This document shows, piece by piece, positions 1 to 45,566 of a stretch of 45,566 nt of DNA. The notes beneath the pieces were generated by a model. The model had not been told where the DNA came from and made no database searches. It saw only the letters and a program-made list of their open reading frames with translations. The DNA is taken from the sequence record NC_073325.1; one strand, 5' to 3'. The position numbers and the translations under genes were made by a program. Each line of letters starts with the position of its first letter. Position 1 is the stretch's first letter. Source of the DNA: Escherichia phage vB_EcoS_XY1.

Positions 1-127
1 GGGTCAGTCTGCGGCTTCCAGTTAGCGTTACCAACCGGGTTAAACGATGCGGGGACAACAACCGGCAGAGTCCCGGTATACGAGTACCACGTCTTGCTTA
101 CAGGGTCATACACCACTTTGTCTCGGT
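1..127. repeat. Direct terminal repeat; identical copy at 45440-45566 (circular closure overlap or terminal redundancy)
   Basis: Bases 1-127 match 45440-45566 exactly when read from the sequence. Confidence 0.9.
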
Positions 128-371
128 CATTAACTGTTAATGTCCCGCCTGTAGAAAAGTCCCACGACACGGGAGAAAATCCCGCGCCACGCAACACGGC
201 GGGTAACGTTTTTTGTGTCTGTCCTGTAACCTGATTTGTTGCGTAATCAATATCAGCACCAGTAGCAACACCGCCGGATTTACCAGTAATAACCTCGGCT
301 TCGAAAATCTGGTGTTTCTTGGCGGTCTGTAAATCCGCCAGGCTTAAAACGTCACCGCATCCGCTTGACAT
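1..371 (-). CDS. Tailspike, N-terminal segment (5' end of the gene; continues across the window junction into 42883-45566)
   Basis: ATG at 371 preceded by AAGAGGA; translation MSSGCGDVLSLADLQTAKKHQIFEAEVITGK...DRDKVVYDPVSK runs in frame into the ORF that starts the 42883-45555 track entry. Confidence 0.8.
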   Translation of the reverse strand, partial: MSSGCGDVLSLADLQTAKKHQIFEAEVITGKSGGVATGADIDYATNQVTGQTQKTLPAVLRGAGFSPVSWDFSTGGTLTVNDRDKVVYDPVSKTWYSYTGTLPVVVPASFNPVGNANWKPQTD

Positions 372-383
372 ATAGAGTCCTCT

Positions 384-2939
384 TTAATTAAAACCATTGC
401 TGAATCCGTCGGAGAAACCGCTGCCGTATGGCGCGACGCCGTCGTATTTATAGAATCCGTCGTCATAGTTGTAGCCTGTAATCTTGACCGTGCGGTCGTC
501 GCCGGGTTCGATTGAAGAAACAACTATCTTCTGAGCATTATGCCTTGCTTCGTTGCCGAATGAAAACTCAGTTTTTAGTGCGCTATTCCCCGTGTAGATT
601 GCTTCTTCCGGCGCGGAGAGCATAATCACTTCGCGGTCGTGGCTTCCTTTGATAACGGAGATACTCTGTACAGAGCCATCGCGCTTCTTGAGGATGATGG
701 AGTGGTCATCACCCGGAGTAAACGCAACCGGCTGTGACAGTGTCAGCGTAAGCCCATTAACGGCAGCAACATAGCCGTCCTGTGGCGCAATACGCGAGCC
801 TTTAACTACGCTGATTACACCGCCTGGGGTAGCGAGCGCACCTTCTTCGGTAGCTTCAAACTCTACGACAACTTTACTTAACGCATTGCGCTGGTAGCGA
901 CGCCACGCCAGCCAGTACGCTTGCTGATAGTTGCGCACGCCCTTCGATTCGTATTCCTCGGTGTTTGCCCCTAGTTCTTCCGGGATATAAATAGTTTCCT
1001 GTACGTTCGTATCCGGGTCGATGTATGAGAACGACAGGCTATCGTAGGTTGTCGAATCGTTGAACGTGCGGGTCCATTTCTCAGTACCGGTAGTTTTGCT
1101 GCGGTGGGTGAACACCATTTCAGGCCCCGCGACAGGACGGTCGAATCGCAGCATAATATCCGCACCTTTACGGTACGCAGTACAGAAAACGGCTTCCGCT
1201 ATGGTCTGGACGATGTCCTGCATGGTTGTGTCATAGTCGTCGAACGTGTAGCAGAATTGCCCTGCTAATTCACTTCCGAAATAGGACTCAATTTCTTCCT
1301 GCACAGCAAGTAACTTGTCCATGTTTGCCGTTGTCAGTTCCAGATTGCCTACTGCGGGGTCGCGCGCCAGTCGAATTAGAGATTGTACGGCTTGCGTGTT
1401 CGGTGTCATTACTGTATCGAATACCCCATTGCCGAGGTATTTGTAGCACATCTCGGTCGCAATCATGCGCAGTTCAGGGTTATCGATACTGGCGGCCCGC
1501 GGCGTCTGTTTACGGGCGCAATGTACGGTAGTTCGGTTGCCGTAGTGTGGAGTGGTGTCCAGAGACTGCCCATACAGGTTAATGAATGTTATCTCGTCGC
1601 TTACCGTTCCGTCATAGTCCTTATCAAAATTCGTTATACGGCGCATACGGGCGCGGAAACGAGACGCGGTCGGCAACTGCCCGTAGATAGACGTACCAAC
1701 GTAATCCGTGCTATTACCAGTAATCGTAGCCTGTACCGTGTAAATATCGCTCAACGGGTTACGCTGAGAGTCAATCATCTGGTACTGGAGTTCCACCGTT
1801 ACGCTGGTGCGGTTATAGCCGCCGTCGTATTTGTAGATGCCGTTCTGCCCGACAACGTTCGCAAGCACCCGGTCAACTTCTCCGCGCACCATGTAATACC
1901 AGTCTGTCAGGGATACGTCATAGGTGTCGCTCGGGCCGATAAACGTATCTGAACGCTCTGTTAGGGCGTACGTCTGCCCGCTGGTCAACGCCGCCCAGTT
2001 AGACGCACCGTTTACCGCTAATCTTACTTCGAAGTCATCAACGTATAAAACCTCAAACGAGCCGTTCAGGTTAGTGACATCAGCAACGTCAAAGTTGCTC
2101 AGCACCGCGACATCACCGACGCTAAGAAACTCAGAAAAAGCAGAGTCGCCCGACGGGTCATAGATGTAGCCGGTGGTCGAAGTACGTTTGGCGGTTCCAC
2201 CGGAGCTTGGGTTAGCCCCAATGTCGTTTGGCGCTTTGAGCACAATACCGTCAACGTCGTCATTGGAGTACGTCACATAGAGCTTCTGATCAATGACGTC
2301 GCCGATTTGTACCTGCGGCGATGTGGTGTTGTTCGGTGACGTATACGGCGCGTACACGGCAACAGAGGAACCTGTGATGTCGCTTATCAGGGTGTCGCCT
2401 TCCGTGACGCCATCGGCCTCAATATACAGATGTCCGCGCCCGGCGTCGTAGTACGAATACTCCAGCAAAGCACCAGTGGAGTTGAACGCTTTATACGTCT
2501 GCATAAGGTCGTTAGGGATTGTCTGCACAGTCCCGCAGATGTCATAAGAGCGCTCGTAAGGGCGTGGTTTGTTTGAGCGGTCCGTGAGGCTGTTATTTGG
2601 CGATGTTGTCTGGTTGTTAGTCGCCGTATAGTTGGCGTTTGCGGACATGTTCAGGCCAAACAACTTAGCGATTGGCTTAAGGATAAAACCAAATACCTTA
2701 CTAACTGCACCAAGCGCCCCGCTACCCGCACCCTCAATAATATGGTACACGGCGTCTTCGTCTTTAAGCGCTTCGAAGTCGTCTGTAACATCAGTATCAT
2801 CGCCAATCTCGCCGAGGTAGACGCGCACAGGCACACCGTCCGGAATACGGCTAACAACAAACTCCATCGGCATCCCGACGTGTTTTGTACGGTCGAAAGC
2901 GCCATCAGCGTTTCGCGAGTAGTGCAGGATTATCGCCAA
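384..2939 (-). CDS. Central tail fibre / tail tip protein (host-specificity J-like)
   Basis: 851-aa ORF directly downstream of the tail assembly genes and upstream of the tailspike; call rests on size and position. Confidence 0.5.
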   Translation of the reverse strand: MAIILHYSRNADGAFDRTKHVGMPMEFVVSRIPDGVPVRVYLGEIGDDTDVTDDFEALKDEDAVYHIIEGAGSGALGAVSKVFGFILKPIAKLFGLNMSANANYTATNNQTTSPNNSLTDRSNKPRPYERSYDICGTVQTIPNDLMQTYKAFNSTGALLEYSYYDAGRGHLYIEADGVTEGDTLISDITGSSVAVYAPYTSPNNTTSPQVQIGDVIDQKLYVTYSNDDVDGIVLKAPNDIGANPSSGGTAKRTSTTGYIYDPSGDSAFSEFLSVGDVAVLSNFDVADVTNLNGSFEVLYVDDFEVRLAVNGASNWAALTSGQTYALTERSDTFIGPSDTYDVSLTDWYYMVRGEVDRVLANVVGQNGIYKYDGGYNRTSVTVELQYQMIDSQRNPLSDIYTVQATITGNSTDYVGTSIYGQLPTASRFRARMRRITNFDKDYDGTVSDEITFINLYGQSLDTTPHYGNRTTVHCARKQTPRAASIDNPELRMIATEMCYKYLGNGVFDTVMTPNTQAVQSLIRLARDPAVGNLELTTANMDKLLAVQEEIESYFGSELAGQFCYTFDDYDTTMQDIVQTIAEAVFCTAYRKGADIMLRFDRPVAGPEMVFTHRSKTTGTEKWTRTFNDSTTYDSLSFSYIDPDTNVQETIYIPEELGANTEEYESKGVRNYQQAYWLAWRRYQRNALSKVVVEFEATEEGALATPGGVISVVKGSRIAPQDGYVAAVNGLTLTLSQPVAFTPGDDHSIILKKRDGSVQSISVIKGSHDREVIMLSAPEEAIYTGNSALKTEFSFGNEARHNAQKIVVSSIEPGDDRTVKITGYNYDDGFYKYDGVAPYGSGFSDGFSNGFN

Positions 2940-3295
2940 AATTCAATCTCCGTGTACGTGTCTCTGAGGTCCGCCAGCCTGTCAAGCCGTACCTGGCGGG
3001 ATGCAAGCTCGCAATGACTCACCATCCCGTCGAAGTAAACTCCCGCATGCCACACGATACGACCCCCGCGGCGATAACCCATAAGCACCGCGCAGAAGTT
3101 TTCAGGCTTATCAATTTTTGTAAGCCCCTTCGTGTCACGGCGGCCTTCGTCAAACGCTTCGTTAATTGCCGTTGGGCTTGTAACGTCGAACGCAGGGGTT
3201 TCTAACCCGGCATCCGCGCGGACAATGCGCACGTGATGCCAGCAATTGCGTTTGCGAAAGTCGTAAGGTATGCCCGTGTAGTCGTTAATATTCAT
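2930..3295 (-). CDS. Tail assembly protein with NlpC/P60-like motifs (gpK-like)
   Basis: 121 aa; candidate catalytic Cys in NCWHH and His in VWHAGVY; sits in the distal tail gene block. Confidence 0.45.
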   Translation of the reverse strand: MNINDYTGIPYDFRKRNCWHHVRIVRADAGLETPAFDVTSPTAINEAFDEGRRDTKGLTKIDKPENFCAVLMGYRRGGRIVWHAGVYFDGMVSHCELASRQVRLDRLADLRDTYTEIEFWR

Positions 3296-3807
3296 GTGGT
3301 CAACAGGCCGCGTAATAACGGTATCTCTTTAGGTGTCATCAGTATACCAGTGCTTCGTTGGTTCAGCATAGGTGTACCGACATCTGCGGAAAACTCGCCT
3401 TTCTCCTGATTGATGGCCTGTAACTCGTACACGACAGGGCCGTCCGCAGGATAAGACAGGTCGGTGCCGACGTAACGGCGGAATACAAACTTCGGCAACT
3501 CGGTGTTACTCATCGGGATTTTATCCATCTCATCATCAAGTTGATTGAGAATATCCGGTAGTGTAAACGTCGTCGTCTGGTCCATATCGCTGTTGTTAGC
3601 GGCCCCGGACGCCTCCATCGGGGTGGGTTCGAATGTGATAGTTTCGCCGGTTTCCAGTGTCGCCGTAAGTTCCTGTAGCCCACGAACAAGATAGTACGTC
3701 TTTGACAACAACGGGTGGCTGATTTGCAACGTGATGTAGTCTATCTCGCCGTCGGGATTTGATGCCAACTTACGGCGATAGGCAGCTTCTACTGATTCCT
3801 GACTCAT
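3292..3807 (-). CDS. Minor tail protein
   Basis: 171-aa ORF with start/stop overlap to its neighbours in the tail block; no motif recognised. Confidence 0.4.
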   Translation of the reverse strand: MSQESVEAAYRRKLASNPDGEIDYITLQISHPLLSKTYYLVRGLQELTATLETGETITFEPTPMEASGAANNSDMDQTTTFTLPDILNQLDDEMDKIPMSNTELPKFVFRRYVGTDLSYPADGPVVYELQAINQEKGEFSADVGTPMLNQRSTGILMTPKEIPLLRGLLTT

Positions 3808-3810
3808 AAG

Positions 3811-5211
3811 TTAGCCGTCCACATTAAAATCAATACGAGTGATATATTTACTACCCCACGCAGAATCGGCCTGAGGGATAGTCGCGTAATCATCTACAGC
3901 CTGAACGTTTATCACGGAGCCGTCGGAATAGGTGATGTCGATACTTGTCGCGCCGTTCATTACTACTTTTGCCGATGGCGCTGGGCGTGTTACAGGAGAC
4001 GCCGACGTAATTATTGGTGATGTTGTATTTTGGTTTACCTCTACAGTAGCCGCGGATAATTTAATCCCTGAAACGCCATCCCCCGTAAAGGATCCGGTAA
4101 CTCCGTCTGAATATATCCATGCGTCCATCCGTATGCTCATTGTTTTATCTTCTGTCGCGGTGATCGTCTCCGATATTCGGAACCACCCTCCGCCTACGTC
4201 GGTTACATCTGTACCGCCTGGGCCGGAATAAATGCTACCATCCCGCAAATCAACAACTGCCGAGCCTAATACTGTAGGAAGTTCTCGCACGTACATCCGT
4301 ATGAAATTGTATCCGTTTGCTTTTGCGAAGAAACTAAAAGTAACCATGTCGCCAACACCAACGCTAACATCTACAGTCTGGTTTATTAGGTGGTTACCGC
4401 TTGCGGCGGTAGCAGTTACGTCGTACGTGCCAGCGGCTGTTAAAACACCTGTTTCAGATACTGATACACTCACCAAACCTTTGTTCCAGTTTGACGAAGA
4501 GAAATTGCTTGAATATAGGAATCTGTTAGTTACTGATACCTCTGGTGGCACGCGCCCGGCGGCAACCCCGTCAATAAACGTAAGAGGCCATTCATTGGCG
4601 GCGGACTGTACAAGATTACCATTGCGGTTGATGTAATAAACCTGCGGCCCCTCATACACAATGCGGCTATCAAGAGTCGACGCCAGAAGGTTAATCGGCG
4701 GATACCCGGCGGGGCCTTCATTGCTCCAGATGCGAGGGAACGTCGTCTCATAGTTCGCGTATATTTTCAGGAAACTACCCAGACAATCCCCGTAACAACC
4801 GTACAAATCTGGAAGATTGTTAATCAGGCACTGGTTCTCAAGGTCCTGGAACGGAGATTTCTCCGCGGTTGCCGTGAAAGTAATCGTCCAGTTAATCCCG
4901 TCTTCTGTGGATTCCGCGATGGTTGACGTAATGGTTACCTGATAATCCTCGATACCCATGCCGAAGTCGTGCGCCATCCAGAAACTTGACGCACCGCCAT
5001 CGACTTTCTCAAGGAACGACAGGAACGCCTGCCGCCCTAGTGCTGAGGTAATCAGGGTTACGCTTATTGGGAACACGTCGTAATACGTGTCGCGCCCCTG
5101 GCGCACTCCGCCGCCAGCTAAATCAACGCTCCAGACGTTGTTACGTCGGGTCATTGAGTAGCCTTTCGACACCACCGGCTTTAAACTTGCTGGAAATTTC
5201 AAAGAAGACAT
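3811..5211 (-). CDS. Minor tail / distal tail protein
   Basis: 466 aa, first gene after the tape measure on this strand; AGGAG SD; Ser/Thr/Gly-rich beta-type composition. Confidence 0.45.
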   Translation of the reverse strand: MSSLKFPASLKPVVSKGYSMTRRNNVWSVDLAGGGVRQGRDTYYDVFPISVTLITSALGRQAFLSFLEKVDGGASSFWMAHDFGMGIEDYQVTITSTIAESTEDGINWTITFTATAEKSPFQDLENQCLINNLPDLYGCYGDCLGSFLKIYANYETTFPRIWSNEGPAGYPPINLLASTLDSRIVYEGPQVYYINRNGNLVQSAANEWPLTFIDGVAAGRVPPEVSVTNRFLYSSNFSSSNWNKGLVSVSVSETGVLTAAGTYDVTATAASGNHLINQTVDVSVGVGDMVTFSFFAKANGYNFIRMYVRELPTVLGSAVVDLRDGSIYSGPGGTDVTDVGGGWFRISETITATEDKTMSIRMDAWIYSDGVTGSFTGDGVSGIKLSAATVEVNQNTTSPIITSASPVTRPAPSAKVVMNGATSIDITYSDGSVINVQAVDDYATIPQADSAWGSKYITRIDFNVDG

Positions 5212-5246
5212 GGCAAGATACTCCTATTAGTTTAGGAGATACTAAC

Positions 5247-5897
5247 ATGATGCCAACCGAAAAAGTAGCCAAGAGCATGTGGCTGCGTGCGAATTATCCT
5301 GCGAACAAAAGCAGCAAAACTAAGCGTGCAACTATATGCGATTTTGGCATAAATGACGCCGATTATGTGGTTAGCCCCAAGATAAACGGCAACCGTGAGA
5401 CGTGTCTGGCGTACGCTACATGGCGAGGGATGATCCAACGTTGCGTGGACGCCGAGTATAAAAACAAAAGGCCTGCGTACAGGGATGTAACTGTGTGGCA
5501 TGGGTGGCAAAGGTTTATGTCCTTCCGTAGATGGTGGCTTTGTAATTATGTGGAGGGATGGGAGCTAGATAAGGATATATTCTCTGGTATTAATAAGGTA
5601 TACAGCCCTACCACTTGCATCTTCATCCCTAAATGGCTGAATGTTTTCCTAAAGGAAAAGAAAAATAGGGGAACACCTACGGGTGTTTTTTATGAAGAAT
5701 CTAGAGGTAAATTTAAAGCCTCAGTGAGCTATGATAAAAAAACTATTAATCTAGGACGTTTTGAAACTCAGGAAGAAGCGCTAGATGCTTACATTGCTGA
5801 AAAGATAAGGGTGGCGGAATCAAGAAGATGTGAGATAGAGGCGATAAGGGAAGGTATGTTCGACCGCGTTATCGCCTTGATAAAAGAGGGTCGTTAG
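5247..5897 (+). CDS. Homing-endonuclease-like protein (HNH-associated family with AP2-type DNA-binding domain)
   Basis: AGGAGA SD 7 nt before ATG; motifs YATWRGMIQRC, WELDKDIFSGINKVYSPTTCIFIP and AP2-like INLGRFETQEEALDAYIAE; opposite strand to the flanking tail genes. Confidence 0.45.
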   Translation: MMPTEKVAKSMWLRANYPANKSSKTKRATICDFGINDADYVVSPKINGNRETCLAYATWRGMIQRCVDAEYKNKRPAYRDVTVWHGWQRFMSFRRWWLCNYVEGWELDKDIFSGINKVYSPTTCIFIPKWLNVFLKEKKNRGTPTGVFYEESRGKFKASVSYDKKTINLGRFETQEEALDAYIAEKIRVAESRRCEIEAIREGMFDRVIALIKEGR

Positions 5898-5913
5898 CCC
5901 AGAGGCTGGAGAA

Positions 5914-5933
5914 ATAAGGCCCTTTCGGGCCTT
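5914..5933. terminator. Stem-loop terminator between the endonuclease-like gene and the tape measure gene
   Basis: AAGGCCC-TTTC-GGGCCTT hairpin followed by TTATGTTA. Confidence 0.5.
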
Positions 5934-5940
5934 TATGTTA

Positions 5941-8280
5941 TTACTTAAAGCCAGGTGCGTTTCTTGTAGCCTTCCTCGCTTTCGATATTTTGCTGTTGCT
6001 GTTCTGTAGCGAAGCAGCCACCTGCTCTTCTATGATGATGCGCAAACGGCCTTCGTCATCCTGCTCGGTAGATACGTTGCCAATCTGACTCGATGTGTTA
6101 TTTACAATGGTAACATTAGATGGGCCAGAAGAAGACCCATTTTGCCCCATAATTTCTTTCATCTGCTGCGCAGTTCGTACGCGCGATGCACCAGCAGGCA
6201 TGATAACTTCTGGTTTACCGCGTTCGGCGATGGTGGAAGCCTGCCCTGCGGATAACTGTCCGCCCTGCTCACGAGCGGACCTGATAGCGGAAATCTGCGC
6301 CATACCCGCCCCGACGGCAGCGGCAGCGGCTACAGGGGCCAGGAACGGGCCGACTACAGGGATAGCCGCCGTTGATTTATACGCCTCAATAGCTGCGGTG
6401 TACGTGGCAATAGTGGCCTGTACGATAGCGAATGCCTTATACGCGCCAGAAGCCTCACCCAACGCAGACCCGATGTTTGAGGCCATGTTGCCAAAGGCCG
6501 TTGCCGTTGCGTCGGCGCGCTTCGTAGCATACTGCTCATTGATAGCGTTAAGCGCCGCCTGATACTGTTTCTCGCTAATCAAACCCTGCTCGCGGTACTT
6601 ATCCGCTACCGCCAGTTTCTGCTGTTCCTGGATGTCGAGAAGCTCAAGCTCGGTGGCATTCTGACCCATAATCTGGGCCATGAAGTCTTCACCTTTCTGG
6701 TTCTTTTCCTGCCGTTCTTTCTCTCGCTTGGCGAGTTCTTCCTGTCGTGCGGTGTCAGCTTCCAGCATAATTTGAGTTTTGGCGTTCTCGTATTGCTGGT
6801 CGCTAAGAAGCTGGTTGCCGTAAAACTCTTGTAGCTTGGTTAACTGTTGCTCCTGATTAGCTTCTATTTTCTGGAATACATCATCATTGAGATGAATAGA
6901 CTGGTAGTAGAAATCCTCAGCGGCTTTCTTCTGGCGCTCGAACGCATCCGCGGCTTTCTTAGCGGCTTTTGCCCCCGCGCTATCATCCTCGGACCCGCCA
7001 CCAGTACCGGTTACCTTAAATTTACTAAGCCCTTCTGCCTTAGCGGCTTCTTTGTCGATGTCATATGCCGCGCGTTTAAGCGCGACGATATTTTGCTGAG
7101 CCTCCACCTGTTCGCGGAAACTTTTACGGGTCAGGTCCGCAACATCACGCTGAGTATCCAGTGCCATACCCAGCTGGAAGTTAATGTTTTTTGCTACGTC
7201 TACCGATTCACCTGGTGTGAAGGCTGCTTTCACCAACCGGCCAGCATCCTGCGCCCCTTTAACCATATCTTCAAAGAAACGCTCCATCGCGGTAAATTCT
7301 TCCGCGATGAAATCTAGCGCATCGGCGGCTGATTCTGCGATGGTTGTCGCCGTTTGTTCACCGCTATCGGTGATACTTTTACTGCTAAAATCCCAGAGTT
7401 CATTCAGCCCGTTTATCGCGTCGCCTACGAAACCAAATGCCGCGTCGAACGACATCTCTATCGCGCTTCCTACTTCCGACGCGATGTCACCCCACATACG
7501 CATCTCTGCGGCAAGTTCACCGGATGCAACCTGTGCGTTAAGTTCCTGGATTAAATCATCGATGTACCGGATAGGTTCCGCAAGAGCACCAACATCAAGG
7601 CTGGTAGCCAGTGTCATTTTTAACTGCGACCAGGAATCGCTGGCACTGGCGATAGCCCCATTAAGCGTGTTAGCCTGGTCCGCCATAGCCCCAGCGAAGT
7701 TTACGTTACCAATGTTGAGCAGGTATTGCTCGATATCGGCAGCGCTCTTCTTAACCACCGTAGTAGTGCCCTGGAATGTAAATTCAACATCGTCTTTGTT
7801 CTGCTTAGCCTTGATGCCGAATTCTTTAAGGCGCTCAAATTCAAACGTACTGGCGTCCGCAACGGCCTCAATCATCTGATTTAGGTCTTTACCCATAGCA
7901 GCGGCGGTGTTGCCATAGGAGCGCAACGCTTCTTCTGATGGTGTAAGACCAAGCGCCACAAGTTTACGGAATCCCTCTACTGCCTGTTCAAGACCATACG
8001 GAGTGTCGCGCGCGAAGTCTTGCAGGATGCTTAATGCCTGTCTTGCCCCCTGCGTGCTTCCGGTTAGTGTTTTCAGGCTGGCGGACATCTTATCCAGTTG
8101 CCGTTGGGAGTCTACTAGTTCCTGTGCGGCCTTGTACGCGGTAGCAGCGACGATGGAAGCGAGGCCCGCTACCGCGGCCCCGGCTACCTTTGCGGACTTG
8201 GAAAGGTTATCAAGACGGTCTGAGGTAGCTTTCGCGCCTTGCTCTGATACTTTTACAACTAAACTAGCTACATCAGCCAT
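5941..8280 (-). CDS. Tail tape measure protein
   Basis: 779 aa, Ala/Gln/Glu-rich coiled-coil composition, immediately after the G/GT chaperone pair. Confidence 0.85.
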   Translation of the reverse strand: MADVASLVVKVSEQGAKATSDRLDNLSKSAKVAGAAVAGLASIVAATAYKAAQELVDSQRQLDKMSASLKTLTGSTQGARQALSILQDFARDTPYGLEQAVEGFRKLVALGLTPSEEALRSYGNTAAAMGKDLNQMIEAVADASTFEFERLKEFGIKAKQNKDDVEFTFQGTTTVVKKSAADIEQYLLNIGNVNFAGAMADQANTLNGAIASASDSWSQLKMTLATSLDVGALAEPIRYIDDLIQELNAQVASGELAAEMRMWGDIASEVGSAIEMSFDAAFGFVGDAINGLNELWDFSSKSITDSGEQTATTIAESAADALDFIAEEFTAMERFFEDMVKGAQDAGRLVKAAFTPGESVDVAKNINFQLGMALDTQRDVADLTRKSFREQVEAQQNIVALKRAAYDIDKEAAKAEGLSKFKVTGTGGGSEDDSAGAKAAKKAADAFERQKKAAEDFYYQSIHLNDDVFQKIEANQEQQLTKLQEFYGNQLLSDQQYENAKTQIMLEADTARQEELAKREKERQEKNQKGEDFMAQIMGQNATELELLDIQEQQKLAVADKYREQGLISEKQYQAALNAINEQYATKRADATATAFGNMASNIGSALGEASGAYKAFAIVQATIATYTAAIEAYKSTAAIPVVGPFLAPVAAAAAVGAGMAQISAIRSAREQGGQLSAGQASTIAERGKPEVIMPAGASRVRTAQQMKEIMGQNGSSSGPSNVTIVNNTSSQIGNVSTEQDDEGRLRIIIEEQVAASLQNSNSKISKARKATRNAPGFK

Positions 8281-8632
8281 CGTTTCTGCCCTCGAAAATA
8301 GCGTCTAAGCTCATGATGATGTCAGATTCAAACATGTCTATATTCTGGCCCGAAACGGTGCTGTATGCCACTAAATCCGACCATCTTAACTGTTCGCGCG
8401 GGTACATCTTGATGCCGTCGTCATCCACTCGGCGGGTAAATTTGATTTCCCGGTACTTCTCGAAGGTGGTTAATAGCTCAGGGGGGCATTCTGGCCCGGT
8501 ATCCTGCGTTGCTTCCGGCGCGTCTTGCATAACCCCCATAGCAATTAGCGCGGCTTTATGTCCGTCGGCAATGCTGTCAAACTCCCGCCGTTTGTGGCGG
8601 GTTATGAAGTTCCAACGGGCAAACTGGAGCAA
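8273..8632 (-). CDS. Tail assembly chaperone frameshift extension (T segment of a G-T fusion)
   Basis: ORF in the -1 frame relative to the upstream chaperone, open across its stop codon; typical G/GT arrangement before a tape measure gene. Confidence 0.5.
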   Translation of the reverse strand: MLQFARWNFITRHKRREFDSIADGHKAALIAMGVMQDAPEATQDTGPECPPELLTTFEKYREIKFTRRVDDDGIKMYPREQLRWSDLVAYSTVSGQNIDMFESDIIMSLDAIFEGRNDG

Positions 8633-8637
8633 CGCGT

Positions 8638-9054
8638 CTACTTTTCCTGCAATTGGTGAAGCTGTTCGTTGTGGAAAACAACAACGTGTTCAGCGAGGCG
8701 TTTATATTGTGAGAAAAGAGTGTTCAGGTTCTCTTTATTAAATTCATCGTCGAGACTCCAACCGTTAACCAGTTCAAGTGCTAACTGGCGGTTAAGGTCC
8801 GTCGCGGCGTCTTCCATCTTAATATTGTATTCCGAGAAATCTTTCAGTTCCTCACATTTATCACGAAGCGGTTTCAATTTACCTAATGCCGCGCGGTACG
8901 CAAGTGTAAACGCCCTCATAGCTTTAACGGCAACGTCTGCCTCCGGTGAAACAACGTTCAGCCACTCCCCTGAATCGGTGCCGTCTTTCAGTGGTATTGG
9001 CATACGGGCGCCTTTTTCTGCCTCAGCTTCGTAATAAAAATCAGAAAGTTTCAT
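8638..9054 (-). CDS. Tail assembly chaperone (G-like)
   Basis: 138 aa, acidic, directly upstream of the -1 frame ORF and the tape measure; AAAGGA SD. Confidence 0.55.
   Translation of the reverse strand: MKLSDFYYEAEAEKGARMPIPLKDGTDSGEWLNVVSPEADVAVKAMRAFTLAYRAALGKLKPLRDKCEELKDFSEYNIKMEDAATDLNRQLALELVNGWSLDDEFNKENLNTLFSQYKRLAEHVVVFHNEQLHQLQEK
8641..8647 (-). other. Putative -1 programmed ribosomal frameshift site (GAAAAG followed by the TAG stop)
   Basis: A-rich slippery run at the last codons of 8638-9054; the -1 frame continues without a stop into 8273-8632. Confidence 0.4.
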
Positions 9055-9160
9055 TCTTTAATCCTTTGGTTAAGAGGTTACTGGTTAAGGTTAATGCGCC
9101 AGACGGGAACCACCCGCTTTTCGTGTGCGACACTAGGCGCAAAATAATTCTAACACATTA

Positions 9161-9197
9161 CTTGCACACCCCAACATAATAGGATACTATTCACTTA
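9161..9197. promoter_or_regulatory. 37-bp bidirectional promoter/operator element (inverted copy of 30192-30228)
   Basis: Plus orientation TTGCAC-N17-TACTAT; minus orientation TTGGTG-N16-TATTAT; contains the palindrome AATAG-N4-CTATT; 36 of 37 nt identical to the reverse complement of 30192-30228. Confidence 0.5.
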
Positions 9198-9231
9198 CAC
9201 CAACAATGTTAACTCAAACAGGAGCTACCCC

Positions 9232-9423
9232 ATGACAGGTATTACTATGTTCTTCTTAATCATTATCGTTTTAGTTTATTTTATCCCATTTCTCGTGGCG
9301 CATATGCGCAACCATAAAGCTAAATTAGCGATATTCATGGCTAATCTGTTTCTCGGTTGGGTTCTGCTGCCGTGGGTATTTATTTTAATCTGGGCGTGCA
9401 ACTCGAATGTCAAAGAGAAGTGA
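9232..9423 (+). CDS. Small membrane protein, superinfection-immunity (Imm) -like
   Basis: 63 aa with two hydrophobic helices; NLFLGW..W...IWA-type motif as in the Imm_superinfect family; AGGAG SD. Confidence 0.45.
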   Translation: MTGITMFFLIIIVLVYFIPFLVAHMRNHKAKLAIFMANLFLGWVLLPWVFILIWACNSNVKEK

Positions 9424-9461
9424 GCTAGTATAGGACAAATCCTAAACACGAGGAAGTAAGC

Positions 9462-10616
9462 ATGGCCCAGAAGAAAATAACCGACGAACAGTTACAGGAA
9501 GAATTGAACGCCGGGATGAAGATTATTGATATCGCCCGTAAATACGGCATCTCAGACCGCGTTATTCGTATCCGTAAAGCGAAGCTGGCTAAGAAAGGTG
9601 TAGGCCACGGGCGTGACGTTAGTCACCTTGTACCGGACGGCTACAAGATTAAAGGAACGTCGTCTCTGGTTGATGAGTTAGGCAACACTAAACTGCAATG
9701 GGTTAAGACCGACACCGATGCGGAACGTCAGGTCGAGTTAATGAAAGCCGTTGTGGACGAGATGAAAAAAGATTTACCCAAGTATAAGCCAGTCACTTTG
9801 GCCAAAAATGGGACAGATGACGACTTATTAAATCTTTACACAATAACAGACCATCACATAGGGATGTTGGCGTGTCAAGAAGAAGGCGGGGATGATTACG
9901 ACACCACAATCGCGGAATCTCTCGCGGTTGACTGGTTCAACAGTGCGGTTTGTATGAGTCCACAGAGTGGTGAATGTATCATTAACTTCTTAGGGGACCA
10001 AATGCACTACGACGGCATGAAGGCAATGACCCCTATGAGCGGTCATATTCTTTCAGCGGATAGTCGCCTGTTTAAAATGATACGCACGGCCATTAAGGTT
10101 ATCAAGCTGGCTGTCTCACTGTGCTTGCGAAAACACAAGAAGGTTAAACTTCTTATCTGTGAAGGTAACCACGACCTTAGTTCTTCTCTGTGGCTCCGGG
10201 AGATGTTCTACGAGGTATACACAAATGAGCCTCGCGTCGAGGTTAACCGGGAGGTGTCACCGTATTATGCGTACAAGTTCGGGGATTGTATGATTTCAGC
10301 ACATCACGGGCATTGTTCTAACTTTGCTAAGGTAGAGCAGGCTATAATCGGTAAGTACCGGGAGATGTACGGGCGGTGTAAGTTCACATATGTCCATACG
10401 GGGCACCTCCATCACAGGGCGGTTAAAGAGACTAATCTGCTAATTGTTGAGCAACACCAGACATTAGCGGCTAAAGATGAGTATTCTAGTAAGGGCGGCT
10501 ATTATTCAGGTAGAAGCGCAAATGTGATTACATACCACAAACGTTACGGGGAGGTGTCCCGCATAAGTATACCTGTCGAAATGCTGCGAGACATAAACCC
10601 AAAATCGACATACTAA
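9462..10616 (+). CDS. HTH domain fused to a calcineurin-like metallophosphoesterase
   Basis: N-terminal HTH (IIDIARKYGISDRVIR); metallophosphoesterase-like motifs TDHHIG, LGDQMHYDG, EGNHD, HHGH, TGHLHH. Confidence 0.45.
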   Translation: MAQKKITDEQLQEELNAGMKIIDIARKYGISDRVIRIRKAKLAKKGVGHGRDVSHLVPDGYKIKGTSSLVDELGNTKLQWVKTDTDAERQVELMKAVVDEMKKDLPKYKPVTLAKNGTDDDLLNLYTITDHHIGMLACQEEGGDDYDTTIAESLAVDWFNSAVCMSPQSGECIINFLGDQMHYDGMKAMTPMSGHILSADSRLFKMIRTAIKVIKLAVSLCLRKHKKVKLLICEGNHDLSSSLWLREMFYEVYTNEPRVEVNREVSPYYAYKFGDCMISAHHGHCSNFAKVEQAIIGKYREMYGRCKFTYVHTGHLHHRAVKETNLLIVEQHQTLAAKDEYSSKGGYYSGRSANVITYHKRYGEVSRISIPVEMLRDINPKSTY

Positions 10617-10631
10617 AATATAGGTGAAAGT

Positions 10632-11195
10632 ATGGATTGGAGTGAGGTTTTTAGCTACAAAAATGGCGTCCTATACTGGAAAGTCAAATCATGTCGCCGT
10701 AACGATGTGAATACAGGTGATGTGGCCGGGAGTTTGTGTAAAAACGGCTATTGGTATGTCATGTTTGGTAACCGTAAGTTTAAAAGGTCGAGGGTGGTGT
10801 ATGAGATGTTCAGTACGCTGTATGACAATGAGCCGCGTGTGTTCGTCGATACGTCACCGGATGTTTACAAGATGGTGCAACACGGCAAAACGACGCTGTT
10901 CTTCCATCACGGGCATAAAGCACGATTCGACGCTATCGAACCGGTTATGATTGCCAAGTTTCGTAAAGCGTTCGGCGAGAGTGTTTACAGCTACGCCCAC
11001 GTAGGCCACCTGCACCATCAGAAGATTGTAGAAAGCCGTAACATGATTGTTGAGCAACACCGCACCTTAGCGGCTAAAGATGCCTACGCCTCCCGCGGCG
11101 GTTGGATGTCGGGCCGTAGTGCAAATGTAATTACTTATAGCGCCGAATATGGCGAGGTCGCACGTTTAACTATTTCACCGGAGATGCTTGGATGA
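10632..11195 (+). CDS. Chimeric paralog: homing-endonuclease-type N-terminal DNA-binding region fused to a duplicate of the C-terminal ~100 aa of 9462-10616
   Basis: N-terminus NGVLYWKV...GDVAGS...NGYWYV...RSRVVY follows the pattern that precedes the catalytic motif in phage HNH endonucleases; C-terminus HHGH...HVGHLHH...IVEQHRTLAAKD...GRSANVITY is clearly homologous to the end of the upstream gene. Confidence 0.4.
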   Translation: MDWSEVFSYKNGVLYWKVKSCRRNDVNTGDVAGSLCKNGYWYVMFGNRKFKRSRVVYEMFSTLYDNEPRVFVDTSPDVYKMVQHGKTTLFFHHGHKARFDAIEPVMIAKFRKAFGESVYSYAHVGHLHHQKIVESRNMIVEQHRTLAAKDAYASRGGWMSGRSANVITYSAEYGEVARLTISPEMLG

Positions 11196-11680
11196 AAGAT
11201 ATTGTGATTTTCGATTTAGACGGGACATTGGCCGATGGTACTCATCGTTTACATCTGCTGCCGAAAGATAACTACGGCGAAACCTGGGCGTGGAAGCCTT
11301 TTAACATGGCCTGTAAAGATGATGCGCCGATATATGACAACATTCACTTGTGCAACACACTGTGGCATACCGGGATGACCATAATCATCCTTACCGGGCG
11401 CAGTGATGATGCTGAGGATGAGACCCGTAAATGGTTGCGAGAAAATAACGTTAAGTTTGACACGCTGATAATGCGCAGCAAACACGACAACAGAAAAGAC
11501 ATCGCAATTAAAGAAGAGGTGTTGCGTGCTATCGGGCTGGAGAGAATCTTGTGTGCGTTCGACGACTCTCCAGCGGTAATAAAGCATTTCCGTAACCTCG
11601 GCATAACCACTCACGCAGTTACCGAATACGACTGTAACGGGAACTCTACACACTTAAAATCACACGGGAGTGATAAATAA
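11192..11680 (+). CDS. HAD-superfamily phosphatase (nucleotidase or polynucleotide 3'-phosphatase-like)
   Basis: Motif I FDLDGTL, motif II ILTGR, downstream Lys and FDD motifs; ATGA start/stop overlap with upstream gene. Confidence 0.6.
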   Translation: MKDIVIFDLDGTLADGTHRLHLLPKDNYGETWAWKPFNMACKDDAPIYDNIHLCNTLWHTGMTIIILTGRSDDAEDETRKWLRENNVKFDTLIMRSKHDNRKDIAIKEEVLRAIGLERILCAFDDSPAVIKHFRNLGITTHAVTEYDCNGNSTHLKSHGSDK

Positions 11681-12249
11681 TGGCTAAGGTAATTATTCTT
11701 AATGGTCCTGCTGGTTGCGGGAAAGACACACTTGCTATGGCGCTGGTAGAAATGGGCTTTGCAAAAGGGACTACCAGTTTCAAGAATCCAATGTTCAATA
11801 TTGCGCTGGCGGCGTTAGGCCAGGATGCCTACCACGAGTTTCTCGACGGCTACGACGACCGTGCCCGGAAAGAAAAGCCAGAGGGTTTCCTTAATGGGTT
11901 GTCTCGGCGTCAGTTCATGATCGCCATTTCTGAGCAATTCATTAAACCAGTACTTGGTAGTGATTATTTCGGTAAGTATCTCGCTGAAAACTTGCCTGAC
12001 GGCGACGAAGTTTTTGTAGTGTCCGACGGTGGATTCGCCAGTGAAGTTGCCCCTATCGTCGCCGCAGGGCATGACGTGCGAATCGTCCGCCTCCATCGTG
12101 ACGGCTATACGTTCATCGGCGATAGCCGTGGCTATCTGTATGATATCGATGGTGCGGTATGTCATGACGTCGACGTCATTCCGGGCGAGATTACATTAAC
12201 AGCGGCCGCGATTGCTAATAGAATCCTGGGGATTTACCCAAATGCGTGA
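11680..12249 (+). CDS. P-loop kinase (dNMP kinase or polynucleotide kinase-like)
   Basis: Walker A GPAGCGKDT near the N-terminus, resembling phage dNMP kinase; start immediately after the HAD gene stop. Confidence 0.5.
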   Translation: MAKVIILNGPAGCGKDTLAMALVEMGFAKGTTSFKNPMFNIALAALGQDAYHEFLDGYDDRARKEKPEGFLNGLSRRQFMIAISEQFIKPVLGSDYFGKYLAENLPDGDEVFVVSDGGFASEVAPIVAAGHDVRIVRLHRDGYTFIGDSRGYLYDIDGAVCHDVDVIPGEITLTAAAIANRILGIYPNA

Positions 12250-12418
12250 ATGCACAACGGGGACAATATACGTTATCCGTGTATACGACGAAGAATGGGA
12301 CGAGTGGGTTGATATTTATGCCGTCGGTAGTAAGGAAGAGGCCTCTAAAGAAATGACAGAACGAAGTGACCGAGGCCAGTTAACTAACTTCTACGAAATG
12401 CCATTCAAAAGTGAGTAA
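12242..12418 (+). CDS. Hypothetical small acidic protein
   Basis: ATG at 12242 overlapping the upstream stop (track ORF 12212-12418 trimmed to the ATG). Confidence 0.3.
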   Translation: MRECTTGTIYVIRVYDEEWDEWVDIYAVGSKEEASKEMTERSDRGQLTNFYEMPFKSE

Positions 12419-12419
12419 G

Positions 12420-12448
12420 AAAAGGCCCCGAAAGGGGCCTTAGTTTTA
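12420..12448. terminator. Bidirectional rho-independent terminator (identical copy at 42857-42885)
   Basis: AAAAGGCCCCGAAAGGGGCCTTAGTTTTA: GC stem with A/T runs on both sides, between convergent gene ends. Confidence 0.7.
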
Positions 12449-13618
12449 TGCGTAACTAATACGTTGAATTACGATAGACGACTGGTACTGGTTGCCTGTG
12501 GACTGTCCTTCTATACTTTGGGTAATTGATTCCGGGCCAGATATTTCTGGTGTAACAGCCGTAAGTTCTGCACGTTTCAAACTGAAAGACATAGCCCCGT
12601 TTACCCCCGCCAGAATAGAGTTAATCTCTACCTGCTGTTCATTGATGAACTTCTGAATCATCGCCATGTCGTACAGCTTACCGGAGATGGAGAAGGTGTT
12701 AGCGGCGCGGCTACGTTCCACAAACGCTACGTTAGTGTTGCCAAGTTCGAACTGTGCGGATGCGCTGTTATCGTTGGTGATTGTCAGGCTATCACAACGC
12801 AACGGCATAGAACCATCGAACACAGAAACGTCAACCGAAGAGAACGGCTCGTCACCAAACGTGACAGAGGAGAAATCAGAACCCGTCGGCGGCGTGGTGA
12901 GAATCTCCTGGCTGCGCCCGATGAACGGGAAACTGCCAGTTACCATCGCATTAACGGCCTGCTCGACAGTGAAACCGGAAACTTCCACACCTTTAGTCAG
13001 CGTGTACGCGTCAGCCCCGCCACACTGCCCTTTGTACCACGTGAGAATAGAGAACGTCTTGCACTGGCTTCCTGTTTCCAGTTTGTCGCCAGTCTTAGCG
13101 GCGGTAGTTACGGTCTCAGTGGTCAGAGTATGTTGGATACCAGCACCTGTAACAACAGATGCGCTTACCTCGGTTACGATAAACGGTTTGGCGTTATCAC
13201 CTGTTAAGTCGGTAAACGCAATCAGGTCGCCCACTTCAACGCCGTCGGTAATAAAGCTGCCATCAGCACGGGTGAACGTCTTGCCCGCCGGTGCGACGGT
13301 AATCGACAGCCCGGACAGAGAAACACCGGATTGCCACGTAGAACCTAAAGCCCCAGCCAGCCAGTCGTCCTGGCTTTTCGAACTAAGCTCAATAGCGTAT
13401 TCCCCGCTAACCTGCTTGTTACCGGTGCGGATGGACGTAGTTTCACGACTGCCGTCCAGTTCGTTGGATGTCAGTGTGTCACGGGTAATGGCGGGAACAC
13501 CGCCCGTGTTACGTAATGGTGACCATACCGGGTTAGTCGGTGTTACGCCCGGGGTCACTTCCGCCACATAGAATTGCGCGGTATTCGCGCCCTTAAAAGG
13601 AGTTGTAGCCATATTCAC
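12446..13618 (-). CDS. Major tail protein (tail tube), putative
   Basis: 390 aa, Thr/Ser/Gly-rich; last structural gene before the chaperones (separated by the plus-strand cassette); ends in a strong terminator. Confidence 0.45.
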   Translation of the reverse strand: MNMATTPFKGANTAQFYVAEVTPGVTPTNPVWSPLRNTGGVPAITRDTLTSNELDGSRETTSIRTGNKQVSGEYAIELSSKSQDDWLAGALGSTWQSGVSLSGLSITVAPAGKTFTRADGSFITDGVEVGDLIAFTDLTGDNAKPFIVTEVSASVVTGAGIQHTLTTETVTTAAKTGDKLETGSQCKTFSILTWYKGQCGGADAYTLTKGVEVSGFTVEQAVNAMVTGSFPFIGRSQEILTTPPTGSDFSSVTFGDEPFSSVDVSVFDGSMPLRCDSLTITNDNSASAQFELGNTNVAFVERSRAANTFSISGKLYDMAMIQKFINEQQVEINSILAGVNGAMSFSLKRAELTAVTPEISGPESITQSIEGQSTGNQYQSSIVIQRISYA

Positions 13619-14028
13619 AGCCTCTTGGTGAATGCAATAAAGTTAATTGACAATGGTCGTTTGGCCCATCCGTTTTCTACAATCAGCGGCCCCAGGCTAA
13701 CCGATTGAACCTCGGCGCAGATGTCGTTACGCGAAAATGACTTACCTGCTTTAAACGCCGTGTTAAGTAAGTCTGCCATTTTATTGATTGGCGCGCTACC
13801 TTTCACCGATGCGTAGTTAATGTTGACCTGATAAACACCTGAGCGTTGTTCCGTGAAGAACAAATCTGCTTGCTCCGTATCCACCAGCAACATGTAACTT
13901 GCCAGATACGGCGTATCGGTTGACGTCGGCGCGTCTATGTTTTCAAGCGCGACCTTGATGCCGTTTGTGGTTCCGAAGGCTACCAGCGGCACGTCAAACG
14001 CTTTTGTTAAGTCCTCAAAGTAGCCCAT
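13615..14028 (-). CDS. Tail completion / tail terminator protein, putative
   Basis: 137 aa immediately upstream of the major tail gene with overlapping stop/start. Confidence 0.4.
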   Translation of the reverse strand: MGYFEDLTKAFDVPLVAFGTTNGIKVALENIDAPTSTDTPYLASYMLLVDTEQADLFFTEQRSGVYQVNINYASVKGSAPINKMADLLNTAFKAGKSFSRNDICAEVQSVSLGPLIVENGWAKRPLSINFIAFTKRL

Positions 14029-14423
14029 TATTTCACCTTGTTGGCTTCTTCGTTAATGAGTCGCTGGAAGCGAGACACGTTAGTCCTGACCATACCTTGT
14101 GGCGCCTGTTGCGACCAACCGTACTCCAGCCGTTGGGCATACGGCAGATTATTAGTAAGCGTAAACTCGTGCCAGTCTGCGGCTTTCAGTACGAAACTTG
14201 TAGCGTTTCCGATTGCTATGTTTCCTGATTTATCTGTAGCATCCGCAACCCCTGAAGCAGGAGTACCGCCAGACGCCATCCAGTTCATACGAAAGCGACC
14301 AGTATCTACCGGACTCTCCTTTATGATAGCGGAAAACAGCTTAATAGACACCTGGCGCATCACCTTCTCAGGGTTCTTCTTCGCCTTTTCCACGAACTTA
14401 GAGACGTCAAGCGCGAAACTCAT
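14028..14423 (-). CDS. Head-tail joining protein, HK97 gp10-like
   Basis: PVDTGRFRMNW motif characteristic of the gp10-like neck protein family. Confidence 0.5.
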   Translation of the reverse strand: MSFALDVSKFVEKAKKNPEKVMRQVSIKLFSAIIKESPVDTGRFRMNWMASGGTPASGVADATDKSGNIAIGNATSFVLKAADWHEFTLTNNLPYAQRLEYGWSQQAPQGMVRTNVSRFQRLINEEANKVK

Positions 14424-14779
14424 TTTCTCACCTGAATAAAGTAGGCCACGACATCATCGTTAACCATCTTCTTCTCGATAGCTACGACCGACCATTGCTC
14501 GCCGCCGAATTGCACCTTGTCTTCCATCTTCGGAACGACGCTGCAATCCGCTTTAACAATCATGTCGCCAGCCTGAATCGTCGTACCGTTCACCAGTCCG
14601 GCATTAACCGGAACAGGAACGGCCTTCAATGGCCGCACTTCATCCGCAGACCAGACGTACTCACCGAGAACTTCATCCCACACTTTCGAGCCAGCGCGAA
14701 TCAGAGATACCGTGCTACCGAATTTGGTTAGAAGGCGTGTACCAACGCCTTGCATACGTTTACTGAAAGCGGTGCTCAT
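14420..14779 (-). CDS. Head closure / head-tail adaptor protein, putative
   Basis: Track ORF 14420-14833 trimmed to the internal Met that gives an ATGA overlap with the upstream gene. Confidence 0.4.
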   Translation of the reverse strand: MSTAFSKRMQGVGTRLLTKFGSTVSLIRAGSKVWDEVLGEYVWSADEVRPLKAVPVPVNAGLVNGTTIQAGDMIVKADCSVVPKMEDKVQFGGEQWSVVAIEKKMVNDDVVAYFIQVRK

Positions 14780-15393
14780 TACGCTGCCTCCAGTCTCGAG
14801 ATAACCAGTAATGCGGATGGTGCTGTACCCCATGCGGTTACAGTAGCCTGTTGCGGGTATACGCCACCGTAGTTGCTCCCGGCGCTATCTCGCATAATCT
14901 GAACAGCAAACGTCTGGCCTGCGGCGGGGTTAATAACGACGCGAGATTCAATCGGGATTGTGGTGTCTGCGCTTACCAGTTTCGTGGCGGCGGGCGAGCC
15001 GTACTGAGCGCCGTTTACTAAAATACGTGATAGAAGGATGGATGTCCCACTAGCGCCAGTACGCCCCGCCTGTAACTTGATGCGAACGGCGTAGTTACCC
15101 GCGGTGTTGAATGTAACAAGCCCCGCGGCATTAATCATTACCGGGTTAGACGCGCTTCCCTGGGCAGCACCGAAAGTTATTTGCAATGCTGTACCCACTG
15201 CGGATGGTGCTTGTGCTACTGTCGACGCGGCACGGAGAACTTCAACCTCTTTAACCCCCGGAGTGGCATAGATAGGCGAGTCGGCCATCTGTGTCATTAC
15301 CTCGCGCAACGCTGCGGGGGTAATAAGCCCAGTGGTATTATCGGGGAGATTTGCGCCGATAAGAGTAAACATCTCTGATTTAGTCTTAGCCAT
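14779..15393 (-). CDS. Virion structural protein, unknown role
   Basis: 204 aa, Ala/Thr/Gly-rich, within the head-tail gene series. Confidence 0.35.
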   Translation of the reverse strand: MAKTKSEMFTLIGANLPDNTTGLITPAALREVMTQMADSPIYATPGVKEVEVLRAASTVAQAPSAVGTALQITFGAAQGSASNPVMINAAGLVTFNTAGNYAVRIKLQAGRTGASGTSILLSRILVNGAQYGSPAATKLVSADTTIPIESRVVINPAAGQTFAVQIMRDSAGSNYGGVYPQQATVTAWGTAPSALLVISRLEAA

Positions 15394-15395
15394 TT

Positions 15396-15908
15396 TTAAC
15401 CCCGGTACACATTAAATGAGAAGCCGTTGTTAAGACCGCCGCACAGTAACGGACGTAGGGCGTCGTCCGCAGCTGTTATCGCGGTTGTAGCGCCACTGCT
15501 GCCGTTGTTGAAGTAGGTCACTGTCACCGCGCCCTCGACACGCTCTGTCTGCACGGAGCGACCATCTGAGTTAGCCCGCACTTCCGTACCTGCGCCATAT
15601 GTAACCGCAGCGATTACCTGCGCAAGAATCACCTGTTTCGGGATGGCATTGTTCGATACAGGGAACCCGTTCAATGTTACGCCGGTGCGTGGGTACGCAA
15701 GAGACTGTTCAGCGGATACGCGACGACCGCACATCTGCGGCTCTGCAAGCCCGACATAAGTAGCGCCGTTGCGCAAGGCCACCTCTGCGGCGGTGTCGTC
15801 TTCTGGCAACTCCAGACCATAATTAGCCGCTAACGCGCGGGCGTCAGCCAGACTAATGTAGCTATCGGCATTCGGGACGACTTCACCCGTTTCCACGATT
15901 AGCGGCAT
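15396..15908 (-). CDS. Head-tail connector protein (gp6-like), putative
   Basis: 170 aa; N-terminal YISLADARALAANYG resembles gp6-like connector proteins; position after the capsid genes. Confidence 0.4.
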   Translation of the reverse strand: MPLIVETGEVVPNADSYISLADARALAANYGLELPEDDTAAEVALRNGATYVGLAEPQMCGRRVSAEQSLAYPRTGVTLNGFPVSNNAIPKQVILAQVIAAVTYGAGTEVRANSDGRSVQTERVEGAVTVTYFNNGSSGATTAITAADDALRPLLCGGLNNGFSFNVYRG

Positions 15909-15911
15909 AAA

Positions 15912-16091
15912 TTATTCCTCTGACTTACGGCGACGACGCTTAGCACCACCGCCGTTGTTGTGCGCTTCTTCGTTGTCCGGTTGGGTTGCAACCAGTTCAT
16001 CCGCTTCTACAACACCGCGAACGGGCATCACCTGACCGTCAACAATATCAACGTGGGTATATTTTTCGCGGATTACATAATTATCTGCCAT
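15912..16091 (-). CDS. Small protein with basic C-terminus (unannotated in the ORF track)
   Basis: 60-codon ORF MADNYVIREKYTHVDIVDG...AKRRRRKSEE with AAGGAAAGG SD; stop 3 nt before the next start. Confidence 0.3.
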   Translation of the reverse strand: MADNYVIREKYTHVDIVDGQVMPVRGVVEADELVATQPDNEEAHNNGGGAKRRRRKSEE

Positions 16092-16127
16092 GACCTTTCC
16101 TTATTACGGCCCCGAAGGGCCGTTGTA

Positions 16128-16469
16128 TTAAGACACAGTTGCTACAGTGCTGCTGGAGATAATATTACCATACACATCGTGAACAACCACTTTATACGTA
16201 CCAGAATCAGCGGTAGTGGTTGACGCTTTAGCGTAGGTAGCCGCGTTAGCCCCGGCGATAGCGTTGTTATTCTTATACCACTGGTAAGAATACGGCTCCA
16301 GACCGCCAGCTACGGTTACGGTCAGCGTCATAGTTTCACCTGTGGTCACTGCGGTAGTAGCCGCCAGCGCGGAAGAGAAAGACGCAGGAGAAATAGTCGC
16401 CATGTCAATCTTAGCGCCCGGGGCGTCAGCGGAGACGCCGGTGATGCGTCGTTTCAATACGTCTGCCAT
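16128..16469 (-). CDS. Ig-like domain protein (probable capsid decoration protein)
   Basis: 113 aa immediately downstream of the major capsid gene; beta-rich with YQWYKNN and TYKVVVHDVYGN motifs typical of Ig-like domains. Confidence 0.5.
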   Translation of the reverse strand: MADVLKRRITGVSADAPGAKIDMATISPASFSSALAATTAVTTGETMTLTVTVAGGLEPYSYQWYKNNNAIAGANAATYAKASTTTADSGTYKVVVHDVYGNIISSSTVATVS

Positions 16470-16487
16470 TGAGGAATCCTCTTAGTA

Positions 16488-16513
16488 AATGAAAAGAGGG
16501 ACCGAAGTCCCTC
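16488..16513 (-). terminator. Attenuating terminator just downstream of the major capsid gene
   Basis: GAGGGAC-loop-GTCCCTC hairpin followed by a T-run on the minus strand. Confidence 0.55.
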
Positions 16514-16530
16514 TCGATTATAGCTTAACC

Positions 16531-17580
16531 TTAAGCCCCGACACCAGTTACCAGGAAGGCAATCGGTACATGCTTACGGTCAACCACACGGTTCCAGTTG
16601 GAGGCGTTCGCCAGGTCCTGCCATGAAGCAGAGCGGGCGATAGTCTCGGTGCCGTTGCCAGTGATTACCGCGCTGGTGAAGCTGTAACCCAGCGGGTGCA
16701 TCAACCAGGTCTTACGGGTCCACAGGGTTTCTACGCCGCCGCCGTTACCACGAGACGCTTCATACTCGTAGTGCAGTGGTTTGACCGGATTGCCTTCACC
16801 GTAACCGATAGCGCCGTTGCCGAAGATGATGGAGATGAACTTACGGGTCGGGCCAGTACCAACTACAGTCATGCTGTCGTCAACAATCACGCGGTAGCCC
16901 TGGTAGGTGGCAAACATGGTGTCGTTGTCAGCGTCTTTGATGAAGTCAATAAGCTGCTGCTTACGGGCCTGCGCATATACGAAGCTGTGCATCGCGATAG
17001 CACCCAGCACGTCACCGCCGTTACCCATCAGCGCATCACCCATAGTCTGGGTAGCGTCGATGAACGCGCCCGCGTCGAAGCCCAGAGTAGAGGACACGTC
17101 GATTACCATGTCGTTCTGCTTGTGGTATGCGTCGGTAGCGGCTACGTTGTCATTGTACAGACCGAGCGCGGTAGCAATAAGACGGCGTTGTGCCTGGCGC
17201 TGCCAGAAGTTATCCAGGCGAGAAGCCACAGATTGCAGCGGGTTCTGGCTGGTCAGTTCGACAGTCAGGTCCGCCTGACCGAAACCTTCGTTCAGGTATG
17301 CAACGCGGGCCATCATCTCACCGGTCTGCACGTTACGCGGGGTGGCGATGTCCTGGTATACGTCGTTCGAGTAGTTAGGCTCGATAGAGGTATCAATCGC
17401 TTTCCAGAAAGGAATGTTAGCGACGTTGGACGGGCCGCGAGCAATCTCGGCAGCGTACGGAGTCGGGGTCAAAATACCTGACTGAAAGAACGCGGTTTTT
17501 TCTACCGGGTCCTCGGTCATATAAGACGCCAGGACCGGGATGTTGCCAGTTACGATATCGCCGATAGTGGTAATTGCCAT
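16531..17580 (-). CDS. Major capsid protein (HK97 type)
   Basis: 349 aa downstream of the scaffold gene, followed by a terminator; composition and length typical of HK97-type capsid proteins. Confidence 0.8.
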   Translation of the reverse strand: MAITTIGDIVTGNIPVLASYMTEDPVEKTAFFQSGILTPTPYAAEIARGPSNVANIPFWKAIDTSIEPNYSNDVYQDIATPRNVQTGEMMARVAYLNEGFGQADLTVELTSQNPLQSVASRLDNFWQRQAQRRLIATALGLYNDNVAATDAYHKQNDMVIDVSSTLGFDAGAFIDATQTMGDALMGNGGDVLGAIAMHSFVYAQARKQQLIDFIKDADNDTMFATYQGYRVIVDDSMTVVGTGPTRKFISIIFGNGAIGYGEGNPVKPLHYEYEASRGNGGGVETLWTRKTWLMHPLGYSFTSAVITGNGTETIARSASWQDLANASNWNRVVDRKHVPIAFLVTGVGA

Positions 17581-17582
17581 TA

Positions 17583-18338
17583 TTATTTCCTCAGGGCTTT
17601 AAGTTGCCGTTCAAATTCGGCAGGGTTCGATTTATACAGAGCTAAACGCTCCGCTTCACTCATGTCTTTAAACGCTGGTGCGGCCCCGCCGCCTTTGCTA
17701 CCGGAAGCCCCGCCGCCGGAAGCTGCATTTGCTTTAATCAAATGCGAAAATGCTTTGTGTTCACGCAGGTATTTGCGGAACTGTTCCGGGTCAGTCGTGA
17801 TTACGTTGCCATCCGCACCAACAAACTTAGTAACCACGTCATCGCCTTCGAACTCAGTCTTAACGAACGGAGCAAGAATGTCTACTGCTTCCGGGGTAAT
17901 AAAGTCGCCCGCGAAAGAGCCTAACACCGCTTTACGTTCACTGCCGAGGATACGCTCTGCCATTTTGGAGATGCGACCATCTTTCTCGGCTAACACCGGG
18001 TCATACTGGCTACGAATCGTCTTTTCGAACTCGTCCATCTTACCAGCGGCTTTTAACGCCTCCTGGTGCGCGCGCTGCCGTTCTTCTTCGGCCTCTTTTG
18101 CTTTACGAGCGGCTTCTTTCTTCTCCGCCAGCAATGCTTCCTGATTGGCCTTAAGCCCGGCAACTTCTTTCTCAATCAGCGCCTGAACTTCTTCAGCGGT
18201 GAACATTTTCGGCGCGTCACCGCCACCAGCTTTATCTTCTGCCCCAGCTTCTTCCTGGAACGGATAACGTAAAAAACGATTCATAGTCAGTATGTCCCCT
18301 GGACGTTGGAACCCGGGCCACCCGGATTTACATGTCAA
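17583..18338 (-). CDS. Scaffolding protein
   Basis: Ala/Glu/Lys-rich coiled-coil protein immediately upstream of the capsid gene; true start may be the internal Met near 18284. Confidence 0.6.
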   Translation of the reverse strand: MTCKSGWPGFQRPGDILTMNRFLRYPFQEEAGAEDKAGGGDAPKMFTAEEVQALIEKEVAGLKANQEALLAEKKEAARKAKEAEEERQRAHQEALKAAGKMDEFEKTIRSQYDPVLAEKDGRISKMAERILGSERKAVLGSFAGDFITPEAVDILAPFVKTEFEGDDVVTKFVGADGNVITTDPEQFRKYLREHKAFSHLIKANAASGGGASGSKGGGAAPAFKDMSEAERLALYKSNPAEFERQLKALRK

Positions 18339-18366
18339 GAATAAATTATTCCAACATGCAAGGCAA

Positions 18367-18630
18367 CTATTCCAGAATATTCCTCACGTAATCCTGCAAC
18401 ATGAACACTTTCATACGCAGTTGCCGTACACATTCTGTGTTCTGAACGTCAATGGCTAAATCCTCATCGGCATCGCTACTTGGCGCGGCCAGTTTGCATG
18501 GCGGCTGCATCATCGTCGTATCCGGGGATGGAATTGGCGTTTGCGACGGCGCGGGACTTGAGCAGGACGCGAGCATCGTCGAAAGTGCACACGCTGCGGC
18601 CAGGCGTTTTAATGTACTTAACGACTTCAC
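18367..18630 (-). CDS. o-spanin (Rz1-like outer-membrane lipoprotein)
   Basis: Signal peptide with lipobox LASC, Pro-rich mature region; ORF overlaps the i-spanin gene in another frame. Confidence 0.5.
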   Translation of the reverse strand: MKSLSTLKRLAAACALSTMLASCSSPAPSQTPIPSPDTTMMQPPCKLAAPSSDADEDLAIDVQNTECVRQLRMKVFMLQDYVRNILE

Positions 18631-18862
18631 GGGTAATCACCTCTGATTTCGTCTTGCCTTCGTTGTCAGCGGCGGCGGCCTTTGATTCGTCCTGCTGCTG
18701 CCGTTGTGTTTTCTTCGCTAACTCAGCCTGTGCTTTCTGCTGTTGCTGCGAAACTAGATTAGCCCTGCCTCCGTTCCAGCCGCTGCGGTATTGAAAGTAG
18801 CCGTGGGCATATAACAGGACGATGAAACACGCTCCCGCCACGACAGTTGCTTTAAGATTCAT
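18476..18862 (-). CDS. i-spanin (Rz-like)
   Basis: N-terminal transmembrane helix followed by a Gln/Ala/Lys-rich coiled-coil periplasmic region; contains the overlapping lipoprotein ORF. Confidence 0.55.
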   Translation of the reverse strand: MNLKATVVAGACFIVLLYAHGYFQYRSGWNGGRANLVSQQQQKAQAELAKKTQRQQQDESKAAAADNEGKTKSEVITREVVKYIKTPGRSVCTFDDARVLLKSRAVANANSIPGYDDDAAAMQTGRAK

Positions 18863-18886
18863 GTTTCTCCTTTCTCGATAAGTAAA

Positions 18887-18906
18887 GCCCCGCCTTAAAG
18901 CGGGGC
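18887..18906 (-). terminator. Stem-loop in the leader upstream of the spanin genes
   Basis: GCCCCGC-CTTAAA-GCGGGGC hairpin followed by TTTACTT on the minus strand. Confidence 0.4.
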
Positions 18907-19086
18907 GCTAGTCCTTATCATTTAAACATAGAAACGGCGTAATCTCAGTAAACCCGTTACTTTTTACACGAGCAATAGAGTATGGCCCTTCCGAACGCGT
19001 CAGCGTAACTACACTCATGACTTACGTCCCGCTCCGTTACCTGCCCGCGCCGCGGTCGCTTGTTCATACTTCACAAGCTCAGGTGG

Positions 19087-19129
19087 AGCTTAGCACATTT
19101 TTAGTGAAAAGTCAACTATTCGAATAGTT
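19087..19129 (-). promoter_or_regulatory. Promoter-like site with adjacent 16-bp perfect palindrome
   Basis: Minus orientation TTGACT-N17-TAAGCT; palindrome AACTATTCGAATAGTT at 19114-19129 abuts the -35. Confidence 0.35.
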
Positions 19130-19176
19130 TATTCCTACATTTACAATTTGGTGGAATAACTGGAATAATCACAGGC

Positions 19177-19200
19177 ATTAAAAAGCCCCTTTCGGGGCCT
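19177..19200 (-). terminator. Rho-independent terminator after gene 19205-19666
   Basis: GGCCCCGAAAGGGGC hairpin followed by TTTTT on the minus strand. Confidence 0.6.
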
Positions 19201-19204
19201 AAGT

Positions 19205-19666
19205 TTATTCGGGCTTAGTGACCTTCGCCGCTTTGCTGACAGCCTCTACACCATCGGCATCAGTAACTTTAACGAAGTATTCCCCAACAGAATTAACCGT
19301 CAGAGACAAAGCCTCTTCCGGGGCGTTAACCACTTCCTTCCCGTCTTTGTACCAGGTCAGCGCATATGGTGCTTTGCCCGCCTTAACTTCGACAGCGATA
19401 TTTGCGCTGCCGTCTGCCAGTTCAGCGTCCTGCGGTTGTACGGAGAAATACACATCACCAGCATCCGCCAGGTACTGAATCTCATAAAGCATGCCCGCCG
19501 CCGGTAGCGCAATACCGGTTTTATCTGCAAACGGCATATCGTCTACGGGCGCACCCAGTACACTTTCATCTTCAATAAATACCACGTTCTCGCCGGAGCC
19601 AGGCACACGGGCGTACTGGACTACGCGACGCGACGGTACATCAGTTACTTTGAAAAATCCCATCAT
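19205..19666 (-). CDS. Hypothetical protein with Ig-like C-terminal region
   Basis: 153 aa; C-terminal YALTWYKDGKEV...EYFVKVTDADG resembles Ig-like folds. Confidence 0.35.
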   Translation of the reverse strand: MMGFFKVTDVPSRRVVQYARVPGSGENVVFIEDESVLGAPVDDMPFADKTGIALPAAGMLYEIQYLADAGDVYFSVQPQDAELADGSANIAVEVKAGKAPYALTWYKDGKEVVNAPEEALSLTVNSVGEYFVKVTDADGVEAVSKAAKVTKPE

Positions 19667-20742
19667 TAATCCCCTTTCAGATAATCAGCAACACGTTTAT
19701 CGAGTTCCGCCATCTGCTTAAGCGTGAGCGGATTCCCGAAACCATCTACAGATATTACGCGAAACTCTTCCGGCGATATACCGCTGTTGCGGAAAATCTT
19801 ACCGCGAACCGGGCCGAGTGCTTCATCCTGAAACCATGCCGGTTGCTGTTCCAGGAACTCGTAATAGGTGGTGTCCGTGCTTACCTGAGTACCGCCGTCC
19901 GCTCCTTTAGCCGCTCGTTTTGCGCCCTTATCCAGGAAGTCGAACTCGGAACTGATTACCGGAGCCGTGCACGACCGGCAGTTCGGATGGGCTGGGGGCA
20001 TCGGCCCTTTACCAATTTCCCACGTCATCCCGTCTCTGGCTCTGCAAATCGTACTGGTACGGCTGTCCAGCGTTGACACCCACTCGTACTTCTCGATGAT
20101 GTCGTCGTTCTGACGGTACGTCTCGTTACGTGCTTCGTTGGACACGTGCGACAGCGCGGTGCGGATTACCGTAGCTGCGTTACGCTCGGAGATGTCCGCC
20201 AGCCCACCAGCGCCAACAACATTCTTAACAATCTGCCGTGTTGTCTGGCCTTGTACAAAGCCCATCTTAACGCCCGTTACCAGGCGCGCAACCTCCGTTT
20301 CACCCCAGCCAGACATCAGCTTAGTGAAATCAACAGGCTTGTCGCTCAATGATAGTGGCTGAAACTCAGCAGCGGTCCACACCTGTTCGGCGGTAGGTGT
20401 GACAAATTCCGCGTTAACGTTAGCTGTCAGTGTCTTTACGTTCCACTCAGCTTCATACGCCGCCAGCTCCTTAAGGTCTTCTGTCAGCTTTGTCTGCCAG
20501 TCACCCGTAAGCCCAGTCAATGCTTCTTCGAGGTCGCGTAACAGTTTATTCAGTCGCGCAGTGCTACGCCCGTCGTCACCGAATAACAGCACCTGTCGTT
20601 TTATTTCGTCCCGCATCTCCCGGACGAACGGCGCGAGGTCTTTCACTTCACCGGATGCGGTGCGTTGCAGCCATATCTGGTGGCTAATTAGGGATGTAAG
20701 TAAGCTCATAGATAAACCCTGTGGCGCTAAAGTTAATAGCAT
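19666..20742 (-). CDS. Head morphogenesis protein (minor capsid, SPP1 gp7 / Mu F-like), putative
   Basis: 358 aa immediately after the portal gene; call rests on size and position. Confidence 0.55.
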   Translation of the reverse strand: MLLTLAPQGLSMSLLTSLISHQIWLQRTASGEVKDLAPFVREMRDEIKRQVLLFGDDGRSTARLNKLLRDLEEALTGLTGDWQTKLTEDLKELAAYEAEWNVKTLTANVNAEFVTPTAEQVWTAAEFQPLSLSDKPVDFTKLMSGWGETEVARLVTGVKMGFVQGQTTRQIVKNVVGAGGLADISERNAATVIRTALSHVSNEARNETYRQNDDIIEKYEWVSTLDSRTSTICRARDGMTWEIGKGPMPPAHPNCRSCTAPVISSEFDFLDKGAKRAAKGADGGTQVSTDTTYYEFLEQQPAWFQDEALGPVRGKIFRNSGISPEEFRVISVDGFGNPLTLKQMAELDKRVADYLKGD

Positions 20743-20778
20743 ACTATAAGAAAGCCCCTTTCGGGGCTATATGTGAGC

Positions 20779-22260
20779 TTACTGCTGAGCGGTGTCTTGT
20801 TGCTGAGCCGACTGCGGAATCTCCCCCGTCACCTGAGTAACGGCCCCCAACGGCAATGGTGCATCCTCGATAGCGTTCTGAATGTCTTCATCCTTCCAGT
20901 CAGTTACACCCGCCTTGCGCAACGCAGCATAGTAAGCGGTGGCGGGCAGCAAGCCAGCGTTAATGTCTGCCATCCACTGGGCGCGGTCCTGAGCTGTCAT
21001 CGGTTGTAGGAAGAACTCCATGTTCAGCTTGAATTCAATCTCTGTGTCTTCGCGCAACCCTAGCATCGCCGCTACCCAGCGCAATGCATCGGTATACGCC
21101 ATGCTTACGTTACGCGCGATTGTTGCCATGACTGACGTATCGGCGCCGCGTTGCAGGCGGGCGGATTCGGCGGTGATTTGCTGCGTCGGGGTGATAAGCT
21201 GCGCGCCAATCTGAATGGCCTGATTCTCTTTATCCAGCATATTCTGTTTGGCGAGGTTGTTCTCTCCTGCCTGAACCAGAAACGCATTGCCGCCGTACCC
21301 GATGTTATGGCCCGAACGCGACCCCATACGCACGCCGTGGGGGTTGGCTTCTTTCCACTGTTCCATGCTCATGTTCTCACCGGGGGCAATAAACAGCGTT
21401 GGCTGGCCTACAACGAAGCTGGATTCCTCATTGTCCGCGCTGTTACGGAAATGCCCGATATTAAGTTCAGCCAACGGCAGCAAAGGGGCATCGTCGATGG
21501 TTGCGTCGTTGTTGCTTGCGCCAATAAACGTGAATGGGATTTTGCCGCGTAACTGTTCGCCGAGTTCCGGGAATATTTCGATTACTTCACCCTGAGCGCC
21601 ACCTTCTGCATCGAAGCGGTAAATGCGCTGGCGGTAGCGACCATCAATCAGGTCAAGAACACGATACTGCTCACCGAACTTGGTTTCGAACTCTGCGCCC
21701 TGTTCCGAGTATTCCCACACCTCTCGCAACACGACCATCGTCACTCGGTTAACTGAACCGATGCGGGTAAGTCGCCAGTTGATGATGTTCTCTGCGGTGT
21801 AAAATGCGATGACCGGGTTTAATAACCCCGCGTTCTGTTCTGCTGCCGTTGCCGCAGCTGTCTCAGGGGCATCCACCAGCAACCCACCACGGCCCACCGA
21901 GTCAATCTCCATCAGCGTGTCCTGTGCGTGCTGCCACAGCCCGACACCGGAACCGTCGGCATTACGTAACAGGTACTCAAGTTCCGGCGGGATAATCTGT
22001 TCAGGGTCTTTGCGCATGACACTGCCGACCATCCCCGCCAGGGTGCGTTTAGTGAAGTTGTAACAGATAGCGCCGTTCTCGTATTCTTCCTGGCGCTGTG
22101 CTGCGTAGGTCGGTTCAGGCTCGTTCTTCCCGACGTTGCGCAGGTAACGGATAAGGCCGCCTTCCAGCGCGTGGCGTACCTTCTGCCATTTATTGAAGTG
22201 ATGCAGCCATTCCCGGTGTTTAGTCTTAACACCCTGATTCTGACCGTTCATAGTTAACAT
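20779..22260 (-). CDS. Portal protein
   Basis: 493 aa directly downstream of the large terminase gene. Confidence 0.8.
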   Translation of the reverse strand: MLTMNGQNQGVKTKHREWLHHFNKWQKVRHALEGGLIRYLRNVGKNEPEPTYAAQRQEEYENGAICYNFTKRTLAGMVGSVMRKDPEQIIPPELEYLLRNADGSGVGLWQHAQDTLMEIDSVGRGGLLVDAPETAAATAAEQNAGLLNPVIAFYTAENIINWRLTRIGSVNRVTMVVLREVWEYSEQGAEFETKFGEQYRVLDLIDGRYRQRIYRFDAEGGAQGEVIEIFPELGEQLRGKIPFTFIGASNNDATIDDAPLLPLAELNIGHFRNSADNEESSFVVGQPTLFIAPGENMSMEQWKEANPHGVRMGSRSGHNIGYGGNAFLVQAGENNLAKQNMLDKENQAIQIGAQLITPTQQITAESARLQRGADTSVMATIARNVSMAYTDALRWVAAMLGLREDTEIEFKLNMEFFLQPMTAQDRAQWMADINAGLLPATAYYAALRKAGVTDWKDEDIQNAIEDAPLPLGAVTQVTGEIPQSAQQQDTAQQ

Positions 22261-22272
22261 TGAATAATCCTC

Positions 22273-23544
22273 TTAAAGTGCGAAAGTCACCGGGACGTTA
22301 ATAACTGGTTTGCGAATCGGCATTTCATACGCGATAGGGTATGTGGTTCCATCATTCTGGTGGTCCACACCACCTGATTTATCCGGTTCGCCGTTCTTGT
22401 CGTAGGCTTGCTGCTCCAGGCATCGAGCAGTAACCGGGCAAGCCTGTTCGTTAATCATGACCATACCAGATTCAAGCGCCTTATTCATCGCAGATACGCG
22501 GTCTTTAACCGGTGGGTTTGTCGATTTAGCGCGTACTTCGAAACCGGCCTGCTGTAGCTGGACGATGTCGGAGGTGCTGGCGTTGTTGCTTTTACGGTTC
22601 TTGCCGCTGGCGTCCGGGTACATAACGATATAATGGCCCTTACTTTTCCAGCGCTCCGTTATGGCTCGCACTACATCCGGCGTATCGAACATATCAACCA
22701 ACTCGGCGACAGCGTGCCACACCTTTCCGCGTTGCACGTAGACTGTGCTCGCCATATGGCCTACGTTAAAATCCTGCCCAATATACAGAGTCTCACCAGG
22801 CTTGATTGTTTCGCGACTGCTGTTTTTCCTGCGGTCGTAAGCGTAGTAGACCGTCCCAGCCGTGAGGTTTACGAACTCGCCGTTGATGTAGGCATCAATC
22901 AACTGCCCGGGGTAGGTATCTCGTAAGGACTGCACATAATCTTCTGGCAGGAACGGGTTAGACAGGGTGGACGCCTGAATCATCTCGTAACCAGGATTCT
23001 TTTTAACAACCCAGCGGTCATGCACGAAACGGAATCCTTCCGGCGTAGTGAACACGGAAACGGTATTAGCAGGTTTTGGCGTAATAGGTTTATACGTCCT
23101 CGGCAACTGACGGTTACGGGCGATGACTTTGTTCCATGCGTGCTCCGCGTGTTCCATGTTCAGGGTATCCAACTCGTCGATTTTTGCACGAAATGACTCG
23201 TAACCAACGATTCGTGCTGGATTATCTAATGTACGCAGGACAAAATCCCCAAATTGACCGGATGACGTATAGATTATGTTGTCGGACTTATTGTATTTGT
23301 ACCGGATACCCCAGTCCGTCAGCTTCTCTTCCATACGGGGCGCAAGGATAAGGCGTACCAGGTCATAAGTAGGCTCATACATGGCGATGATAGAATCGCT
23401 GCCACCCTCCATGCTGTCCAGTAGCGCGGAGTTACACATAACCTCTGATTTCCCGGTGCCGAAGCCAGCCACGAACGCAGGGAACTTGCAATGCATCCCA
23501 AGAAATGCGCCTTGAGGTTCCGTTGCCGTGATATTAACGTTCAC
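22273..23544 (-). CDS. Terminase large subunit
   Basis: Walker A-like AGFGTGKS; 423 aa; followed by the portal gene. Confidence 0.85.
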   Translation of the reverse strand: MNVNITATEPQGAFLGMHCKFPAFVAGFGTGKSEVMCNSALLDSMEGGSDSIIAMYEPTYDLVRLILAPRMEEKLTDWGIRYKYNKSDNIIYTSSGQFGDFVLRTLDNPARIVGYESFRAKIDELDTLNMEHAEHAWNKVIARNRQLPRTYKPITPKPANTVSVFTTPEGFRFVHDRWVVKKNPGYEMIQASTLSNPFLPEDYVQSLRDTYPGQLIDAYINGEFVNLTAGTVYYAYDRRKNSSRETIKPGETLYIGQDFNVGHMASTVYVQRGKVWHAVAELVDMFDTPDVVRAITERWKSKGHYIVMYPDASGKNRKSNNASTSDIVQLQQAGFEVRAKSTNPPVKDRVSAMNKALESGMVMINEQACPVTARCLEQQAYDKNGEPDKSGGVDHQNDGTTYPIAYEMPIRKPVINVPVTFAL

Positions 23545-24046
23545 CGGACACCACCTTAATTGTTACTTCACTGATTGGCTCGTCGCGTACTTCTTCGGCG
23601 ACAACTGTTTTATTCAGCCCCAGCTTAGCGGCGGCGAACGTAGCAGAGATACCGGCGGCCCCATTCTCAGTGAAATACGCCTCTTCCAGCGCCTGTGCCG
23701 TTTCATAGGCTTCTGCAAATGAGGGAATCTCGCGCAGCCACAGCTTAATAATCGGGATAGTGACACCGATGTGTAAGGCGAAGCGAGCCAGTGATGGCGG
23801 TTTATCCGCAATGACTGCTTTGTAGTCTCCGTGCGCACCGGTCGGCATAGCCTCCCACGACGTGCGGTCGAAGAAACGAATCAATTCGTCACAATAGTCC
23901 GGGTCCCACAACGCGGCGGAATTACGGGATGATTGATAAAGGCTCTGTTTACCGCGCGGTCGTTTACGGCGACGGTTTGCGCTAACAGCTTCTTCATGTG
24001 CAGCTTGCACCACCTCTGGTGATGGCTGCTTGAGTTTCAGCTTCAT
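23534..24046 (-). CDS. Terminase small subunit, putative
   Basis: Overlaps the large terminase start; basic N-terminal region; start placed at MKLKLKQ with AAGGGGA SD (track ORF extends to 24085). Confidence 0.5.
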   Translation of the reverse strand: MKLKLKQPSPEVVQAAHEEAVSANRRRKRPRGKQSLYQSSRNSAALWDPDYCDELIRFFDRTSWEAMPTGAHGDYKAVIADKPPSLARFALHIGVTIPIIKLWLREIPSFAEAYETAQALEEAYFTENGAAGISATFAAAKLGLNKTVVAEEVRDEPISEVTIKVVSGER

Positions 24047-24140
24047 AGAATCCCCTTGCATATGCGTCTGACCATCAGAGCGCACCAGACGCGCCCTACG
24101 CGTCTAAATGGATTATATAAGGGGATTGGGCGGGATGTAC

Positions 24141-24162
24141 AGAAAAGCCCTCGGTAGAGGGC
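24141..24162 (-). terminator. Terminator-like hairpin between the small-gene cluster and the packaging genes
   Basis: GCCCTC-loop-GAGGGC followed by TTTTCT on the minus strand. Confidence 0.45.
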
Positions 24163-24265
24163 TTGTATCAGTTGTATAGGCCGTGGCGTGGTGCTCTTTT
24201 ACCGTCGCCGCCGTAATGGTCGTTAGCTACGGGAATGGCCCGGGCGTTAGGGATGATTAGTAGTC

Positions 24266-24526
24266 TCATTCCCCGCTCTCCTCTCGTGCGATACGTTGCT
24301 CAGTTTTAGTGATACCCCGGCGCGTGAATAACACCGGGCTTGTTTTAACGTGCGTCATCAGACGGTTGTTATAAATTACGTGGCGCTCGCAGTCCACGTC
24401 TTTGCTGTACTTCGCAATCGTCATTTCGTTGATGCCGGTTTGTCGGCACGTCTCGGCCATCGTGCCAAATTCTTTAATCAGGTTAGGAATGCTGGTAATC
24501 ATCCTAAGAAATTCCTCGTTGTCCAC
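24266..24526 (-). CDS. Hypothetical protein, possible DNA-binding
   Basis: 86-aa ORF, last gene before the packaging module; central RQTGINEMTIAKYSK could be an HTH. Confidence 0.35.
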   Translation of the reverse strand: MDNEEFLRMITSIPNLIKEFGTMAETCRQTGINEMTIAKYSKDVDCERHVIYNNRLMTHVKTSPVLFTRRGITKTEQRIAREESGE

Positions 24527-24669
24527 ATCGCATTCGGATATTTGTTATCGCGGTCCTGCACTACAGCAATCATGTTTCCACGTTGCACCAGGCAGAAGTG
24601 CCGTTGTTGCTCGCCGTTGTAGCGACGCCAGATTGCCTCTTCGATTGCTGCGTTGATGTCACTGAACAT
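24499..24669 (-). CDS. Hypothetical small protein (unannotated in the ORF track)
   Basis: 56-aa ORF MFSDINAAIEEAIWRRYNGEQQRH... filling the gap between listed ORFs; coordinates approximate. Confidence 0.25.
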   Translation of the reverse strand: MFSDINAAIEEAIWRRYNGEQQRHFCLVQRGNMIAVVQDRDNKYPNAMWTTRNFLG

Positions 24670-24671
24670 AT

Positions 24672-24863
24672 CTACCCCACTATTTCATCACCGAGCCACG
24701 CCGTCTCTCGTATATCATCGACCACACACGCGGCGTGCTCACGGCTAATTGCAAAAATGTAGAAGCTAAACTTCTTCCCGTCGGCGTCGATATGGTTAAC
24801 AGAGTATGGTTTCCACAGGACGCCATCAATCACTACCGGTTCAGGCGCTTTCATGCCCATCAC
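24672..24863 (-). CDS. Hypothetical small protein
   Basis: 63-aa ORF in a same-strand series of tightly packed small genes. Confidence 0.3.
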   Translation of the reverse strand: MMGMKAPEPVVIDGVLWKPYSVNHIDADGKKFSFYIFAISREHAACVVDDIRETAWLGDEIVG

Positions 24864-25038
24864 CGGATGCTTTGTTCAGGTTGAAGCGGTTAATCAGTTC
24901 ACGACGTGTCTCGTAAAGTGACTCAACCATTTGCTCGGCTACAGCGATTTTAGTATTCAGGACGTGCATCACGTGACTGATGTCTACGCCGCCGTTAACA
25001 GCCTCCACCATCATCTTTTCATATTCACGGTCAGTCAT
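24841..25038 (-). CDS. Hypothetical small protein
   Basis: 65-aa ORF, tightly packed same-strand array. Confidence 0.3.
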   Translation of the reverse strand: MTDREYEKMMVEAVNGGVDISHVMHVLNTKIAVAEQMVESLYETRRELINRFNLNKASGDGHESA

Positions 25039-25189
25039 TCTTTACGCTCTCCCCACATGCGATTTAGATACTTGTTCTTGTCCGGCCCCGGGAAACTGTT
25101 ACGTTTCATAAGCTCCTCTCGTGTCGGGAACGAGGTGTGACTGACTTTACGGCCTACTCGTAATGGTTGGCTTACTTGACCTTGTTCGC

Positions 25190-25387
25190 TCATTCTACAA
25201 TCTCCCATTTAACGCCGTGGAAGCCATCACCTTCATCGTTACCAAAGTCTATGAAAATATAGCAGTCGTCGTCGGAGTCTATATAACCGAAACCAGTAGC
25301 TGTCGGGTTGTACACATCGTACACTTTACCCTCTGTCACATAGTCAAGGGCGGCTAACCAGAGAATTTTAGCGGCTTTAACTTTCAT
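25190..25387 (-). CDS. Hypothetical small acidic protein
   Basis: 65 aa, Asp/Glu-rich C-terminal half. Confidence 0.3.
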   Translation of the reverse strand: MKVKAAKILWLAALDYVTEGKVYDVYNPTATGFGYIDSDDDCYIFIDFGNDEGDGFHGVKWEIVE

Positions 25388-25593
25388 TTCTTCTCTCCTG
25401 CAAACTTAAATTTAGCCTCGAACTCCTTTCTACCAACACAATATTCTGAATAGGATTCATTGAATTTCATCAATGGGTAGTCGGCGATAAGTACGTGGTC
25501 CAACCCAACCGCAGTTACAATGAAACTAACTTCACCTACATCACCCCACGAGTAATTACTCTTATAGATGCCACCAACGATAACGTCGATCAT
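25384..25593 (-). CDS. Hypothetical small protein
   Basis: 69-aa ORF with ATGA overlap to its neighbour. Confidence 0.3.
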   Translation of the reverse strand: MIDVIVGGIYKSNYSWGDVGEVSFIVTAVGLDHVLIADYPLMKFNESYSEYCVGRKEFEAKFKFAGEKK

Positions 25594-25738
25594 TTCTTCT
25601 CTCCTGCATAAGCTGCTTTCAGTGTCTGCATCGCGGAGAACCAGAATGCAGCCGCTGGGATGCTGTTGCTCAGGTTGCTAACGGCGATGCGTGCCATCAG
25701 TTGTGCGTCTTTGAATGCTTCGATATCTGTAATTTTCA

Positions 25739-25936
25739 TTAGTTATTCTCCAGTATTTCTAACGCTTTCACGAGGTAACGTTTACGTAAAACATCAGTCT
25801 GCGCGCTATTAGCCCTGCGTATGTAGCCCGCAGCAGCCCTCATCTGTAGTTTTTCCACCGAACCATTCCCTATAACTGATGCGATACATTTAACTTCGAG
25901 TTCTTCGGTTATTTCTATCGTCGATACGTTGCCCAT
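25739..25936 (-). CDS. Hypothetical small protein
   Basis: 65 aa; GAGAG SD; first gene after a promoter-like TTGACT-N17-TATATT near 25955-25985. Confidence 0.3.
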   Translation of the reverse strand: MGNVSTIEITEELEVKCIASVIGNGSVEKLQMRAAAGYIRRANSAQTDVLRKRYLVKALEILENN

Positions 25937-26021
25937 TTCTCTCTACTCCGTTCTCGTTGTCGATGAAGTAAATATAATAGGGTCTACGGTAATAGTCAAC
26001 TAGTCATTACAGAAAATAGAT

Positions 26022-26052
26022 AAAAAAAATCCCGGCTGGGTCAGGGCCGGGA
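26022..26052 (-). terminator. Rho-independent terminator (3' end of a candidate small RNA)
   Basis: TCCCGGC-loop-GCCGGGA hairpin followed by T8 on the minus strand. Confidence 0.7.
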
Positions 26053-26092
26053 TAAAACTGGAGAGCAGAGGGATGGAACAGGAGGTGATTTA

Positions 26093-26121
26093 AGTATCGT
26101 CGGATTAGTCTCAGGTGTCAA
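26093..26121 (-). promoter_or_regulatory. Sigma70-like promoter between two terminators
   Basis: Minus orientation TTGACA-N17-GATACT, about 60 nt upstream of the 26022-26052 terminator. Confidence 0.4.
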
Positions 26122-26124
26122 TTG

Positions 26125-26156
26125 GTAAAATAAAACCCGGATTAGCGGTCCGGGTT
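26125..26156 (-). terminator. Rho-independent terminator after the lysis cassette
   Basis: AACCCGGA-loop-TCCGGGTT hairpin followed by TTTTATTTT on the minus strand. Confidence 0.65.
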
Positions 26157-26284
26157 TCGGTCATAAGCCCCTGAACCCTACGCAGTCTCCACCGCTTGGG
26201 CTGCTGCTTCGGGTTTACCAGGGCTTAGTATGCAAGCACAAGCAGCGTGGAAGTAATTTTACTAAATGCCTTCGTATTCGTCCA

Positions 26285-26770
26285 TCATTTAACAGCCCTC
26301 CCGATAGCCTCAGCCTCTTGCCACGGTTTACCGTCGAACAGCGCCAGACGTCCGGCTGTACGGCGACGCAGGCCGAGTAACGGTTTGCCGTTCTGGTTGA
26401 TGAACAGCGCCAGCTTAGCCCGCAGCGTCGGAATATCACCGTAACGCAGAGCCTTACCCGTGCCCGTAGTAGACGCAATCACGCCAGCGCCCGCGTTATA
26501 GACCAGGTCGCAAACAGCATCAAACTGCGCCTGCGTCAGTGAATGGTGTGCCGCTGCATCAACCGCAGCTACAGCCTTAGCCATATCGCGATTCAGTAAC
26601 AGCAAGCCCTGTCCTGGTGTGATGGTCTTACCTGGTGTTACGTCCGGCCCGTAGTGGCCGTAGCCTATGGTAAGGTACTTCTCATTCGGCGTAGCGCGAT
26701 ACGCAGTTCCACGGAACCCCTCGAATGCGGCGGTAAAATGCAATCCATTATCTGAAATATTTCGAGACAC
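26285..26770 (-). CDS. Endolysin, phage lysozyme-like (GH24-type)
   Basis: N-terminal FEGFRGTAYR...YLTIGYGH lysozyme motif; directly downstream of two holin-like genes. Confidence 0.75.
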   Translation of the reverse strand: MSRNISDNGLHFTAAFEGFRGTAYRATPNEKYLTIGYGHYGPDVTPGKTITPGQGLLLLNRDMAKAVAAVDAAAHHSLTQAQFDAVCDLVYNAGAGVIASTTGTGKALRYGDIPTLRAKLALFINQNGKPLLGLRRRTAGRLALFDGKPWQEAEAIGRAVK

Positions 26771-27020
26771 GCTTATGCCCTCCGTATGACAGCCACGCCT
26801 GACGAATCTGGCGCAGCGCGACTAATGTGATTAATGTCTCAGGCAGCGTTGGCGACATGCTGCCATGTAACAGGTGGATGCATCCGGCAGCGCAGACGAT
26901 AGCAGTCAGGATATAGAGCACCCGACCAAATAATCCGTCGTCCACGCAGGGGTGATACACATTAAACAGCGATGCGCCCCCGATTGCCAGCATACCGCCG
27001 AACCAGAATAGCTCATTCAT
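26748..27020 (-). CDS. Holin or antiholin (second small membrane protein of the lysis cassette)
   Basis: 90 aa with two hydrophobic helices; overlaps both neighbours. Confidence 0.45.
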   Translation of the reverse strand: MNELFWFGGMLAIGGASLFNVYHPCVDDGLFGRVLYILTAIVCAAGCIHLLHGSMSPTLPETLITLVALRQIRQAWLSYGGHKRVSKYFR

Positions 27021-27321
27021 CCGGGCCTCCTCGACGTGAGATGTATTCCCCGGCGACGATACCGGATAGACGGGAATAAATAGGCATCCAGAGAATTGCG
27101 ATGATGAATCCCAGGCCAGCTATCTCTCGCTCGCCGGTGATACCGAACCATTGCGCTGCAAGAGGCGCACCGAATACGGCGCAGGTGAAGCCGGTAGCGA
27201 TAAAGCAGAAGCCATCAATAGGGCCAGAAATAACGGACTTATGTTGCCGTAGGCCGATTACCCCTCCGGCTAGTGCGGCAGCGAGAAGCCACCCCGTCAC
27301 TGTTTCAGTAAATTTATCCAA
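27013..27321 (-). CDS. Holin
   Basis: 102 aa with multiple hydrophobic helices and a charged C-terminus; first gene of the lysis cassette. Confidence 0.55.
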   Translation of the reverse strand: MDKFTETVTGWLLAAALAGGVIGLRQHKSVISGPIDGFCFIATGFTCAVFGAPLAAQWFGITGEREIAGLGFIIAILWMPIYSRLSGIVAGEYISRRGGPDE

Positions 27322-27396
27322 GATGAATCCTCCAGGTGCGTATTAAGTATGCAGTAACTGGAGGATACCACGGGTAGGAATTATCCTAATAGCGGT

Positions 27397-27690
27397 TTAT
27401 TTATGTCTCCAGATGTATTGTCGTCTCTGTGGTTTCGTCGGGATATCATCGTATCCCAGCGATTTCCAGTAATTAAATAACCGATTAGAGATTGCAGCGC
27501 GTTCCTGTGTTTTAAACTCACCGAGGTTTACGGCCTTCCCGTTCTGGAATCCACAGGCGCGGACAGCTTTACGCCGCTCTTGTATCTCAGGGAACAGTGC
27601 GTTACGGCGACGCTTGTGTATACGTGTCTTCGCTCTCGGTGACAGCGGCGCAAGGCCGCTTCGTTTCAGGATGTCAGTTGCGAGGCTCAT
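27397..27690 (-). CDS. Small basic protein with AP2-like DNA-binding motif
   Basis: NGKAVNLGEFKTQERAAISNRL resembles the AP2 motif also present in the 5247-5897 protein. Confidence 0.35.
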   Translation of the reverse strand: MSLATDILKRSGLAPLSPRAKTRIHKRRRNALFPEIQERRKAVRACGFQNGKAVNLGEFKTQERAAISNRLFNYWKSLGYDDIPTKPQRRQYIWRHK

Positions 27691-27938
27691 AGCAGAATGC
27701 CAAGTTCGTATATGGTTTGCTGGTCTACAAACTCAGGCGCTATAACGTCACTATAGTCGCTATACACCTTACCAGCTTCTCGCACAAGACAACGGGCTGC
27801 CGCTTTTATTTCCAGAAGTTTGGCTTCCAGTTCCTTGTAGTCTTCGTAGCTTACATAACGCCCTTCATGCGAGTCCGGGACAGGCGTTATATCTACTGCG
27901 CCCGCAAAATCTTCTGTTAAATCATATCTCTGTACCAT
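27687..27938 (-). CDS. Hypothetical protein, tandem paralog of 27938-28207
   Basis: Shares MVQRY...YEDY.ELE.K with the upstream gene; TGATG stop/start overlap (track ORF trimmed to the internal Met). Confidence 0.4.
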   Translation of the reverse strand: MVQRYDLTEDFAGAVDITPVPDSHEGRYVSYEDYKELEAKLLEIKAAARCLVREAGKVYSDYSDVIAPEFVDQQTIYELGILL

Positions 27939-28207
27939 CACTCCACCCCCTCCACATGTGTAACTGACCCACAGTTCGCGCACTCGACGTAATCAGGGAA
28001 CTGGTCTTTGTATTTCTGTAACTCGGCTTCCGCTTTTTCTGCCCACGCTAAAAAGTCGAAAGCGGCATTGAGCATCTGCGTACGCCATGTCCTGAGTTCA
28101 TTGAACTTACGCTCAAGTTCCGCGTAGTCTTCGTAACCAACCCAGTCACCATCGTCGTGCGGCCCTATTAAACCGCCTTGTAATAAATATCTCTGTACCA
28201 TAATCAC
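27938..28207 (-). CDS. Hypothetical protein, tandem paralog of 27687-27938; C-terminal CxxC
   Basis: MIMVQRYLL...GYEDYAELERKFNEL...CANCGS. Confidence 0.4.
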   Translation of the reverse strand: MIMVQRYLLQGGLIGPHDDGDWVGYEDYAELERKFNELRTWRTQMLNAAFDFLAWAEKAEAELQKYKDQFPDYVECANCGSVTHVEGVE

Positions 28208-28422
28208 TTCTCCTGTTTACCAAGTCGCTTAGGTGAGCAGATAGCGCGTACCTCTGAATCGTTAGGCTTGTCGCCCTGAAACAAGAAGTGCGCGTTCTCT
28301 GCAGCGCGTGCCGCTGACTGGCACGCCTCCATCGAGTAAAACGTTTCTGTTGCCGCCAGGTGCATCTGACCCGCAGATAACACCCAGATAAATAAGATGC
28401 TGGTCATTTCTTTAACCCACAT
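28204..28422 (-). CDS. Hypothetical small protein with N-terminal hydrophobic segment (possibly exported)
   Basis: MTSILFIWVLSAGQMHLAA signal-like segment. Confidence 0.3.
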   Translation of the reverse strand: MWVKEMTSILFIWVLSAGQMHLAATETFYSMEACQSAARAAENAHFLFQGDKPNDSEVRAICSPKRLGKQEK

Positions 28423-28679
28423 TTAATGCACATACATGGAAACCCGACTCCGTAAAATTGCCATTCGTGTTCACGCTGTTTCTCCTTCCACCGTACCCAC
28501 ATCCGCTGAACCTCTGGTTCAGCGTAGCCATTGTCTTTCCGGGCCGGGGTGAACCCAAACCGGCTCCGGAACCATATTTCAAACTGCTGCAAAGTGAGTC
28601 TCACTTCCTGGTAACTTGAAGCCGTTGTCGGTCCGCGCCACGTTCCACTCAATCCCACCGTGGTACACAACCATGTCAT
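28404..28679 (-). CDS. Hypothetical protein (start uncertain; overlaps 28579-28764)
   Basis: 91-aa ORF; overlap suggests a shorter true product. Confidence 0.2.
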   Translation of the reverse strand: MTWLCTTVGLSGTWRGPTTASSYQEVRLTLQQFEIWFRSRFGFTPARKDNGYAEPEVQRMWVRWKEKQREHEWQFYGVGFPCMCIKCGLKK

Positions 28680-28764
28680 CTAAATCCAGGTCTATAACGG
28701 TTCCTACTTTGAAGATGCCTTTAGTCAGTTCACTGTCTCTTTTTGTAACTTTAACTTCTAACAT
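28579..28764 (-). CDS. Hypothetical small protein
   Basis: 61-aa ORF in the same-strand early cluster. Confidence 0.3.
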   Translation of the reverse strand: MLEVKVTKRDSELTKGIFKVGTVIDLDLDDMVVYHGGIEWNVARTDNGFKLPGSETHFAAV

Positions 28765-29137
28765 TTCGTTTTCCTCTGTCTCGTCTGTGTAAATGAATAG
28801 TAGCCTATTCTATCTTAGTGTGCAAGTAAATTTTATTGGTGTTTTAAAGATAATCGTTCGCCACGAATCCAGTAGTACCTCGGGCGTCTGGCCCACTGGC
28901 ACCAGCGCATAACACGGTACTTGTTGCCGTCTGACGCAACAATAAGCCCGAATCGCTTTTCTCCGTTTCTACCGGTCCAGGTTACGATGTCATTCAGTTT
29001 CATTGTTGCGTCTCCTGCAATAGTCGCTTCGATTGTTGCGTTTGGTGAAAGTGTCGCCTTTTGACGACACTAAGTTAAAGTTGTACGCTGCTGTGTAGCA
29101 GCGTAAGTCACTCAGTAAAATCCCAAACTATTGAACA

Positions 29138-29338
29138 TCACACTTCCGGCGGCTCAGGTAACGGCATCCAGTGAGTCACGTACTTATCGTAGTGATTCCA
29201 GAAAGGCTTTCTCCCGCCATCAGGAACGATGTAATAATCGTGTTGAACTGCGTTATTTAACGTTTCATACACCAGGAATTCTTTATCTGTACTACCGTTG
29301 CCCGGCAGCATCTCACTACACTTAATCCACTCACCCAT
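29138..29338 (-). CDS. Hypothetical protein, DUF551-like
   Basis: MGEWIKCSEMLPGNG N-terminus and ...HWMPLPEPPEV C-terminus; GAGGTGA SD. Confidence 0.35.
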   Translation of the reverse strand: MGEWIKCSEMLPGNGSTDKEFLVYETLNNAVQHDYYIVPDGGRKPFWNHYDKYVTHWMPLPEPPEV

Positions 29339-29481
29339 ATCTCACCTCGTATTCATCGCAGTTTGAACACCAGCTTTCCACGCCCGCCACGCGAGACGTG
29401 TCTTAACGTTCAGGTACTCTTTCTTTGAACCCTTGTTAACCGGCAGACCCTCGACGATGGCCCACCGTTCGAATGCTTCTC

Positions 29482-29688
29482 TCATAACTCAACCCCGTGG
29501 TGCTTAAGAAAACTGTTTAACTTGTACTCACGGTACTGTGCTACCTCCTTAGCATGAGCCAAATGCCACGACTTCAACGGGGTGTACTTCGCCTTTTCCC
29601 AGCATTCAACACCAAACTCGGCGGCGCGCAGACCGCCAATCAGACGGCGTAAGCGGAATTCGTTATACGGACTCATACCAACCTCCAC
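29482..29688 (-). CDS. Hypothetical small protein
   Basis: 68-aa ORF; a 47-codon ORF with ATGA overlap follows at about 29342-29485. Confidence 0.3.
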   Translation of the reverse strand: MEVGMSPYNEFRLRRLIGGLRAAEFGVECWEKAKYTPLKSWHLAHAKEVAQYREYKLNSFLKHHGVEL

Positions 29689-29730
29689 AACGCGTGCACC
29701 ACATAAACGGCGCTGATGATTAAAACAAAC

Positions 29731-29982
29731 TTATTCACGGCAACCTCCCTCAGAGTCGTCGGCACGAGCATCATGATTCGATGCCGTTTTGATTATATTT
29801 TTCAGGCAACTTTTGCACGGCATAATTCTCCCTCCCTGCTCCATAACTAACAGGGCGTGCTGTGCGTCCTGAAACAACCAATCACTAAATTGAGGCTTAC
29901 AGCCGCACCATGTTTCTATATCATGTTTGGCGAGTTTAACCCCATCGCGATAGTCGTATTTAATTATATGATTAAACATCAC
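29731..29982 (-). CDS. Hypothetical Cys-rich protein (possible zinc binding)
   Basis: WCGCK...PCKSC cysteine pairs. Confidence 0.3.
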   Translation of the reverse strand: MMFNHIIKYDYRDGVKLAKHDIETWCGCKPQFSDWLFQDAQHALLVMEQGGRIMPCKSCLKNIIKTASNHDARADDSEGGCRE

Positions 29983-30164
29983 TTCGCCCCTTTGAATTTA
30001 AAATTGTTGCCGATGAGTTTTAAATTATCGCGGAAGGCGTAACCATGTTTCTTTCGTATAAGACCCCATACATCTACAGCGATACTGTATTCATTTTCGT
30101 CCTGGGTAACTATTACGTACTGTCCGCCGCGTTTCGTTTTAGCCAACTGACCCTTCTTAAACAT
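29979..30164 (-). CDS. Hypothetical small basic protein, first gene of the leftward early operon
   Basis: Start trimmed to the Met preceded by AGAGGAG; lies just downstream of the 30192-30228 promoter element. Confidence 0.3.
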   Translation of the reverse strand: MFKKGQLAKTKRGGQYVIVTQDENEYSIAVDVWGLIRKKHGYAFRDNLKLIGNNFKFKGAK

Positions 30165-30191
30165 AACCCTAACTCCTCTGTCTAGTTTCAA

Positions 30192-30228
30192 TAAGTGAAT
30201 AGTAACCTATTATGTTGGGGTGTGCAAG
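30192..30228. promoter_or_regulatory. 37-bp bidirectional promoter/operator element (inverted copy of 9161-9197)
   Basis: TAAGTGAATAGTAACCTATTATGTTGGGGTGTGCAAG; minus orientation TTGCAC-N17-TACTAT; plus orientation TATTAT -10; palindrome AATAG-N4-CTATT. Confidence 0.5.
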
Positions 30229-30610
30229 AGATTCATTGAAAATGGTTACGTTGCCGTTGTGATTCTTCAGGTAGGGTTGTGCCTTTATTCTTATTACTTG
30301 GTAACTAAAGGGCAGGCCCTAAGCCTGCCCAATAATCGTTACATTTTTACGGTTGCGAATCTACGGCACTTTAAGAAAATCAGATACTTAAGATATATTC
30401 CGCCGATGGGAATAGAGCTTGCCCAGGGCAACCGGAGATACTTAGGAAGGAAAGTTACGATAATTCGAATGTTCAGTAAACTGCCGCCTAACACTTCGCG
30501 TTGGGCGCTCGTTTTCGGCGGGTTTTACAAGGTGAACAGGAATCAAAGTAACTAAGATATAGAAGCACCTTAAACGAAGATTTTCTTAATGTCAATAGGT
30601 GCGATTATGT

Positions 30611-30639
30611 TTGATTTCCCATTATTCGCAATGTATACT
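30611..30639 (+). promoter_or_regulatory. Sigma70-like promoter for the rightward early operon
   Basis: TTGATT-N17-TATACT about 33 nt upstream of the 30672 ATG. Confidence 0.45.
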
Positions 30640-30671
30640 TGGTTTCGTTAACTGATAATGGGGGTTTGAGA

Positions 30672-30842
30672 ATGACACAGAATGAAGTAGCCGAGCGTAT
30701 TGGGGTTACCCGTCGCACGCTGAATAACTGGTTAAAGAGTGGGAAGTTCCCGGATTGTTGTATCCGTATTATGGGCCGCCGGCAGCCGGGTACTTTCGAC
30801 CCGGAGAAAGTGGAAGCGTGGATTAAGGAGAATGTAAAATGA
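30672..30842 (+). CDS. Small HTH DNA-binding protein (AlpA/excisionase-like fold)
   Basis: MTQNEVAERIGVTRRTLNNWLKSGKFP; GGGGG SD; start trimmed from track ORF 30639. Confidence 0.45.
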   Translation: MTQNEVAERIGVTRRTLNNWLKSGKFPDCCIRIMGRRQPGTFDPEKVEAWIKENVK

Positions 30843-31072
30843 CCGAGTTCCAGTCCCGCGTATTTACGGCAGTCGTTTCATTAACCTGTAAAAAAGGGTC
30901 GTGCAGCGTTATGGACTTGCGCCGTAGTTATTTTAGGTACTATAGTTCCGCCATTATTGAAGGGTCGTTGAAGGTACTGGTTAAATCTGGTGTCGTGAAA
31001 AATGTTGGCGGGAAATATAGTGCTGTTGCCGAAGTTCGCGGAATGACCGCTACTTTAGAAGACCTGGAATAA
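30839..31072 (+). CDS. Hypothetical protein
   Basis: 77-aa ORF with ATGA overlap between the HTH gene and the primase-helicase. Confidence 0.3.
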   Translation: MTEFQSRVFTAVVSLTCKKGSCSVMDLRRSYFRYYSSAIIEGSLKVLVKSGVVKNVGGKYSAVAEVRGMTATLEDLE

Positions 31073-31130
31073 AAGAAAGCCCCGACGCGGTGAACGCCGA
31101 GGCTAAATTACTTGCTGAAGGAAATATAAC

Positions 31131-33389
31131 ATGTCCGATGTAATTTTATCCTACTCGTGGTCTCGTCGCAACGCGCGGGCCGAGAAAAAGGATATAAACG
31201 TCAGAACCACACACACGGCAACGCTGGGCGACCTGAAAGATTTAATCCAGCCGCTTGATGCTGTCCGTGACGGAATTAACCCGAAGACCGCACCCGGTTA
31301 TATCACCGCCGCGTGCGACTCCACACACAGCACCGTAAAAGACCCGGAAACCGGTGACTTTAAGCAAGCGCGTAAAGGCTTCTTCTATCGCTGTGATGCG
31401 TCTGTAAGCAAATCGTCGCTGGCGTATCTTGACTTCGATAGCGCAACACCGGAAGAGTATCGGGAAGCGGTGCGCCTGGTTAAGCGCAGCCGCCAGGCGA
31501 TGTGTCTCTACACCACGGCATCACATACCGACGAGTCGCCGCGCTTTCGCGTCGTCATGCCGCTGGCCCGCCCGGTTGAAGGTGGCGACATCATCCGTGT
31601 TCGCCATGGATTACTGGAGCACTTCTTCAAAGGCATGGGCGCGGACCGCAGCGGGTTCACTCTGTCGCAGCCGATGTACCTGCCGCCAGTTGGCTCTACT
31701 GTTATCTGGTCGCGCCGCAACGACCTGATTGACCCTGATGAGTTACTGGAAGGCGTCCCAGCCGTTGACATCAGCAGCGCATCTGATTACCAGATACCGG
31801 AAGAACTGCGCACCGCGTTTACAGATGCGTTTGAAGCACTGGCATTCGAGTACGGCGGCATCATGACGCCGCGTGGCCTTAAGATGCCAGCTACGCCAGA
31901 ACACGCAGAAAACTACAGCGACCCGACCCCGCGCCCGGACGACTTCCTGCTGTGCTTCCCGCGCGAGGGATATGAAGCGCCGAACGTAACGATGATTCAC
32001 GACACCGACATCACGGCAACCGAAGGCATGTCGCCGAAAGAGGTGTGGAAATACGCGTGTGATGCGACCGGGCTGCCGTTCAGTGAAGTCGCCGAGGCTA
32101 TCGGATGGGGTGCGCGTGAATCTGTTTCATGCAGCCTCGACGACCTGGAAGACGATGATGACTCAGAAGAGGACGAGCTACCGGAACCGGTAAAGGCTGA
32201 TTTCGTCGTTGAGGGGTACATGCCGTCAGATTGTATCTGGGATATTGTTGGGGAATCCGGCACGTACAAATCGTTCTATACGCTGGGGATGATGTACCTG
32301 AGCGCCGCCGGATACCGGTTTGCCGGGGCGGATACCCAGCGTTGCCACCATTTCTATATCGACGGTGAGGGAGGCGCAGCTACACGCACACGTATTGACG
32401 CGCTCGCGGCTAAATACGGCGAGGAAGGTAAAGATTACGTACATGTCATTGATATGGGTGAGGTGCTCGCCGCGCATGGTGATAAAAAAATCCCCGCGCT
32501 AATCCGCAGGATGCGTGAAGCTGCAGGGGACGAGCCTATTGGTATGGTCGCGTTCGATACCCTCAACCAGACGCTGGCCCTGACAATTGACAAGTTCGAC
32601 GAGAACAGTTCATCAACTGCAATTGGCATGGGTAAAGTTATCGCCATCCTTAAAAAAGTACGCGACGCAACTAAAGCCGCTGTGGGTGTCGTCCACCATA
32701 CGCCTAAGGGTGGAAAGAAAGCCCGTGGTAGCGGGGCGCTGTATGCCGGTGTTGATGTGGAGCTGACAATTGAGCGCGCTACCGACCGCCAGATAAACGT
32801 ATACCACTCGAAATTTAAGCATGGGCCTCAACAGAAAACGGTTGGCATGGTTCTGGAGTCGGTACAGTTCCGTGAAGCCCCGCCTCCGAAAGAATACCGT
32901 GCGGTTGAGTTCCTCGGTAGCACAGAGGAATACGGCACAATCGTAAACCTCGATCTGCCTGAGCCGCACAAGGCGCTTGTGCTGATGCCGTGGGGCTTCG
33001 AGCCGTTCAAAACTGACGAGGAGAAAGAGCGGGAAGAAGGGTTGACGAAAGAAGGTAAGCAAAAAGTAAAGGAAGAAGTTAAACGCGGCAGGGATGAAGT
33101 AAGGAAGGAGTCAATACTTTCGGCACTGGAAGACCTGCAACAGTCAGATGACACAGGTCGCGGTTTTACTCAGCAGCAGATAGTGGCTCGTTCCGGTGAC
33201 TTCTCTGTGACTAACACCCATCTTGATAAAATGTTGAAAGATGGAGAACTAATGCTTGGTTGCGATGCTAACGGCGAAGTAGTACCGAGAACATATCGTA
33301 TACCCGAAAGAATAGGTGATAGATTAAGGCCGAAGACACTATACGAACCAAATGAGATGCTGGTGGTGACAGAGGAGGATTTGGAATAG
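31131..33389 (+). CDS. Primase-helicase: primase-like N-terminal domain fused to a RecA-fold ATPase
   Basis: 752 aa; N-terminal LAYLDFD and SHTDESPRFRVVMPL motifs; Walker A GESGTYKS; Walker B-like MVAFDTL; VVHHTPKGG. Confidence 0.55.
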   Translation: MSDVILSYSWSRRNARAEKKDINVRTTHTATLGDLKDLIQPLDAVRDGINPKTAPGYITAACDSTHSTVKDPETGDFKQARKGFFYRCDASVSKSSLAYLDFDSATPEEYREAVRLVKRSRQAMCLYTTASHTDESPRFRVVMPLARPVEGGDIIRVRHGLLEHFFKGMGADRSGFTLSQPMYLPPVGSTVIWSRRNDLIDPDELLEGVPAVDISSASDYQIPEELRTAFTDAFEALAFEYGGIMTPRGLKMPATPEHAENYSDPTPRPDDFLLCFPREGYEAPNVTMIHDTDITATEGMSPKEVWKYACDATGLPFSEVAEAIGWGARESVSCSLDDLEDDDDSEEDELPEPVKADFVVEGYMPSDCIWDIVGESGTYKSFYTLGMMYLSAAGYRFAGADTQRCHHFYIDGEGGAATRTRIDALAAKYGEEGKDYVHVIDMGEVLAAHGDKKIPALIRRMREAAGDEPIGMVAFDTLNQTLALTIDKFDENSSSTAIGMGKVIAILKKVRDATKAAVGVVHHTPKGGKKARGSGALYAGVDVELTIERATDRQINVYHSKFKHGPQQKTVGMVLESVQFREAPPPKEYRAVEFLGSTEEYGTIVNLDLPEPHKALVLMPWGFEPFKTDEEKEREEGLTKEGKQKVKEEVKRGRDEVRKESILSALEDLQQSDDTGRGFTQQQIVARSGDFSVTNTHLDKMLKDGELMLGCDANGEVVPRTYRIPERIGDRLRPKTLYEPNEMLVVTEEDLE

Positions 33390-33406
33390 GTAAAAAGAAA
33401 GGGGCG

Positions 33407-33622
33407 TTACGCCCCTTCACCTAGCGCCAGCCACTTGGCGTCTACTTCCAGCACTTCCGCCAGTTTAAACAGCGTTGCCGGGCGTACGTCCTGAGTTACC
33501 CCGAGTGCAAGCTGGTTAATCGCGCCCTGGGAAACGCCGGCCAGAACAGCCAGACGGCGCTGGGAGATACCGAGTTCTTTACGGCGTTGCTCTACACGGA
33601 TGCCTAGTTCAGATGGTTGCAT
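33407..33622 (-). CDS. Cro/XRE-family HTH transcriptional regulator
   Basis: 71 aa; LGISQRRLAVLAGVSQGAINQLALG HTH; AAGGAG SD; divergent from the rightward early promoters. Confidence 0.65.
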   Translation of the reverse strand: MQPSELGIRVEQRRKELGISQRRLAVLAGVSQGAINQLALGVTQDVRPATLFKLAEVLEVDAKWLALGEGA

Positions 33623-33642
33623 GTCAGTTACTCCTTAGTCAG

Positions 33643-33671
33643 TTGATATGTGAATAGTACCATATTAATTA
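33643..33671 (+). promoter_or_regulatory. Upstream operator/promoter copy (TTGATA-TGTGAATAGTACCATAT-TAATTA)
   Basis: Imperfect copy of the operator core 44 bp upstream of the main copy. Confidence 0.4.
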
Positions 33672-33686
33672 TTTTAGAAAAGCCCA

Positions 33687-33715
33687 TTGACATGTGAATA
33701 GTTCGCTATTATAGT
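33687..33715 (+). promoter_or_regulatory. Near-consensus sigma70 promoter with embedded operator palindrome
   Basis: TTGACA-N17-TATAGT; spacer contains AATAG-TTCG-CTATT; 29 bp upstream of the 33744 ATG. Confidence 0.6.
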
Positions 33716-33743
33716 TAGCCCATACCAAACGAGAGGGGCAGAT

Positions 33744-33971
33744 ATGAACACAATCACTGGGGCCATAGCTAAAGGTTTTCGAGCAATTTTCGGCGCTCCG
33801 CAAGAAGTGTGCACAAAACATAAATTTGTACTTTCTTGCGTAGTAGGGGATGAGTTTGATGGGTTCGATAAACTTGTTGTCTGTGACCATTGCGGGCAAG
33901 AAGCTATTCAACACTCAAACGGTAAATTTGAACTAATAGACGATAGCCTTACTGAAGGCGACGGTGAGTAA
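33744..33971 (+). CDS. Hypothetical protein, zinc-ribbon-like
   Basis: CTKHK...C...CDHC cysteine spacing; GAGAGGGG SD. Confidence 0.3.
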   Translation: MNTITGAIAKGFRAIFGAPQEVCTKHKFVLSCVVGDEFDGFDKLVVCDHCGQEAIQHSNGKFELIDDSLTEGDGE

Positions 33972-33995
33972 CTTACACAAACAGGAGAGAAACAA

Positions 33996-34496
33996 ATGTT
34001 AGAGAAATTCTTAGTATTGCTGGAACGTTTCGTAGTTGCACATGAACTGATTGCCGCGAACAGTGCGAAACAAGTTGTTCAGGTTGCCACGCCGCTGGAA
34101 GTAGAGACGGTATCGTACACCAAAGAAGCGGTAGCTGAGTGCGCTGAAGAAGCAACAAAAGAAATCCCGGTTGAAGGTGAAGACGTAGTTGACACTAAAC
34201 CGGCGGAGGAAGAGAAGCCAAAACGCAAGCCGCGTAAAGCTAAAGTAGAGGAACCTGCGCCAGAACCGGAAGAAGAGAAAGAAGAAGTCGATTACAAGTC
34301 TCTGCGTGACCAGATTCAGGCCATCGACGATGCAATTAATGAAGGTCCTAGCGATGCCGCGTGCGACGATTCTGATGAACTGCTGGAAGAGTTCACTGGT
34401 AAGAAAATGAAGATTGCAGCGATTAAAGACGAAGACCTGGCTGAATACCTGGAACGCTTGACAGCAATCAAGAACAAGTATTTCGAAGAAGAATAA
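33996..34496 (+). CDS. Highly acidic protein with central Lys/Pro-rich linker
   Basis: 166 aa; long Glu/Asp-rich stretches (EPEEEKEEVD, DDSDELLEEF). Confidence 0.4.
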   Translation: MLEKFLVLLERFVVAHELIAANSAKQVVQVATPLEVETVSYTKEAVAECAEEATKEIPVEGEDVVDTKPAEEEKPKRKPRKAKVEEPAPEPEEEKEEVDYKSLRDQIQAIDDAINEGPSDAACDDSDELLEEFTGKKMKIAAIKDEDLAEYLERLTAIKNKYFEEE

Positions 34497-34539
34497 TTAT
34501 CTGGCGGCCTTCGGGCCGCTTTAACTGAGGGTCGTAATA

Positions 34540-34755
34540 ATGAGTAACGTATACAAAGTAATAAACGAACAAATAGTTGTAGAAATAAGTGACTCATATG
34601 TGGGTTGTCAGCAATTCTTTGTTTTGAATGGTGCGTGGCGCGGGACTCTTGACTATGCCGCTGGCGAATATTGGGCGGACATGTACCCAACCGATAAAAC
34701 GGCGGTACATACAATTCGTCCCGCCGTTAAAGGTGAATTTGCGCCGTACTACTGA
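34540..34755 (+). CDS. Hypothetical small protein
   Basis: 71-aa ORF in the tightly packed rightward early array. Confidence 0.3.
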   Translation: MSNVYKVINEQIVVEISDSYVGCQQFFVLNGAWRGTLDYAAGEYWADMYPTDKTAVHTIRPAVKGEFAPYY

Positions 34756-34766
34756 GGGTCGGAATT

Positions 34767-34970
34767 ATGGCTATTTTAGCTAAGAAAAGTGGTCTTATGA
34801 TTTCTGGCAGCGTTGTCGCTGAAAATGATTTGGTTTACGTATTTCAGGCGGTAGACAACAAACACCCTACGACGGTCAAGAAGGCCAGCAAAGTTGAGAA
34901 GGTTTTCGACGGCGATTTTTCTATTGACGATGTTTTCACGTGGATTAATTCTGCGAGGGTAAGGAAATGA
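34767..34970 (+). CDS. Hypothetical small protein
   Basis: 67-aa ORF. Confidence 0.3.
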   Translation: MAILAKKSGLMISGSVVAENDLVYVFQAVDNKHPTTVKKASKVEKVFDGDFSIDDVFTWINSARVRK

Positions 34971-35239
34971 TTTACCAACTCTACCGCGCCGTCGACAGGC
35001 GGGACAACACAGAGGCACTATGGCTGTTGCGTGCGCCGTCCGGAGCGCACCAGATGGAAGAGATGGCTTACTTAGGCAAAGTACCGCGGCCTAAAGATAT
35101 AGGCCGTCACGTGTCACAGATTAAGCGCACGACATTCGCCAAGCCAGACTTTTATGTCTTTGAGTCGATGTATGGGTGGGCTATGCACTGCGAACATAAG
35201 ACGCGACATTTAATCGACCAGTGGGAGAGCAGGGTATGA
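34967..35239 (+). CDS. Hypothetical protein
   Basis: 90-aa ORF with ATGA overlap to the upstream gene. Confidence 0.3.
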   Translation: MIYQLYRAVDRRDNTEALWLLRAPSGAHQMEEMAYLGKVPRPKDIGRHVSQIKRTTFAKPDFYVFESMYGWAMHCEHKTRHLIDQWESRV

Positions 35240-35515
35240 CAAGGTACGCGATAATTGTAGAAATAGACGGTAAAGACCAGGAACACAGCCGCTACGCACG
35301 TTTGGACGAAGCCCAGTACATCTTCTACACATTCGGCTTCGCACGCAGTTTCACTAATGCGCGTATTGTGGAGATTGCAGAATGACGAACCGTAAAGCGC
35401 GACTTCTCTTTATTAAATGTCACCAGCCTTTTCGAGTAAGCAACTCGACTTGGCTGATTATATTCAACCGTAGCGGTGACACGTGCGCCTACAAGCGCAA
35501 AACGCGTAAAGTTAA

Positions 35516-36778
35516 ATGGGGTGGGAGTTTAAGAGCATGAAACTAAAAGAACGAGGCGGCAATAATGATGTACACGCCTTACTGTCACCGTCAGGCGCTA
35601 AAAAGTGGCTGTCATGCGCTGCGTCGCTGGCGTGTGAAAAAGATATCCCTAACACGTCGGGTAAAGCCGCTGTATCAGGAACCGCCATGCACACCATAGC
35701 TGAGGTCCATCTCAACGCCTATATACGCGGCACTGCGTTGCCGTTGGAGCGTGAAGTCGGCGCTTACGTGCTGGACGAGGGTAAAGGCCAGATTAAGGCG
35801 CTAATTAGCCAGATGAAAGGCGCGGTACTGATTACGGCTGACATGATTGAGCAGGTGCGCAAGTACACCGACTACTGCAAAGCGATTATCGACGTAGCGA
35901 CTTACGCCAAGCTGGAAATGCGGGTAAATCTTACTGAGGTATTGCATCCGGGTTACGAAGGCGTTGAGACGTTCGGAACCGCTGACCTTGTTGCCGTTCA
36001 GGAACTGGCGAACACTGACGAGCATATGCTCATTATCGGCGACCTGAAAACAGGACGGCATCATGTCGAAGCGAAAGAAAACAAGCAGCTTATGCTCTAC
36101 GCTCTCGGTGTTTACCGCCGACTCAAGAGACGTTATAACATATCAGTAGTGCGCCTGGTCATCTTCCAGCCGTACGCCGGGGGCGCGTCGGAGTGGGACA
36201 TCTCGGTTGAAGGTCTGGAACTGTTCGCTAAGTTCGCACAGAAACGCGCACTGTTAGCCCTTGATGCGTATTTCCGAGGCAAGAAGAACCTGAAAGCGTC
36301 GGACTTTAAGCCGTCTGTCGACGGTTGTCAGTGGTGTCGGTTCTCTGAACAGTGCGCAGCGCGTACAAAGACGGTTAATTCTGTACTTGCCGAAGAACTG
36401 GAGGACGACTTTGCGCTGGAACTTACGCCGGAGCAACTCGTAGCTGAATATGAGAAGTTGCCGTTGTTGCGCCAGCACATCGATAAGGTCGAAAAAGCTA
36501 TGGCTGCTGCGTTGCATTCCGGTAAGAAAGTGCCAGGGTACAAGCTGGTGGAAGGTCGCCCAGGTAATCGTGCGTGGAAAGACGCAGAGAAAGTGGCAGA
36601 ACTCTACGGCGACAAGCTGGCTAAAGAAGTGCTCCTGACGCCGACCGAAGCGGTTAAAGTAATACCAGAAGAAGAACTGAAAGACTTCATCACACGTAAG
36701 CCGGGGGCGCCATGCGTCACAACGGCGGACGACAAACGTCCTGAGTGGAATAAGGTTAGTGAAGAAGATTTAGAATAA
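35516..36778 (+). CDS. PD-(D/E)XK exonuclease, Cas4/RecB-like with C-terminal Cys cluster
   Basis: GDLKTGRHH...KENKQLMLYALGV nuclease core; CQWCRFSEQC C-terminal cysteines; start may be the Met at 35537. Confidence 0.55.
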   Translation: MGWEFKSMKLKERGGNNDVHALLSPSGAKKWLSCAASLACEKDIPNTSGKAAVSGTAMHTIAEVHLNAYIRGTALPLEREVGAYVLDEGKGQIKALISQMKGAVLITADMIEQVRKYTDYCKAIIDVATYAKLEMRVNLTEVLHPGYEGVETFGTADLVAVQELANTDEHMLIIGDLKTGRHHVEAKENKQLMLYALGVYRRLKRRYNISVVRLVIFQPYAGGASEWDISVEGLELFAKFAQKRALLALDAYFRGKKNLKASDFKPSVDGCQWCRFSEQCAARTKTVNSVLAEELEDDFALELTPEQLVAEYEKLPLLRQHIDKVEKAMAAALHSGKKVPGYKLVEGRPGNRAWKDAEKVAELYGDKLAKEVLLTPTEAVKVIPEEELKDFITRKPGAPCVTTADDKRPEWNKVSEEDLE

Positions 36779-36782
36779 AGTG

Positions 36783-36811
36783 TTGACATCTGAATAGTTA
36801 GCTATTATAGT
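36783..36811 (+). promoter_or_regulatory. Sigma70 promoter with operator palindrome upstream of the SSB/polymerase operon
   Basis: TTGACA-N17-TATAGT with AATAG-TTAG-CTATT in the spacer; nearly identical to 33687-33715. Confidence 0.6.
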
Positions 36812-36865
36812 TCTAATCACTGGCCGGGCAGCTTCCCGGAGTAATCTTAAAAGCGAGAAATCAAG

Positions 36866-37492
36866 ATGGGCATTAAACTGAATCTGCGTAAAGTAAACAC
36901 TGCATGGGTTAACGTATTCGAACGCGAAAAAGACCGTGAAAACGACGACGGCTCAATCACTAAAGGCCAGTACAGCGCAACTATCATCCTGCCGACTGAC
37001 CATGCTCAAATCGATGCGCTGTACGACACTGTTTACGCTGTAGTTGAAGAAGCATTAGGTGCAGCTGCTGCCGAGAAGTGGATGAAGTCAAACTACGGCG
37101 AAGGCAAGCATATGGATAAATGCGCTATTAAAGACATTGCTGAGCGCGACAATCCGTTTGAAGACTTCCCGGAAGGCTTCTACTTCAAAGCGAAAGCACA
37201 GAAACAGCCGCTGATTGTAACCTCTAAAAAAGGTGAGACTCAGGTGGAGCAGGACTTCAACGTAGACGGTGAACAGATTGAAGGTGAACAGGTTTACAGC
37301 GGCTGCGTCGCTAACGTAAGCGTCGAAATCTGGTTCAGCCAGAAATATAAAGTACTCGGCGTTAACCTGCTGGCGATTAAATACGTCGGAGAAGGTAAAG
37401 CGTTTGGAGGCTCTAAAGTTGCTGCAAGCGTCGACGACCTGGAAGACGACGAAGAAGATGAAGCACCGCGCCGCGAACGTCGCCGCCGTTAA
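36866..37492 (+). CDS. Single-stranded DNA-binding protein (T7 gp2.5-like)
   Basis: 208 aa with an acidic C-terminal tail DDLEDDEEDE; sits between nuclease and polymerase genes. Confidence 0.5.
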   Translation: MGIKLNLRKVNTAWVNVFEREKDRENDDGSITKGQYSATIILPTDHAQIDALYDTVYAVVEEALGAAAAEKWMKSNYGEGKHMDKCAIKDIAERDNPFEDFPEGFYFKAKAQKQPLIVTSKKGETQVEQDFNVDGEQIEGEQVYSGCVANVSVEIWFSQKYKVLGVNLLAIKYVGEGKAFGGSKVAASVDDLEDDEEDEAPRRERRRR

Positions 37493-37551
37493 TATCTGAA
37501 TCAATTTAACTAAGGCCCTTCATTGGGCCTTTTTACTAAGGGTCGAAAATA

Positions 37552-39723
37552 ATGAGTTACCTGTTCTTAGACTTTGAAACATTCTCCGAAGCCGATTTGA
37601 AGAAAGTCGGTTCCTACGCTTACGCCGAACATCCAACTACCGAAGTGCTAATCTGTACATATGCTTTTAACGACCAGCCTGTACAGGTATGGGATTGCAC
37701 CGACGGCAGCGATATGCCGGGCGATTTGTATCGCGCGTTACGCCGCCTGGTTAAGCCGAACAGCCGCGTTAAGATGGTGTGGCACAACGGCTCAATGTTC
37801 GATAGGCTCGTCATGAAACACTGCTGGGGTTTTGACATTCCGGTAAGCAACACCATTGATACGATGATTTGGGCGTTTCGTCACGCGCTGCCGGGTTCGC
37901 TCGATGCGCTGTGCGAAGTGCTGGGCGTGTCCGCCGACAACGCGAAAGACAAACGCGGCAAGGCGCTGATTCAGCGTTTCTCTAAACCGACGCCGAAGAA
38001 CTACAAAATCCGCCGCTACACCGCTGAAACACATCCCGATGAGTGGGCGCTGTTCATCAAGTATGCCGTTAGCGACATTACTGCGATGCGTGAAGTCTTC
38101 CATAAGCTGCCGCGATGGGGTAACTCGGAGTTCGAAGACCGTGTACTGGAACTTGACCAGTTAATCAACGACCGCGGATTTAAGGTTGACGTCGCACTGG
38201 CGGAAGCCGCGATTGAAGCCGTAGAGAAGCACAAGGCACAGTTACAGGAAGAAGCTCAACGTAAATACGGCGGCTCGCTTACCGGTAAAGACTTCCTTCC
38301 GATTCTGCGTGAACTTGCGCCCGCGCACCACATACACAATGCACAGAAGTCGACGCTTAACGACCTGTTGGCAGATGATGATTTACCGGACGACGCCCGG
38401 ATGATTATCGAAATGCGCCTCGGGGCCGCGTCAACAGCGTCCACGAAATATAACCCGCTGCTGTTAGGCCGCTCGTCGGACGACCGACGCCGCGGTTGTA
38501 TCCAGTACGGTGGGGCAAAGCGTACTCTGCGATGGGCCGGTAAAGGCTTCCAGCCGCAGAACCTGGCACGCGGTTACTATCACGATGATGAGCTGGATAA
38601 AGGCATTTCGGCGTTACTTAAGGGTCGCGCCCATCGCCGTTTCGATGTGGCCAAGCTAACGGCATCGACCGTTCGTAGCTGCATCATACCGGAAGCAGGG
38701 CATAAGTTTGTCGTTGCCGATTACTCTAACGTCGAAGGCCGCGGTCTTGCGTGGCTGGCGGGTGAAGACGATTTAATCGAAGTATTTGTAAACGGGGTTG
38801 ATGTGTATAAGAAACTCGCATCAACGGTGTTCAATGTTGCATATGAAGCCGTAACAAAGGACCAAAGACAAATAGCCAAAGCAATGGTTCTGGGACTCGG
38901 CTACGCGGGGGGCGTCGGTGCTTTCGTCACGTTTGCTAAAAACTTAGGTCTTGATTTGAATGACATGACTAACACTTTAGACGGTACATTCCCGGACCAT
39001 ATTTGGGCCGCTACCGCACGCGGATACGAATGGGCGCGTATTCAGGAAGCCAAGCGACCACCACGTCCTGGTGAAAAAGATGACCGACCCTCATATATCC
39101 TTGATAAGAAAGTTTGGCGCACCTGTGACGCTTTAAAGCGCATGTACCGGGAAGCTAATCCTGCAATAGTCCAATTCTGGCGCGATATTGAAGACGCAGC
39201 TATGGCAGCAATCCGTAATCCGGGGAAAGAGTTCACCGCTGGCCCTCGCGGGGTTAAGTTTTCTCGCAACGTAGAAACAGACAACAACGGCAACAAAGTC
39301 GCCGGTTGGTGGTTGTGCATGACGTTGCCGTCGGGTCGCGTTATGTCATACCCTGGCGTCGGGTTAAGTGTATCGAAAGAGACAGATGAAGACGGAAAGG
39401 TGTCTACTAACGTGCGCATCAAGTACCAGGGGGAGAACCAGTTAACCAGGCAGTGGGGATTCCAGTACACATATTCCGGTAAACTCGTGGAAAACTGCAC
39501 TCAGGCGCTGTGCCGTGATTTGCTGGCTAATGCACTGCTGAACGTAGAGGCAAACGGCTACCCAATTGTACTTCATGTTCACGATGAGATTATCTGCGAA
39601 ACTCCAGATTTACCGGAATACAATGTCGCAGAGCTTGAGCGATTGATGTGCGAATTACCAGAATGGGCAGAGGGGTTCCCTCTTGTAGCAGAAGGTCAGG
39701 AGTTAAAACGTTATGCTAAGTAA
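37552..39723 (+). CDS. DNA polymerase, family A, with 3'-5' exonuclease domain
   Basis: Exo I LFLDFETFS near the N-terminus; polymerase motif C VLHVHDEIICE near the C-terminus; 723 aa. Confidence 0.8.
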   Translation: MSYLFLDFETFSEADLKKVGSYAYAEHPTTEVLICTYAFNDQPVQVWDCTDGSDMPGDLYRALRRLVKPNSRVKMVWHNGSMFDRLVMKHCWGFDIPVSNTIDTMIWAFRHALPGSLDALCEVLGVSADNAKDKRGKALIQRFSKPTPKNYKIRRYTAETHPDEWALFIKYAVSDITAMREVFHKLPRWGNSEFEDRVLELDQLINDRGFKVDVALAEAAIEAVEKHKAQLQEEAQRKYGGSLTGKDFLPILRELAPAHHIHNAQKSTLNDLLADDDLPDDARMIIEMRLGAASTASTKYNPLLLGRSSDDRRRGCIQYGGAKRTLRWAGKGFQPQNLARGYYHDDELDKGISALLKGRAHRRFDVAKLTASTVRSCIIPEAGHKFVVADYSNVEGRGLAWLAGEDDLIEVFVNGVDVYKKLASTVFNVAYEAVTKDQRQIAKAMVLGLGYAGGVGAFVTFAKNLGLDLNDMTNTLDGTFPDHIWAATARGYEWARIQEAKRPPRPGEKDDRPSYILDKKVWRTCDALKRMYREANPAIVQFWRDIEDAAMAAIRNPGKEFTAGPRGVKFSRNVETDNNGNKVAGWWLCMTLPSGRVMSYPGVGLSVSKETDEDGKVSTNVRIKYQGENQLTRQWGFQYTYSGKLVENCTQALCRDLLANALLNVEANGYPIVLHVHDEIICETPDLPEYNVAELERLMCELPEWAEGFPLVAEGQELKRYAK

Positions 39724-39844
39724 ACTGATTATCGCGGTACTGGCGGGATTCGCCGCCGGTGTCTACTGTCACGAGGGTCAATACGGCATGATGGTTGCCA
39801 TATTGGGCATGTTCATCGCAATTTATCTGTGGGTGCTGGAATGA
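39713..39844 (+). CDS. Tiny hydrophobic peptide (unannotated in the ORF track)
   Basis: 43-aa ORF MLSKLIIAVLAGFAAGVY...IAIYLWVLE overlapping the polymerase stop; coordinates approximate. Confidence 0.25.
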   Translation: MLSKLIIAVLAGFAAGVYCHEGQYGMMVAILGMFIAIYLWVLE

Positions 39845-39926
39845 AAATTTACTGGTTTTATGAAGAAGACTGCCGAATCTGTCCGCGCTGTGGAATTGAG
39901 CATACGAAACGCGAGGGGTGCATATT

Positions 39927-40079
39927 ATGACAATGTTTGTATTTTGGACGATAGTAACCATGATCGCACTGTTACTCGGTGCGGGAATAGCCGCGATGTT
40001 CTGCTATGGCCTGTTCTTTAAGTTTGCGGGCGTTGCCGTTCTCGGCGGGGCTTTCCTTACTTGGGTCCTGCGCTCATGA
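39927..40079 (+). CDS. Tiny hydrophobic peptide (unannotated in the ORF track)
   Basis: 50-aa ORF MTMFVFWTIVTMIALLLGAGIAAMFCYGLFF...; ATGA overlaps on both sides; coordinates approximate. Confidence 0.25.
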   Translation: MTMFVFWTIVTMIALLLGAGIAAMFCYGLFFKFAGVAVLGGAFLTWVLRS

Positions 40080-40378
40080 CCCCGGAAGGCAAGATTCAGA
40101 AATACGCAAAAGAGCGATTCGAGGCCATCGGTGGCCTCGTTCGTAAGCTGTCTTATGAGGGTAGAAACGGAGCGCCTGACCTGCTGGTAGTCCTACCGGG
40201 AGGGGTGATATGGTTCGTCGAGGTGAAGAAAGACGAAAACACGGAACCGGAGGCCCATCAGTTGCGGGAACACAAACGGCTTCGTAAACGTGACGCAAAT
40301 GTTTTTGTAGTAGGAACAAAAGAAGAGGTTGACGACCTAATAGCGAACTATTATAGTAGTCATACACCAACAATATAA
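40076..40378 (+). CDS. VRR-NUC domain nuclease
   Basis: NGAPDLLVVLPGGVIWFVEVKKDEN motif; start trimmed to the ATG at 40076. Confidence 0.55.
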   Translation: MTPEGKIQKYAKERFEAIGGLVRKLSYEGRNGAPDLLVVLPGGVIWFVEVKKDENTEPEAHQLREHKRLRKRDANVFVVGTKEEVDDLIANYYSSHTPTI

Positions 40379-40389
40379 GGAATTGAGAA

Positions 40390-40593
40390 ATGAGAAAGTT
40401 AGACCCGCACATCGTTAAGTACATGTACGAAAAATATGATGGCGACATTGTAACCGCATTGGAGGGATTAGTTGGCGCTGAATCTGTTTTAGATGATCTT
40501 GAATTTGACCGACTGTGCATATGTATAGACGAGGCAAAACGTAACGCACTGAATTATGTACTAGAAAACTACTGCACAGAGGAAGACGAATAA
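40390..40593 (+). CDS. Hypothetical small protein
   Basis: 67-aa ORF between the nuclease and helicase genes. Confidence 0.3.
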   Translation: MRKLDPHIVKYMYEKYDGDIVTALEGLVGAESVLDDLEFDRLCICIDEAKRNALNYVLENYCTEEDE

Positions 40594-40787
40594 TGAATAA
40601 ACACGAATACGACCGCAAACCAGCACGTGACATCGTACCGGGCGACATGATTTTCAACGTTAAGACCCGTCGGCCTGTTGCCGTGGATACGGTGTTCGTC
40701 GAGTCGAACGGTAAACTGGTTATCGAAGACGTAACTGGCAACGTTACCGCGTTCGGGCGTAAAGAGCTTGTTCTGGTGGCAAAATGA
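40593..40787 (+). CDS. Hypothetical small protein
   Basis: 64-aa ORF with overlapping stop/start. Confidence 0.3.
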   Translation: MNKHEYDRKPARDIVPGDMIFNVKTRRPVAVDTVFVESNGKLVIEDVTGNVTAFGRKELVLVAK

Positions 40788-42208
40788 GTAAGTTTCAAAG
40801 GCGCGAATATCAGAAGCTCATGACTTCGTTCATGCTACAGCATCCGCGCTGTAATATCTGGTGCGGCATGGGAGGGGGCAAAACCTCCTCAACTATGTGG
40901 GTGCTTAATCGCCTGTTTCGCAACGGGCAGCTTACAGAAGAGGACCGCGTGTTAATCCTCGCCCCGTTGCGTGTTGCGTCGGGTACGTGGCCTGCAGAAC
41001 AAGAGAAATGGAACTTCCCTTGTCTGCGTGTCGTCGATGCGACCGGTTCGGAGAAGCGCCGCATCGCGGCGCTGGAGTCAGACGCTAACGTGGTGTGCAC
41101 TAACTACGAAGTTATCGAGTGGCTAATTGACTACTACGGCAAAGACGACTGGCCTTTTACGGTTATCGTTGCCGATGAAAGCACGAAGCTTAAATCGTTC
41201 CGCCGCCGTTCGGGTGGTAGCAAGCGGGCAAAGGCGCTCAGCAAGGTTGCGTTCGGAAAGGTTAAGCGTTTCATCAACCTTACTGGTACACCGTCGCCAA
41301 ACGGCCTCAAGGACTTGTGGGGCCAGAACTGGTTTATCGACGCTGGCGAGCGCCTGGGGTCATCGTACACGGCATTCACCGACCGCTGGTTTAACTCGGT
41401 ACAGAAGGGTAAATCGGCGATGGCACGCGAGTACCACGCGCGACCAGGTGCCGATAATGAGATTCATCAGAAGATGAAAGACATCAGCCTTACCATCGAC
41501 CCCGCAGAGTGGTTTGGATGTGAAGCGCCGATTATTGTACCGGTTGAAATAGACCTACCGAAGAAGGCGCGTCAGGCGTACATCGATATGGAGGAGAAAT
41601 TATTCGCAGAACTGGAGAGCGGGGAAGTTGAAGCGGCTAACGCTGCGGCGAAGACCTCAAAGTGCTTGCAGATTGCATCTGGTGCCGTGTATGTGTCAGG
41701 GCCGGATGGCGAAGCGACCAAAGACTGGGAGAAAGTGCACGACACGAAACTGGATGCGCTCGAGTCGATTGTTGAGGAGTTGCAGGGTGCGCCGTTGCTG
41801 GTAGCCTATCAGTTTAAACACGAACTGGAGCGTATCCTTAAGCGATTCCCACAGGCACAGGCGTTCGCCAAAGGCGCTAGGGGGAACAAGCAGATGGAAG
41901 CGTGGAACCGTGGGGAAATCGAGATTTTATGCGTGCATCCTGCGTCAGCCGGGCATGGTTTGAATTTACAGGACGGGGGTCATCATCTGGCGTTCATCTC
42001 GCAAGGCTGGAACCTTGAGCACTATTTGCAGGTTGTTGAGCGCATAGGCCCAGTCCGCCAGAAACAGGCGGGTCACGAGCGCCCGGTGTTCCTTTATCAC
42101 ATCGTTGCTAAAGACACTCTGGACGGGGTTGTCGCCGCGCGTACCGACGAGAAGAAATCGGTACAGGAAGAGTTGCTTAATTACATGAAGAGACGAGGTA
42201 AGAAATGA
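40784..42208 (+). CDS. Superfamily-2 helicase (SNF2/DEAD-like)
   Basis: Walker A GMGGGKT; DExx box VIVADEST; 474 aa; adjacent to the VRR-NUC gene. Confidence 0.75.
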   Translation: MSKFQRREYQKLMTSFMLQHPRCNIWCGMGGGKTSSTMWVLNRLFRNGQLTEEDRVLILAPLRVASGTWPAEQEKWNFPCLRVVDATGSEKRRIAALESDANVVCTNYEVIEWLIDYYGKDDWPFTVIVADESTKLKSFRRRSGGSKRAKALSKVAFGKVKRFINLTGTPSPNGLKDLWGQNWFIDAGERLGSSYTAFTDRWFNSVQKGKSAMAREYHARPGADNEIHQKMKDISLTIDPAEWFGCEAPIIVPVEIDLPKKARQAYIDMEEKLFAELESGEVEAANAAAKTSKCLQIASGAVYVSGPDGEATKDWEKVHDTKLDALESIVEELQGAPLLVAYQFKHELERILKRFPQAQAFAKGARGNKQMEAWNRGEIEILCVHPASAGHGLNLQDGGHHLAFISQGWNLEHYLQVVERIGPVRQKQAGHERPVFLYHIVAKDTLDGVVAARTDEKKSVQEELLNYMKRRGKK

Positions 42209-42720
42209 TGGATTTCGAAGAGTTTCTACTTAAAGCTCATCTGCTGGCGCGTGGGTTTGACGCTGACCGTCTCCAGGTAGTCTTAGCCCCTGGAGTAGCT
42301 ACGTTTTACCTGTGGGGGTTTGACGGTAGGCTTCGCGGATACCAGCATTACAAACCACATGCCGAAAAGAACTGTAAAAACCCTAAAGACGCGCGGTACT
42401 TTACCAGAACAACAAGGCCGTGTTTATGGGGGCTTGAGTATTTGCCGGAAAGCGGGGTGGTATTTGTTACCGAAAGCATATTCAAAGCCGTAGCCTTGAT
42501 GAATTGCGGGTTCAATGCTGTAAGCGCACTGGGGTCAAATATATCAACAGACCTACGGCAGCAAATGTCACTTTTGCCGTATGACTGGGTGTGCGCTGGC
42601 GACAATGATAAAGCTGGATTAAAGTTCAGCAAAACATTCACCAGAGGATTTGTATCTAACGACCTTGATGAACTTTGTGAAGAAGAAATAACGTATCTTG
42701 CGAGGAAATTTACCAGATGA
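42205..42720 (+). CDS. TOPRIM-domain protein (DnaG-type primase catalytic core-like)
   Basis: VFVTESIFKA (Glu) and VCAGDNDKAG (DxD) motifs. Confidence 0.45.
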   Translation: MMDFEEFLLKAHLLARGFDADRLQVVLAPGVATFYLWGFDGRLRGYQHYKPHAEKNCKNPKDARYFTRTTRPCLWGLEYLPESGVVFVTESIFKAVALMNCGFNAVSALGSNISTDLRQQMSLLPYDWVCAGDNDKAGLKFSKTFTRGFVSNDLDELCEEEITYLARKFTR

Positions 42721-42854
42721 ACATCATAGCTCCGATTCCAGCATTGCAAAAACGTATCAAGGAACTCGAAGATGAGGTTCTGCGACTACGGCAACAGAGA
42801 GACGCCGCTAATGCGCAACTGGCGTTTGTACTGGAGAAGTTATCGGAAGAGTAG
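42717..42854 (+). CDS. Small coiled-coil peptide (unannotated in the ORF track)
   Basis: 45-aa ORF MNIIAPIPALQKRIKELEDEVLRLRQQRD... with ATGA overlap to the upstream gene. Confidence 0.25.
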   Translation: MNIIAPIPALQKRIKELEDEVLRLRQQRDAANAQLAFVLEKLSEE

Positions 42855-42856
42855 AG

Positions 42857-42885
42857 AAAAGGCCCCGAAAGGGGCCTTAGTTTTA
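42857..42885. terminator. Bidirectional rho-independent terminator (identical copy at 12420-12448)
   Basis: AAAAGGCCCCGAAAGGGGCCTTAGTTTTA between convergent gene ends. Confidence 0.7.
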
Positions 42886-45566
42886 TTTATCTTCTAGTGC
42901 TGCCAGCCTCTTCTCGAACTCGCGCATCTTCTTACGCTGATACGCAATCTCTATGAAGAACATCTGGTCCGCCCTAACCCCCCATCTGCCGCCGGGAGGG
43001 GATACTTGTACAGTCCGTCCATCTTCATCAATATCATACGCAGCTTCAATTGAGTCGTAGCACAAGAAAGCATATTTACAATCGGTAGAATCTTTCTCCA
43101 TAAGCCCATGTTTGACCAAGATGTCTCGCACATCTTGAGCTATCACGCCGAAGTGTATCCTTGCAGTGTCACCCTTGATTGCTAGGCTTTCAAGCCACTT
43201 AAAAGATATTACATGTATATCTTCCCATGCGGTAAGGAGTTGTTCCTCAATTTCCTCTTTGTTCGTCTTAAGTGTACCGTCAGACGTGTTTATCGTACCG
43301 GTGGTCGCGTACACCGTAGTCCACCTATTACCTGCCGAACCTAAAGACACTTGCGAGTCTAAGTAAGGAAGGAAATTGTTGTATGAGTAGAAGCCTCCTG
43401 ACGCATACATAATAGCCCTGTTAGGCGTTGCATGGTTCGACCCGTACAGTTGCAGCAATGCACCGTCGGAACTGGATGCGCCATCACCGCCACTAACAAT
43501 CAGTCGTTGACCCGATGGAGTTTTAGTCGGGACTGTTTTTGAAATCAGCCCGTAATCACCATCAAACCGTGCACGCACGGCAGACTGTTGTGTGCCATCG
43601 TATTCCAACCCCGTTACACGCAGGGAGTACACGCTTATATCATTGTCAAACGTCAAAGGTGCTTCTACATGACGGACACCATCTACACCCATTGCGACAG
43701 GTAGTGTACGGTTAGGAGTTGCTCCGTATTTGAAATCACGTGACACATACGGGTGGCCTTCAATCTTTATCCGGTAGCTATATAAGTCAGCCGGATGCCC
43801 ATCATGCTTGTACCATAACTTCGCACTGTTATCCCCGATGCTCCAGGGAGAGAAGAAGTCTTCCCCACCAAAGATATAGTACAACCAGCCATCTTTAACA
43901 CAGACAGAGCCGACGCCGACAGCAGAGTTAACAATATGGCCCTGGTATATTTGGTCGGTAATATTAAACCACTGAACATCATCTAAAGATGAAGGCCATG
44001 ACGACACATTAACTTTGCACATAAAGGTCCGTGGATACGAACCTTCATAGCGGCTGTCCGGCTCGCCTCCTTCCCACTCGCCAAAGGCACGTTCTGTACC
44101 AAAGATGTAGAGATAGTCACCTACTTTAGCGAACGGAAGATTGGAGTGATGTACATTGTTCGGAAATCGCAAGTAGCTCCAGTTTTGCCCAGAATCGGTG
44201 CTCATCGCCAGTGTAGAGCCAGGGGAAGTAGGTAATGTGCCGCGTGTGGTAAGGTAGAGCACACCCCCATAACTTTTCACGCACGGTTCAGAAGCGTTAT
44301 CAGCGTATGCCTGAGCGACAGTGCGACGAACGAATACGCCTGGGTTGTCATAAACGTTACTAAAATACAAGACGCCAAGACGACGAGGGGACACATCGCC
44401 GTTGTGGTAGCCGACAGCGATAGTGTAGTTAGTATCATCTATAACCGCAAAACTATGTGTCTCCGTGACACACAAATCAGCGTTAGTGGAGTATGCTACC
44501 CCCGGCAATTCGGTAATTTCCCACGGGCTGTCCCAGAATCGCGTTGCGAAGTTCCAGGTAACACCCGCATTGTTTATGGTGGAACTCGCAGGGCTTGAGA
44601 GCGTAACAGTGAACGTATTTCGGTTAATTATAGACGCAACCGTCATATTACCCGATACGCCAGTTGCCGATGTATTAGAGAAGTTAACCGCATCTCCTGC
44701 TTTTAGGCCATGATTTTCTATAACAATGGTAGCAGTAGTGGAGCCAGAACTAATAGTTATTCCGCCGGTTGGGTGTCTAAAATACGGCATTGGGCGTGAC
44801 CAAAGTTCTGCCTTCTTCATCCGCATATTAGATAAGTAGCGGGTTTCTATAACTGCATATAATCGGTTGCCGCACGTACCCATGCTCATGCAGTGGTAGT
44901 TAACTCTGTCCGCAGAAACACTGGCATTATAGTCAGCATGGATTGGAGTCAACCACTCAGGCATTGACCAAGTCTGCCCGTCGTCACCAGAGCGAACCCA
45001 AGCTACATGTAAGTTTTGAACGCCATGTCGTTCGCCCGCCATAAACGGGGCGTAAATAACATGGTCGTAGACGAAAGTTTTATCCTGCGTCCATGCGTTG
45101 TAGAACGGGGTATCCGTCACCTTAGTTAGTGAGCTGTTAAAGAAGCCATCAGCTACATAAGTAAGCGGTTGCCCGGCTACACGCTCGTAAACGAATGCAG
45201 CATTCTTAAATTTACTAATGTCAGGTAATTGGGAAACTTTATAAGTCAAACCCCTGCCGTCTATAATCCAATTGTTGGGAGAAGCTGCTAATACATTAAA
45301 AATAGATTGAGTATCATCAGTTACACCGTCGCCCACGGCGCCCCATGCGCGTGGGTCGTATTCGTCCTTCCATCGCGCCATATGTAAATCTGGGTACAGA
45401 ATTGCACCGTTTACATCAGATATTTGCTGCCTGAGATTTGGGTCAGTCTGCGGCTTCCAGTTAGCGTTACCAACCGGGTTAAACGATGCGGGGACAACAA
45501 CCGGCAGAGTCCCGGTATACGAGTACCACGTCTTGCTTACAGGGTCATACACCACTTTGTCTCGGT
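42883..45566 (-). CDS. Tailspike: sialidase-like beta-propeller with C-terminal intramolecular chaperone domain (endosialidase-type); main body of the gene that starts at 371
   Basis: Asp-box motifs SGDDGQTW and STDSGQNW; C-terminal ...DIHVISFKWLESLAIKGDTARIHFGVIAQDV... chaperone-like region; ORF stays open to the window end and continues in frame from 1-371. Confidence 0.75.
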   Translation of the reverse strand, partial: RDKVVYDPVSKTWYSYTGTLPVVVPASFNPVGNANWKPQTDPNLRQQISDVNGAILYPDLHMARWKDEYDPRAWGAVGDGVTDDTQSIFNVLAASPNNWIIDGRGLTYKVSQLPDISKFKNAAFVYERVAGQPLTYVADGFFNSSLTKVTDTPFYNAWTQDKTFVYDHVIYAPFMAGERHGVQNLHVAWVRSGDDGQTWSMPEWLTPIHADYNASVSADRVNYHCMSMGTCGNRLYAVIETRYLSNMRMKKAELWSRPMPYFRHPTGGITISSGSTTATIVIENHGLKAGDAVNFSNTSATGVSGNMTVASIINRNTFTVTLSSPASSTINNAGVTWNFATRFWDSPWEITELPGVAYSTNADLCVTETHSFAVIDDTNYTIAVGYHNGDVSPRRLGVLYFSNVYDNPGVFVRRTVAQAYADNASEPCVKSYGGVLYLTTRGTLPTSPGSTLAMSTDSGQNWSYLRFPNNVHHSNLPFAKVGDYLYIFGTERAFGEWEGGEPDSRYEGSYPRTFMCKVNVSSWPSSLDDVQWFNITDQIYQGHIVNSAVGVGSVCVKDGWLYYIFGGEDFFSPWSIGDNSAKLWYKHDGHPADLYSYRIKIEGHPYVSRDFKYGATPNRTLPVAMGVDGVRHVEAPLTFDNDISVYSLRVTGLEYDGTQQSAVRARFDGDYGLISKTVPTKTPSGQRLIVSGGDGASSSDGALLQLYGSNHATPNRAIMYASGGFYSYNNFLPYLDSQVSLGSAGNRWTTVYATTGTINTSDGTLKTNKEEIEEQLLTAWEDIHVISFKWLESLAIKGDTARIHFGVIAQDVRDILVKHGLMEKDSTDCKYAFLCYDSIEAAYDIDEDGRTVQVSPPGGRWGVRADQMFFIEIAYQRKKMREFEKRLAALEDK
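45440..45566. repeat. Second copy of the 127-bp terminal repeat
   Basis: Identical to bases 1-127. Confidence 0.9.

What the first reader, a model, noticed from the sequence alone, without database searches (positions are those of the whole stretch)
5247..5897. Free-standing homing-endonuclease-like gene inserted antisense between the tape measure and distal tail genes
Seen: a 217-codon gene on the plus strand interrupts the minus-strand tail operon. Its AGGAGA SD sits back-to-back with the AGGAG SD of the divergent tail gene, only 35 bp separating the two start codons, and it ends in a hairpin (5914-5933). Motifs YATWRGMIQRC, WELDKDIF...YSPTTCIF and an AP2-like INLGRFETQEEALDAY place it in the phage HNH-associated/AP2 endonuclease family. 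An AP2-like motif recurs in 27397-27690 and the endonuclease-type N-terminus recurs in 10632-11195, so this genome carries several related mobile-element modules. Inference: tail operon transcription must run antisense through this gene, so it is probably a recent selfish insertion and marks a recombination hotspot next to the host-range genes.
Basis: partly seen in the sequence, partly recalled or inferred. Interest (0 to 1): 0.5.

Follow-up and report, generated by a model that had tools for sequence, protein, structure and literature searches.

The report
Selfish endonuclease gene in tail operon
This is a real, intact, mobile "homing endonuclease" gene of an already described phage family (IPA-HNH), wedged backwards between two tail genes of an E. 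coli Kagunavirus; it is an ordinary kind of selfish element, though its nuclease domain lacks the usual catalytic histidine.

Summary
A 216-codon ORF (5247-5897, +) lies antisense between the tape measure gene (5941-8280, -) and the distal tail gene (3811-5211, -). It has back-to-back Shine-Dalgarno sites, 35 nt between the start codons, and a 7-bp GC hairpin (5916-5933).

The window is a Kagunavirus (Guernseyvirinae) coliphage. Of 495 related phage records that match the flanks, only four phages carry the insert. In the others the tape measure stop overlaps the tail gene start (TAATG).

The insert is 97-100% identical among carriers whose flanks are 63-95% identical. It comes with replaced flanks: 15 synonymous changes in the last 63 nt of the tape measure gene, and 8 altered first codons of the tail gene. 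Homologues down to 56% identity occupy the same junction, in the same orientation, in four much more divergent metagenomic phages. dN/dS is 0.06-0.26.

Verdict: an ordinary free-standing homing endonuclease gene, a new member of a known kind. The insertion is recent in these isolates, but the tie to this site is old.

The parts
5247..5897 (+). Homing endonuclease gene of the IPA-HNH family: 216 aa plus stop. N-terminal putative His-less beta-beta-alpha nuclease domain (aa ~30-135); C-terminal AP2 DNA-binding domain (aa ~142-185) followed by helices.
5560..5645 (+). Codons for the predicted beta-beta-alpha core. Strand aa 105-108 ends in the invariant D108-K109-D110. The loop carries invariant Y119-S120-P121. 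Then strand 125-128 and helix 129-135 with invariant N132.
5670..5801 (+). AP2-type DNA-binding domain: three-stranded sheet (aa 147-172) plus helix (from aa 175).
5212..5246 (.). 35-nt divergent control region carried by the insert. It holds AGGAGA (5234-5239) for the endonuclease gene and, on the other strand, AGGAG (5221-5225) giving the tail gene its own ribosome-binding site. That site replaces the translational coupling lost on insertion.
   Evidence: Direct reading. Absent from empty sites and present in all carriers.
5182..5211 (-). First 10 codons of the distal tail gene in the donor-type version (MSSLKFPASLKP, against MSDLYFPRSLKP at empty sites). This is the co-converted left flank. 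It is the most conserved 30 nt across four divergent cassettes, so it may hold the -35/spacer of the endonuclease promoter (inference).
5916..5933 (.). GC-rich hairpin AAGGCCC-UUUC-GGGCCUU between the convergent stop codons. It is terminator-like for the endonuclease transcript, with a weaker U-tract on the tail-operon strand.
   Evidence: Analogous hairpins occur in L015, L017 and L018.
5941..6003 (-). Last 20 codons plus stop of the tape measure gene, in the carrier-type synonymous version. The peptide is unchanged (…SKISKARKATRNAPGFK*). There are 15 nt differences from empty-site alleles, including TCG/AGC and AGG/CGC codon-family swaps. This is the co-converted right flank and probably destroys the recognition site.
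3811..5211 (-). Distal tail / virion structural gene downstream of the insertion (466-aa long form). Context, not part of the element beyond its first ~10 codons.
5941..8280 (-). Tape measure protein gene upstream of the insertion (779 aa). Context, not part of the element beyond its last ~17 codons.

Best explanation
The ORF is a functional, free-standing, site-specific homing endonuclease gene of the IPA-HNH family. [quoted passage not shown]

Proposed mechanism:
- During co-infection with a relative whose tape measure/tail-gene junction is empty, the protein binds that junction through its AP2 domain.
- Its N-terminal beta-beta-alpha-metal-type domain cuts the DNA there.
- Repair from the carrier genome copies in a ~760-bp cassette.

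The cassette consists of:
- a hairpin terminator;
- the antisense endonuclease gene;
- a 35-nt two-way ribosome-binding region that lets the tail gene be translated on its own;
- ~30 nt and ~50 nt of replaced flanks, which keep both tail proteins functional but differ from the empty-site sequence and so protect carriers from cleavage.

Shown:
- gene intactness and purifying selection;
- family membership;
- the AP2 fold;
- presence/absence polymorphism;
- the same cassette in divergent backgrounds;
- the altered flanks;
- fidelity to one site over deep divergence.

Inferred:
- DNA cleavage itself;
- the position of the target site;
- the chemistry (no catalytic His, so possibly Lys109 or Tyr119 as in PacI);
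- how the gene is transcribed.
For: 1. Family. PHROG 953 'HNH endonuclease' at E 8e-64. ICP1 gp59, a founding IPA-HNH member (PMC10448857), matches my full-length profile at E 1e-37 and my N-domain profile at E 6e-27, with the same LDKD...Y.PE.C...N motif.

3. Nuclease-like N-domain.
- The AlphaFold model has pLDDT 92 and a beta-beta-alpha motif at aa 105-135.
- D108, K109, D110, Y119 and N132 are invariant in 218 of 218 homologues.
- PacI is the documented case of a His-Me finger nuclease without the His, in which a loop tyrosine takes its role (PMC5714182).

4. Mobility.
- The insert is present in 4 phages out of 495 records that match the flanks.
- Empty sites have the overlapping TAATG.
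- The insert is 97-100% identical among carriers whose flanks are 63-95% identical. For example, fEg-Eco19 has a tape measure protein only 59% identical.
- fEg-Eco19 (with the gene) and UTI89UKE1 (without it) are ~95% identical on both sides.

5. Flank replacement. There are 15 differences in the last 63 nt of the tape measure gene against 48-56 in the preceding 600 nt (Fisher p 3e-4 and 2e-3), all synonymous. The carrier-type block occurs at >=93% identity in only 5 records (4 phages), 3 of which carry the HEG.

6. Site specificity. Homologues at 80, 67, 60 and 56% identity are at the same junction, antisense, each with a hairpin. A 41% homologue is elsewhere.

7. Selection. dN/dS is 0.06-0.07 against L015 and 0.19-0.26 among close carriers, and the ORF is intact in all of them.
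Against: - No nuclease activity has been shown for any member of this family in what I could read. PMC10448857 infers it from HHsearch and from the gene architecture.
- No Pfam or NCBIfam HNH hit. No precomputed HNH domain in the ~220 homologues listed.
- hhalign of the N-domain profile against a canonical HNH_3 alignment found nothing (probability 0.2).
- The profile search against PDB sequences found no nuclease.
- The canonical general-base His is absent.
- The carrier-type tape measure block also exists in one genome without the gene (UTI89UKE1). It may therefore simply be the native allele of one tape measure lineage rather than a selected immunity change.
- No convincing sigma-70 promoter for the gene was found in the window.
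Confidence: 0.8

Rival explanations
1. It is a domesticated DNA-binding protein rather than an active nuclease. The His-less fold would have lost catalysis, as the Smad MH1 domain has. The AP2 protein would be kept because it regulates something, for example tail-operon or early/late transcription, or because it excludes competitors by binding alone. Its patchy distribution would reflect ordinary mosaic exchange of an accessory gene.
For: - There is no catalytic His in any of the 218 homologues.
- There is no sequence-level link to HNH models.
- His-Me finger groups lacking both the His and an equivalent Tyr are considered inactive (PMC5714182).
- Strong purifying selection and long residence at one locus, in one orientation, across deep divergence look more like a useful gene than a decaying parasite.
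Against: - Ten polar residues are invariant in a ~100-aa domain, including a D-K-D / Y / N set placed on a beta-beta-alpha motif. That is typical of an active site.
- PacI shows that a His-less member can be active.
- The nearly identical cassette with replaced flanks in backbones that differ greatly is the signature of break-induced gene conversion.
- The family is multi-copy and dispersed in many phages: 2490 places in 1423 records, up to 6 per genome.
Confidence: 0.12
2. It is an active nuclease whose main role is not its own homing. Instead it would exclude or degrade co-infecting relatives or satellites, acting as a phage-phage competition weapon. Its spread would be a by-product of the selective advantage it gives the carrier genome.
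For: - Endonuclease-type genes and domains have been co-opted for phage-satellite conflict in ICP1 and coliphages (PMC10448857).
- The predicted target lies in an essential tail module of close relatives.
- Purifying selection is strong.
Against: This is not really exclusive of homing. Cutting the empty allele gives both marker exclusion and gene conversion. The precise, conserved insertion point and the co-converted flanks are what homing predicts. No satellite-related target was found.
Confidence: 0.06
3. It is a non-functional relic: a recently acquired, already inactive gene drifting towards loss.
For: Homing endonuclease genes commonly decay after fixation (PMC2248197). One genome (UTI89UKE1) appears to have lost or never gained the gene while keeping the carrier-type flank.
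Against: The ORF is intact in all carriers, from 56% to 100% identity. dN/dS is 0.06-0.26. All family-invariant residues are retained.
Confidence: 0.02

Closest known systems
IPA-HNH homing endonuclease genes (ICP1 gp59, gp209; Barth, Dunham & Seed 2023, PMC10448857)
   Same: Same family by direct profile match (gp59 at E 1e-37). Same architecture: a divergent N-terminal putative HNH-like domain that escapes the Pfam HNH_3 model, plus a C-terminal AP2 domain. Free-standing, next to essential or structural genes, and at boundaries of genetic exchange.
   Different: gp59 is 272 aa, with an extra ~80-aa N-terminal extension, and sits beside the DNA polymerase gene. This member sits antisense at one specific tape measure/tail-gene junction of Guernseyvirinae. 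The paper does not mention the missing catalytic His or any recoding of target-site flanks.
Canonical HNN/HNH-AP2 homing endonucleases (Pfam HNH_3 + AP2; Magnani et al. 2004; Xanthomonas phages Xp10/OP1/Xop411, PMC2248197); structural prototype I-HmuI (1U3E)
   Same: Order of domains (nuclease, then AP2), free-standing phage genes, multi-copy, prone to degeneration.
   Different: Those proteins have the conserved Asp/His pair and the DNR / NLRE / EN boxes, and are found by the HNH_3 model. This protein has none of these. It has D-K-D...YSP...N instead, and hhalign against an HNH_3 alignment was negative.
PacI restriction endonuclease (3M7K/3LDY), His-Me finger group 20
   Different: No detectable sequence similarity. 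PacI is a dimeric restriction enzyme without an AP2 domain. Equivalence of Tyr119 to the PacI tyrosine was not checked at the coordinate level.
T4 free-standing homing endonuclease genes (segB-G, mobE)
   Same: Intergenic, free-standing genes that spread by cleavage of the gene-less allele and co-conversion of flanking markers. Carrier alleles differ from the target at the cut or recognition site.
   Different: Different nuclease families (GIY-YIG, canonical HNH). The T4 genes are mostly co-oriented with their neighbours, whereas this one is antisense within a late tail operon and carries a replacement ribosome-binding site for the downstream gene.

Membership tests
IPA-HNH homing endonuclease genes (PMC10448857) | Sequence homology to the founding members (ICP1 gp59 / gp209) | tested here: met
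   The profile of this protein's family hits ICP1 gp59 at E 1e-37 (full length) and E 6e-27 (N-domain only). The alignment covers LDKDI...NKVYCPEYC...INSFL. gp115/116 matched only through AP2.
IPA-HNH homing endonuclease genes (PMC10448857) | C-terminal AP2 DNA-binding domain | tested here: met
IPA-HNH homing endonuclease genes (PMC10448857) | N-terminal domain too divergent for the Pfam HNH_3 model but recognisable as HNH-like by more sensitive methods | tested here: inconclusive
Homing endonuclease gene (functional definition) | Presence/absence polymorphism at one defined site among close relatives, with an intact uninterrupted empty site | tested here: met
   Four carriers among 495 records. 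Empty sites have the TAATG overlap. fEg-Eco19 and UTI89UKE1 form a near-isogenic pair.
Homing endonuclease gene (functional definition) | The element is more similar between genomes than its flanks are, and flanking sequence is co-converted | tested here: met
   97-100% identity against 63-95% for the flanks. The protein is 80% identical to L015's, whereas tape measure, tail protein and DUF1833 protein are 47, 64 and 66% identical. Flank blocks are shared by the carriers.
Homing endonuclease gene (functional definition) | The protein cleaves the empty allele site-specifically, and the gene is inherited super-Mendelianly in crosses | not testable with these tools
   This requires an in vitro cleavage assay and mixed-infection crosses.
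Canonical HNH / His-Me finger nuclease (Pfam HNH, HNH_3) | General-base histidine at the end of the first beta strand | tested here: not met
   The position is D108/K109. There is no His at 109 in 218 of 218 homologues, and no invariant His anywhere in the domain.
Canonical HNH / His-Me finger nuclease (Pfam HNH, HNH_3) | beta-beta-alpha fold with a metal-ligand Asn/His on the helix and an Asp next to the catalytic position | tested here: inconclusive
PacI-like His-less His-Me finger (group 20, PMC5714182) | Tyrosine in the loop between the two strands substituting for the His | tested here: inconclusive

The most novel reading that the evidence does not exclude
The IPA-HNH N-terminal domain is an active beta-beta-alpha-metal nuclease that has permanently replaced the canonical general-base histidine. 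Its catalytic set would be the invariant Asp-Lys-Asp, with the loop Tyr119 and helix Asn132, working PacI-like through a Tyr nucleophile or with Lys as the general base. That would make it a catalytically distinct, very large class of homing endonucleases (more than 5000 sequence clusters) with no biochemical characterisation I could find. In addition, this lineage would travel as a self-contained 'operon patch' that carries its own terminator, promoter and a replacement ribosome-binding site for the gene it uncouples.
Probability: 0.35. Interest if true: 0.55.

Novelty: new member of a known kind. Interest (0 to 1): 0.3.

Why it matters
This is a clean natural example of the full anatomy of a free-standing homing endonuclease cassette.
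- It has a defined empty site, and carrier and empty genomes that are nearly isogenic.
- It has short co-conversion tracts.
- It has built-in compensation for breaking the translational coupling of two tail genes.

The predicted target (the last ~50 nt of the tape measure gene plus the first ~30 nt of the distal tail gene) can be tested directly.

It also points to something apparently not discussed for this family: the IPA-HNH nuclease domain never has the catalytic histidine. If these proteins cut DNA, their chemistry is unusual for homing endonucleases.

For phage engineering and phage therapy (Kagunaviruses are used against uropathogenic and K1 E. coli), such a gene can drive exchange of neighbouring tail and host-range modules during co-infection.

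Tried and rejected
- Sequence links of the N-domain to known nucleases failed in every search:
  - Pfam and NCBIfam;
  - profile against PDB sequences, where the best hits were spurious deoxycytidine kinase matches at E ~0.08;
  - hhalign against an alignment of 30 HNH_3 proteins, probability 0.2.
- The sigma-70 promoter scan found no + strand site upstream of the gene. The one minus-strand site near the tail gene start (5256-5229, 9 of 12 matches) is at chance level: 4 sites found against 7.4 expected.
- I looked for more copies of the family in the window with tblastn and two profile HMMs over all six-frame ORFs, and found none. A marginal hit at 36866-37492 turned out to be a Gp2.5-like ssDNA-binding protein.
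- I considered an intron or intein. This is rejected because the insert lies between two complete genes, not within one.
- I considered 8-nt inverted repeats (GGCTTTAA / TTAAAGCC at 5177-5184 and 5946-5953) as element ends. This is rejected because they are not conserved in L015, L017 or L018.
- I considered the synonymous tape measure block as a selected 'immunity' recoding. This was weakened when the same block turned up in the gene-less phage UTI89UKE1, a close relative of carrier fEg-Eco19. Co-conversion from that tape measure lineage now seems at least as likely.

Full report
OBSERVATION

The ORF at 5247-5897 (+) is real. It lies between two minus-strand genes:
- 5941-8280, the tape measure protein (phrog_1538 at E 4e-207; Pfam TMP_3);
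- 3811-5211, a 466-aa virion/tail protein (phrog_384, phrog_11600, phrog_5939).

The fine structure is as described:
- AGGAGA lies at 5234-5239.
- The reverse-strand AGGAG lies at 5221-5225.
- Exactly 35 nt separate the two start codons.
- A 7-bp GC-rich hairpin lies at 5916-5933. The scan flags it as terminator-like on the + strand, and it folds on both strands.

WHAT THE GENOME IS

The region is 99.5% identical to Escherichia phage vB_VIPECOTH07 and 85-95% identical to many Kagunavirus (Guernseyvirinae) coliphages.

PRESENCE/ABSENCE

Using 4800-6400 as the query, 495 phage records match the flanks, but only 4 records cover at least 80% of the query. All sampled others span ~865-871 nt instead of 1601 nt, so they lack ~730 nt.

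A tblastn search finds copies at 90% identity or more in only four phages: TH07, SHAK7693, fEg-Eco19 (two records) and Esher4, whose record starts inside the gene.

In empty genomes such as UTEC10, KMB36, Golestan and K1ind1, the tape measure stop overlaps the tail gene start (TAATG).

THE CASSETTE AND ITS FLANKS

Alignment of carriers with empty sites puts the insert at about 5188-5993.
- Left flank. The first eight codons of the tail gene differ: MSSLKFPA in carriers against MSDLYFPR at empty sites.
- Right flank. The last 20 codons of the tape measure gene encode the identical peptide but differ at 15 of 63 nt. The changes include TCG/AGC and AGG/CGC codon-family swaps. The preceding 600 nt differ at only 48-56 positions (Fisher p 3e-4 and 2e-3).
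- The carrier-type block occurs at 93% identity or more in only five records (four phages). Three of those phages carry the HEG.
- The exception is UTI89UKE1, which has no HEG. It is ~95% identical to the carrier fEg-Eco19 on both sides. It has a 45-nt spacer between the two genes and an empty-type tail gene start.

This exception shows that the block is probably the native 3' end of one tape measure lineage, carried along by co-conversion, rather than necessarily a selected immunity change. Either way, carriers differ from empty sites exactly at the junction.

The insert also supplies the tail gene with its own AGGAG site. This replaces the translational coupling that the insertion destroys.

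MOBILITY

- Among carriers, the cassette is 97-100% identical while the flanks are 63-95% identical.
- fEg-Eco19 has a 97% identical endonuclease but a tape measure protein only 59% identical.
- Metagenomic homologues at 80, 67, 60 and 56% identity (L015, L021, L017, L018) all sit at the same junction, antisense, each followed by a GC hairpin. Their backbones have tape measure, tail and DUF1833 proteins only ~47, ~60 and ~65% identical to the window's.
- A 41% homologue lies in a different context, the nin region of an Aeromonas prophage.

The lineage is therefore faithful to one site over long evolutionary distance. It is also more similar between genomes than its host backbone is. Both are expected of a site-specific homing element.

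The gene is under purifying selection. dN/dS is 0.06-0.07 against L015, where dS is saturated at ~1.8, and 0.19-0.26 among close carriers.

The antisense layout is a stable feature, not a symptom of recency.

THE PROTEIN

N-terminal domain: sequence searches. No sequence method links this ~110-aa domain to any nuclease:
- no Pfam or NCBIfam hit;
- none of the ~220 homologues listed carries a precomputed HNH domain;
- the PDB sequence profile search gives nothing meaningful;
- hhalign against a canonical HNH_3 alignment, built from ICP1 gp80 relatives (which do match I-HmuI), gives probability 0.2.

N-terminal domain: structure.
- The predicted fold has a beta-beta-alpha unit: strand 105-108, a loop, strand 125-128 and helix 129-135.
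- Across 218 homologues, D108, K109, D110, Y119 and N132 are invariant and no histidine is conserved.
- PacI is the known His-Me finger nuclease that lacks the general-base histidine. A tyrosine in the loop between the strands substitutes for it (PMC5714182). Y119 lies in that loop.

I regard a His-less His-Me finger nuclease as the best reading (about 70%). The scores are modest, and I could not inspect the coordinates.

FAMILY

Barth, Dunham and Seed (2023, PMC10448857) defined the 'IPA-HNH' homing endonuclease genes from ICP1 gp59, gp115/116 and gp209. By their definition, the N-terminal domain is too divergent for the Pfam HNH_3 model but is detected by HHsearch, the C-terminal domain is AP2, and the genes are free-standing near essential genes at boundaries of genetic exchange.

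ICP1 gp59 matches my profiles at E 1e-37 (full length) and E 6e-27 (N-domain) with the same LDKD...Y.PE.C...N signature. This gene is therefore a member of that family. The family is very large, with 5324 clusters found using the N-domain profile.

Related observations:
- A second member lies antisense in the same tail operon of L018.
- A 36% paralogue occupies another site in some Kagunaviruses. That site is empty in this window.
- The paper does not discuss the missing histidine and reports no biochemistry for this family.
- GenBank already annotates the TH07 and SHAK7693 copies as 'HNH endonuclease'.

EXPRESSION (INFERENCE ONLY)

No convincing sigma-70 promoter precedes the gene in the window.

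Across the four divergent cassettes, the most conserved 30 nt are 5182-5211. These are the first ten codons of the tail gene read on the opposite strand, 36-65 nt upstream of the endonuclease ATG. They are 87% invariant, against 17-67% within the coding sequence. L017 and L018 have a perfect TATAAT 31-36 nt upstream of the ATG. The promoter may therefore be embedded in the co-converted left flank.

The hairpin has a better U-tract on the + strand in the window. In the distant relatives it is followed by a T-run on the tail-operon strand as well. Whether tail transcripts read through it is unknown.

- 27397-27690 shares only a 29-aa AP2-core-like stretch with this protein.
- 10632-11195 is unrelated to this protein, but it is interesting in itself. 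A ~1.05-kb foreign segment (9750-10801) has entered the metallophosphoesterase ('DNA repair exonuclease') gene. The result is a hybrid full-length gene, followed by an ORF that fuses a ~56-aa fragment of a different HNH-type gene (phrog_99) to the displaced native C-terminus.
- The window holds a single IPA-HNH copy.

RECOMBINATION HOTSPOT

Breakpoints of similarity lie at ~4765 (the window and TH07 differ in the C-terminal extension of the tail protein) and at ~6794 (against fEg-Eco19). This agrees with the thesis of PMC10448857. I did not compare it with the background density of mosaic joints, so it remains an open inference.

VERDICT

This is a genuine, intact, site-specific free-standing homing endonuclease gene of the described IPA-HNH family, in a typical genomic setting.

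The finding is correct in substance but ordinary in kind. The modestly novel points are:
- the histidine-less, possibly PacI-like, catalytic domain;
- the well-resolved cassette anatomy, with three allelic states at the junction.

Noticed in passing
window 9462-11195 (foreign segment about 9750-10801): The metallophosphoesterase ('DNA repair exonuclease') gene has been invaded by ~1.05 kb of foreign DNA. It starts like its TH07 counterpart (97% nt identity to 9749). It continues as a divergent exonuclease (60% aa identity overall). It is followed by ORF 10632-11195, which fuses a ~56-aa fragment of a different HNH-type endonuclease (phrog_99, E 3e-13) to the displaced native exonuclease C-terminus (85% aa identity to TH07 aa 219-376). 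No phage record covers at least 80% of 9400-12500. This looks like the scar of another endonuclease-mediated gene conversion.
   Followed up: partly
L024 (MZ234048 UTI89UKE1) 1424-1500, corresponding to window 5182-5943: A third allele exists at the tape measure/tail-gene junction. This phage is ~95% identical to the carrier fEg-Eco19 on both sides but lacks the endonuclease gene. It has the carrier-type synonymous block at the tape measure 3' end. A 45-nt spacer follows, containing a remnant of the empty-type tape measure end (GGTTCAAATAATG). Its tail gene start is empty-type. It is either a loss or recombinant allele, or the ancestral state of the donor lineage.
   Followed up: partly
L018 2133-2759 (+); L006 (fFiEco03) 2971-3603 (+): Further IPA-HNH genes occur in relatives. 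One lies antisense between two other tail genes in the metagenomic phage L018 (E 8e-54 to the family profile). A 36%-identical paralogue lies next to the tail tube gene in several Kagunaviruses (E 5e-56). The corresponding site in the window (about 12250-12445) is empty.
   Followed up: partly
window 5182-5211: The first ten codons of the distal tail gene are conserved at the nucleotide level, synonymous sites included, across four cassettes. The endonuclease genes of those cassettes are only 56-80% identical at the protein level. L017 and L018 have a perfect TATAAT just downstream of this block on the + strand. It may be the endonuclease promoter or a binding site embedded in the flank.
   Followed up: partly
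window 3811-4764: The distal tail protein occurs in two forms among otherwise near-identical phages. The long form has 461-472 aa (this window, SHAK7693, UTEC10, Golestan, K1ind1). The short form has 164-166 aa (TH07, KMB36, fEg-Eco19). The window and TH07 are otherwise 99.5-100% identical but switch form at ~4765, which marks a module exchange ~450 nt from the endonuclease gene.
   Followed up: no
window 27397-27690 (-): A 97-aa protein of unknown function (phrog_9632, full-length match at E 1e-54) contains a short AP2-core-like stretch (NLGEFKTQERA). It may be a small AP2-type DNA-binding protein or a very old endonuclease remnant. It lies near the lysis genes (holin at 27013-27321, endolysin at 26285-26770).
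   Followed up: no

What the first reader, a model, noticed from the sequence alone, without database searches (positions are those of the whole stretch)
8628..8650. Probable -1 programmed frameshift joining the two tail assembly chaperone ORFs (G and G-T)
Seen: the chaperone ORF 8638-9054 ends ...CAG GAA AAG TAG. The -1 frame is open across this stop and continues for about 120 codons (8273-8632) up to the tape measure start. The shift would occur on the A-rich GAAAAG run immediately before the stop codon. Established knowledge: long-tailed phages almost universally make a G-T fusion by -1 frameshifting at this position in the gene order. The site here (lysine codon AAG slipping to AAA, directly followed by a stop) is not the canonical XXXYYYZ heptamer, so the mechanism and efficiency are uncertain.
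Basis: partly seen in the sequence, partly recalled or inferred. Interest (0 to 1): 0.4.

Follow-up and report, generated by a model that had tools for sequence, protein, structure and literature searches.

The report
Tail chaperone G-T frameshift signal
This is the expected -1 ribosomal frameshift that fuses the two tail-assembly chaperone reading frames of a Kagunavirus coliphage; sister phages already annotate the fusion, but about 125 relatives show the signal is a minimal A_AAG slip site, a stop codon and a conserved long-range RNA helix.

Summary
On the minus strand the 138-codon chaperone ORF (9054-8638) ends CAG GAA AAG TAG. The -1 frame is open from 8692 to 8273 and ends 8 nt inside the tape-measure gene.

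RefSeq already holds the identical fusion junction (…LQEK|VDALLQF…) for phages fFiEco03 and fPoEco01. Their product differs from this window's predicted 260-aa protein by one residue.

Comparison of 127 distinct relatives, down to about 42% identity, adds three points:
- Only A_AAG is invariant. The preceding codon is always NNA while its amino acid varies.
- A stop codon follows directly in 126 of 127.
- No start codon for the downstream frame is conserved. The TTG at 8632 is CTG in 22 of 23 lineages.

A GC-rich helix begins 5 nt after AAG. In the window it pairs 8635-8628 with 8513-8506. It is kept by compensatory changes, and its 3' arm sits at different places in different clades: about +135, about +210, or as a local hairpin.

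One lineage has a textbook signal, A_AAA_AAG plus a hairpin, at the same position.

No experiment has tested any of this. The frameshift itself is ordinary. The architecture of the signal is a modest new variant.

The parts
8638..9054 (-). Gene G: tail assembly chaperone ORF, 138 aa plus TAG
   Evidence: Pfam Phage_TAC_4 E=2.5e-8. phrog_15027 positions 1-138.
8641..8647 (-). Shift site G_GAA_AAG. The conserved core is A_AAG (8644-8641). tRNA-Lys re-pairs from AAG (8643-8641) to AAA (8644-8642).
   Evidence: NNA_AAG is invariant in 85 + 42 distinct relatives. The 5' codon is GAA, GCA, TCA, AAA, CAA, GTA or GGA.
8638..8640 (-). Zero-frame stop TAG directly 3' of the slip codon, lying inside the 5-nt spacer TAGAC (8640-8636)
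   Evidence: The stop is adjacent in 126 of 127 distinct relatives; L088 has one sense codon in between. In 23 lineages it is TAG 14 and TAA 8, with no TGA.
8628..8635 (-). 5' arm of the long-range helix, GCGTTGCT. It contains the TTG (8632-8630) that most GenBank records use as the start of a separate ORF.
   Evidence: Synonymous sites of T codons 4-5 are frozen: GCG in 23/23 and YTG in 23/23 lineages. RNAalifold and pair counts support the helix. It is present in the MFE and centroid folds of the window.
8506..8513 (-). 3' arm of the long-range helix, AGCAACGC. It gives 8 Watson-Crick pairs with 8635-8628.
   Evidence: Compensatory changes are seen: U-A to C-G at pair 16-139, and C-G / U-A / U-G at pair 19-136.
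8514..8627 (-). 114-nt domain enclosed by the helix. It includes a local hairpin, CCCGCC (8601-8596) with GGCGGG (8589-8584), that is not conserved outside Kagunavirus.
   Evidence: fold -53.1 kcal/mol, z = -2.0; the hairpin is not conserved.
8273..8644 (-). T segment read in the -1 frame: AAA 8644-8642, then 122 codons from GTA 8641, with stop TGA 8275-8273. The predicted G-T fusion is 260 aa and 29.9 kDa.
   Evidence: Pfam Phage_TAC_18 E=5e-19. pN/pS is 0.16-0.68 in this frame only. Fusion sequence.
5941..8280 (-). Tape measure protein gene. Its ATG at 8280 overlaps the end of T.
   Evidence: Pfam TMP_3 below cut-off. Annotated as tape measure in PQ417132.

Best explanation
The window is a Kagunavirus (Guernseyvirinae) coliphage genome.

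Most ribosomes translate gene G (9054-8641) and stop at TAG 8640. A small fraction slip back one base when tRNA-Lys, bound to AAG (8643-8641), re-pairs with AAA (8644-8642). They then read GTA GAC GCG TTG... for 122 more codons. The product is a 260-aa G-T fusion, the counterpart of lambda gpGT.

The signal has three parts:
- the minimal slippery motif NNA_AAG, here G_GAA_AAG;
- the zero-frame stop codon directly after it;
- after a 5-nt spacer, a GC-rich helix whose 5' arm (8635-8628) pairs with a 3' arm 115 nt downstream (8513-8506) and closes a folded 114-nt domain.

With GAA and AAG in the P and A sites, the helix begins at about +12, at the mRNA entrance. That is where -1 frameshift stimulators act. 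If the ribosome stays in frame, the stop codon in the A site gives tRNA-Lys in the P site a second chance to slip.

Because most ribosomes terminate at the stop, the T region is rarely translated and so can hold a long-range fold.

Shown here: the conservation of each element, the covariation, and the coding signal in the -1 frame. Inferred: that slippage actually occurs, how efficient it is, and that the helix and the stop stimulate it.
For: Identity and families
- The region is 100% identical to Escherichia phage vB_VIPECOTH07 over 8200-9300.
- G matches Phage_TAC_4 and T matches Phage_TAC_18. phrog_15027 (259 positions) spans both.

Slip site
- A_AAG is invariant in 127 distinct relatives, while the amino acid of the 5' codon varies.
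- The -1 frame opens only 7 nt before the stop in L091 and L098, and 16 nt before it in L027, L028, L064, L078, L089, L097, L101, L112 and L113. The shift must therefore occur on the last two codons.

No independent start
- The nearest in-frame ATG/GTG/TTG after the stop lies anywhere from +8 to +281. It is CTG instead of TTG in 22 of 23 lineages.
- Gene callers mostly start T at internal Met36, giving 87 aa.

Coding signal
- pN/pS is 0.16-0.68 in the -1 frame for codons 3-44 directly after the junction, against 0.6-5 in the other frames.

Helix
- RNAalifold predicts it independently in both clades.
- 94.9% and 95.8% of cells are paired, against 2-55% when the partner is slid. The covariation score exceeds all 500 shuffles.
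- Helix probability is at least 0.75 in 20 of 23 single-sequence folds.
- Out of sample, helices reach 16-17 bp (L153, L157).
- L176 has A_AAA_AAG, a 5-nt spacer and a local 10-bp hairpin at the homologous site.

Literature
- A_AAG is the most shift-prone tetramer in E. coli. It is at background level alone and reaches up to 5.6% with a pseudoknot 5 nt downstream (PMC4066793).
- NNA_AAG sites are used by IS1222 and occur in B. subtilis cdd. E. coli has a single tRNA-Lys (PMC5009743).

Other
- The window encodes no tRNA.
- The same junction is deposited as a frameshift product: QNO11663.1 / YP_010748927.1 and YP_010749005.1.
Against: - No experimental evidence was found: no mass spectrometry and no reporter assay. 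One genome announcement for a sister phage states there is 'no canonical slippery sequence' (PMC6776780).
- In this phage a TTG at 8632 with an AGGA 12 nt upstream could in principle start a separate T. Most GenBank records annotate it that way.
- The window's helix is only 8 bp and closes a 114-nt loop. That is unusual for a bacterial stimulator.
- Both arms encode conserved peptide motifs, so part of the conservation is at the protein level.
- Three lineages fold the helix poorly in silico (L059, L060, L107).
- A few best helices in the metagenome set are at chance level: 8 bp with 2 G-U pairs.
- Covariation counts sequences, not independent events.
Confidence: 0.85

Rival explanations
1. 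T is made as a separate 119-aa protein. It would arise by initiation, or by termination-reinitiation, at TTG 8632, which lies 5 nt after the G stop. This is how PQ417132 and most GenBank records annotate it. No recoding would be involved.
For: The TTG is in frame, with an AGGA (8648-8645) 12 nt upstream. Separate CDSs are annotated.
Against: - The TTG is CTG in 22 of 23 lineages, and its first base covaries with the helix partner (U-A to C-G).
- It lies inside the helix arm.
- No SD is conserved; GCA_AAG lineages have none.
- The next in-frame start lies as far as +281.
- This model does not explain the invariance of A_AAG or of the wobble A.
Confidence: 0.06
2. The -1 frameshift occurs, driven by A_AAG plus the adjacent stop alone (a 'shifty stop'). 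The long-range helix would serve another purpose, such as mRNA stability, processing, or keeping T and the tape-measure start closed. It could also be a by-product of two conserved peptide motifs.
For: The stop is adjacent in 126 of 127 sequences. TAG is enriched (14 of 22, against 6 of 45 long ORFs in the window) and TGA is absent in the 23 lineages. Both arms encode conserved residues: AL(Y/L/F), and either xTxQ or KF(I/V)QR.
Against: - The 5' arm always starts 4-5 nt after AAG, while the 3' arm has moved between at least three locations.
- Synonymous sites are frozen and there are compensatory changes.
- A_AAG without a stimulator is at background level in E. coli.
- L088 keeps the helix but not the adjacent stop.
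Confidence: 0.2
3. The fusion is made by transcriptional slippage of RNA polymerase on the A run, not by ribosomal slippage.
For: There is an A run at the junction: four A in GGAAAAG.
Against: The run is only 3-4 A in most lineages (GCAAAG, GAAAAG). From general knowledge, known slippage needs longer homopolymers. This model would also not require the G of AAG, the stop, or a helix 5 nt downstream.
Confidence: 0.01

Closest known systems
Phage lambda gpG / gpGT and the conserved G-T frameshift of long-tailed phages (Levin 1993; Xu, Hendrix & Duda 2004, as cited in PMC5009743)
   Same: There are two overlapping chaperone ORFs immediately upstream of the tape measure gene. The shift is -1, near the end of G, with AAG (Lys) as the slipping A-site codon. 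A low-abundance G-T fusion is expected (lambda is 30:1).
   Different: Lambda uses the true heptamer G_GGA_AAG. Here the P-site codon (GAA, GCA, TCA and others) cannot re-pair cognately. The stop codon is directly adjacent. A conserved 3' helix is present. The tail tube gene is not adjacent: a 3.2-kb block of opposite-strand genes lies between it and G.
IS3-family and related A_AAG / NNA_AAG sites (IS3, IS1222 G_CGA_AAG, Bacillus subtilis cdd A_CGA_AAG)
   Same: Both use a minimal A_AAG tetramer or NNA_AAG hexamer read by a single tRNA-Lys. Both depend on a 3' structure placed 5 nt downstream, the spacer used in the IS3 constructs.
   Different: IS3 uses a compact pseudoknot. Here a helix closes a domain of 114-190 nt and its 3' arm is evolutionarily mobile. 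The gene context is different.
E. coli dnaX (A_AAA_AAG, with an upstream SD-like element and a 3' hairpin)
   Same: Both involve tRNA-Lys slippage on AAG stimulated by a downstream helix. Lineages L090/L095 and L176 carry exactly A_AAA_AAG at the homologous site, and L176 has a local 10-bp hairpin.
   Different: The window lacks the first AAA. No SD-like element is conserved upstream.
Long-distance base-pairing stimulators of -1 frameshifting in plant RNA viruses (for example the umbravirus-like RNAs in PMC10602861, listed)
   Same: In both, the stimulator needs pairing between non-adjacent mRNA segments.
   Different: Here the distance is 0.03-0.2 kb and lies within the downstream ORF. The 5' arm itself abuts the spacer. 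This resemblance rests on titles and abstracts and on my own recollection; it was not tested.

Membership tests
Tail assembly chaperone G/G-T programmed frameshift (lambda paradigm) | Two overlapping ORFs directly upstream of the tape measure gene, with the second in the -1 frame | tested here: met
   G is 9054-8638. The -1 ORF runs to 8273. The tape-measure ATG is at 8280.
Tail assembly chaperone G/G-T programmed frameshift (lambda paradigm) | Located just downstream of the major tail (tube) gene | tested here: not met
   The tube gene (Phage_tube_2) is at 13618-12446 (-). Plus-strand genes at 9232-12249 intervene. The same layout is found in relatives.
Tail assembly chaperone G/G-T programmed frameshift (lambda paradigm) | Sequence homology to known tail assembly chaperone families | tested here: met
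   Phage_TAC_4 at 34.6 bits (cut-off 21.1). Phage_TAC_18 at 68.7 bits (cut-off 27). phrog_15027 covers both ORFs.
Tail assembly chaperone G/G-T programmed frameshift (lambda paradigm) | The downstream ORF lacks its own conserved start and is conserved as protein from the junction | tested here: met
Tail assembly chaperone G/G-T programmed frameshift (lambda paradigm) | A G-T fusion protein is made at a low ratio and is needed for tail assembly | not testable with these tools
   Only database annotations of a predicted product exist.
Canonical X_XXY_YYZ heptamer -1 PRF | Both the P-site and A-site tRNAs can re-pair in the -1 frame | tested here: not met
   The window has G_GAA_AAG. Relatives have C_GCA_AAG, G_TCA_AAG and others. 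Only L090, L095 and L176 have A_AAA_AAG.
Z_ZZN tetramer / NNA_AAG hexamer -1 PRF (IS3, IS1222, cdd type) | An A_AAG motif in the zero frame, conserved at nucleotide level | tested here: met
   127 of 127 distinct sequences. P = 2.5e-9 and 7e-11 in 23 lineages.
Z_ZZN tetramer / NNA_AAG hexamer -1 PRF (IS3, IS1222, cdd type) | A 3' stimulatory RNA structure about 5-7 nt downstream | tested here: met
   The helix starts 5 nt after AAG, with covariation in two clades. Its stimulatory effect has not been measured.
Z_ZZN tetramer / NNA_AAG hexamer -1 PRF (IS3, IS1222, cdd type) | The host decodes AAA and AAG with one tRNA-Lys (UUU anticodon) | not tested
   Established for E. coli (PMC5009743). The window encodes no tRNA.
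'Shifty stop' P-site slippage | A stop codon immediately 3' of the slip codon that raises shifting | tested here: inconclusive
   Adjacency holds in 126 of 127 sequences and TAG is enriched. L088 lacks adjacency. The functional effect cannot be tested here.
Rfam frameshift elements | A match to a curated RNA family | tested here: not met
   Only a chance snoRNA hit at E=0.21.

The most novel reading that the evidence does not exclude
The G-T frameshift of Guernseyvirinae and their relatives uses a signal not described before for phage tail chaperones. It is a bare A_AAG slip site with the stop codon in the spacer. The stimulator is a helix whose 5' arm is fixed 5 nt downstream. Its 3' arm has been re-invented at several distances in different clades: about 45, 97, 135 and 210 nt. 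Low ribosome traffic beyond the stop is what would allow such a long-range fold to form. In one clade the arms, up to 17 bp, encode the conserved T-protein motifs ALYEF and KF(I/V)QR. RNA structure and protein sequence would then constrain each other.
Probability: 0.6. Interest if true: 0.5.

Novelty: new variant of a known kind. Interest (0 to 1): 0.35.

Why it matters
The frameshift itself is textbook and is already annotated in sister phages. On its own it matters mainly for annotation.

Most of the roughly 500 GenBank relatives, and nearly all metagenome gene calls, list T as a stand-alone hypothetical protein. It is often truncated to 87 aa. One publication states that these phages lack a slippery sequence.

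The comparative result gives a simple rule for correcting those records: NNA_AAG, then a stop, then a 5-nt spacer, then a helix.

For recoding biology it offers a natural series of homologous sites. In that series the same minimal slip site is paired with different 3' partners, ranging from a local hairpin to a 190-nt-loop helix of 17 bp. It also includes one canonical heptamer version. This is a ready-made set for testing three things: how stimulator topology sets frameshift efficiency, how stimulator distance does so, and what an adjacent stop codon contributes.

Tried and rejected
1. My first RNAalifold run covered only the first 120 nt after the junction and found no structure. I nearly concluded there was no stimulator. 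The frozen synonymous sites at GCG YTG prompted a search for distant partners.
2. The local hairpin CCCGCC/GGCGGG (8601-8584) was rejected as the stimulator. It lies 40 nt downstream and is not conserved.
3. An upstream SD-like stimulator of the dnaX type was rejected. AGGA/GGA is present only where the 5' codon is GAA and is absent in GCA lineages.
4. Tandem slippage on G_GAA_AAG as the conserved mechanism was rejected, because the 5' codon and the base before it vary.
5. Independent initiation at TTG 8632, transcriptional slippage and a non-expressed T are covered under the rival explanations.
6. Pairing of GCGCUG with the GCN-GCG-C codons at about +90 (seen in the folds) is not conserved.
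7. Rfam gave nothing.
8. The scan of genome contigs gave only one hit, probably a contaminant.
9. The literature searches found no experimental work on this frameshift. PMID 25663216 (the Jerseyvirinae paper) is not held in the library.
10. The promoter and terminator scan was uninformative.
11. No structure prediction was run, because fold was not at issue.

Full report
**What is in the sequence.** All features lie on the minus strand.
- A 138-codon ORF runs 9054-8638 and ends TTG CAG GAA AAG TAG (ORF list; translation).
- The frame one base back reads ...GCA GGA AAA GTA GAC GCG TTG CTC CAG TTT... It is open from 8692 to the TGA at 8275-8273.
- That TGA overlaps the ATG (8280) of a 779-aa ORF.

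**Identity.**
- The region is 100% identical to Escherichia phage vB_VIPECOTH07 (Kagunavirus, Guernseyvirinae). It is 85-98% identical to about 300 Escherichia and Salmonella phages.
- The first ORF matches Pfam Phage_TAC_4 and the -1 ORF matches Phage_TAC_18. The next gene is the tape measure.
- PHROG 15027 is a 259-position profile. It matches the first ORF at positions 1-138 and the second at 138-259, so fused versions already exist in databases.
- Most GenBank records list two separate proteins. fFiEco03 and fFiEco02 carry a joined CDS labelled 'frameshift product'.
- The junction I predict (…QEK|VDALL…) gives exactly the deposited proteins QNO11663.1 / YP_010748927.1 (260 aa) and YP_010749005.1 (259 aa).
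- The window's own predicted fusion (260 aa, 29.9 kDa) differs from the former by one residue.
- The literature disagrees with itself. One genome announcement says a sister phage has 'no canonical slippery sequence' (PMC6776780). Another says a Jersey-like phage 'contains the slippery sequence' (PMC6763656). I found no experimental test.

**Comparative test of the frameshift.** I collected relatives from four sources: IMG/VR, GenBank phages, one genome contig and metagenomes. These gave 85 + 42 distinct sequences, down to about 42% identity.
- All 127 sequences have NNA AAG at the end of G.
- The 5' codon is GAA, GCA, TCA, AAA, CAA, GTA or GGA. The amino acid changes but the third base is always A.
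- In 23 lineages below 80% identity, Lys is always AAG, against 42% AAG among Lys codons elsewhere in these genes. Treating lineages as independent gives P = 2.5e-9. The same calculation gives 7e-11 for the wobble A.
- Synonymous sites elsewhere in the alignment are well mixed.
- The -1 frame is always open for 118-123 codons.
- Upstream, it opens as little as 7 nt before the stop (L091, L098), so the shift must happen on the last two codons.
- The TTG at 8632 that annotators use as a start is CTG in 22 of 23 lineages. The nearest in-frame ATG/GTG/TTG lies anywhere from +8 to +281.
- Automatic gene calls mostly begin at internal Met36, giving 87 aa.
- Codons 3-44 directly after the junction show pN/pS of 0.16-0.68 in the -1 frame, against 0.6-5 in the other frames.

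These results support translation of T by ribosomes arriving from G through a -1 shift on A_AAG.

**The signal.**
- Sharma et al. (PMC4066793) found that A_AAG is by far the most shift-prone tetramer in E. coli. It is at background level without a stimulator and reaches up to 5.6% with the IS3 pseudoknot placed 5 nt downstream.
- The Atkins et al. review (PMC5009743) lists NNA_AAG sites in IS1222 and in B. subtilis cdd. It also notes that E. coli has a single tRNA-Lys.
- A stimulator was therefore expected. My first alignment fold stopped at +120 and found none.
- T codons 4-5 are frozen at synonymous sites: GCG in 23/23 and YTG in 23/23 lineages. Other Ala and Leu columns vary freely.
- Searching for partners showed that this segment, which starts 5 nt after AAG, is the 5' arm of a helix.

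*Clade A* (T of 123 aa: the window, Jerseyvirus and others).
- The partner lies at about +132 to +139. Arm and partner read:
 - GCGTTGCT / AGCAACGC in the window (8635-8628 with 8513-8506);
 - GCGTTGTTTC / GAAACAACGC in Jerseyvirus;
 - GCGCTGT / ACAGCGC or GCAGCGC in the other lineages.
- RNAalifold predicts the helix on its own, with 7 pairs intact in 17 of 17 sequences. Two pairs show compensatory change: U-A 9 / C-G 8, and U-A 8 / U-G 5 / C-G 4.
- 94.9% of cells are paired, against 21-55% when the partner is slid. Covariation exceeds 500 of 500 shuffles.

*Clade B* (T of 122 aa).
- The partner lies at about +204 to +215.
- RNAalifold predicts 10 pairs.
- 95.8% of cells are paired, against 2-54% when slid.
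- Compensatory changes include L090: GCGCTGCAT with ATGCAGCG.

*Folds and out-of-sample sequences.*
- The window's minimum-energy and centroid folds contain the helix.
- Helix probability is at least 0.75 in 20 of 23 lineages.
- L107, which has a mismatch at the clade-B site, has CAGCGC at the clade-A position instead.
- In the metagenome set the helix recurs with the same arm start and reaches 16-17 bp (L153, L157).
- L176 has A_AAA_AAG, UAA, a 5-nt spacer and a local 10-bp hairpin. That is a textbook signal at the homologous site.
- Rfam has no matching family.

**Mechanism.**
- With GAA and AAG in the P and A sites the helix starts at about +12, at the mRNA entrance. That is the classical geometry for -1 frameshifting during translocation.
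- Re-pairing of tRNA-Lys from AAG to AAA is cognate. The P-site tRNA re-pairs poorly, as at other hexamer sites.
- The stop codon is adjacent in 126 of 127 sequences. L088 has TTA in between.
- In the 23 lineages it is TAG in 14, TAA in 8 and never TGA. Long ORFs in the window use TAA 25, TGA 14 and TAG 6.
- This fits a second, P-site opportunity while release factor is awaited. It could also simply fix the C-terminus of G.
- The stop also keeps ribosome traffic over T low, which would let a long-range fold persist. That last point is inference.
- The TTG 'start' lies inside the helix arm, and its T/C alternation is explained by pairing, not by start-codon choice.

**Rivals.**
- Separate initiation or reinitiation at TTG cannot be excluded for this one phage. 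It fails across the family and leaves the A_AAG invariance unexplained.
- Transcriptional slippage is unlikely on 3-4 A.
- The helix might have another role, or might partly reflect the conserved peptides it encodes. However, the fixed arm position, the moving partner and the compensatory changes argue for RNA-level selection tied to the slip site.

**Verdict.**
- The finding is real and its interpretation is right. As a G-T frameshift it is ordinary and already annotated in RefSeq for sister phages.
- The new element, as far as the searchable literature shows, is the signal architecture.
- Confidence in the frameshift is about 0.85. Confidence that the helix is its stimulator is about 0.65-0.7.
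- Everything functional remains to be measured. The reporter must include 8513-8506, and the junction peptide must not be sought with trypsin.

Noticed in passing
window 9232-12249 (+ strand), between 12446-13618 (-) and 9054 (-): The tail tube gene (Phage_tube_2, 13618-12446) is separated from G by a 3.2-kb block of opposite-strand genes. These are a T4-Imm-like superinfection immunity protein (9232-9423), an exonuclease, a 187-aa ORF with no Pfam hit (10632-11195), a polynucleotide kinase and a dNMP kinase. The 187-aa ORF has no counterpart among the features annotated in PQ417132 over the homologous stretch.
   Followed up: partly
window 5067-5897 (+): An opposite-strand ORF lies just after the tape measure gene. 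It is annotated as an HNH endonuclease in PQ417132. Here it gives only a weak AP2-domain hit below the cut-off. It is likely a homing endonuclease inserted in the tail module.
   Followed up: partly
L157:1209-1225 with 1398-1414; alignment A4 columns 13-23 with 206-216: In clade B the two helix arms encode the conserved T-protein motifs ALYEF and KF(I/V)QR. They are mutually complementary for up to 17 bp, so protein sequence and RNA structure appear to constrain each other.
   Followed up: partly
L176:695-755; L090 and L095 around 1195-1210: Some relatives carry the canonical dnaX-type heptamer A_AAA_AAG at the homologous site. L176 also has a local 10-bp hairpin after a 5-nt spacer.
   Followed up: yes
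L088:1201-1215: This is the single relative in which a sense codon (TTA) separates AAG from the stop (TAG). The helix arm and A_AAG are kept. L171 is the only sequence with TGA as the stop.
   Followed up: partly
L120 (NZ_JACVEL010000023.1, Taishania pollutisoli): A 13-kb contig in a Bacteroidota genome assembly carries a Jerseyvirus-like G-T region that is 86% identical to the query at protein level. It is probably contamination with a Salmonella phage rather than a prophage.
   Followed up: no
L024:1046-1160 (IMGVR_UViG_638275545_000001): The G ORF is interrupted by TGA after 37 codons in this otherwise 85%-identical relative. This is a likely sequencing error or a defective copy.
   Followed up: no
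database proteins P0030-P0120 and cluster members P0139, P0143: Automatic gene calling starts the T ORF at internal Met36 (87-90 aa) in most public entries. It starts at the TTG/CTG-adjacent position (119 aa) in others. The family is therefore systematically mis-annotated.
   Followed up: partly
window 8273-8295 (-): The tape-measure ATG (8280) overlaps the T stop (ATGGCTGA) and has its own GAGGG 9 nt upstream. Tape-measure translation therefore does not depend on the rare frameshifted ribosomes.
   Followed up: no

What the first reader, a model, noticed from the sequence alone, without database searches (positions are those of the whole stretch)
9161..9197. 37-bp promoter/operator element present as an inverted pair 21 kb apart (partner at 30192-30228)
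Seen: TAAGTGAATAGTA(A/T)CCTATTATGTTGGGGTGTGCAAG occurs at 30192-30228 and as its reverse complement at 9161-9197 with one mismatch. Each copy sits at a switch in transcription direction and can be read as a promoter on both strands (TTGCAC-N17-TACTAT one way, TATTAT -10 the other), with the palindrome AATAG-N4-CTATT at its centre. Inference: a shared bidirectional control element that one DNA-binding protein could use to regulate the accessory cassette, the tail genes, and both early operons together.
Basis: seen in the sequence. Interest (0 to 1): 0.6.

Follow-up and report, generated by a model that had tools for sequence, protein, structure and literature searches.

The report
Shared promoter-operator of a virulent coliphage
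The 37-bp inverted pair is two copies of one core promoter (from just upstream of the -35 hexamer to the predicted +1) carrying a 14-bp palindromic operator; it belongs to a family of at least eight such promoters in this K1-type Kagunavirus, most likely controlled by the phage's own 434 Cro-like protein, which is ordinary phage regulatory design and was already partly noted in the literature.

Summary
In detail: 9161-9197 and 30192-30228 are reverse complements with one mismatch (0 expected by chance). It is not a unique pair. The window is a complete Kagunavirus genome. The palindrome AATAG-N4-CTATT occurs at 6 exact and about 4 further plausible near-exact sites (12 hits at one mismatch or fewer vs 1.3 expected), all of the plausible ones at promoters.

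The 37-mer is the core of a sigma-70-type promoter (TTGCAC-N17-TACTAT, -36 to +1). Copies A, B and a third copy C (28790-28826) each point at their own downstream genes, which explains the inverted orientation. In nine genomes A and B are 32-36/37 identical while their flanks are at chance level. Half-sites are invariant; the palindrome centre and the spacer vary.

The same palindrome lies in the spacer of three TTGACN-N17-TATAGT promoters and over the -35 of a third class. Three registers argue for a repressor operator rather than an RNA polymerase recognition element.

Jerseyvirus keeps the palindrome. Cornellvirus carries TATTA-N6-TAATA at orthologous promoters instead. The best candidate binder is the 71-aa 434 Cro-like HTH (33407-33622). 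The AlpA-like protein is dispensable. Bidirectionality is weak: the reverse promoter is seen at A in only some genomes and not at B. The motif was already reported by PHIRE and wrongly assigned to a phage RNA polymerase.

The parts
9161..9197 (+). Copy A: class I core promoter. -35 TTGCAC 9162-9167, 17-nt spacer, -10 TACTAT 9185-9190, predicted +1 at 9197. It drives the + strand accessory cassette (superinfection immunity, phosphoesterase/exonuclease, polynucleotide kinase, dNMP kinase; 9232-12249).
   Evidence: sequence and coordinates; gene functions; conserved in 9 other Kagunavirus genomes, with flanks at chance identity.
9178..9191 (.). Operator palindrome AATAGGATACTATT in copy A. It overlaps the -10 hexamer and is centred near -12.5.
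   Evidence: half-sites invariant when sites are anchored on the flanks only.
30192..30228 (-). Copy B: class I core promoter reading leftward. -35 at 30227-30222, -10 at 30204-30199, predicted +1 at 30192. It drives the small early genes from the ATG at 30164. Operator at 30198-30211.
   Evidence: conservation.
28790..28826 (-). Copy C: third class I promoter (CTTGCACACTAAGATAGAATAGGCTACTATTCATTTA), inside the leftward early operon. It drives genes from the ATG at 28764. Operator at 28796-28809.
   Evidence: I2, 81% over 43 nt.
33687..33715 (+). Class II promoter TTGACA-N17-TATAGT (11/12 match to consensus). Operator O1 (33697-33710) lies in its spacer, centred at -18.5. It drives the rightward operon from 33744.
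   Evidence: (scan), D4.
33653..33666 (.). O2: one-mismatch palindrome AATAGTACCATATT, with the mismatch itself conserved across Kagunaviruses. It lies at about +5 of the predicted promoter of the Cro-like gene.
33671..33698 (-). Predicted promoter of the Cro-like gene, TTCACA-N16-TAAAAT (10/12). O1 is centred at about -39.5 relative to its predicted start and O2 at about +5.
   Evidence: positions computed (inference).
33407..33622 (-). 71-aa HTH_3 (XRE/434 Cro-like) protein, the best candidate for the operator-binding protein. It is monocistronic and has its own terminator-like hairpin at 33418-33398.
   Evidence: Pfam HTH_3 2.3e-12. 434 Cro is the best PDB match by sequence (2e-6) and by fold (2cro, TM 0.74/0.81, 42% id). 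It is present in all motif-bearing loci sampled, though those loci were retrieved by anchoring on this protein. It is the only annotated regulator in the closest relative.
36783..36811 (+). Class II promoter TTGACA-N17-TATAGT upstream of the ssDNA-binding protein gene (36866). Operator at 36793-36806.
   Evidence: D4.
40329..40357 (+). Class II promoter TTGACG-N17-TATAGT upstream of 40390. Operator at 40339-40352.
25971..26004 (-). Class III promoter TTGACT-N17-TATATT. A one-mismatch palindrome (ACTAGTTGACTATT, 25991-26004) lies over its -35. The mismatch is conserved in Kagunavirus and Jerseyvirus. It reads towards the small genes, terminase and structural genes.
   Evidence: Jersey's record annotates a promoter at the orthologous place.
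19087..19120 (-). Possible second class III site: AATAGTTGACTTTT (one mismatch) over a TTGACT -35, upstream of the spanin, scaffold and capsid genes. Weak -10.
   Evidence: the Cornellvirus palindrome occurs at the orthologous junction. Tentative.
9184..9212 (-). Candidate reverse promoter at copy A, TTAACA-N17-TAGTAT (9/12). Its -10 overlaps the forward -10, and the predicted divergent starts are about 20 bp apart. It is not conserved across the genus.
   Evidence: (in four of the ten genomes the -10 is TAGTAC and the -35 is altered); definition of bidirectional promoters from PMC10268837.
30672..30842 (+). Judged not to be the binder.
   Evidence: HTH_17 2.1e-7; 86-89% identical in Jerseyvirus; absent from L017 and L035, which keep all sites; absent from Cornellvirus.

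Best explanation
The 37-bp repeat is the core, from position -36 to +1, of a host sigma-70-type promoter (TTGCAC-N17-TACTAT). It carries a 14-bp dyad operator, AATAG-N4-CTATT, laid over the -10 hexamer. The genome has three such class I promoters (A, B, C). Each faces its own operon, which is why A and B are inverted relative to each other. The same operator sits in the spacer of three strong class II promoters for the replication genes, beside and downstream of the promoter of the regulator's own gene, and in weakened form over the -35 of one or two class III promoters.

A phage-encoded dimeric helix-turn-helix protein, most probably the 71-aa 434 Cro-like protein encoded at 33407-33622, binds these operators and blocks RNA polymerase. 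One early protein would thereby coordinate, and with time turn down, most early and middle transcription of this virulent phage, and would autoregulate.

Shown here: the repeat family, its promoter context and orientation, selection on the half-sites, the genus-specific operator switch, and the fold and distribution of the candidate proteins. Inferred: which protein binds, that binding represses, and the transcription start sites.
For: (1) Family, not pair. There are 6 exact palindromes against 0.03 expected, the top non-terminator palindrome in an unbiased scan. There are 12 hits at one mismatch or fewer against 1.28 expected.
(2) Promoter identity. All three class I copies lie 25-35 nt upstream of an RBS and ATG in the TTGCAC-to-TACTAT direction. 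Class II sites score 11/12 against the sigma-70 consensus.
(3) Sharp boundaries. In 9 genomes A vs B is 32-36/37 identical over the core but only 10-14/40 upstream and 7-16/40 downstream, and the changes at A and B are independent.
(4) Operator signature. With sites anchored only on their flanks, both half-sites are invariant or nearly so, while the central 4 bp and the neighbouring spacer vary in 30-60% of distinct versions. This holds for class I (21 versions, 69 instances) and class II (35 versions, 86 instances). The left half-site lies outside both hexamers.
(5) Three different registers relative to the promoter (centres near -12.5, -18.5 and -33.5) fit steric repression and do not fit a polymerase recognition element.
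(6) The motif follows phage lineage, not host. Kagunavirus (E. coli) and Jerseyvirus (Salmonella) share it (7 vs 1.19 in Jersey). Cornellvirus (Salmonella) has it only at chance level (1 vs 1.08). Cornellvirus instead carries TATTA-N6-TAATA, 9 vs 0.94 expected, at positions orthologous to Kagunavirus sites; that motif is near background in the window (3 vs 1.0).
(7) Candidate protein. HTH_3; best solved relative is 434 Cro by sequence (2e-6) and by fold; present in all three genera and in every motif-bearing locus; the only annotated regulator in a 98.7%-identical relative. Its gene is flanked by a strong and a weak operator at divergent promoters. A related phage's RNA-seq classes a helix-turn-helix gene among only four early genes; I take it to be this gene's orthologue from its position after the AAA/primase gene in that paper's numbering, which was not verified (PMC12645636).
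(8) 434 and P22 repressors read the central operator base pairs only indirectly (PMC3317979), which matches the variable centre seen here.
Against: No binding or transcript 5'-end data exist, so the binder, the sign of regulation and the start sites are all inferred.

The recognition helices do not track the operator neatly. The window has SQGAINQ, Jersey SQSLITH and Cornellvirus TQSAISH. Jersey therefore resembles Cornellvirus more than the window at the positions that contact bases in 434 Cro, yet Jersey shares the window's operator.

The IMG/VR loci were retrieved by anchoring on this protein, so its presence in all of them is partly by construction.

Class I hexamers match the sigma-70 consensus only 7/12 and were not picked up by the consensus scan, so these promoters may need a positive factor.

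The right half-site overlaps the -10 in class I, so part of its conservation is promoter constraint.

The spacer ACCCCAAYAT shared by A and B is more conserved than the model requires.

The published RNA-seq classes the superinfection-immunity gene and the DNA polymerase as late. However, its sampling (5-120 min with a 30-min latent period, MOI 100) cannot resolve timing within one cycle.

Small early proteins of unknown function cannot be excluded as the binder.
Confidence: 0.6

Rival explanations
1. One reading: each 37-mer is a truly bidirectional control element that fires on both strands. One protein bound at the central palindrome would then co-regulate the accessory cassette and tail genes (at A) and both early operons (at B).
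For: At A the consensus scan finds a reverse promoter, TTAACA-N17-TAGTAT (9/12), whose -10 overlaps the forward -10. The predicted divergent starts are about 20 bp apart, within the 7-25 bp definition of bacterial bidirectional promoters (PMC10268837). A conserved structured leader on the chaperone-sense strand lies just downstream, so sense transcripts do cross this region. The tail genes are separated from the upstream late genes by the opposite-strand cassette and a bidirectional terminator (D3).
Against: The reverse promoter is present in only 6 of the 10 genomes compared. In the others its -10 is TAGTAC and its -35 is altered. In Jersey the spacing is incompatible. At B the one A/B mismatch gives TAGTAA and there is no -35. 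Closer promoter-like sites exist for the AlpA-like/primase operon at 30371-30399 and 30611-30639. The 20-bp spacing is not the 18-bp optimum.
Confidence: 0.15
2. The palindrome is bound by the AlpA/excisionase-like HTH_17 protein (30672-30842). It would act either as a repressor or, like Pseudomonas AlpA, as an antiterminator loaded onto RNA polymerase at a promoter-embedded site.
For: The protein is 86-89% identical between Kagunavirus and Jerseyvirus, the two genera that share the palindrome, and it is undetectable in Cornellvirus, which lacks the palindrome. Pseudomonas AlpA recognises an element within the promoter and then lets polymerase bypass a downstream terminator (PMC9371919, abstract seen). 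This genome has many intrinsic terminators (D3, D6).
Against: Two Kagunavirus loci (L017, L035) have replaced the AlpA-like gene and its neighbour with unrelated genes, yet keep every operator, including identical B and C copies. Within Kagunavirus the protein varies from 71% to 100% identity while the motif is invariant. It matches HTH_17 and not the Phage_AlpA family, and has no significant solved relative. Three different registers do not fit a factor that must dock on polymerase in a fixed geometry.
Confidence: 0.07
3. The published reading: the repeats are phage-specific promoters recognised by a phage-encoded RNA polymerase, or by host polymerase redirected by a phage factor. The motif would then be a positive recognition element.
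For: PHIRE flags the same 20-mers, and two genome papers list them as phage promoters with consensus tgAATAGTa-ccTATTat-T (PMC9825357; PMC7203180; annotation). Class I hexamers are only 7/12 to the sigma-70 consensus, so a helper is conceivable.
Against: No RNA polymerase or sigma-like gene is present. The large ORFs are DNA polymerase A, primase-helicase, SNF2 helicase, endosialidase and tail proteins. The closest relative's full annotation has none either. The motif occupies three different positions relative to good -35 and -10 hexamers, and it is dyad-symmetric with a variable centre. That is the signature of a dimeric binding protein and not of a polymerase recognition element.
Confidence: 0.05
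4. No dedicated protein is involved. The palindrome would be a by-product of -10-like sequences on both strands, or a site for a host global regulator.
For: Both half-sites resemble -10 hexamers (TACTAT, TAGTAT, TATTAT), and -10 symmetry is known to generate divergent promoters.
Against: In class II promoters the palindrome lies in the spacer, where neither half serves as a -10, yet the left half-site is nearly invariant. Two Salmonella-infecting genera carry different palindromes at orthologous promoters, while genera infecting E. coli and Salmonella share one. That argues against a host factor. My comparison from memory with the CRP, ArgR, Fur and MarA consensus sites found no fit (not a tool result).
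Confidence: 0.05

Closest known systems
Phage 434 Cro / cI (and P22 c2) with their OR/OL operators
   Same: The candidate binder is a 71-aa HTH_3 protein whose best solved relative is 434 Cro by sequence (2e-6) and by fold (TM 0.74/0.81, 42% identity). The operator is a 14-bp dyad with conserved outer 5 bp and a variable, presumably non-contacted, central 4 bp. 434 and P22 repressors likewise read the central operator base pairs only indirectly (PMC3317979). The 14-bp ACAA-N6-TTGT form of 434 operators is from my own knowledge. The operators overlap promoters, and the regulator gene is transcribed divergently from a replication operon with a strong and a weak operator between them.
   Different: The phage is virulent: no integrase or cI-type repressor is annotated in the closest relative, and the fBC-Eco01 paper reports no lysogeny genes. 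The operators are dispersed at 8 or more promoters over about 31 kb rather than clustered as tripartite OR and OL. The half-site is AATAG, not ACAA. There is no evidence of cooperative binding. Binding itself is untested.
PHIRE-predicted 'phage promoters' of Kagunaviruses (fBC-Eco01, PMC9825357; Golestan, PMC7203180)
   Same: It is the same motif. Consensus tgAATAGTa-ccTATTat-T at seven sites is annotated at the orthologous place upstream of the superinfection immunity gene.
   Different: Those papers attribute the sites to a phage-encoded RNA polymerase, which these phages do not have. They do not recognise the dyad or operator nature of the motif, the promoter classes, the -36..+1 unit, the binder, or the genus-level switch.
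Restriction-modification controller (C) proteins, e.g. C.AhdI and C.BclI
   Same: They share the small XRE-type fold (Foldseek ranks 2-5). From my own knowledge, they act as timing devices that bind a strong and a weak palindromic operator at their own promoter, activating first and repressing later. This resembles O1 (about -39.5) and O2 (about +5) at the Cro-like gene's predicted promoter.
   Different: There is no restriction-modification system here. The regulon extends to many other promoters. The activating role of O1 is pure inference from position.
Dispersed-operator phage repressors (P1 C1, mycobacteriophage L5 gp71 'stoperators', phiC31 conserved inverted repeats) - from my own knowledge
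   Same: One phage protein with many cognate sites scattered across the genome controls several operons at once.
   Different: Those systems maintain lysogeny. L5 sites are asymmetric and lie within transcription units. Here the phage is virulent and every site sits on a promoter.
Bacterial bidirectional promoters arising from -10 symmetry (Warman et al. 2021, as summarised in PMC10268837)
   Same: At copy A the forward (TACTAT) and reverse (TAGTAT) -10 hexamers overlap, and the predicted starts are about 20 bp apart, within the 7-25 bp definition.
   Different: The spacing is not the 18-bp optimum. The reverse promoter is not conserved in the genus and is absent at B. The palindrome is also conserved where it cannot act as a -10, in the class II promoters.

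Membership tests
Sigma-70-type bacterial promoter | -35 and -10 hexamers separated by 16-18 bp | tested here: met
   Class I: TTGCAC-N17-TACTAT (7/12 to consensus) at A, B and C. Class II: TTGACA-N17-TATAGT (11/12). The hexamers are invariant across 21 and 35 distinct versions. Class I falls below the threshold of the consensus scan.
Sigma-70-type bacterial promoter | Correct placement and orientation relative to a downstream gene | tested here: met
   The predicted +1 lies 25-35 nt upstream of an RBS and ATG for A, B and C. Class II sites lie upstream of 33744, 36866 and 40390.
Sigma-70-type bacterial promoter | A mapped transcription start site / transcription by the sigma-70 holoenzyme | not testable with these tools
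   No 5'-end data were found. The only RNA-seq on a relative is not start-site resolved.
434 Cro/cI-type operator (site for a dimeric HTH_3 protein) | Dyad-symmetric site of about 14 bp with conserved outer positions and a variable centre | tested here: met
   AATAG-N4-CTATT; half-sites invariant or nearly so and the centre variable when sites are anchored on their flanks; strong enrichment.
434 Cro/cI-type operator (site for a dimeric HTH_3 protein) | A cognate Cro/cI-family protein encoded by the same genome | tested here: met
   33407-33622: Pfam HTH_3 2.3e-12; 434 Cro 2e-6; fold match to 2cro, TM 0.74/0.81.
434 Cro/cI-type operator (site for a dimeric HTH_3 protein) | Operator and protein co-vary between lineages | tested here: inconclusive
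   The operator switches to TATTA-N6-TAATA in Cornellvirus, where the orthologue is 41-43% identical. However, the recognition helix of Jersey (same operator as the window) resembles Cornellvirus more than the window.
434 Cro/cI-type operator (site for a dimeric HTH_3 protein) | Clustered tripartite operators (OR1-3, OL1-3) flanking an immunity region with cI and cro | tested here: not met
   Only two sites, 44 bp apart, lie beside the HTH gene. The other sites are dispersed, and there is no second repressor gene.
434 Cro/cI-type operator (site for a dimeric HTH_3 protein) | Demonstrated specific binding | not testable with these tools
   This needs EMSA, footprinting or ChIP.
Phage-RNA-polymerase promoter (the literature's PHIRE label) | A phage-encoded RNA polymerase | tested here: not met
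   No RNAP or sigma domain was found in any large ORF. None is annotated in the 98.7%-identical relative.
Phage-RNA-polymerase promoter (the literature's PHIRE label) | A fixed position of the motif relative to the transcription start | tested here: not met
   The motif occupies three registers relative to the -35 and -10 hexamers.
Bidirectional promoter (-10 symmetry) | Divergent starts 7-25 bp apart from overlapping -10 elements | tested here: inconclusive
   Predicted at A only (about 20 bp). It is not conserved in 4 of 10 genomes and is absent at B. No start-site data exist.
AlpA-type promoter-loaded antiterminator site | The AlpA-family protein co-occurs with its binding element | tested here: not met
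   L017 and L035 lack the protein but keep all sites. The protein matches HTH_17 and not Phage_AlpA.

The most novel reading that the evidence does not exclude
A single 71-aa Cro-like protein is the master timer of the whole transcription programme of a virulent phage subfamily. It would act through operators built into at least eight host-type promoters in three registers. It would repress most of them, possibly activate its own promoter from about -39.5, and shut that promoter off from about +5. Its operator specificity would have been rewritten in place at orthologous promoters between genera (AATAG-N4-CTATT in Kagunavirus and Jerseyvirus, TATTA-N6-TAATA in Cornellvirus). That would make a compact natural example of regulator-operator co-evolution across a whole regulon.
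Probability: 0.35. Interest if true: 0.5.

Novelty: new member of a known kind. Interest (0 to 1): 0.3.

Why it matters
Kagunaviruses and Jerseyviruses are among the most frequently isolated candidate therapeutic phages for E. coli K1/UPEC and Salmonella, yet their transcriptional programme is essentially undescribed. The recurring motif has been mislabelled in genome papers as a promoter for a non-existent phage RNA polymerase.

Recognising it as a sigma-70 core promoter with a built-in operator gives a testable map of at least eight regulated promoters and a short list of one likely regulator. It also corrects the annotation and supplies well-defined, compact, regulator-controllable promoter parts.

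The genus-level operator switch at orthologous promoters is a tidy system for studying how a regulator and its whole set of sites change together. It is not a new kind of mechanism.

Tried and rejected
(1) Phage-RNAP promoters (the literature label). Rejected because there is no RNAP or sigma gene.

(2) AlpA-like protein as the binder. This looked attractive at first: it is 86-89% conserved in the two genera that share the motif and absent from Cornellvirus. It was rejected after L017 and L035 were found to lack it yet keep all sites.

(3) Gene conversion or a recent duplication as the reason for the 36/37 identity. Rejected because A and B accumulate independent changes in other genomes yet stay 32-36/37 identical, with flanks at chance level.

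(4) An RNA-level role for the palindrome. Rejected because it lies upstream of the predicted start in every class.

(5) A NinH-like protein (24266-24526; Pfam 23.3 bits, below the cut-off) as the binder. It is 64-71% identical to all three genera and so does not track the operator switch.

(6) Rfam at gathering thresholds found nothing anywhere in the window.

(7) The K1B4 RNA-seq was examined for timing evidence. The sampling is too coarse and no per-gene time table is held.

(8) Loci fetched by accession were at first unreadable from Python. This resolved itself after later fetches.

(9) The first class II conservation profile was contaminated by class III promoters that share the anchors. 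It was redone.

(10) Host-factor consensus sites (CRP, ArgR, Fur, MarA) were compared from memory only. None fits.

(11) Inversion of the 21-kb segment by recombination between the inverted copies was considered. No rearranged genome was seen among the loci examined, and this was not pursued.
Full report
**Observation.** The 37-mer is at 30192-30228 (+) and, as its reverse complement, at 9161-9197, with one mismatch. No match is expected in dinucleotide-preserving shuffles (I1). The hexamers TTGCAC (9162-9167) and TACTAT (9185-9190) are 17 nt apart, and the palindrome AATAG-N4-CTATT is at 9178-9191.

**Context.** The first and last 127 nt of the window are identical (D1), so the window is a complete, circularly permuted genome of about 45.4 kb. 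It is a Kagunavirus (Guernseyvirinae), 98.7% identical over the queried 1.1-kb stretch (8600-9700) to Escherichia phage vB_VIPECOTH07, and it has an endosialidase (K1-specific) tailspike.

- Copy A lies between the tail assembly chaperone gene (-, 8638-9054) and a rightward accessory cassette. The cassette encodes a superinfection immunity protein, a phosphoesterase/exonuclease, a polynucleotide kinase and a dNMP kinase.
- Copy B lies between the first small gene of the long leftward operon (ATG at 30164) and an ORF-poor 440-nt stretch that precedes the AlpA-like gene, a 77-aa gene and the primase-helicase.

**A family, not a pair.**

- A third 37-mer (C, 28790-28826) has the same orientation as B (I2).
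- The core palindrome is exact at six sites. There are 12 hits at one mismatch or fewer against 1.28 expected.
- In an unbiased scan of all spaced palindromes it is the top non-terminator signal (6 vs 0.03 expected).
- Two published Kagunavirus genome papers had already picked up this repeat with PHIRE. One gives the consensus tgAATAGTa-ccTATTat-T at seven sites, attributed to a 'phage-encoded RNA polymerase' (PMC9825357; PMC7203180; annotation).
- This genome and its closest annotated relative encode no RNA polymerase or sigma factor, so that attribution cannot be right.

**Anatomy.** Three promoter classes carry the palindrome.

- *Class I (A, B, C):* TTGCAC-N17-TACTAT. The palindrome covers the last 7 spacer bases, the -10 hexamer and one more base, and is centred near -12.5. 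In this direction all three copies lie 25-35 nt upstream of an RBS and ATG. The inverted orientation of A and B therefore simply reflects that each promoter faces its own operon.
- *Class II (33687-33715, 36783-36811, 40329-40357; all +):* TTGACN-N17-TATAGT, scoring 11/12 to consensus in the neutral scan. The palindrome fills the spacer and is centred near -18.5. These promoters precede replication genes, including the ssDNA-binding protein gene.
- *Class III (25971-26004, and possibly 19087-19120; -):* TTGACT-N17-TATATT, with a one-mismatch palindrome over the -35. The mismatch itself is conserved in Kagunavirus and Jerseyvirus.

**Comparative evidence.** I fetched 74 loci around relatives of the Cro-like gene and 27 loci around the chaperone gene from IMG/VR, plus reference genomes.

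- In nine Kagunavirus genomes where both copies could be paired, A and B are 32-36/37 identical over the core. They are only 10-14/40 identical upstream and 7-16/40 downstream. The differences at A and B arise independently.
- The unit is therefore under purifying selection, it is not homogenised by conversion, and its edges coincide with -36 and the predicted +1.
- With sites anchored only on flanking sequence, both half-sites are invariant in class I (21 distinct versions, 69 instances). Spacer positions 3-10 and the palindrome centre vary in 40-60% of versions.
- Class II behaves the same way (35 versions, 86 instances).
- The left half-site lies outside both hexamers in both classes. Its invariance therefore needs an explanation other than polymerase contacts.
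- Invariant outer 5 bp with a free central 4 bp is the classical signature of a dimeric helix-turn-helix operator. 434 and P22 repressors read the operator centre only indirectly (PMC3317979).
- Occupying three different registers argues for steric repression and against a positional activator or a polymerase recognition element.

**Lineage specificity.**

- Jerseyvirus keeps the palindrome, extended to TAATAG-N4-CTATTA, at orthologous promoters (7 vs 1.19 expected).
- Cornellvirus does not (1 vs 1.08).
- Cornellvirus instead has TATTA-N6-TAATA, 9 vs 0.94 expected. Several of its sites are orthologous to Kagunavirus sites: the cassette/chaperone junction, the start of the early operon and the spanin/scaffold junction, and, by position against the SP-031 annotation, sites upstream of the probable ssb gene and just beyond the DNA polymerase gene. 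It lies in the same promoter frame, for example TTGCAA-N17-TAATAT.
- The Cornellvirus motif is near background in the window (3 vs 1.0).
- Jerseyvirus and Cornellvirus both infect Salmonella, while Kagunavirus infects E. coli. The motif therefore follows phage lineage and not host, which points to a phage-encoded binder.

**Which protein?** There are two recognisable DNA-binding proteins.

*AlpA-like HTH_17 protein (30672-30842).* It first looked favoured, because it is 86-89% identical in Jerseyvirus and undetectable in Cornellvirus. But two Kagunavirus loci (L017, L035) have replaced it and its neighbour with unrelated genes while keeping every site, including identical B and C copies. Within Kagunavirus it varies from 71% to 100% identity while the motif stays constant. 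It is not required.

*71-aa HTH_3 protein (33407-33622).*
- It is present in every motif-bearing locus and in all three genera. This is partly by construction, because those loci were retrieved by anchoring on it.
- It is the only regulator annotated in the closest relative.
- Its best solved relative is 434 Cro, by sequence (2e-6) and by fold (pLDDT 82; 2cro TM 0.74/0.81, 42% identity).
- Its gene is a self-contained unit. The predicted promoter TTCACA-N16-TAAAAT (10/12) diverges from the strongest class II promoter, and a terminator-like hairpin follows the gene.
- The exact operator O1 lies at about -39.5 relative to the predicted start of this promoter, and the conserved weaker O2 at about +5.
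- In RNA-seq of a related phage, a helix-turn-helix gene is one of only four genes that peak within the latent period (PMC12645636). I take it to be this gene's orthologue from its position after the AAA/primase gene in that paper's numbering; this was not verified. That time course is too coarse for more.

*Caveat.* At the helix positions that contact bases in 434 Cro, Jersey (SQSLITH) resembles Cornellvirus (TQSAISH) more than the window (SQGAINQ). Protein-operator covariation is therefore suggestive and not clean. A weak NinH-like protein does not track the switch. Unknown small proteins cannot be excluded.

**Bidirectionality.**

- The neutral scan does find TTAACA-N17-TAGTAT (9/12) on the - strand at A. 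Its -10 overlaps the forward -10, and the predicted divergent starts are about 20 bp apart. That is inside the 7-25 bp definition of bidirectional promoters but not at the usual 18 bp (PMC10268837).
- This promoter is intact in only 6 of the 10 genomes compared and is not recognisable in Jersey.
- At B the single A/B mismatch converts it to TAGTAA, and there is no -35.
- Other promoter-like sites lie closer to the AlpA-like/primase operon.
- I therefore regard the conserved function as unidirectional. A possible lineage-specific reverse promoter at A remains.

**Verdict.** It is, however, one instance of a well-known design, Cro-type repression of sigma-70 promoters. It is a member of a larger family that was already noticed in the literature and mislabelled there. 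Its bidirectional and tail-gene aspects are weak. What is added here:
- the -36..+1 unit;
- the three registers;
- the genus-level operator switch;
- the exclusion of the AlpA-like candidate and of a phage RNA polymerase;
- the nomination of the 434 Cro-like protein as the binder.

Binding, the sign of regulation and the start sites remain to be shown experimentally.

Noticed in passing
window 9096-9140, - strand (between copy A and the tail assembly chaperone ATG at 9054): A conserved structured leader: an outer stem (GCGCC/GGCGC) enclosing two hairpins (GTGT-CGC-ACAC and GCGGG-TGGTT-CCCGT). The consensus fold has 13 pairs, 5 of them with compensatory changes across Kagunavirus, Jerseyvirus, Cornellvirus and more distant IMG/VR contigs. 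The G.U wobbles fit only the chaperone-sense strand. No Rfam family matches. Function unknown; possibilities are a 5' stabiliser, a translational operator or a put-like element.
   Followed up: partly
L003 (Salmonella phage FSL SP-031) 14066, 26544, 33280; L004 (Shemara) 8263, 14981, 38486: Cornellviruses carry a different palindrome, TATTA-N6-TAATA (9 vs 0.94 expected at one mismatch or fewer), at promoters orthologous to the Kagunavirus operator sites. This looks like an in-place operator switch between genera.
   Followed up: partly
window 30672-33389; loci L017 12559-13144 and L035: The module AlpA-like gene + 77-aa gene + primase-helicase is mosaic within Kagunavirus. AlpA-like identity ranges from 71% to 100%. 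The 77-aa gene is often absent. The primase is only 31-32% identical in several genomes. In L017 the two small genes are replaced by a 149-aa winged-helix-like protein and a 47-aa zinc-finger-like protein. The window's AlpA-like protein is closer to Jersey's (88%) than to that of many Kagunaviruses.
   Followed up: partly
window 30229-30671: An ORF-poor stretch of about 440 nt to the right of copy B. It has a terminator-like hairpin on the - strand (30330-30310), short repeats (AGATACTTARGA, twice) and a conserved block GAAGAATCACAACGGCAACGTAAC just upstream of B's -35 in all Kagunaviruses. Jersey has an equivalent non-coding gap of about 455 nt. It could be an origin or an uncharacterised RNA. 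There is no Rfam hit.
   Followed up: partly
window 9462-11195 (repeat copies at 10443-10479 and 11046-11082): The DNA-repair exonuclease/phosphoesterase gene is a single 1131-nt gene in the closest relative. Here it is followed by an extra 187-aa ORF whose N-terminus matches HNH endonucleases and whose C-terminus repeats the end of the exonuclease. A 37-nt direct repeat (92% identical) marks the duplication. It looks like a homing-endonuclease insertion.
   Followed up: no
window 12418-12449 and 42855-42886 (also 19178-19209): Two 100%-identical 32-nt GC hairpins (AGAAAAGGCCCCGAAAGGGGCCTTAGTTTTAT) sit at the two convergent gene junctions: accessory cassette vs tail tube gene, and replication operon vs tailspike. 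They look like bidirectional terminators. A 69%-identical relative is at 19178.
   Followed up: no
window 9198-9209 and 40362-40372: The first transcribed bases downstream of copy A (ACACCAACAATG) recur downstream of the class II promoter at 40329-40357 (ACACCAACAATA). They are conserved at both places in other Kagunaviruses and Jerseyviruses. This is a shared 5' leader motif of unknown meaning.
   Followed up: no
loci L013 13351, L021 14750, L008 14663, L029 14567; Jersey L002 39668: Some relatives have an additional exact palindrome with no recognisable -35, next to a GCTGCT-ACAC-AGCAGC hairpin between the B and C equivalents. The window lacks this site.
   Followed up: no
window 1-127 and 45440-45566: Identical 127-nt ends show that the window is a whole circularly permuted genome with an assembly overlap. 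The 890-aa endosialidase tailspike gene (42883-45555) ends within the overlap, and the tail genes continue on the other side of the junction.
   Followed up: yes

What the first reader, a model, noticed from the sequence alone, without database searches (positions are those of the whole stretch)
9232..12418. Plus-strand accessory cassette wedged inside the tail operon: Imm-like peptide, metallophosphoesterase pair, HAD phosphatase, P-loop kinase
Seen: five to six genes on the opposite strand interrupt the late structural operon between the tail chaperones and the major tail protein. They are bounded by the 37-bp promoter/operator element (9161-9197) and a strong bidirectional terminator (12420-12448), and are translationally chained by ATGA and TAA-ATG overlaps. 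Motifs read by eye: two-helix Imm-like peptide; HTH plus metallophosphoesterase-like motifs (GNHD, GHLHH); HAD motif I FDLDGTL; Walker A GPAGCGKDT. Inference: a kinase, a phosphatase and a phosphoesterase together resemble the end-healing enzymes of RNA/DNA repair (Pnkp-type), which phages use against host anticodon nucleases; the Imm-like peptide suggests superinfection exclusion. A nucleotide-salvage role (dNMP kinase plus nucleotidase) is the main alternative. The combination and its placement look like a moron-type functional unit rather than core replication genes.
Basis: partly seen in the sequence, partly recalled or inferred. Interest (0 to 1): 0.75.

Follow-up and report, generated by a model that had tools for sequence, protein, structure and literature searches.

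The report
Phage nucleotide-enzyme cassette with homing-endonuclease scar
This is the standard early-gene island of Kagunavirus phages (superinfection-immunity peptide, DNA-binding metallophosphoesterase, HAD phosphatase, dNMP kinase), ordinary except that a truncated homing-endonuclease gene has been fused to a leftover piece of the phosphoesterase gene.

Summary
The window is a Kagunavirus (Guernseyvirinae) genome. Sequenced relatives carry the same island at the same place between the tail chaperones and the tail-tube gene.

The kinase is not a polynucleotide kinase. Its model matches T4 dNMP kinase best. It is 48% and 45% identical to two phage kinases (Rao1 gp58, VAC2) tested in the Kongming-defence study; Rao1 gp58 was shown biochemically to phosphorylate dNMPs. 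The phosphatase belongs to the T4-Pnkp/T5-Dmp HAD branch. No ligase is encoded.

The order metallophosphoesterase, HAD, kinase recurs in T1-like phages, so this is a widespread nucleotide-metabolism block. RNA end-healing is not supported.

The "metallophosphoesterase pair" is wrong. ORF2 is one intact but mosaic enzyme. ORF3 joins the first 60 codons of an HNH homing endonuclease in frame, at a 9-10-nt microhomology, to the last 127 codons of the resident phosphoesterase gene. This junction is absent from 50,697 phage genomes and from 16 Kagunavirus contigs. It is best read as the scar of a homing or recombination event.

Interest is low to moderate.

The parts
9161..9197 (+). Promoter-like 37-nt element (-35 TTGCAC 9162-9167, 17-nt spacer, -10 TACTAT 9185-9190) in front of the island
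   Evidence: A second copy, 36/37 identical, lies at 30192-30228 on the minus strand; 0 matches are expected by chance. Both copies are present in VIPECOTH07. The -35 and -10 hexamers are conserved in ST20, BUCT823 and wksl3. It falls below the threshold of the consensus scan. Promoter function is inferred.
9232..9423 (+). ORF1, 63 aa, two hydrophobic helices, superinfection-immunity (Imm) family
   Evidence: Pfam PF14373 Imm_superinfect E = 7.7e-14, 51.8 bits against a 27.9 cutoff. phrog_1039 'immunity to superinfection' E = 2.5e-23. An Imm-family gene is annotated at this position in Kagunavirus and in Jerseyvirus wksl3.
9462..10616 (+). ORF2, 384 aa, N-terminal helix-turn-helix plus intact binuclear metallophosphoesterase (annotated 'DNA repair exonuclease'). 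It is mosaic: 9462 to about 9750 is Kagunavirus-type, and about 9750 to 10616 is Jerseyvirus/BUCT823-type.
10632..11195 (+). ORF3, 187 aa, a chimera. Codons 1-60 (10632-10811) are the N-terminus of an HNH homing endonuclease. Codons 61-187 (10812-11195) are the C-terminal 127 residues of the resident Kagunavirus-type phosphoesterase. It is predicted to be catalytically dead as either enzyme.
   Evidence: PHROG hits: residues 1-60 to HNH phrog_99, residues 42-186 to positions 245-389 of phrog_704. 59 of the first 60 residues are identical to the 166-aa HNH of BUCT823, whose HNH_3 domain spans residues 53-95. Residues 61-187 are identical to the C-terminus of Kagunavirus protein P0008. The DNA switches from BUCT823/wksl3-like to ST20/VIPECOTH07-like at 10803-10811.
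10803..10811 (+). Recombination junction: microhomology GAGATGTTC (codons E-M-F), shared by the HNH gene and the Kagunavirus phosphoesterase gene. It is 10 nt (10802-10811) if the donor carried the T seen in wksl3.
   Evidence: In a five-sequence alignment these are the only columns identical in all sequences across the switch. No record among 50,697 phage genomes spans the junction.
11192..11680 (+). ORF4, 162 aa, HAD (DxDxT) phosphatase of the Pnkp-phosphatase / T5-Dmp branch
   Evidence: Pfam PF25109 HAD_PNKP E = 8.9e-21. phrog_415 E = 5.8e-67. PDB sequence hits to Pnkp1 4XRP and to the T4 PNK phosphatase domain 5UJ0/1LTQ. It is 48-61% identical to T1 ST64, Rao1 gp57 and the VAC2 'pnk', with invariant D8, D10, T68-G-R70, D99-N-R-K-D103, K107 and D124-D125. 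hhalign to T5 Dmp gives probability 84%.
11680..12249 (+). ORF5, 189 aa, P-loop deoxynucleoside monophosphate kinase (DNK family)
   Evidence: phrog_139 E = 9.5e-45. The AF2 model has pLDDT 93. The Foldseek top hit is T4 dNMP kinase 1DEK (E = 3e-6, TMq 0.64). It is 48% identical to R1DNK (Rao1 gp58) and 45% identical to the VAC2 DNK. R1DNK was assayed as a dNMP kinase, and both trigger Kongming toxicity. The catalytic Lys15 is conserved.
12242..12418 (+). ORF6, 58 aa, unknown function, overlaps the kinase stop codon (ATGCGTGA)
   Evidence: No Pfam, PHROG, NCBIfam or PADLOC hit. Annotated at the same place in ST20 and called in contig L011. Absent from VIPECOTH07.
12422..12441 (.). Intrinsic-terminator-like hairpin shared by the island and the convergent tail gene
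   Evidence: 8-bp stem with 6 G-C pairs and a GAAA loop, called on both strands. The 32-nt unit 12418-12449 is repeated exactly at 42855-42886.
30192..30228 (-). Second copy of the 37-nt promoter-like element, driving a leftward operon of small genes

Best explanation
The region is the conserved plus-strand island of Guernseyvirinae phages.

Transcription (inferred). It is read from its own sigma-70-type promoter. The same 37-nt element also heads a leftward operon of small genes beside the replication region. It ends at a hairpin shared with the tail-tube gene.

Gene products.
1. An Imm-family membrane peptide. A role in superinfection exclusion is inferred from family membership only.
2. A DNA-binding (HTH) binuclear metallophosphoesterase. 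A role as a nuclease or phosphodiesterase on DNA is inferred.
3. A HAD phosphatase of the Pnkp/Dmp branch. It would remove 3'-phosphates from DNA ends or 3'-dNMPs, or dephosphorylate selected 5'-dNMPs. The substrate is not resolved.
4. A dNMP kinase that converts dNMPs to dNDPs for phage DNA synthesis. This activity was shown biochemically for a 48%-identical homologue.

Together the last three form a nucleotide-metabolism block. It most likely channels DNA-breakdown products into the dNTP pool. It is not an RNA end-healing system.

What is peculiar to this genome is a recombination scar. A BUCT823/Jerseyvirus-type allele (phosphoesterase with a diverged 3' half, followed by a freestanding HNH homing-endonuclease gene) was copied into a Kagunavirus that carried phosphoesterase, HAD and kinase. 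The left crossover fell in homologous sequence near 9750. The donor's downstream genes have no counterpart in the recipient. The right end was therefore joined at a 9-10-nt microhomology (GAGATGTTC) between HNH codon 58-60 and codon ~243-245 of the resident phosphoesterase gene. The result is an intact mosaic ORF2 and an in-frame fusion, ORF3, that lacks both active sites. ORF3 still ends in the ATGA overlap, which may keep the phosphatase and kinase translationally coupled.
For: Identity and position.
- The window aligns to Kagunavirus VIPECOTH07 over 41.6 kb at 89-99% identity.
- The order imm, exo, HAD, kinase sits at the same site in Kagunavirus records and in 16 of 16 Kagunavirus-like IMG/VR loci.

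Kinase.
- The top structural match is 1DEK, and T4 PNK is not in the top 50.
- It is 48% identical to R1DNK and 45% to the VAC2 DNK.
- R1DNK phosphorylates dAMP, dGMP and dCMP. K15A abolishes its effect. Deleting dnk lowers dATP.

HAD.
- PF25109 E = 8.9e-21.
- The residues listed for T4 Pnkp (Asp165, Asp167, Ser211, Lys258, Asp278; PMC3592404) have conserved counterparts.

Metallophosphoesterase.
- Motifs and fold.

The block recurs elsewhere.
- Rao1 gp56-57-58, VAC2, Logan contigs L006 and L007, and IMG/VR loci L040, L042 and L044-L046.
- In a 74-kb phage the phosphoesterase and kinase flank a DUF4406 gene, close to a dCMP deaminase gene, with a DNA ligase gene further downstream.

No ligase.
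- None is annotated in the relative.
- No window segment unmatched to that relative is long enough to encode one, apart from part of a tail gene.

Scar.
-.
- The HNH is 62% identical to T1 ST15, which also lies directly downstream of T1's phosphoesterase gene.
- An HNH-free allele with the Kagunavirus-type 3' end exists in ER20.
- Intact HNH genes sit between phosphoesterase and HAD in L030 and L043. An extra 0.65-0.85 kb separates HAD from kinase in L031-L037, where T1 carries HNH ST63.
- The junction is absent from all phage records.
- The same 5.3 kb is assembled identically in a Logan contig.
Against: - No substrate is known for the metallophosphoesterase. It has no Pfam or PDB sequence match. 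Its fold neighbours include non-nuclease phosphodiesterases (MJ0936, YfcE, LpxH) as well as Mre11/SbcD.
- The HAD belongs to the family whose founding member heals nucleic-acid 3' ends. An end-processing role is therefore not excluded.
- The kinase often stands alone: 45 of 80 IMG/VR loci have neither partner within 5 kb. Linkage is lineage-specific rather than obligatory.
- Deleting dnk in Rao1 had no measurable fitness cost.
- Promoter timing is inferred from sequence only.
- ORF3 is an intact ORF with a ribosome-binding site, so a function is not excluded.
- The homing scenario is reconstructed from comparisons. The HNH cleavage site is unknown.
- The Logan contig may come from the same sample as the window, so it may not be independent.
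Confidence: 0.6

Rival explanations
1. Pnkp-type end-healing. The kinase, phosphatase and phosphoesterase would repair RNA (tRNA) or DNA ends cut by host anticodon nucleases or other defence nucleases. A host ligase would do the sealing.
For: - The HAD is a bona fide member of the Pnkp phosphatase family.
- Metallophosphoesterases can act as 2',3'-cyclic phosphodiesterases. This was shown for CthPnkp and lambda phosphatase (PMC2190708, listed).
- Kinase and phosphatase are adjacent and overlap by one base.
Against: - The kinase is a dNMP-kinase-family enzyme by structure. It is also homologous to an enzyme biochemically shown to be a dNMP kinase.
- T4 PNK is not among its structural neighbours.
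- No RNA or DNA ligase is encoded in the genome.
- The kinase family is embedded in nucleotide-metabolism contexts elsewhere, such as dCMP deaminase and DUF4406.
Confidence: 0.08
2. DNA end-processing for phage replication or recombination. The HTH-metallophosphoesterase would be an Mre11/SbcD-like nuclease acting on phage or host DNA ends. The HAD would clear 3'-phosphate blocks. The kinase would be merely a neighbour.
For: - The N-terminal HTH suggests DNA binding.
- The related nuclease MPE leaves a mixture of 3'-PO4 and 3'-OH ends (PMC7826289, abstract). A 3'-phosphatase would be needed to clear such ends.
- Imm and phosphoesterase are the invariant core of the island, while HAD and kinase come and go.
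Against: - No Rad50/SbcC-type partner lies next to it.
- The genome carries a separate exonuclease and annealing-protein pair in its replication region.
- Phosphoesterase-HAD-kinase or phosphoesterase-x-kinase linkage recurs across phage families.
Confidence: 0.17
3. Counter-defence by nucleotide-pool editing. The HAD would act like T5 Dmp, a 5'-dNMPase, and/or the phosphoesterase would hydrolyse signalling or modified nucleotides. This would blunt defences that sense phage nucleotide metabolism, such as Kongming (dITP made through phage DNK) or PUA-Cal-HAD (m6-dAMP).
For: - The kinase family is the known Kongming trigger. T5 Dmp, a HAD, is the known antidote, and Dmp homologues frequently co-occur with DNKs.
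- ORF4's family is distantly related to T5 Dmp (hhalign probability 84%). A weak PF26880 hit is recorded on the T1-like homologue.
- Metallophosphoesterase plus HAD is a proven nucleotide-hydrolysing pair in a bacterial defence (bioRxiv 10.64898/2026.01.15.699771).
Against: - Rao1 carries the homologous phosphoesterase and HAD (gp56, gp57) next to its DNK. It is nevertheless Kongming-sensitive and needs T5 Dmp supplied in trans.
- No PADLOC or other sequence link connects the island proteins to defence-type Calcineurin-CE or HAD proteins.
- ORF4 scores far better against HAD_PNKP than against any dNMPase model.
Confidence: 0.12
4. ORF3 and the mosaic structure are an assembly artefact that joins reads from two co-occurring phages.
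For: - Both parental types exist in public data.
- The left boundary lies in sequence shared by the two types.
- The only other contig with the junction may come from the same sample.
Against: - The right junction rests on only 9-10 nt of shared sequence. This is far below assembler k-mer sizes.
- The junction is in frame and preserves the downstream ATGA coupling.
- An independent assembler (Logan) produced 5,301 identical bases across it.
Confidence: 0.04

Closest known systems
The Kagunavirus island imm / 'DNA repair exonuclease' / 'polynucleotide kinase' (HAD) / dNMP kinase, e.g. vB_VIPECOTH07 genes 55-58, ST20, K1G, Golestan
   Same: Same genes, order, strand and position between the tail chaperones and the tail-tube gene. 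Same promoter element and terminator. 89-100% nucleotide identity outside the replaced segment.
   Different: In the window, 1,046 bp (about 9750-10800) replace 444 bp of the phosphoesterase gene. This adds a Jerseyvirus-type 3' half, an HNH fragment and a duplicated 3' end (ORF3). No record covers 80% or more of 9100-12500.
Drexlerviridae (T1-like) block: Rao1 gp56-gp57-gp58, VAC2 QZE50417-50419; T1 ST16, ST64 and ST62
   Same: Homologous HTH-metallophosphoesterase (38-44%), HAD (48-61%) and kinase (39-48%). The order is the same in Rao1, VAC2 and L006. The kinase of this block is the experimentally characterised DNK.
   Different: The block lies in the replication/lysis region, not inside the tail operon. 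It has no Imm gene. In T1 itself the block is split, and HNH genes sit after the phosphoesterase and between HAD and kinase.
T4 polynucleotide kinase-phosphatase (Pnkp)
   Same: ORF4 shares the DxDxT HAD phosphatase family and its catalytic residues.
   Different: The kinase is a separate gene placed after the phosphatase, and it belongs to the dNMP-kinase family rather than the Pnk kinase family. There is no partner ligase.
T4 gp1 / T5 Dnk / R1DNK deoxynucleoside monophosphate kinases
   Same: P-loop GxxGxGKD with the catalytic Lys, and an NMP-kinase-like fold. 1DEK is the best structural match. 48% identity to R1DNK.
   Different: Only 19% identity to T4 gp1 over the Foldseek alignment. Substrate range is untested for this protein.
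T5 Dmp (5'-deoxyribonucleotidase, anti-Kongming)
   Same: HAD phosphatase encoded by phages that also carry a DNK. Distant profile similarity over motifs I-II.
   Different: Much weaker match than to HAD_PNKP. The Rao1 homologue does not protect against Kongming.
Freestanding HNH homing endonuclease genes (T1 ST15, wksl3 gp48, BUCT823 166-aa ORF)
   Same: The first 60 codons of ORF3 are 59/60 identical to the BUCT823 HNH. That HNH family sits immediately downstream of the phosphoesterase gene in T1 and in Jerseyvirus.
   Different: Here the gene is cut 8 residues into its HNH_3 domain (which spans residues 53-95 in the intact protein) and fused to phosphoesterase sequence. No endonuclease can be made.
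Bacterial PUA-Calcineurin-CE-HAD defence module
   Same: A metallophosphoesterase working with a HAD phosphatase on deoxynucleotides.
   Different: It is host-encoded, has a PUA sensor, forms filaments and depletes dNTPs. No sequence relationship was detected here. This is an analogy only.

Membership tests
T4 Pnkp-type end-healing system | HAD (DxDxT) 3'-phosphatase of the Pnkp family | tested here: met
   PF25109 E = 8.9e-21. PDB sequence hits to Pnkp1 and T4 PNK. D8/D10, T68, the R-K-D/K107 block and D124-D125 are conserved.
T4 Pnkp-type end-healing system | P-loop 5'-OH polynucleotide kinase related to the Pnk kinase domain | tested here: not met
   The Foldseek top hit is T4 dNMP kinase 1DEK, and T4 PNK (1LTQ) is absent from the top 50. 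A 48%-identical homologue was assayed as a dNMP kinase.
T4 Pnkp-type end-healing system | Partner RNA ligase encoded by the phage | tested here: not met
   No ligase appears among the 75 annotated genes of VIPECOTH07, which is 89-99% identical. The window segments unmatched to it are under 1 kb and are accounted for.
T4 Pnkp-type end-healing system | Activity on 5'-OH and 2',3'-cyclic-phosphate or 3'-phosphate nucleic-acid ends | not testable with these tools
   Needs enzyme assays.
Phage dNMP kinase (DNK; T4 gp1 / R1DNK family) | P-loop GxxGxGK(D/S)T with the catalytic lysine | tested here: met
   GPAGCGK15DT. LNGPxGxGKD is invariant in 35 homologues. The K15A mutation inactivates R1DNK.
Phage dNMP kinase (DNK; T4 gp1 / R1DNK family) | Full-length homology to experimentally tested members | tested here: met
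   48% identity to R1DNK (E = 2e-61). 45% to VAC2 QZE50419 (E = 7e-43). phrog_139 E = 9.5e-45.
Phage dNMP kinase (DNK; T4 gp1 / R1DNK family) | NMP-kinase-like fold closest to T4 gp1 | tested here: met
   Model pLDDT 93. 1DEK at E = 3e-6, TMq 0.64.
Phage dNMP kinase (DNK; T4 gp1 / R1DNK family) | Phosphorylates dNMPs to dNDPs | not testable with these tools
   Shown for R1DNK only.
Calcineurin-like binuclear metallophosphoesterase superfamily (ORF2) | Five metal-binding motifs: DxH, GD, GNH(D/E), H, GHxH | tested here: met
   D130/H132, G178-D179, G235-N236-H237-D238, H281-H284 and G314-H315-x-H317 are invariant in 13 sequences.
Calcineurin-like binuclear metallophosphoesterase superfamily (ORF2) | Four-layer alpha/beta sandwich fold | tested here: met
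Calcineurin-like binuclear metallophosphoesterase superfamily (ORF2) | Match to the Pfam Metallophos models | tested here: not met
   No Metallophos family at E <= 1. No PDB sequence or profile hit. The family is too divergent for sequence models.
Calcineurin-like binuclear metallophosphoesterase superfamily (ORF3) | Complete set of metal-binding motifs | tested here: not met
   ORF3 aligns only to positions 245-389 of phrog_704. It has HHGH and GHLHH but lacks DxH, GD and GNH.
Mre11/SbcD nuclease | Rad50/SbcC ATPase partner encoded alongside | tested here: not met
   The neighbours are Imm, ORF3, HAD and the kinase.
Imm superinfection-immunity family (ORF1) | Match to PF14373 above the curated cutoff | tested here: met
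   51.8 bits against 27.9. phrog_1039 E = 2.5e-23.
Imm superinfection-immunity family (ORF1) | Blocks DNA entry of superinfecting phage | not testable with these tools
   Needs infection assays.
HNH homing endonuclease (ORF3 N-terminus) | Intact HNH catalytic domain | tested here: not met
   The HNH_3 domain spans residues 53-95 in the intact 166-aa protein. ORF3 keeps only residues 1-60.
T5 Dmp-type 5'-dNMPase / anti-Kongming | Homology to T5 Dmp and protection from Kongming | tested here: inconclusive
   hhalign probability 84% over 69 columns. Rao1 carries the homologue gp57 but remains Kongming-sensitive.
Moron / accessory unit | Own promoter and terminator, and presence or absence varying among close relatives | tested here: inconclusive
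   The signals are predicted and conserved. HAD and kinase are absent from wksl3, BUCT823 and ER20. An Imm-position ORF and the phosphoesterase gene are present in every relative examined, and the whole set is constant within Kagunavirus.

The most novel reading that the evidence does not exclude
The HTH-metallophosphoesterase, HAD phosphatase and dNMP kinase would work as one coupled pathway. It would turn host-DNA breakdown products into dNDPs and at the same time remove nucleotides that bacterial defences sense (dAMP and dIMP for Kongming, m6-dAMP for PUA-Cal-HAD). The block would then be both a defence trigger and a counter-defence. Separately, the ORF3 scar would mark the cleavage site of the T1-ST15-type HNH homing endonuclease at about codon 245 of the Kagunavirus-type phosphoesterase gene. 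That would make the gene a natural homing target shared by two phage families.
Probability: 0.15. Interest if true: 0.55.

Novelty: new member of a known kind. Interest (0 to 1): 0.22.

Why it matters
- It corrects a tempting annotation. 'Polynucleotide kinase' plus 'P-loop kinase' in these phages is not a Pnkp repair system. It is a HAD phosphatase next to a dNMP kinase of the family now known to trigger the Kongming defence. This bears on predicting which therapeutic Kagunavirus and T1-like phages are sensitive to that defence.
- It shows that metallophosphoesterase-HAD-kinase is a recurring, still uncharacterised block in two phage families. The phosphoesterase and the phosphatase have no known substrate, so they are reasonable biochemical targets.
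- The scar is a clean natural example of a homing-endonuclease-associated gene conversion that was finished by microhomology joining. It leaves a decoy 'second enzyme' that automatic annotation calls 'DNA repair exonuclease'.

Tried and rejected
- Sequence searches of ORF2 and ORF5 against PDB, as single sequences and as profiles, gave only P-loop or HTH noise. Structure prediction was needed.
- Pfam and NCBIfam gave nothing for ORF2's catalytic domain, ORF3 or ORF6.
- PADLOC gave no link to defence proteins.
- Literature on Kagunavirus and Jerseyvirus held only annotation-level statements. A search for anti-defence calcineurin-like phosphoesterases in phages found only a host defence system.
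- I tested whether the 336-aa protein upstream of the kinase in a T7-like contig (L009) is a homologue of ORF2. BLAST and Pfam found nothing; it has only motif-like strings.
- I tested whether the 76-aa ORF after the phosphoesterase gene in ER20 is a truncated HAD. It is not. It matches the small ORF found downstream of the HNH in BUCT823.
- I considered that the two phosphoesterase copies were a functional paralogue pair. This was rejected because ORF3 lacks three of the five motifs and begins with HNH sequence.
- I considered an assembly chimera. It was judged unlikely because the junction rests on only 9-10 nt.
- The identity of phage Rao1 could not be obtained from the paper's text. It was settled from the GenBank record, which shows a T1-like gene order.

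Full report
**What is there**

The window is a complete Kagunavirus-like (Guernseyvirinae) siphovirus genome of 45,439 bp plus a 127-bp assembly overlap. It aligns over 41.6 kb at 89-99% identity to Escherichia phage vB_VIPECOTH07.

Between the minus-strand tail chaperones (ending at 9054) and a 390-aa tail-tube-type protein (12446-13618) lie six plus-strand ORFs:
- 9232-9423
- 9462-10616
- 10632-11195
- 11192-11680
- 11680-12249
- 12242-12418

The G+C-rich hairpin at 12422-12441 is called as a terminator on both strands.

The 37-nt element at 9161-9197 recurs 36/37 at 30192-30228 on the minus strand. None is expected by chance. That second copy precedes a leftward operon of small genes beside the replication region. 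Both copies are present in VIPECOTH07. The -35 and -10 hexamers are conserved as far as Jerseyvirus wksl3.

So the island looks like an independently transcribed unit that uses the same promoter type as that operon of small genes. This is inferred from sequence alone. G+C is a few points lower than in the flanking structural genes.

**The proteins**

| ORF | Size | Assignment | Key evidence |
|---|---|---|---|
| ORF1 | 63 aa | Imm_superinfect family | 51.8 bits vs 27.9 cutoff |
| ORF2 | 384 aa | HTH + metallophosphoesterase | phrog_704 E = 5e-150 |
| ORF3 | 187 aa | HNH / phosphoesterase chimera | see scar section |
| ORF4 | 162 aa | HAD_PNKP phosphatase | E = 8.9e-21 |
| ORF5 | 189 aa | dNMP kinase | phrog_139 E = 9.5e-45 |
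| ORF6 | 58 aa | no match in four libraries | |

ORF2 matches no Pfam or PDB sequence. An alignment of 13 homologues shows all five metallophosphoesterase motifs invariant. A moderate AF2 model (pLDDT 71) hits metallophosphoesterase folds only:
- Foldseek probability 1.0 to PolD-DP1, Mre11 and LpxH.

The first ~45 residues form three helices with weak FixJ/LuxR-type HTH similarity.

ORF4's best PDB sequence matches are Pnkp1 and the T4 Pnkp phosphatase domain. The residues listed as catalytic for T4 Pnkp (PMC3592404) have conserved counterparts in ORF4 and in its T1, Rao1 and VAC2 homologues.

**The kinase decides the interpretation**

- A high-confidence model (pLDDT 93) has T4 dNMP kinase 1DEK as its best match. 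Adenylate and phosphomevalonate kinases follow. T4 polynucleotide kinase is not in the top 50.
- The Kongming-defence study (bioRxiv 10.1101/2024.12.20.629578) gives the sequences of the phage 'DNK' enzymes it tested. ORF5 is 48% identical to R1DNK, gp58 of phage Rao1. It is 45% identical to the DNK of Klebsiella phage VAC2. The lysine whose K15A mutation inactivates R1DNK sits at the same position in ORF5.
- R1DNK phosphorylates dAMP, dGMP and dCMP. Deleting it lowers dATP during infection.

ORF5 is therefore a dNMP kinase by homology to a tested enzyme, not a Pnk-type kinase. No ligase is annotated in the near-identical relative. The window segments that do not align to that relative are too short to hide one.

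**Context in other phages**

The genome records show that Rao1 (gp56-57-58) and VAC2 carry homologues of ORF2, ORF4 and ORF5 in the same order. Two T1-like Logan contigs do the same.

In T1 itself the phosphoesterase (ST16) is followed by an HNH gene (ST15). The HAD (ST64) and kinase (ST62) are separated by another HNH (ST63).

In a 74-kb phage the phosphoesterase (29% identity) and the kinase flank a DUF4406 gene close to a dCMP deaminase gene, with a DNA ligase gene further downstream.

I scanned 80 IMG/VR loci that carry a kinase homologue with profiles of the three proteins:

| Group | Loci | Arrangement |
|---|---|---|
| Kagunavirus-like | 16 of 16 | single phosphoesterase abutting HAD and kinase |
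| More distant | 7 | all three genes present, two of them (L030, L043) with an HNH gene inserted |
| HAD plus kinase only | 11 | no phosphoesterase within 5 kb |
| Kinase alone | 45 | neither partner within 5 kb |
| Partial kinase match | 1 | no partner within 5 kb |

The block is thus a lineage-specific but recurring association, not an obligatory complex.

Within Guernseyvirinae the island's content varies:
- Kagunavirus: imm-exo-HAD-kinase.
- wksl3: imm-exo-HNH-orf-Ant.
- BUCT823: imm-exo-HNH plus small ORFs.
- ER20: imm-exo-orf76.

The Imm-position ORF and the phosphoesterase are the constant core.

**The scar**

No phage record covers 80% or more of 9100-12500. The similarity pattern along the island is as follows:

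| Window segment | Closest relative | Identity |
|---|---|---|
| 8600-9749 | Kagunavirus VIPECOTH07 | 98.6% |
| 9750-10811 | BUCT823; Jerseyvirus phages | 90-100%; ~94% |
| from ~10800 onward | Kagunavirus ST20 | 91-94% |

The switch occurs at GAGATGTTC (10803-10811). These are the only columns shared by the HNH gene and the Kagunavirus phosphoesterase gene.

- ORF3's first 60 residues are 59/60 identical to the BUCT823 HNH. That protein's HNH_3 domain spans residues 53-95, so the domain is destroyed in ORF3.
- Residues 61-187 are identical to the C-terminus of a Kagunavirus phosphoesterase and lack motifs I-III.
- ORF2 is itself mosaic. Residues 1-97 are Kagunavirus-type and the rest is Jerseyvirus-type.
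- The HNH is 62% identical to T1 ST15, which occupies the same place after T1's phosphoesterase gene.
- ER20 provides an HNH-free allele with the Kagunavirus-type 3' end.
- L030 and L043 have intact but different HNH genes between phosphoesterase and HAD.
- The junction is spanned by no record among 50,697 phage genomes and by none of the 16 Kagunavirus IMG/VR loci.
- It is present in one Logan contig that is identical to the window over 5,301 bp.

The most economical reading runs as follows. An HNH-associated allele was copied into a Kagunavirus. The left end was resolved by homology. The right end was resolved by microhomology, because the donor's downstream genes have no counterpart in the recipient. 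This is an inference from comparison. The endonuclease's cut site is unknown.

**Mechanism and its limits**

- Shown by homology to tested enzymes: dNMP kinase activity for ORF5.
- Shown by family membership and conserved catalytic residues: a HAD phosphomonoesterase for ORF4 and a binuclear metallophosphoesterase for ORF2.
- Inferred: ORF2 acts on DNA, on the basis of its HTH and its Mre11/SbcD-like neighbours. ORF4 removes 3'-phosphates or dephosphorylates particular dNMPs. The three enzymes feed DNA-breakdown products into dNTP synthesis.

ORF4's family is distantly related to T5 Dmp, the HAD that counters Kongming. However, Rao1 carries the homologue gp57 and is still Kongming-sensitive. 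A Dmp-like counter-defence role is therefore not supported, though not excluded.

A bacterial defence uses a metallophosphoesterase plus a HAD to strip dNTPs. This shows that such a pair can act on nucleotides. No sequence link was found.

**Verdict**

The favoured end-healing interpretation is not supported, and the fallback nucleotide-metabolism interpretation is. The cassette is a standard, already annotated feature of its genus. It belongs to a block shared with T1-like phages, and its kinase has recently been characterised.

The only new element is the HNH/phosphoesterase chimera. It is a neat but unsurprising recombination scar.

Noticed in passing
window 1-127 and 45440-45566: Exact 127-nt direct repeat at the two ends of the window. 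Most likely the overlap of a circular or circularly permuted assembly, giving a true genome length of 45,439 bp.
   Followed up: no
window 12418-12449 and 42855-42886: The 32-nt terminator unit of the island is repeated exactly 30 kb away. Related G+C hairpins lie at 19178-19209, 20746-20767 and 5910-5931. The Logan contig L011 breaks at this repeat.
   Followed up: partly
window ~5247-5897 (+): A second plus-strand island lies in the tail operon: an intact HNH-endonuclease-like ORF between a tail protein gene and the tape-measure gene. The same gene is annotated in VIPECOTH07 as gene 51, phrog_953.
   Followed up: partly
window 3811-5211 (-): A 466-aa virion/tail protein sits where VIPECOTH07 has a 166-aa protein. 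958 bp (3807-4765) have no match in that relative. This suggests an added C-terminal domain, possibly host-range related.
   Followed up: no
window 33673-33716 and 36769-36812: A 44-nt repeat contains a near-consensus promoter (TTGACA ... TATTATAGTT) in the replication-gene region. It is a different promoter class from the 37-nt element.
   Followed up: no
L030 3969-4454; L043 4014-4517; L010 (T1) 5465-5959 and 42028-42510; L031-L037: Gene boundaries of the phosphoesterase-HAD-kinase block repeatedly hold freestanding HNH genes of different families. They occur after the phosphoesterase (T1, L030, L043, Jerseyvirus) and between HAD and kinase (T1). L031-L037 have an extra 0.65-0.85 kb at the HAD-kinase boundary, which I did not inspect.
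   Followed up: partly
L008 3341-5594: In a 74-kb phage contig the HAD position between phosphoesterase and kinase is taken by a DUF4406 protein. A dCMP deaminase gene lies just upstream and a DNA ligase gene further downstream.
   Followed up: partly
window 11192-11680 (ORF4) and homologues: The stand-alone phage HAD family has an invariant C-terminal L-x-S-H-G motif and a conserved HRLHLLP segment after motif I. Neither is part of the generic HAD motifs.
   Followed up: no
PHROG families 20703, 20762, 21891: Separate PHROG families correspond to the N-terminal (1-194) and C-terminal (260-374) parts of the phosphoesterase. This suggests that split or truncated versions of this gene are annotated in other phages.
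   Followed up: no

What the first reader, a model, noticed from the sequence alone, without database searches (positions are those of the whole stretch)
10632..11195. Chimeric gene: homing-endonuclease-type N-terminus fused to a duplicated fragment of the neighbouring metallophosphoesterase
Seen: the last ~100 residues of 10632-11195 (HHGH...HVGHLHH...IVEQHRTLAAKD...GRSANVITY...EML) are clearly homologous to the last ~100 residues of 9462-10616, with roughly 60 percent identity by eye. Its first ~60 residues follow the pattern that normally precedes the catalytic motif in phage HNH homing endonucleases (NGVLYWKV, GDVAGS, NGYWYV, RSRVVY), but no HNH catalytic motif follows. Inference: this is a footprint of a homing-endonuclease invasion with partial target duplication, or a domain-shuffled regulatory variant that keeps only the C-terminal metal-binding module.
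Basis: partly seen in the sequence, partly recalled or inferred. Interest (0 to 1): 0.6.

Follow-up and report, generated by a model that had tools for sequence, protein, structure and literature searches.

The report
Recombination scar: dead endonuclease–phosphoesterase fusion
This small phage gene is a leftover of a botched gene-cassette transfer between two related phage groups: the first 60 codons of a selfish "homing" nuclease gene were joined in frame to the last 130 codons of the phage's original phosphoesterase gene, giving a protein that lacks the catalytic residues of both parents and is probably an evolutionary scar, not a new function.

Summary
ORF 10632-11195 (187 aa) is a chimera. 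Residues 1-60/61 are 98% identical to the N-terminus of a 166-aa free-standing HNH_3 endonuclease that is intact in about 115 Jerseyvirus-type phages and in E. coli phage BUCT823. Residues 58-187 are homologous to the C-terminus of the neighbouring metallophosphoesterase (MPE; BLASTP E=8e-45).

The fragment is the resident Kagunavirus MPE allele ("A"): it is 97.7% nt identical to phage vB_VIPECOTH07 and still overlaps the start of the downstream phosphatase gene ("PNK"). The intact neighbour carries an imported Jerseyvirus-type catalytic domain ("B"), only about 49% aa identical, which always travels with the HNH gene.

Window 9750-10801 (1052 bp) replaced about 450 bp of the native MPE. The left junction is homologous, at MPE nt ~290. 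The right junction is a 9-10 bp microhomology, (T)GAGATGTTC, at 10802-10811, the longest exact match between the two genes. It is in frame.

The product lacks every HNH catalytic residue and MPE motifs I-III. No other genome or metagenome searched carries this junction.

It matches the experimentally known "one-sided homing with illegitimate repair" in T4. The feature is real, well explained and not novel in kind.

The parts
9462..10616 (+). Intact 384-aa metallophosphoesterase (MPE), itself a hybrid. Codons 1 to about 96 form a Kagunavirus-type N-terminal helix-turn-helix region. Codons about 97-384 are the Jerseyvirus-type 'allele B' catalytic domain.
   Evidence: PHROG 704, E=5e-150. All invariant MPE motif residues are present: D130, H132, D179, H182, N236, H237, D238, H281-284, G314, H315, H317. 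The AF2 model (pLDDT 79) matches Mre11, Rv0805 and GpdQ. N-terminal part is 97% aa identical to VIPECOTH07; catalytic part is 98-99% to buks, SETP3 and BUCT823 but only 46-49% to VIPECOTH07.
9750..10801 (+). Imported Jerseyvirus-type tract: allele-B catalytic domain, 15-nt spacer and the first ~170 nt of the HNH gene. It replaces about 450 bp of the native allele-A MPE, a net gain of about 603 bp.
   Evidence: Window 9000-9749 matches VIPECOTH07 at 97.9% and window 10802-12154 resumes the match, while 9000-10811 matches BUCT823 at 95.9%. The tract is 96.7% identical to BUCT823 and 94.5-95.4% to Jerseyviruses.
10617..10631 (+). Spacer between MPE-B and the HNH start, containing a Shine-Dalgarno-like AGGTGA (10622-10627) inherited from the HNH gene.
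   Evidence: Sequence read directly. The spacer is identical in layout in wksl3, buks, BUCT823, SETP3 and QS.
10632..10811 (+). 5' fragment (codons 1-60) of a free-standing HNH_3 homing-type endonuclease gene. All catalytic residues are missing.
   Evidence: tblastn gives 98.4% identity to BUCT823 HNH aa 1-61. PHROG 99, E=2.8e-13. The HNH_3 domain of the intact protein lies at aa 53-95. The DNA alignment to BUCT823, wksl3 and buks stops at 10811.
10802..10811 (+). Recombination junction. Microhomology TGAGATGTTC is shared by the HNH gene (codons 58-60, EMF) and MPE allele A (codons 247-249, EMF). The join is in frame.
   Evidence: Three-way alignment of BUCT823, the window and VIPECOTH07. GAGATGTTC is the longest exact match between the HNH gene and the allele-A catalytic region.
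10803..11195 (+). Remnant of the resident Kagunavirus MPE allele A (codons 247-376 plus stop). It keeps motifs IV (HHGH) and V (GHLHH) only.
   Evidence: 97.7% nt identity to the MPE 3' ends of VIPECOTH07, BUCT825 and EF2-1. 129 of 130 aa are identical to VIPECOTH07, with 8 synonymous and 1 nonsynonymous difference.
11192..11680 (+). HAD-type polynucleotide-kinase phosphatase gene ('PNK'). Its ATG overlaps the chimera's TGA (ATGA at 11192-11195), as it overlaps the intact allele-A MPE in other Kagunaviruses.
   Evidence: Pfam HAD_PNKP, E=9e-21. PHROG 415. VIPECOTH07 annotation shows MPE ending at 2893 and PNK starting at 2890.

Best explanation
The ORF is a recombination scar, not a designed gene.

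In the subfamily Guernseyvirinae the MPE catalytic domain exists as two very different alleles. Allele A has a stop codon that overlaps the start of the next gene. Allele B is always followed by a free-standing HNH endonuclease gene or a deletion remnant of one. Allele B plus HNH behaves as one replaceable cassette. Its left boundary lies at MPE nt ~290, inside a conserved stretch.

The window is a Kagunavirus closest to vB_VIPECOTH07, and that group normally has MPE-A, then PNK, then a dNMP kinase. A B/HNH cassette came in from a BUCT823-like or Jerseyvirus-like co-infecting phage. On the left the exchange was resolved by homologous recombination. On the right there is no homology, because donors carry HNH-orf76 where Kagunaviruses carry PNK. 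The join was therefore made at the best available microhomology, (T)GAGATGTTC, between HNH codons 58-60 and MPE-A codons 247-249.

The result is: intact hybrid MPE-B, spacer, HNH codons 1-60 fused in frame to MPE-A codons 247-376, then PNK.

Shown: the parentage of each segment, both junctions, the loss of all catalytic residues, and the uniqueness of the junction.

Inferred:
(i) The event was started by an HNH-made break in the allele-A gene and repaired 'one-sidedly', as shown experimentally for T4 intron homing.
(ii) The ORF is still translated from the inherited HNH ribosome-binding site, and the in-frame read-through to the ATGA overlap keeps PNK translationally coupled. That may be why this particular recombinant was viable.
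(iii) The protein itself has no enzymatic role.
For: Segment parentage:
- Window 9000-9749 is 97.9% identical to VIPECOTH07, with 9000-9479 at 100%.
- Window 9750-10811 is 96.7% identical to BUCT823 and 94-95% to Jerseyviruses.
- Window 10802-11200 is 97.7% identical to VIPECOTH07's MPE 3' end.
- The rest of the genome is Kagunavirus, 94-96% to VIPECOTH07.

Junction: the base-level alignment shows the switch inside TGAGATGTTC. This is the longest exact match between the HNH gene and the allele-A catalytic region.

Cassette behaviour:
- LPSE1 (allele A, no HNH) and wksl3 (allele B plus HNH) are both Jerseyviruses. Their flanks are 97.8% and 99.2% identical, but they differ by a clean swap of 836 vs 1390 bp starting at MPE nt 291. 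That is the same left boundary as in the window and BUCT823.
- A and B are 46-49% aa identical, while the N-terminal region follows the genus.
- 115 records carry the HNH at 90% identity or more, and 115 records carry the contiguous B-HNH-hyp arrangement.
- HNH-less allele-B phages (SETP3, QS) still hold the first 37 nt and last ~10 nt of the HNH gene.
- BUCT823 is a Kagunavirus backbone with the complete cassette.

Loss of function: there is no Pfam domain, only HNH aa 1-61 occur anywhere in the window, and MPE motifs I-III are absent.

Expression context: the Shine-Dalgarno-like site and the ATGA overlap are read from the sequence. No terminator-like site was found on the + strand upstream of or inside the chimera; the first + strand candidate is a weak hairpin at 11992-12005, and a strong bidirectional hairpin closes the module at 12422-12441.

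Precedent: 'one-sided' homing gives illegitimate double-strand-break repair with junctions at microhomologies (review PMC2988022, citing Parker et al. 1999).
Against: - Nothing here shows that the HNH enzyme cuts allele A, or that a break started the event. Any illegitimate recombination or template switch during co-infection would give the same product.
- A 9-mer shared by the two genes is expected by chance (about 1.6 expected), so the microhomology is opportunistic rather than diagnostic.
- The direction of the cross cannot be resolved: a cassette entering a VIPECOTH07-like phage, or a BUCT823-like phage regaining PNK and the dNMP kinase.
- The remnant shows 8 synonymous and 1 nonsynonymous change against VIPECOTH07. 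That is compatible with a very recent event but also with continued purifying selection.
- Expression and translational coupling are not measured. PNK also has its own GGAG 8 nt upstream.
Confidence: 0.82

Rival explanations
1. Same product, but unrelated to endonuclease activity. Ordinary illegitimate recombination or replication template-switching between two co-infecting Guernseyvirinae happened to join the HNH gene and MPE-A at a 9-10 bp microhomology.
For: Shared 9-mers between the genes are expected by chance. Microhomology-mediated deletions are common at this locus without any need for cleavage: the HNH deletion at AACGGC in SETP3 and QS, and in-frame internal MPE deletions in P0007, P0076 and P0114.
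Against: Both breakpoints fall exactly within the HEG cassette and the gene it is linked to. The left boundary coincides with the recurrent cassette boundary at nt ~290 seen in Jerseyvirus A/B swaps. That fits break-initiated gene conversion better than a random join, but it is not decisive.
Confidence: 0.35
2. Two-step origin. A larger insertion first created a tandem arrangement (MPE-B, HNH, further donor DNA, then full or partial MPE-A, then PNK). A later deletion between the GAGATGTTC repeats removed the HNH 3' part and the MPE-A 5' part.
For: Microhomology deletions of the HNH gene do occur in this lineage. The final junction would be identical.
Against: No genome with the proposed intermediate was found among 50,697 phage records. 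It needs two illegitimate events instead of one.
Confidence: 0.1
3. The fusion is a functional new protein. It might be a non-catalytic partner or antagonist of the intact MPE, or a factor that uses the HNH N-terminal strands plus half an MPE fold in a regulatory role.
For: The ORF is intact and in frame, and it has a good ribosome-binding site. The remnant part shows only 1 conservative amino-acid change against 8 synonymous ones.
Against: - It is private to one genome. No protein in 5.8 billion clusters covers more than 84% of it, and the junction is absent from IMG/VR and JGI metagenomes.
- The fragment is half of a single-domain sandwich.
- The HNH-derived N-terminus is predicted with low confidence (pLDDT below 50 for aa 1-23).
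- The substitution pattern is equally explained by a recent origin.
Confidence: 0.05
4. Assembly artefact. A mixed lysate of a BUCT823-like and a VIPECOTH07-like phage was assembled into one chimeric contig.
For: Both parental types exist as E. coli phages. The left flank is 100% identical to VIPECOTH07 for about 480 bp.
Against: The two parents share only 9-10 identical bases at the join, far below any assembler k-mer or overlap length. The join is in frame and leaves a coherent operon. An artefact would more likely collapse the homologous MPE regions than duplicate them.
Confidence: 0.03
5. Intragenomic tandem duplication of the 3' part of the neighbouring MPE followed by divergence (the literal reading of the finding's title).
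For: Two homologous MPE 3' regions lie 200 bp apart on the same strand.
Against: The two copies are only 49% aa identical. Yet each is 98-99% aa identical over this region to a different pre-existing allele in other phages.
Confidence: 0.01

Closest known systems
Free-standing HNH homing endonuclease genes of phages (Pfam HNH_3, PF13392; e.g. T4 MobE; here Jerseyvirus wksl3 gp48 / buks_10)
   Same: The first 60-61 residues are 98% identical to this specific Jerseyvirus HNH. The intact gene sits in an intergenic position next to a conserved gene and is linked to a divergent allele of that gene, as with the T-even seg and mob genes (PMC2988022, PMC2790892).
   Different: The window copy is cut off at codon 60, before the His/Asn catalytic residues and the C-terminal region. 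It cannot be an endonuclease. Cleavage activity and the target of the intact enzyme have not been tested by anyone, as far as these tools show.
[quoted passage not shown]
   Same: There is a homologous junction on one side and a microhomology junction on the side that lacks homology. Donor sequence is only partly copied and recipient sequence is retained next to it.
   Different: This is a natural product in siphoviruses of another subfamily, involving a free-standing HNH gene rather than an intron-encoded GIY-YIG enzyme. Initiation by a break is inferred, not observed.
Calcineurin-like metallophosphoesterases of the Mre11/SbcD type (PHROG 704 'DNA repair exonuclease')
   Same: The C-terminal 130 residues are 99% identical to the Kagunavirus member of this family and carry motifs IV and V.
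   Different: Motifs I-III (DxH, GDxxH, GNHD) and the first beta-sheet of the sandwich are missing, as is the N-terminal helix-turn-helix region.
Degenerate or defunct homing endonuclease genes (e.g. the defunct I-TevIII of T4; the invasion-degeneration-loss cycle of selfish endonuclease genes)
   Same: A truncated, inactive endonuclease gene is left at its insertion site. Sister lineages show other decay products, such as the 14-codon mini-ORF in SETP3 and QS.
   Different: Here the truncation arose at the moment of transfer, or by one recombination event, and fused the remnant to another gene fragment. It did not arise by point mutations or a simple internal deletion.

Membership tests
HNH endonuclease (Pfam HNH_3 PF13392, beta-beta-alpha-metal fold) | HNH_3 domain detected above the curated threshold | tested here: not met
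   Pfam finds 0 families for the 187-aa protein and no HNH_3 hit for aa 1-61. The intact relative scores 58.2 bits (cut-off 24.8) at aa 53-95.
HNH endonuclease (Pfam HNH_3 PF13392, beta-beta-alpha-metal fold) | Catalytic His ... Asn ... Asn/His residues (IDH, ENL and DN in the intact protein) | tested here: not met
   Homology to the intact HNH ends at residue 61. No other part of the window encodes the rest.
HNH endonuclease (Pfam HNH_3 PF13392, beta-beta-alpha-metal fold) | Sequence homology to the pre-catalytic N-terminal region of family members | tested here: met
   PHROG 99, E=2.8e-13 for aa 1-60. 98.4% identity to BUCT823 HNH aa 1-61.
Calcineurin-like metallophosphoesterase | Metal-binding motifs I (DxH), II (GDxxD/H) and III (GNHD/E) | tested here: not met
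   The chimera's homology starts at MPE codon 247, after N236-H237-D238. The invariant columns D130, H132, D179, H182 and N236-D238 have no counterpart.
Calcineurin-like metallophosphoesterase | Motifs IV (H) and V (GHxH) | tested here: met
   H92-H95 (HHGH) and G125, H126, H128 (GHLHH) are aligned and invariant.
Calcineurin-like metallophosphoesterase | Complete alpha-beta-beta-alpha sandwich fold (tested on the neighbour, 9462-10616) | tested here: met
   The neighbour's AF2 model (pLDDT 79.4) hits Mre11 (4tug, E=1.8e-6), Rv0805, GpdQ and purple acid phosphatase. The chimera corresponds only to the strands from residue 259 onward.
Mobile free-standing homing endonuclease gene (applies to the intact parent gene) | Presence/absence polymorphism at one locus between otherwise near-identical genomes | tested here: met
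   LPSE1 vs wksl3 have flanks 97.8% and 99.2% identical, with a swapped segment of 836 vs 1390 bp. 115 records are HNH-positive, against many HNH-negative Jerseyviruses.
Mobile free-standing homing endonuclease gene (applies to the intact parent gene) | Linked (co-converted or immune) allele of the neighbouring gene | tested here: met
   Allele B was found only with the HNH or its deletion remnant in all six allele-B genomes examined (the window, BUCT823, wksl3, buks, SETP3, QS). The record counts also agree, 115 vs 115. This is a count-level test, not an exhaustive genome-by-genome one.
Mobile free-standing homing endonuclease gene (applies to the intact parent gene) | Site-specific cleavage of the endonuclease-less allele and biased inheritance in crosses | not testable with these tools
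   Requires enzyme assays and co-infection crosses.
One-sided homing / illegitimate double-strand-break repair product | Homologous junction on one flank, microhomology junction on the flank without homology | tested here: met
   The left switch lies within the conserved region at about 9690-9750. The right switch lies within TGAGATGTTC at 10802-10811. Donor-type phages carry HNH-orf76 where Kagunaviruses carry PNK, so there is no right-hand homology.
One-sided homing / illegitimate double-strand-break repair product | Initiation by an endonuclease-made break in the recipient | not testable with these tools
   Inferred only.

The most novel reading that the evidence does not exclude
The fusion is not a neutral scar but is kept because it is expressed and useful. 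One possibility is a catalytically dead protein that combines the DNA-contacting N-terminal strands of the HNH enzyme with half an MPE fold and shields the retained allele-A target sequence from HNH-positive competitors. Another is that it modulates the intact MPE. A third is that its in-frame translation is required to deliver ribosomes to the coupled PNK gene.
Probability: 0.05. Interest if true: 0.55.

Novelty: new member of a known kind. Interest (0 to 1): 0.25.

Why it matters
It is a clean natural example of how selfish endonuclease cassettes reshuffle phage genomes. Close relatives resembling both parents are available (vB_VIPECOTH07 for the resident backbone, BUCT823 or Jerseyviruses for the cassette), and the junction is resolved to the base.

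It shows an allele-B MPE plus HNH cassette crossing from Jerseyvirus-type into Kagunavirus-type phages. It also shows what happens when homology exists on only one side.

For annotators, it warns that this ORF should not be called an HNH endonuclease or a DNA repair exonuclease. It does not open a new biological question.

Tried and rejected
- **Pfam on the chimera and on aa 1-61** gave no domain. The N-terminal identity had to come from PHROGs and from the intact homologue found through BUCT823.
- **PDB sequence search with the neighbour MPE** gave nothing meaningful. The fold had to be checked by AF2 plus Foldseek.
- **Looking for the same fusion elsewhere** found nothing. This covered a 5.8-billion-cluster protein search, a degenerate 33-mer of the junction in IMG/VR and JGI metagenomes, and INPHARED, where no record covers 80% or more of the locus.
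- **Short MPE C-terminal proteins** were checked as possible sister chimeras.
  - P0003 is just a nonsense-split MPE (L005).
  - P0076 is an in-frame internal deletion (L006).
  - Neither involves an HNH.
- **AF2 of the chimera** is not discriminating. The C-terminal part is modelled as in the full protein. The N-terminal part has low confidence and is partly forced onto MPE columns by the alignment.
- **Counting HNH-deletion junctions** with a 70-nt query failed, because two-piece hits in HNH-positive genomes are merged. Only SETP3 and QS were read at base level. 26YS and Psm147 are inferred carriers from single-piece hits.
- **Literature search** for Jerseyvirus HNH homing found no specific study. 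Parker et al. 1999 is not held, so the review PMC2988022 is cited instead.
- **Intragenomic duplication and misassembly** were both considered and rejected (see the rival explanations).

Full report
**What the window is.** The 45.6-kb window is essentially a complete Kagunavirus genome (subfamily Guernseyvirinae). Its closest deposited relative is Escherichia phage vB_VIPECOTH07, at 94.4% identity over the first 25 kb and 96.4% over the rest. The finding lies in a small + strand module between the tail-assembly-chaperone and major-tail genes, which are on the - strand. In ordinary Kagunaviruses this module reads: superinfection immunity, metallophosphoesterase (MPE, PHROG 704), HAD-type polynucleotide-kinase phosphatase ('PNK'), dNMP-kinase-like P-loop protein, and a small ORF. 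The MPE stop overlaps the PNK start by 4 nt. Nearly all of the 359 related records lack about 600 bp that the window has between MPE and PNK.

**Check of the observation.** ORF 10632-11195 is a 187-aa ATG ORF.
- Its C-terminal part is homologous to the neighbour 9462-10616. BLASTP gives E=8e-45. Identity is 49% over the 130 truly homologous residues and 52% over the last 100.
- PHROG 704 matches aa 42-186 to the last 145 profile positions, E=1.3e-62.
- The N-terminal 60 residues hit PHROG 99 'HNH endonuclease', E=2.8e-13.
- Pfam sees no domain at all in the chimera.

**Parent of the N-terminal part.** The best DNA match to the locus, Escherichia phage BUCT823, continues through the first 180 nt of the ORF and then diverges. 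BUCT823 has an intact 166-aa ORF at that position, with a Pfam HNH_3 domain at aa 53-95 (58 bits). The same protein, at 97.6-98.2% identity in the listed hits, is annotated as an HNH or homing endonuclease in about 113 further records. Almost all are Salmonella Jerseyviruses such as wksl3 and vB_SenS-Ent1, plus E. coli phage buks. In those phages the gene order is sii, MPE, HNH, hyp, Ant. The window holds only residues 1-61 of this protein and no trace of the rest. All catalytic residues are gone.

**Parent of the C-terminal part, and the direction of the 'duplication'.** Window 10802-11200 is 97.7% nt identical to the 3' end of the single MPE gene of VIPECOTH07, BUCT825 and EF2-1. At the protein level 129 of 130 residues are identical, with 8 synonymous and 1 conservative nonsynonymous codon difference. 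The fragment keeps the native ATGA overlap with PNK.

The intact neighbour behaves differently. It is VIPECOTH07-like only up to window ~9749 (100% identity for 9000-9479). From 9750 onward it is Jerseyvirus-like, at 90-98% per 60-nt block. Overall that tract is 96.7% identical to BUCT823 and 94.5-95.4% to Jerseyviruses.

So the fragment is the resident allele's remnant, and the neighbour's catalytic domain is the incomer. The two are not products of an intragenomic duplication.

**Two MPE alleles and a cassette.** A protein alignment shows two catalytic-domain alleles.
- Allele A is 376-377 aa and ends in SPEMLG. It occurs in VIPECOTH07 (Kagunavirus) and LPSE1 (Jerseyvirus).
- Allele B is 384 aa and ends in DINPKSTY. 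It occurs in wksl3, buks, SETP3, BUCT823 and the window.
- A and B are only 46-49% identical. The N-terminal ~96 residues (a helix-turn-helix region in the AF2 model) follow the genus instead.

LPSE1 and wksl3 are both Jerseyviruses, with flanks 97.8% and 99.2% identical. They differ by a clean swap that begins at MPE nt 291 and ends at the start codon of the next gene. The swapped segment is 836 bp (allele A) versus 1390 bp (allele B, spacer and HNH). That left boundary is the same as in the window and in BUCT823.

Allele B is linked to the HNH. 115 records hold the HNH at 90% identity or more, and 115 hold the contiguous B-HNH-hyp arrangement. The two HNH-less allele-B phages I inspected, SETP3 and QS, still carry the first 37 nt and last ~10 nt of the HNH gene. 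They are deletion derivatives at an AACGGC microhomology.

BUCT823 is a Kagunavirus backbone: its flanks are 93.4% and 90.1% identical to the window and 95.5% and 93.7% to VIPECOTH07, against 72-82% to Jerseyviruses. In it the full cassette (allele B, HNH, orf76) has replaced the allele-A 3' part, PNK, the dNMP kinase and orf68.

**The junction.** A three-way base alignment shows the window following the HNH gene up to 10811 and following allele A from 10802. The shared bases are TGAGATGTTC. That is 9 nt against BUCT823 and 10 nt against the wksl3/buks form. They encode E-M-F in both genes, so the fusion is in frame. GAGATGTTC is the longest exact match between the HNH gene and the allele-A catalytic region. 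About 1.6 shared 9-mers are expected by chance, so the site was used opportunistically. Overall, window 9750-10801 (1052 bp) replaces about 450 bp of native MPE, a net gain of about 603 bp.

**Most likely mechanism.** An allele-B/HNH cassette was transferred into a Kagunavirus during co-infection. E. coli-infecting carriers exist, namely buks and BUCT823.
- The left side was resolved by homologous recombination in the conserved stretch around MPE nt 130-290.
- The right side had no homology, because the donor has HNH-orf76 where the recipient has PNK. It was joined at a microhomology.

[quoted passage not shown] Free-standing T-even endonucleases likewise drag flanking alleles along by co-conversion (PMC2988022, PMC2790892).

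That the HNH enzyme made the initiating break in allele A is an inference. The same product could come from break-independent illegitimate recombination. The direction of the cross (cassette gained, or PNK module regained by a BUCT823-like phage) cannot be resolved.

**What the ORF does now.**
- It lacks the HNH_3 core.
- It lacks MPE motifs I-III. The invariant residues D130, H132, D179, H182 and N236-D238 of the family have no counterpart, and only HHGH and GHLHH remain.
- It corresponds to the second half of a single-domain sandwich rather than to an autonomous module.
- AF2 gives the HNH-derived N-terminus low confidence. This prediction cannot tell whether the protein is stable.
- It inherits the HNH gene's Shine-Dalgarno-like AGGTGA (10622-10627) and ends in the ATGA overlap with PNK.
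- No terminator-like site lies on the + strand upstream of or inside it. The only + strand candidates are a weak hairpin at 11992-12005, inside the dNMP-kinase-like gene, and the strong bidirectional hairpin at 12422-12441 that closes the module.

I therefore expect it to be transcribed and translated as a by-product. The in-frame join may have helped this recombinant survive by preserving translational coupling to PNK. That last point is an inference, since PNK also has its own GGAG 8 nt upstream.

**Uniqueness.** No protein among 5.8 billion clusters covers more than 84% of the chimera. A degenerate 33-mer across the junction is absent from IMG/VR and JGI metagenome contigs. No INPHARED record has the arrangement. 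This argues for a recent, private event and against a conserved function.

**Artefact check.** The parents share only 9-10 identical bases at the join, too few for an assembler to bridge, and the product is a coherent in-frame operon. Misassembly is unlikely but can only be excluded with reads.

**Verdict.** The corrections are:
- the fragment is the resident allele and the neighbour the invader;
- the join is a one-sided, microhomology-mediated resolution;
- there is no evidence for a regulatory variant.

It is a new instance of a known kind of event. Interest is modest.

Noticed in passing
L003 (wksl3) 2620-4009 vs L009 (LPSE1) 965-1800; window 9750: In Guernseyvirinae the MPE catalytic domain exists as two alleles only 46-49% identical. 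They are exchanged as a block with a sharp left boundary at MPE nt ~290, the linker after the N-terminal helix-turn-helix region, in both Jerseyvirus and Kagunavirus backgrounds. Allele B is linked to the HNH gene.
   Followed up: partly
L008 (SETP3) 1801-1846; L007 (vB_SalP_QS) about 1800-1865: Allele-B Jerseyviruses that lack the HNH are not empty sites. They keep the first 37 nt and last ~10 nt of the HNH gene as a 14-codon mini-ORF (MDWSEVFSYKNGYK*), created by deletion at an AACGGC microhomology. Phages 26YS and Psm147 probably carry the same junction: each gave a single-piece, full-length hit to the 70-nt junction query, but I did not read their sequences.
   Followed up: partly
L001 (BUCT823, PQ729991) 3550-5312: BUCT823 is a Kagunavirus backbone in which the 3' part of MPE-A, PNK, the dNMP kinase and orf68 are all replaced by a Jerseyvirus-type cassette (MPE-B catalytic domain, intact HNH, 76-aa ORF). 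PNK and the kinase are therefore dispensable in this group. The record is flagged UNVERIFIED and has no annotation.
   Followed up: partly
L005 1854-2984; L006 3001-3345; proteins P0007, P0076, P0114: The MPE gene is decayed in several Kagunavirus-like contigs. One has a nonsense split into 246 + 129 aa. Others have in-frame internal deletions that leave 114-199-aa proteins, with the N-terminal helix-turn-helix region fused to the C-terminal end. P0076 keeps the overlap with PNK. The enzyme is evidently not essential.
   Followed up: partly
L003 (wksl3) about 3415-3448: wksl3 has one extra G in a G-run near the 3' end of MPE-B (GGGGG vs GGGG in buks, SETP3, BUCT823 and the window). This frameshifts the last ~12 codons, and the gene is annotated as 372 aa instead of 384 aa.
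   Followed up: no
window 12422-12441: A perfect 8-bp GC-rich hairpin (AAGGCCCC-GAAA-GGGGCCTT) with T-runs on both strands looks like a bidirectional terminator. It separates the + strand sii-MPE-PNK module from the convergent major tail gene. It also marks the right-hand boundary of the cassette replacement in BUCT823.
   Followed up: no
window 9462-12249: The gene set comprises an MPE with an N-terminal helix-turn-helix region, a HAD-type PNKP phosphatase and a P-loop kinase, and it is translationally coupled. It resembles the end-healing activities of RNA/DNA repair enzymes such as Pnkp (from my own knowledge, not tested here). Whether this module repairs nucleic-acid ends, for example after host anticodon nuclease attack, was not examined.
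   Followed up: no
window 10200-10208 and 10803-10811: The junction nonamer GAGATGTTC occurs exactly twice in the whole window, both on the + strand. One copy is at the equivalent EMF codons of the intact allele-B MPE and one is at the fusion point. These two direct repeats, 603 bp apart, could mediate a further in-frame deletion. That deletion would yield a simple B/A hybrid MPE and erase the HNH remnant.
   Followed up: no
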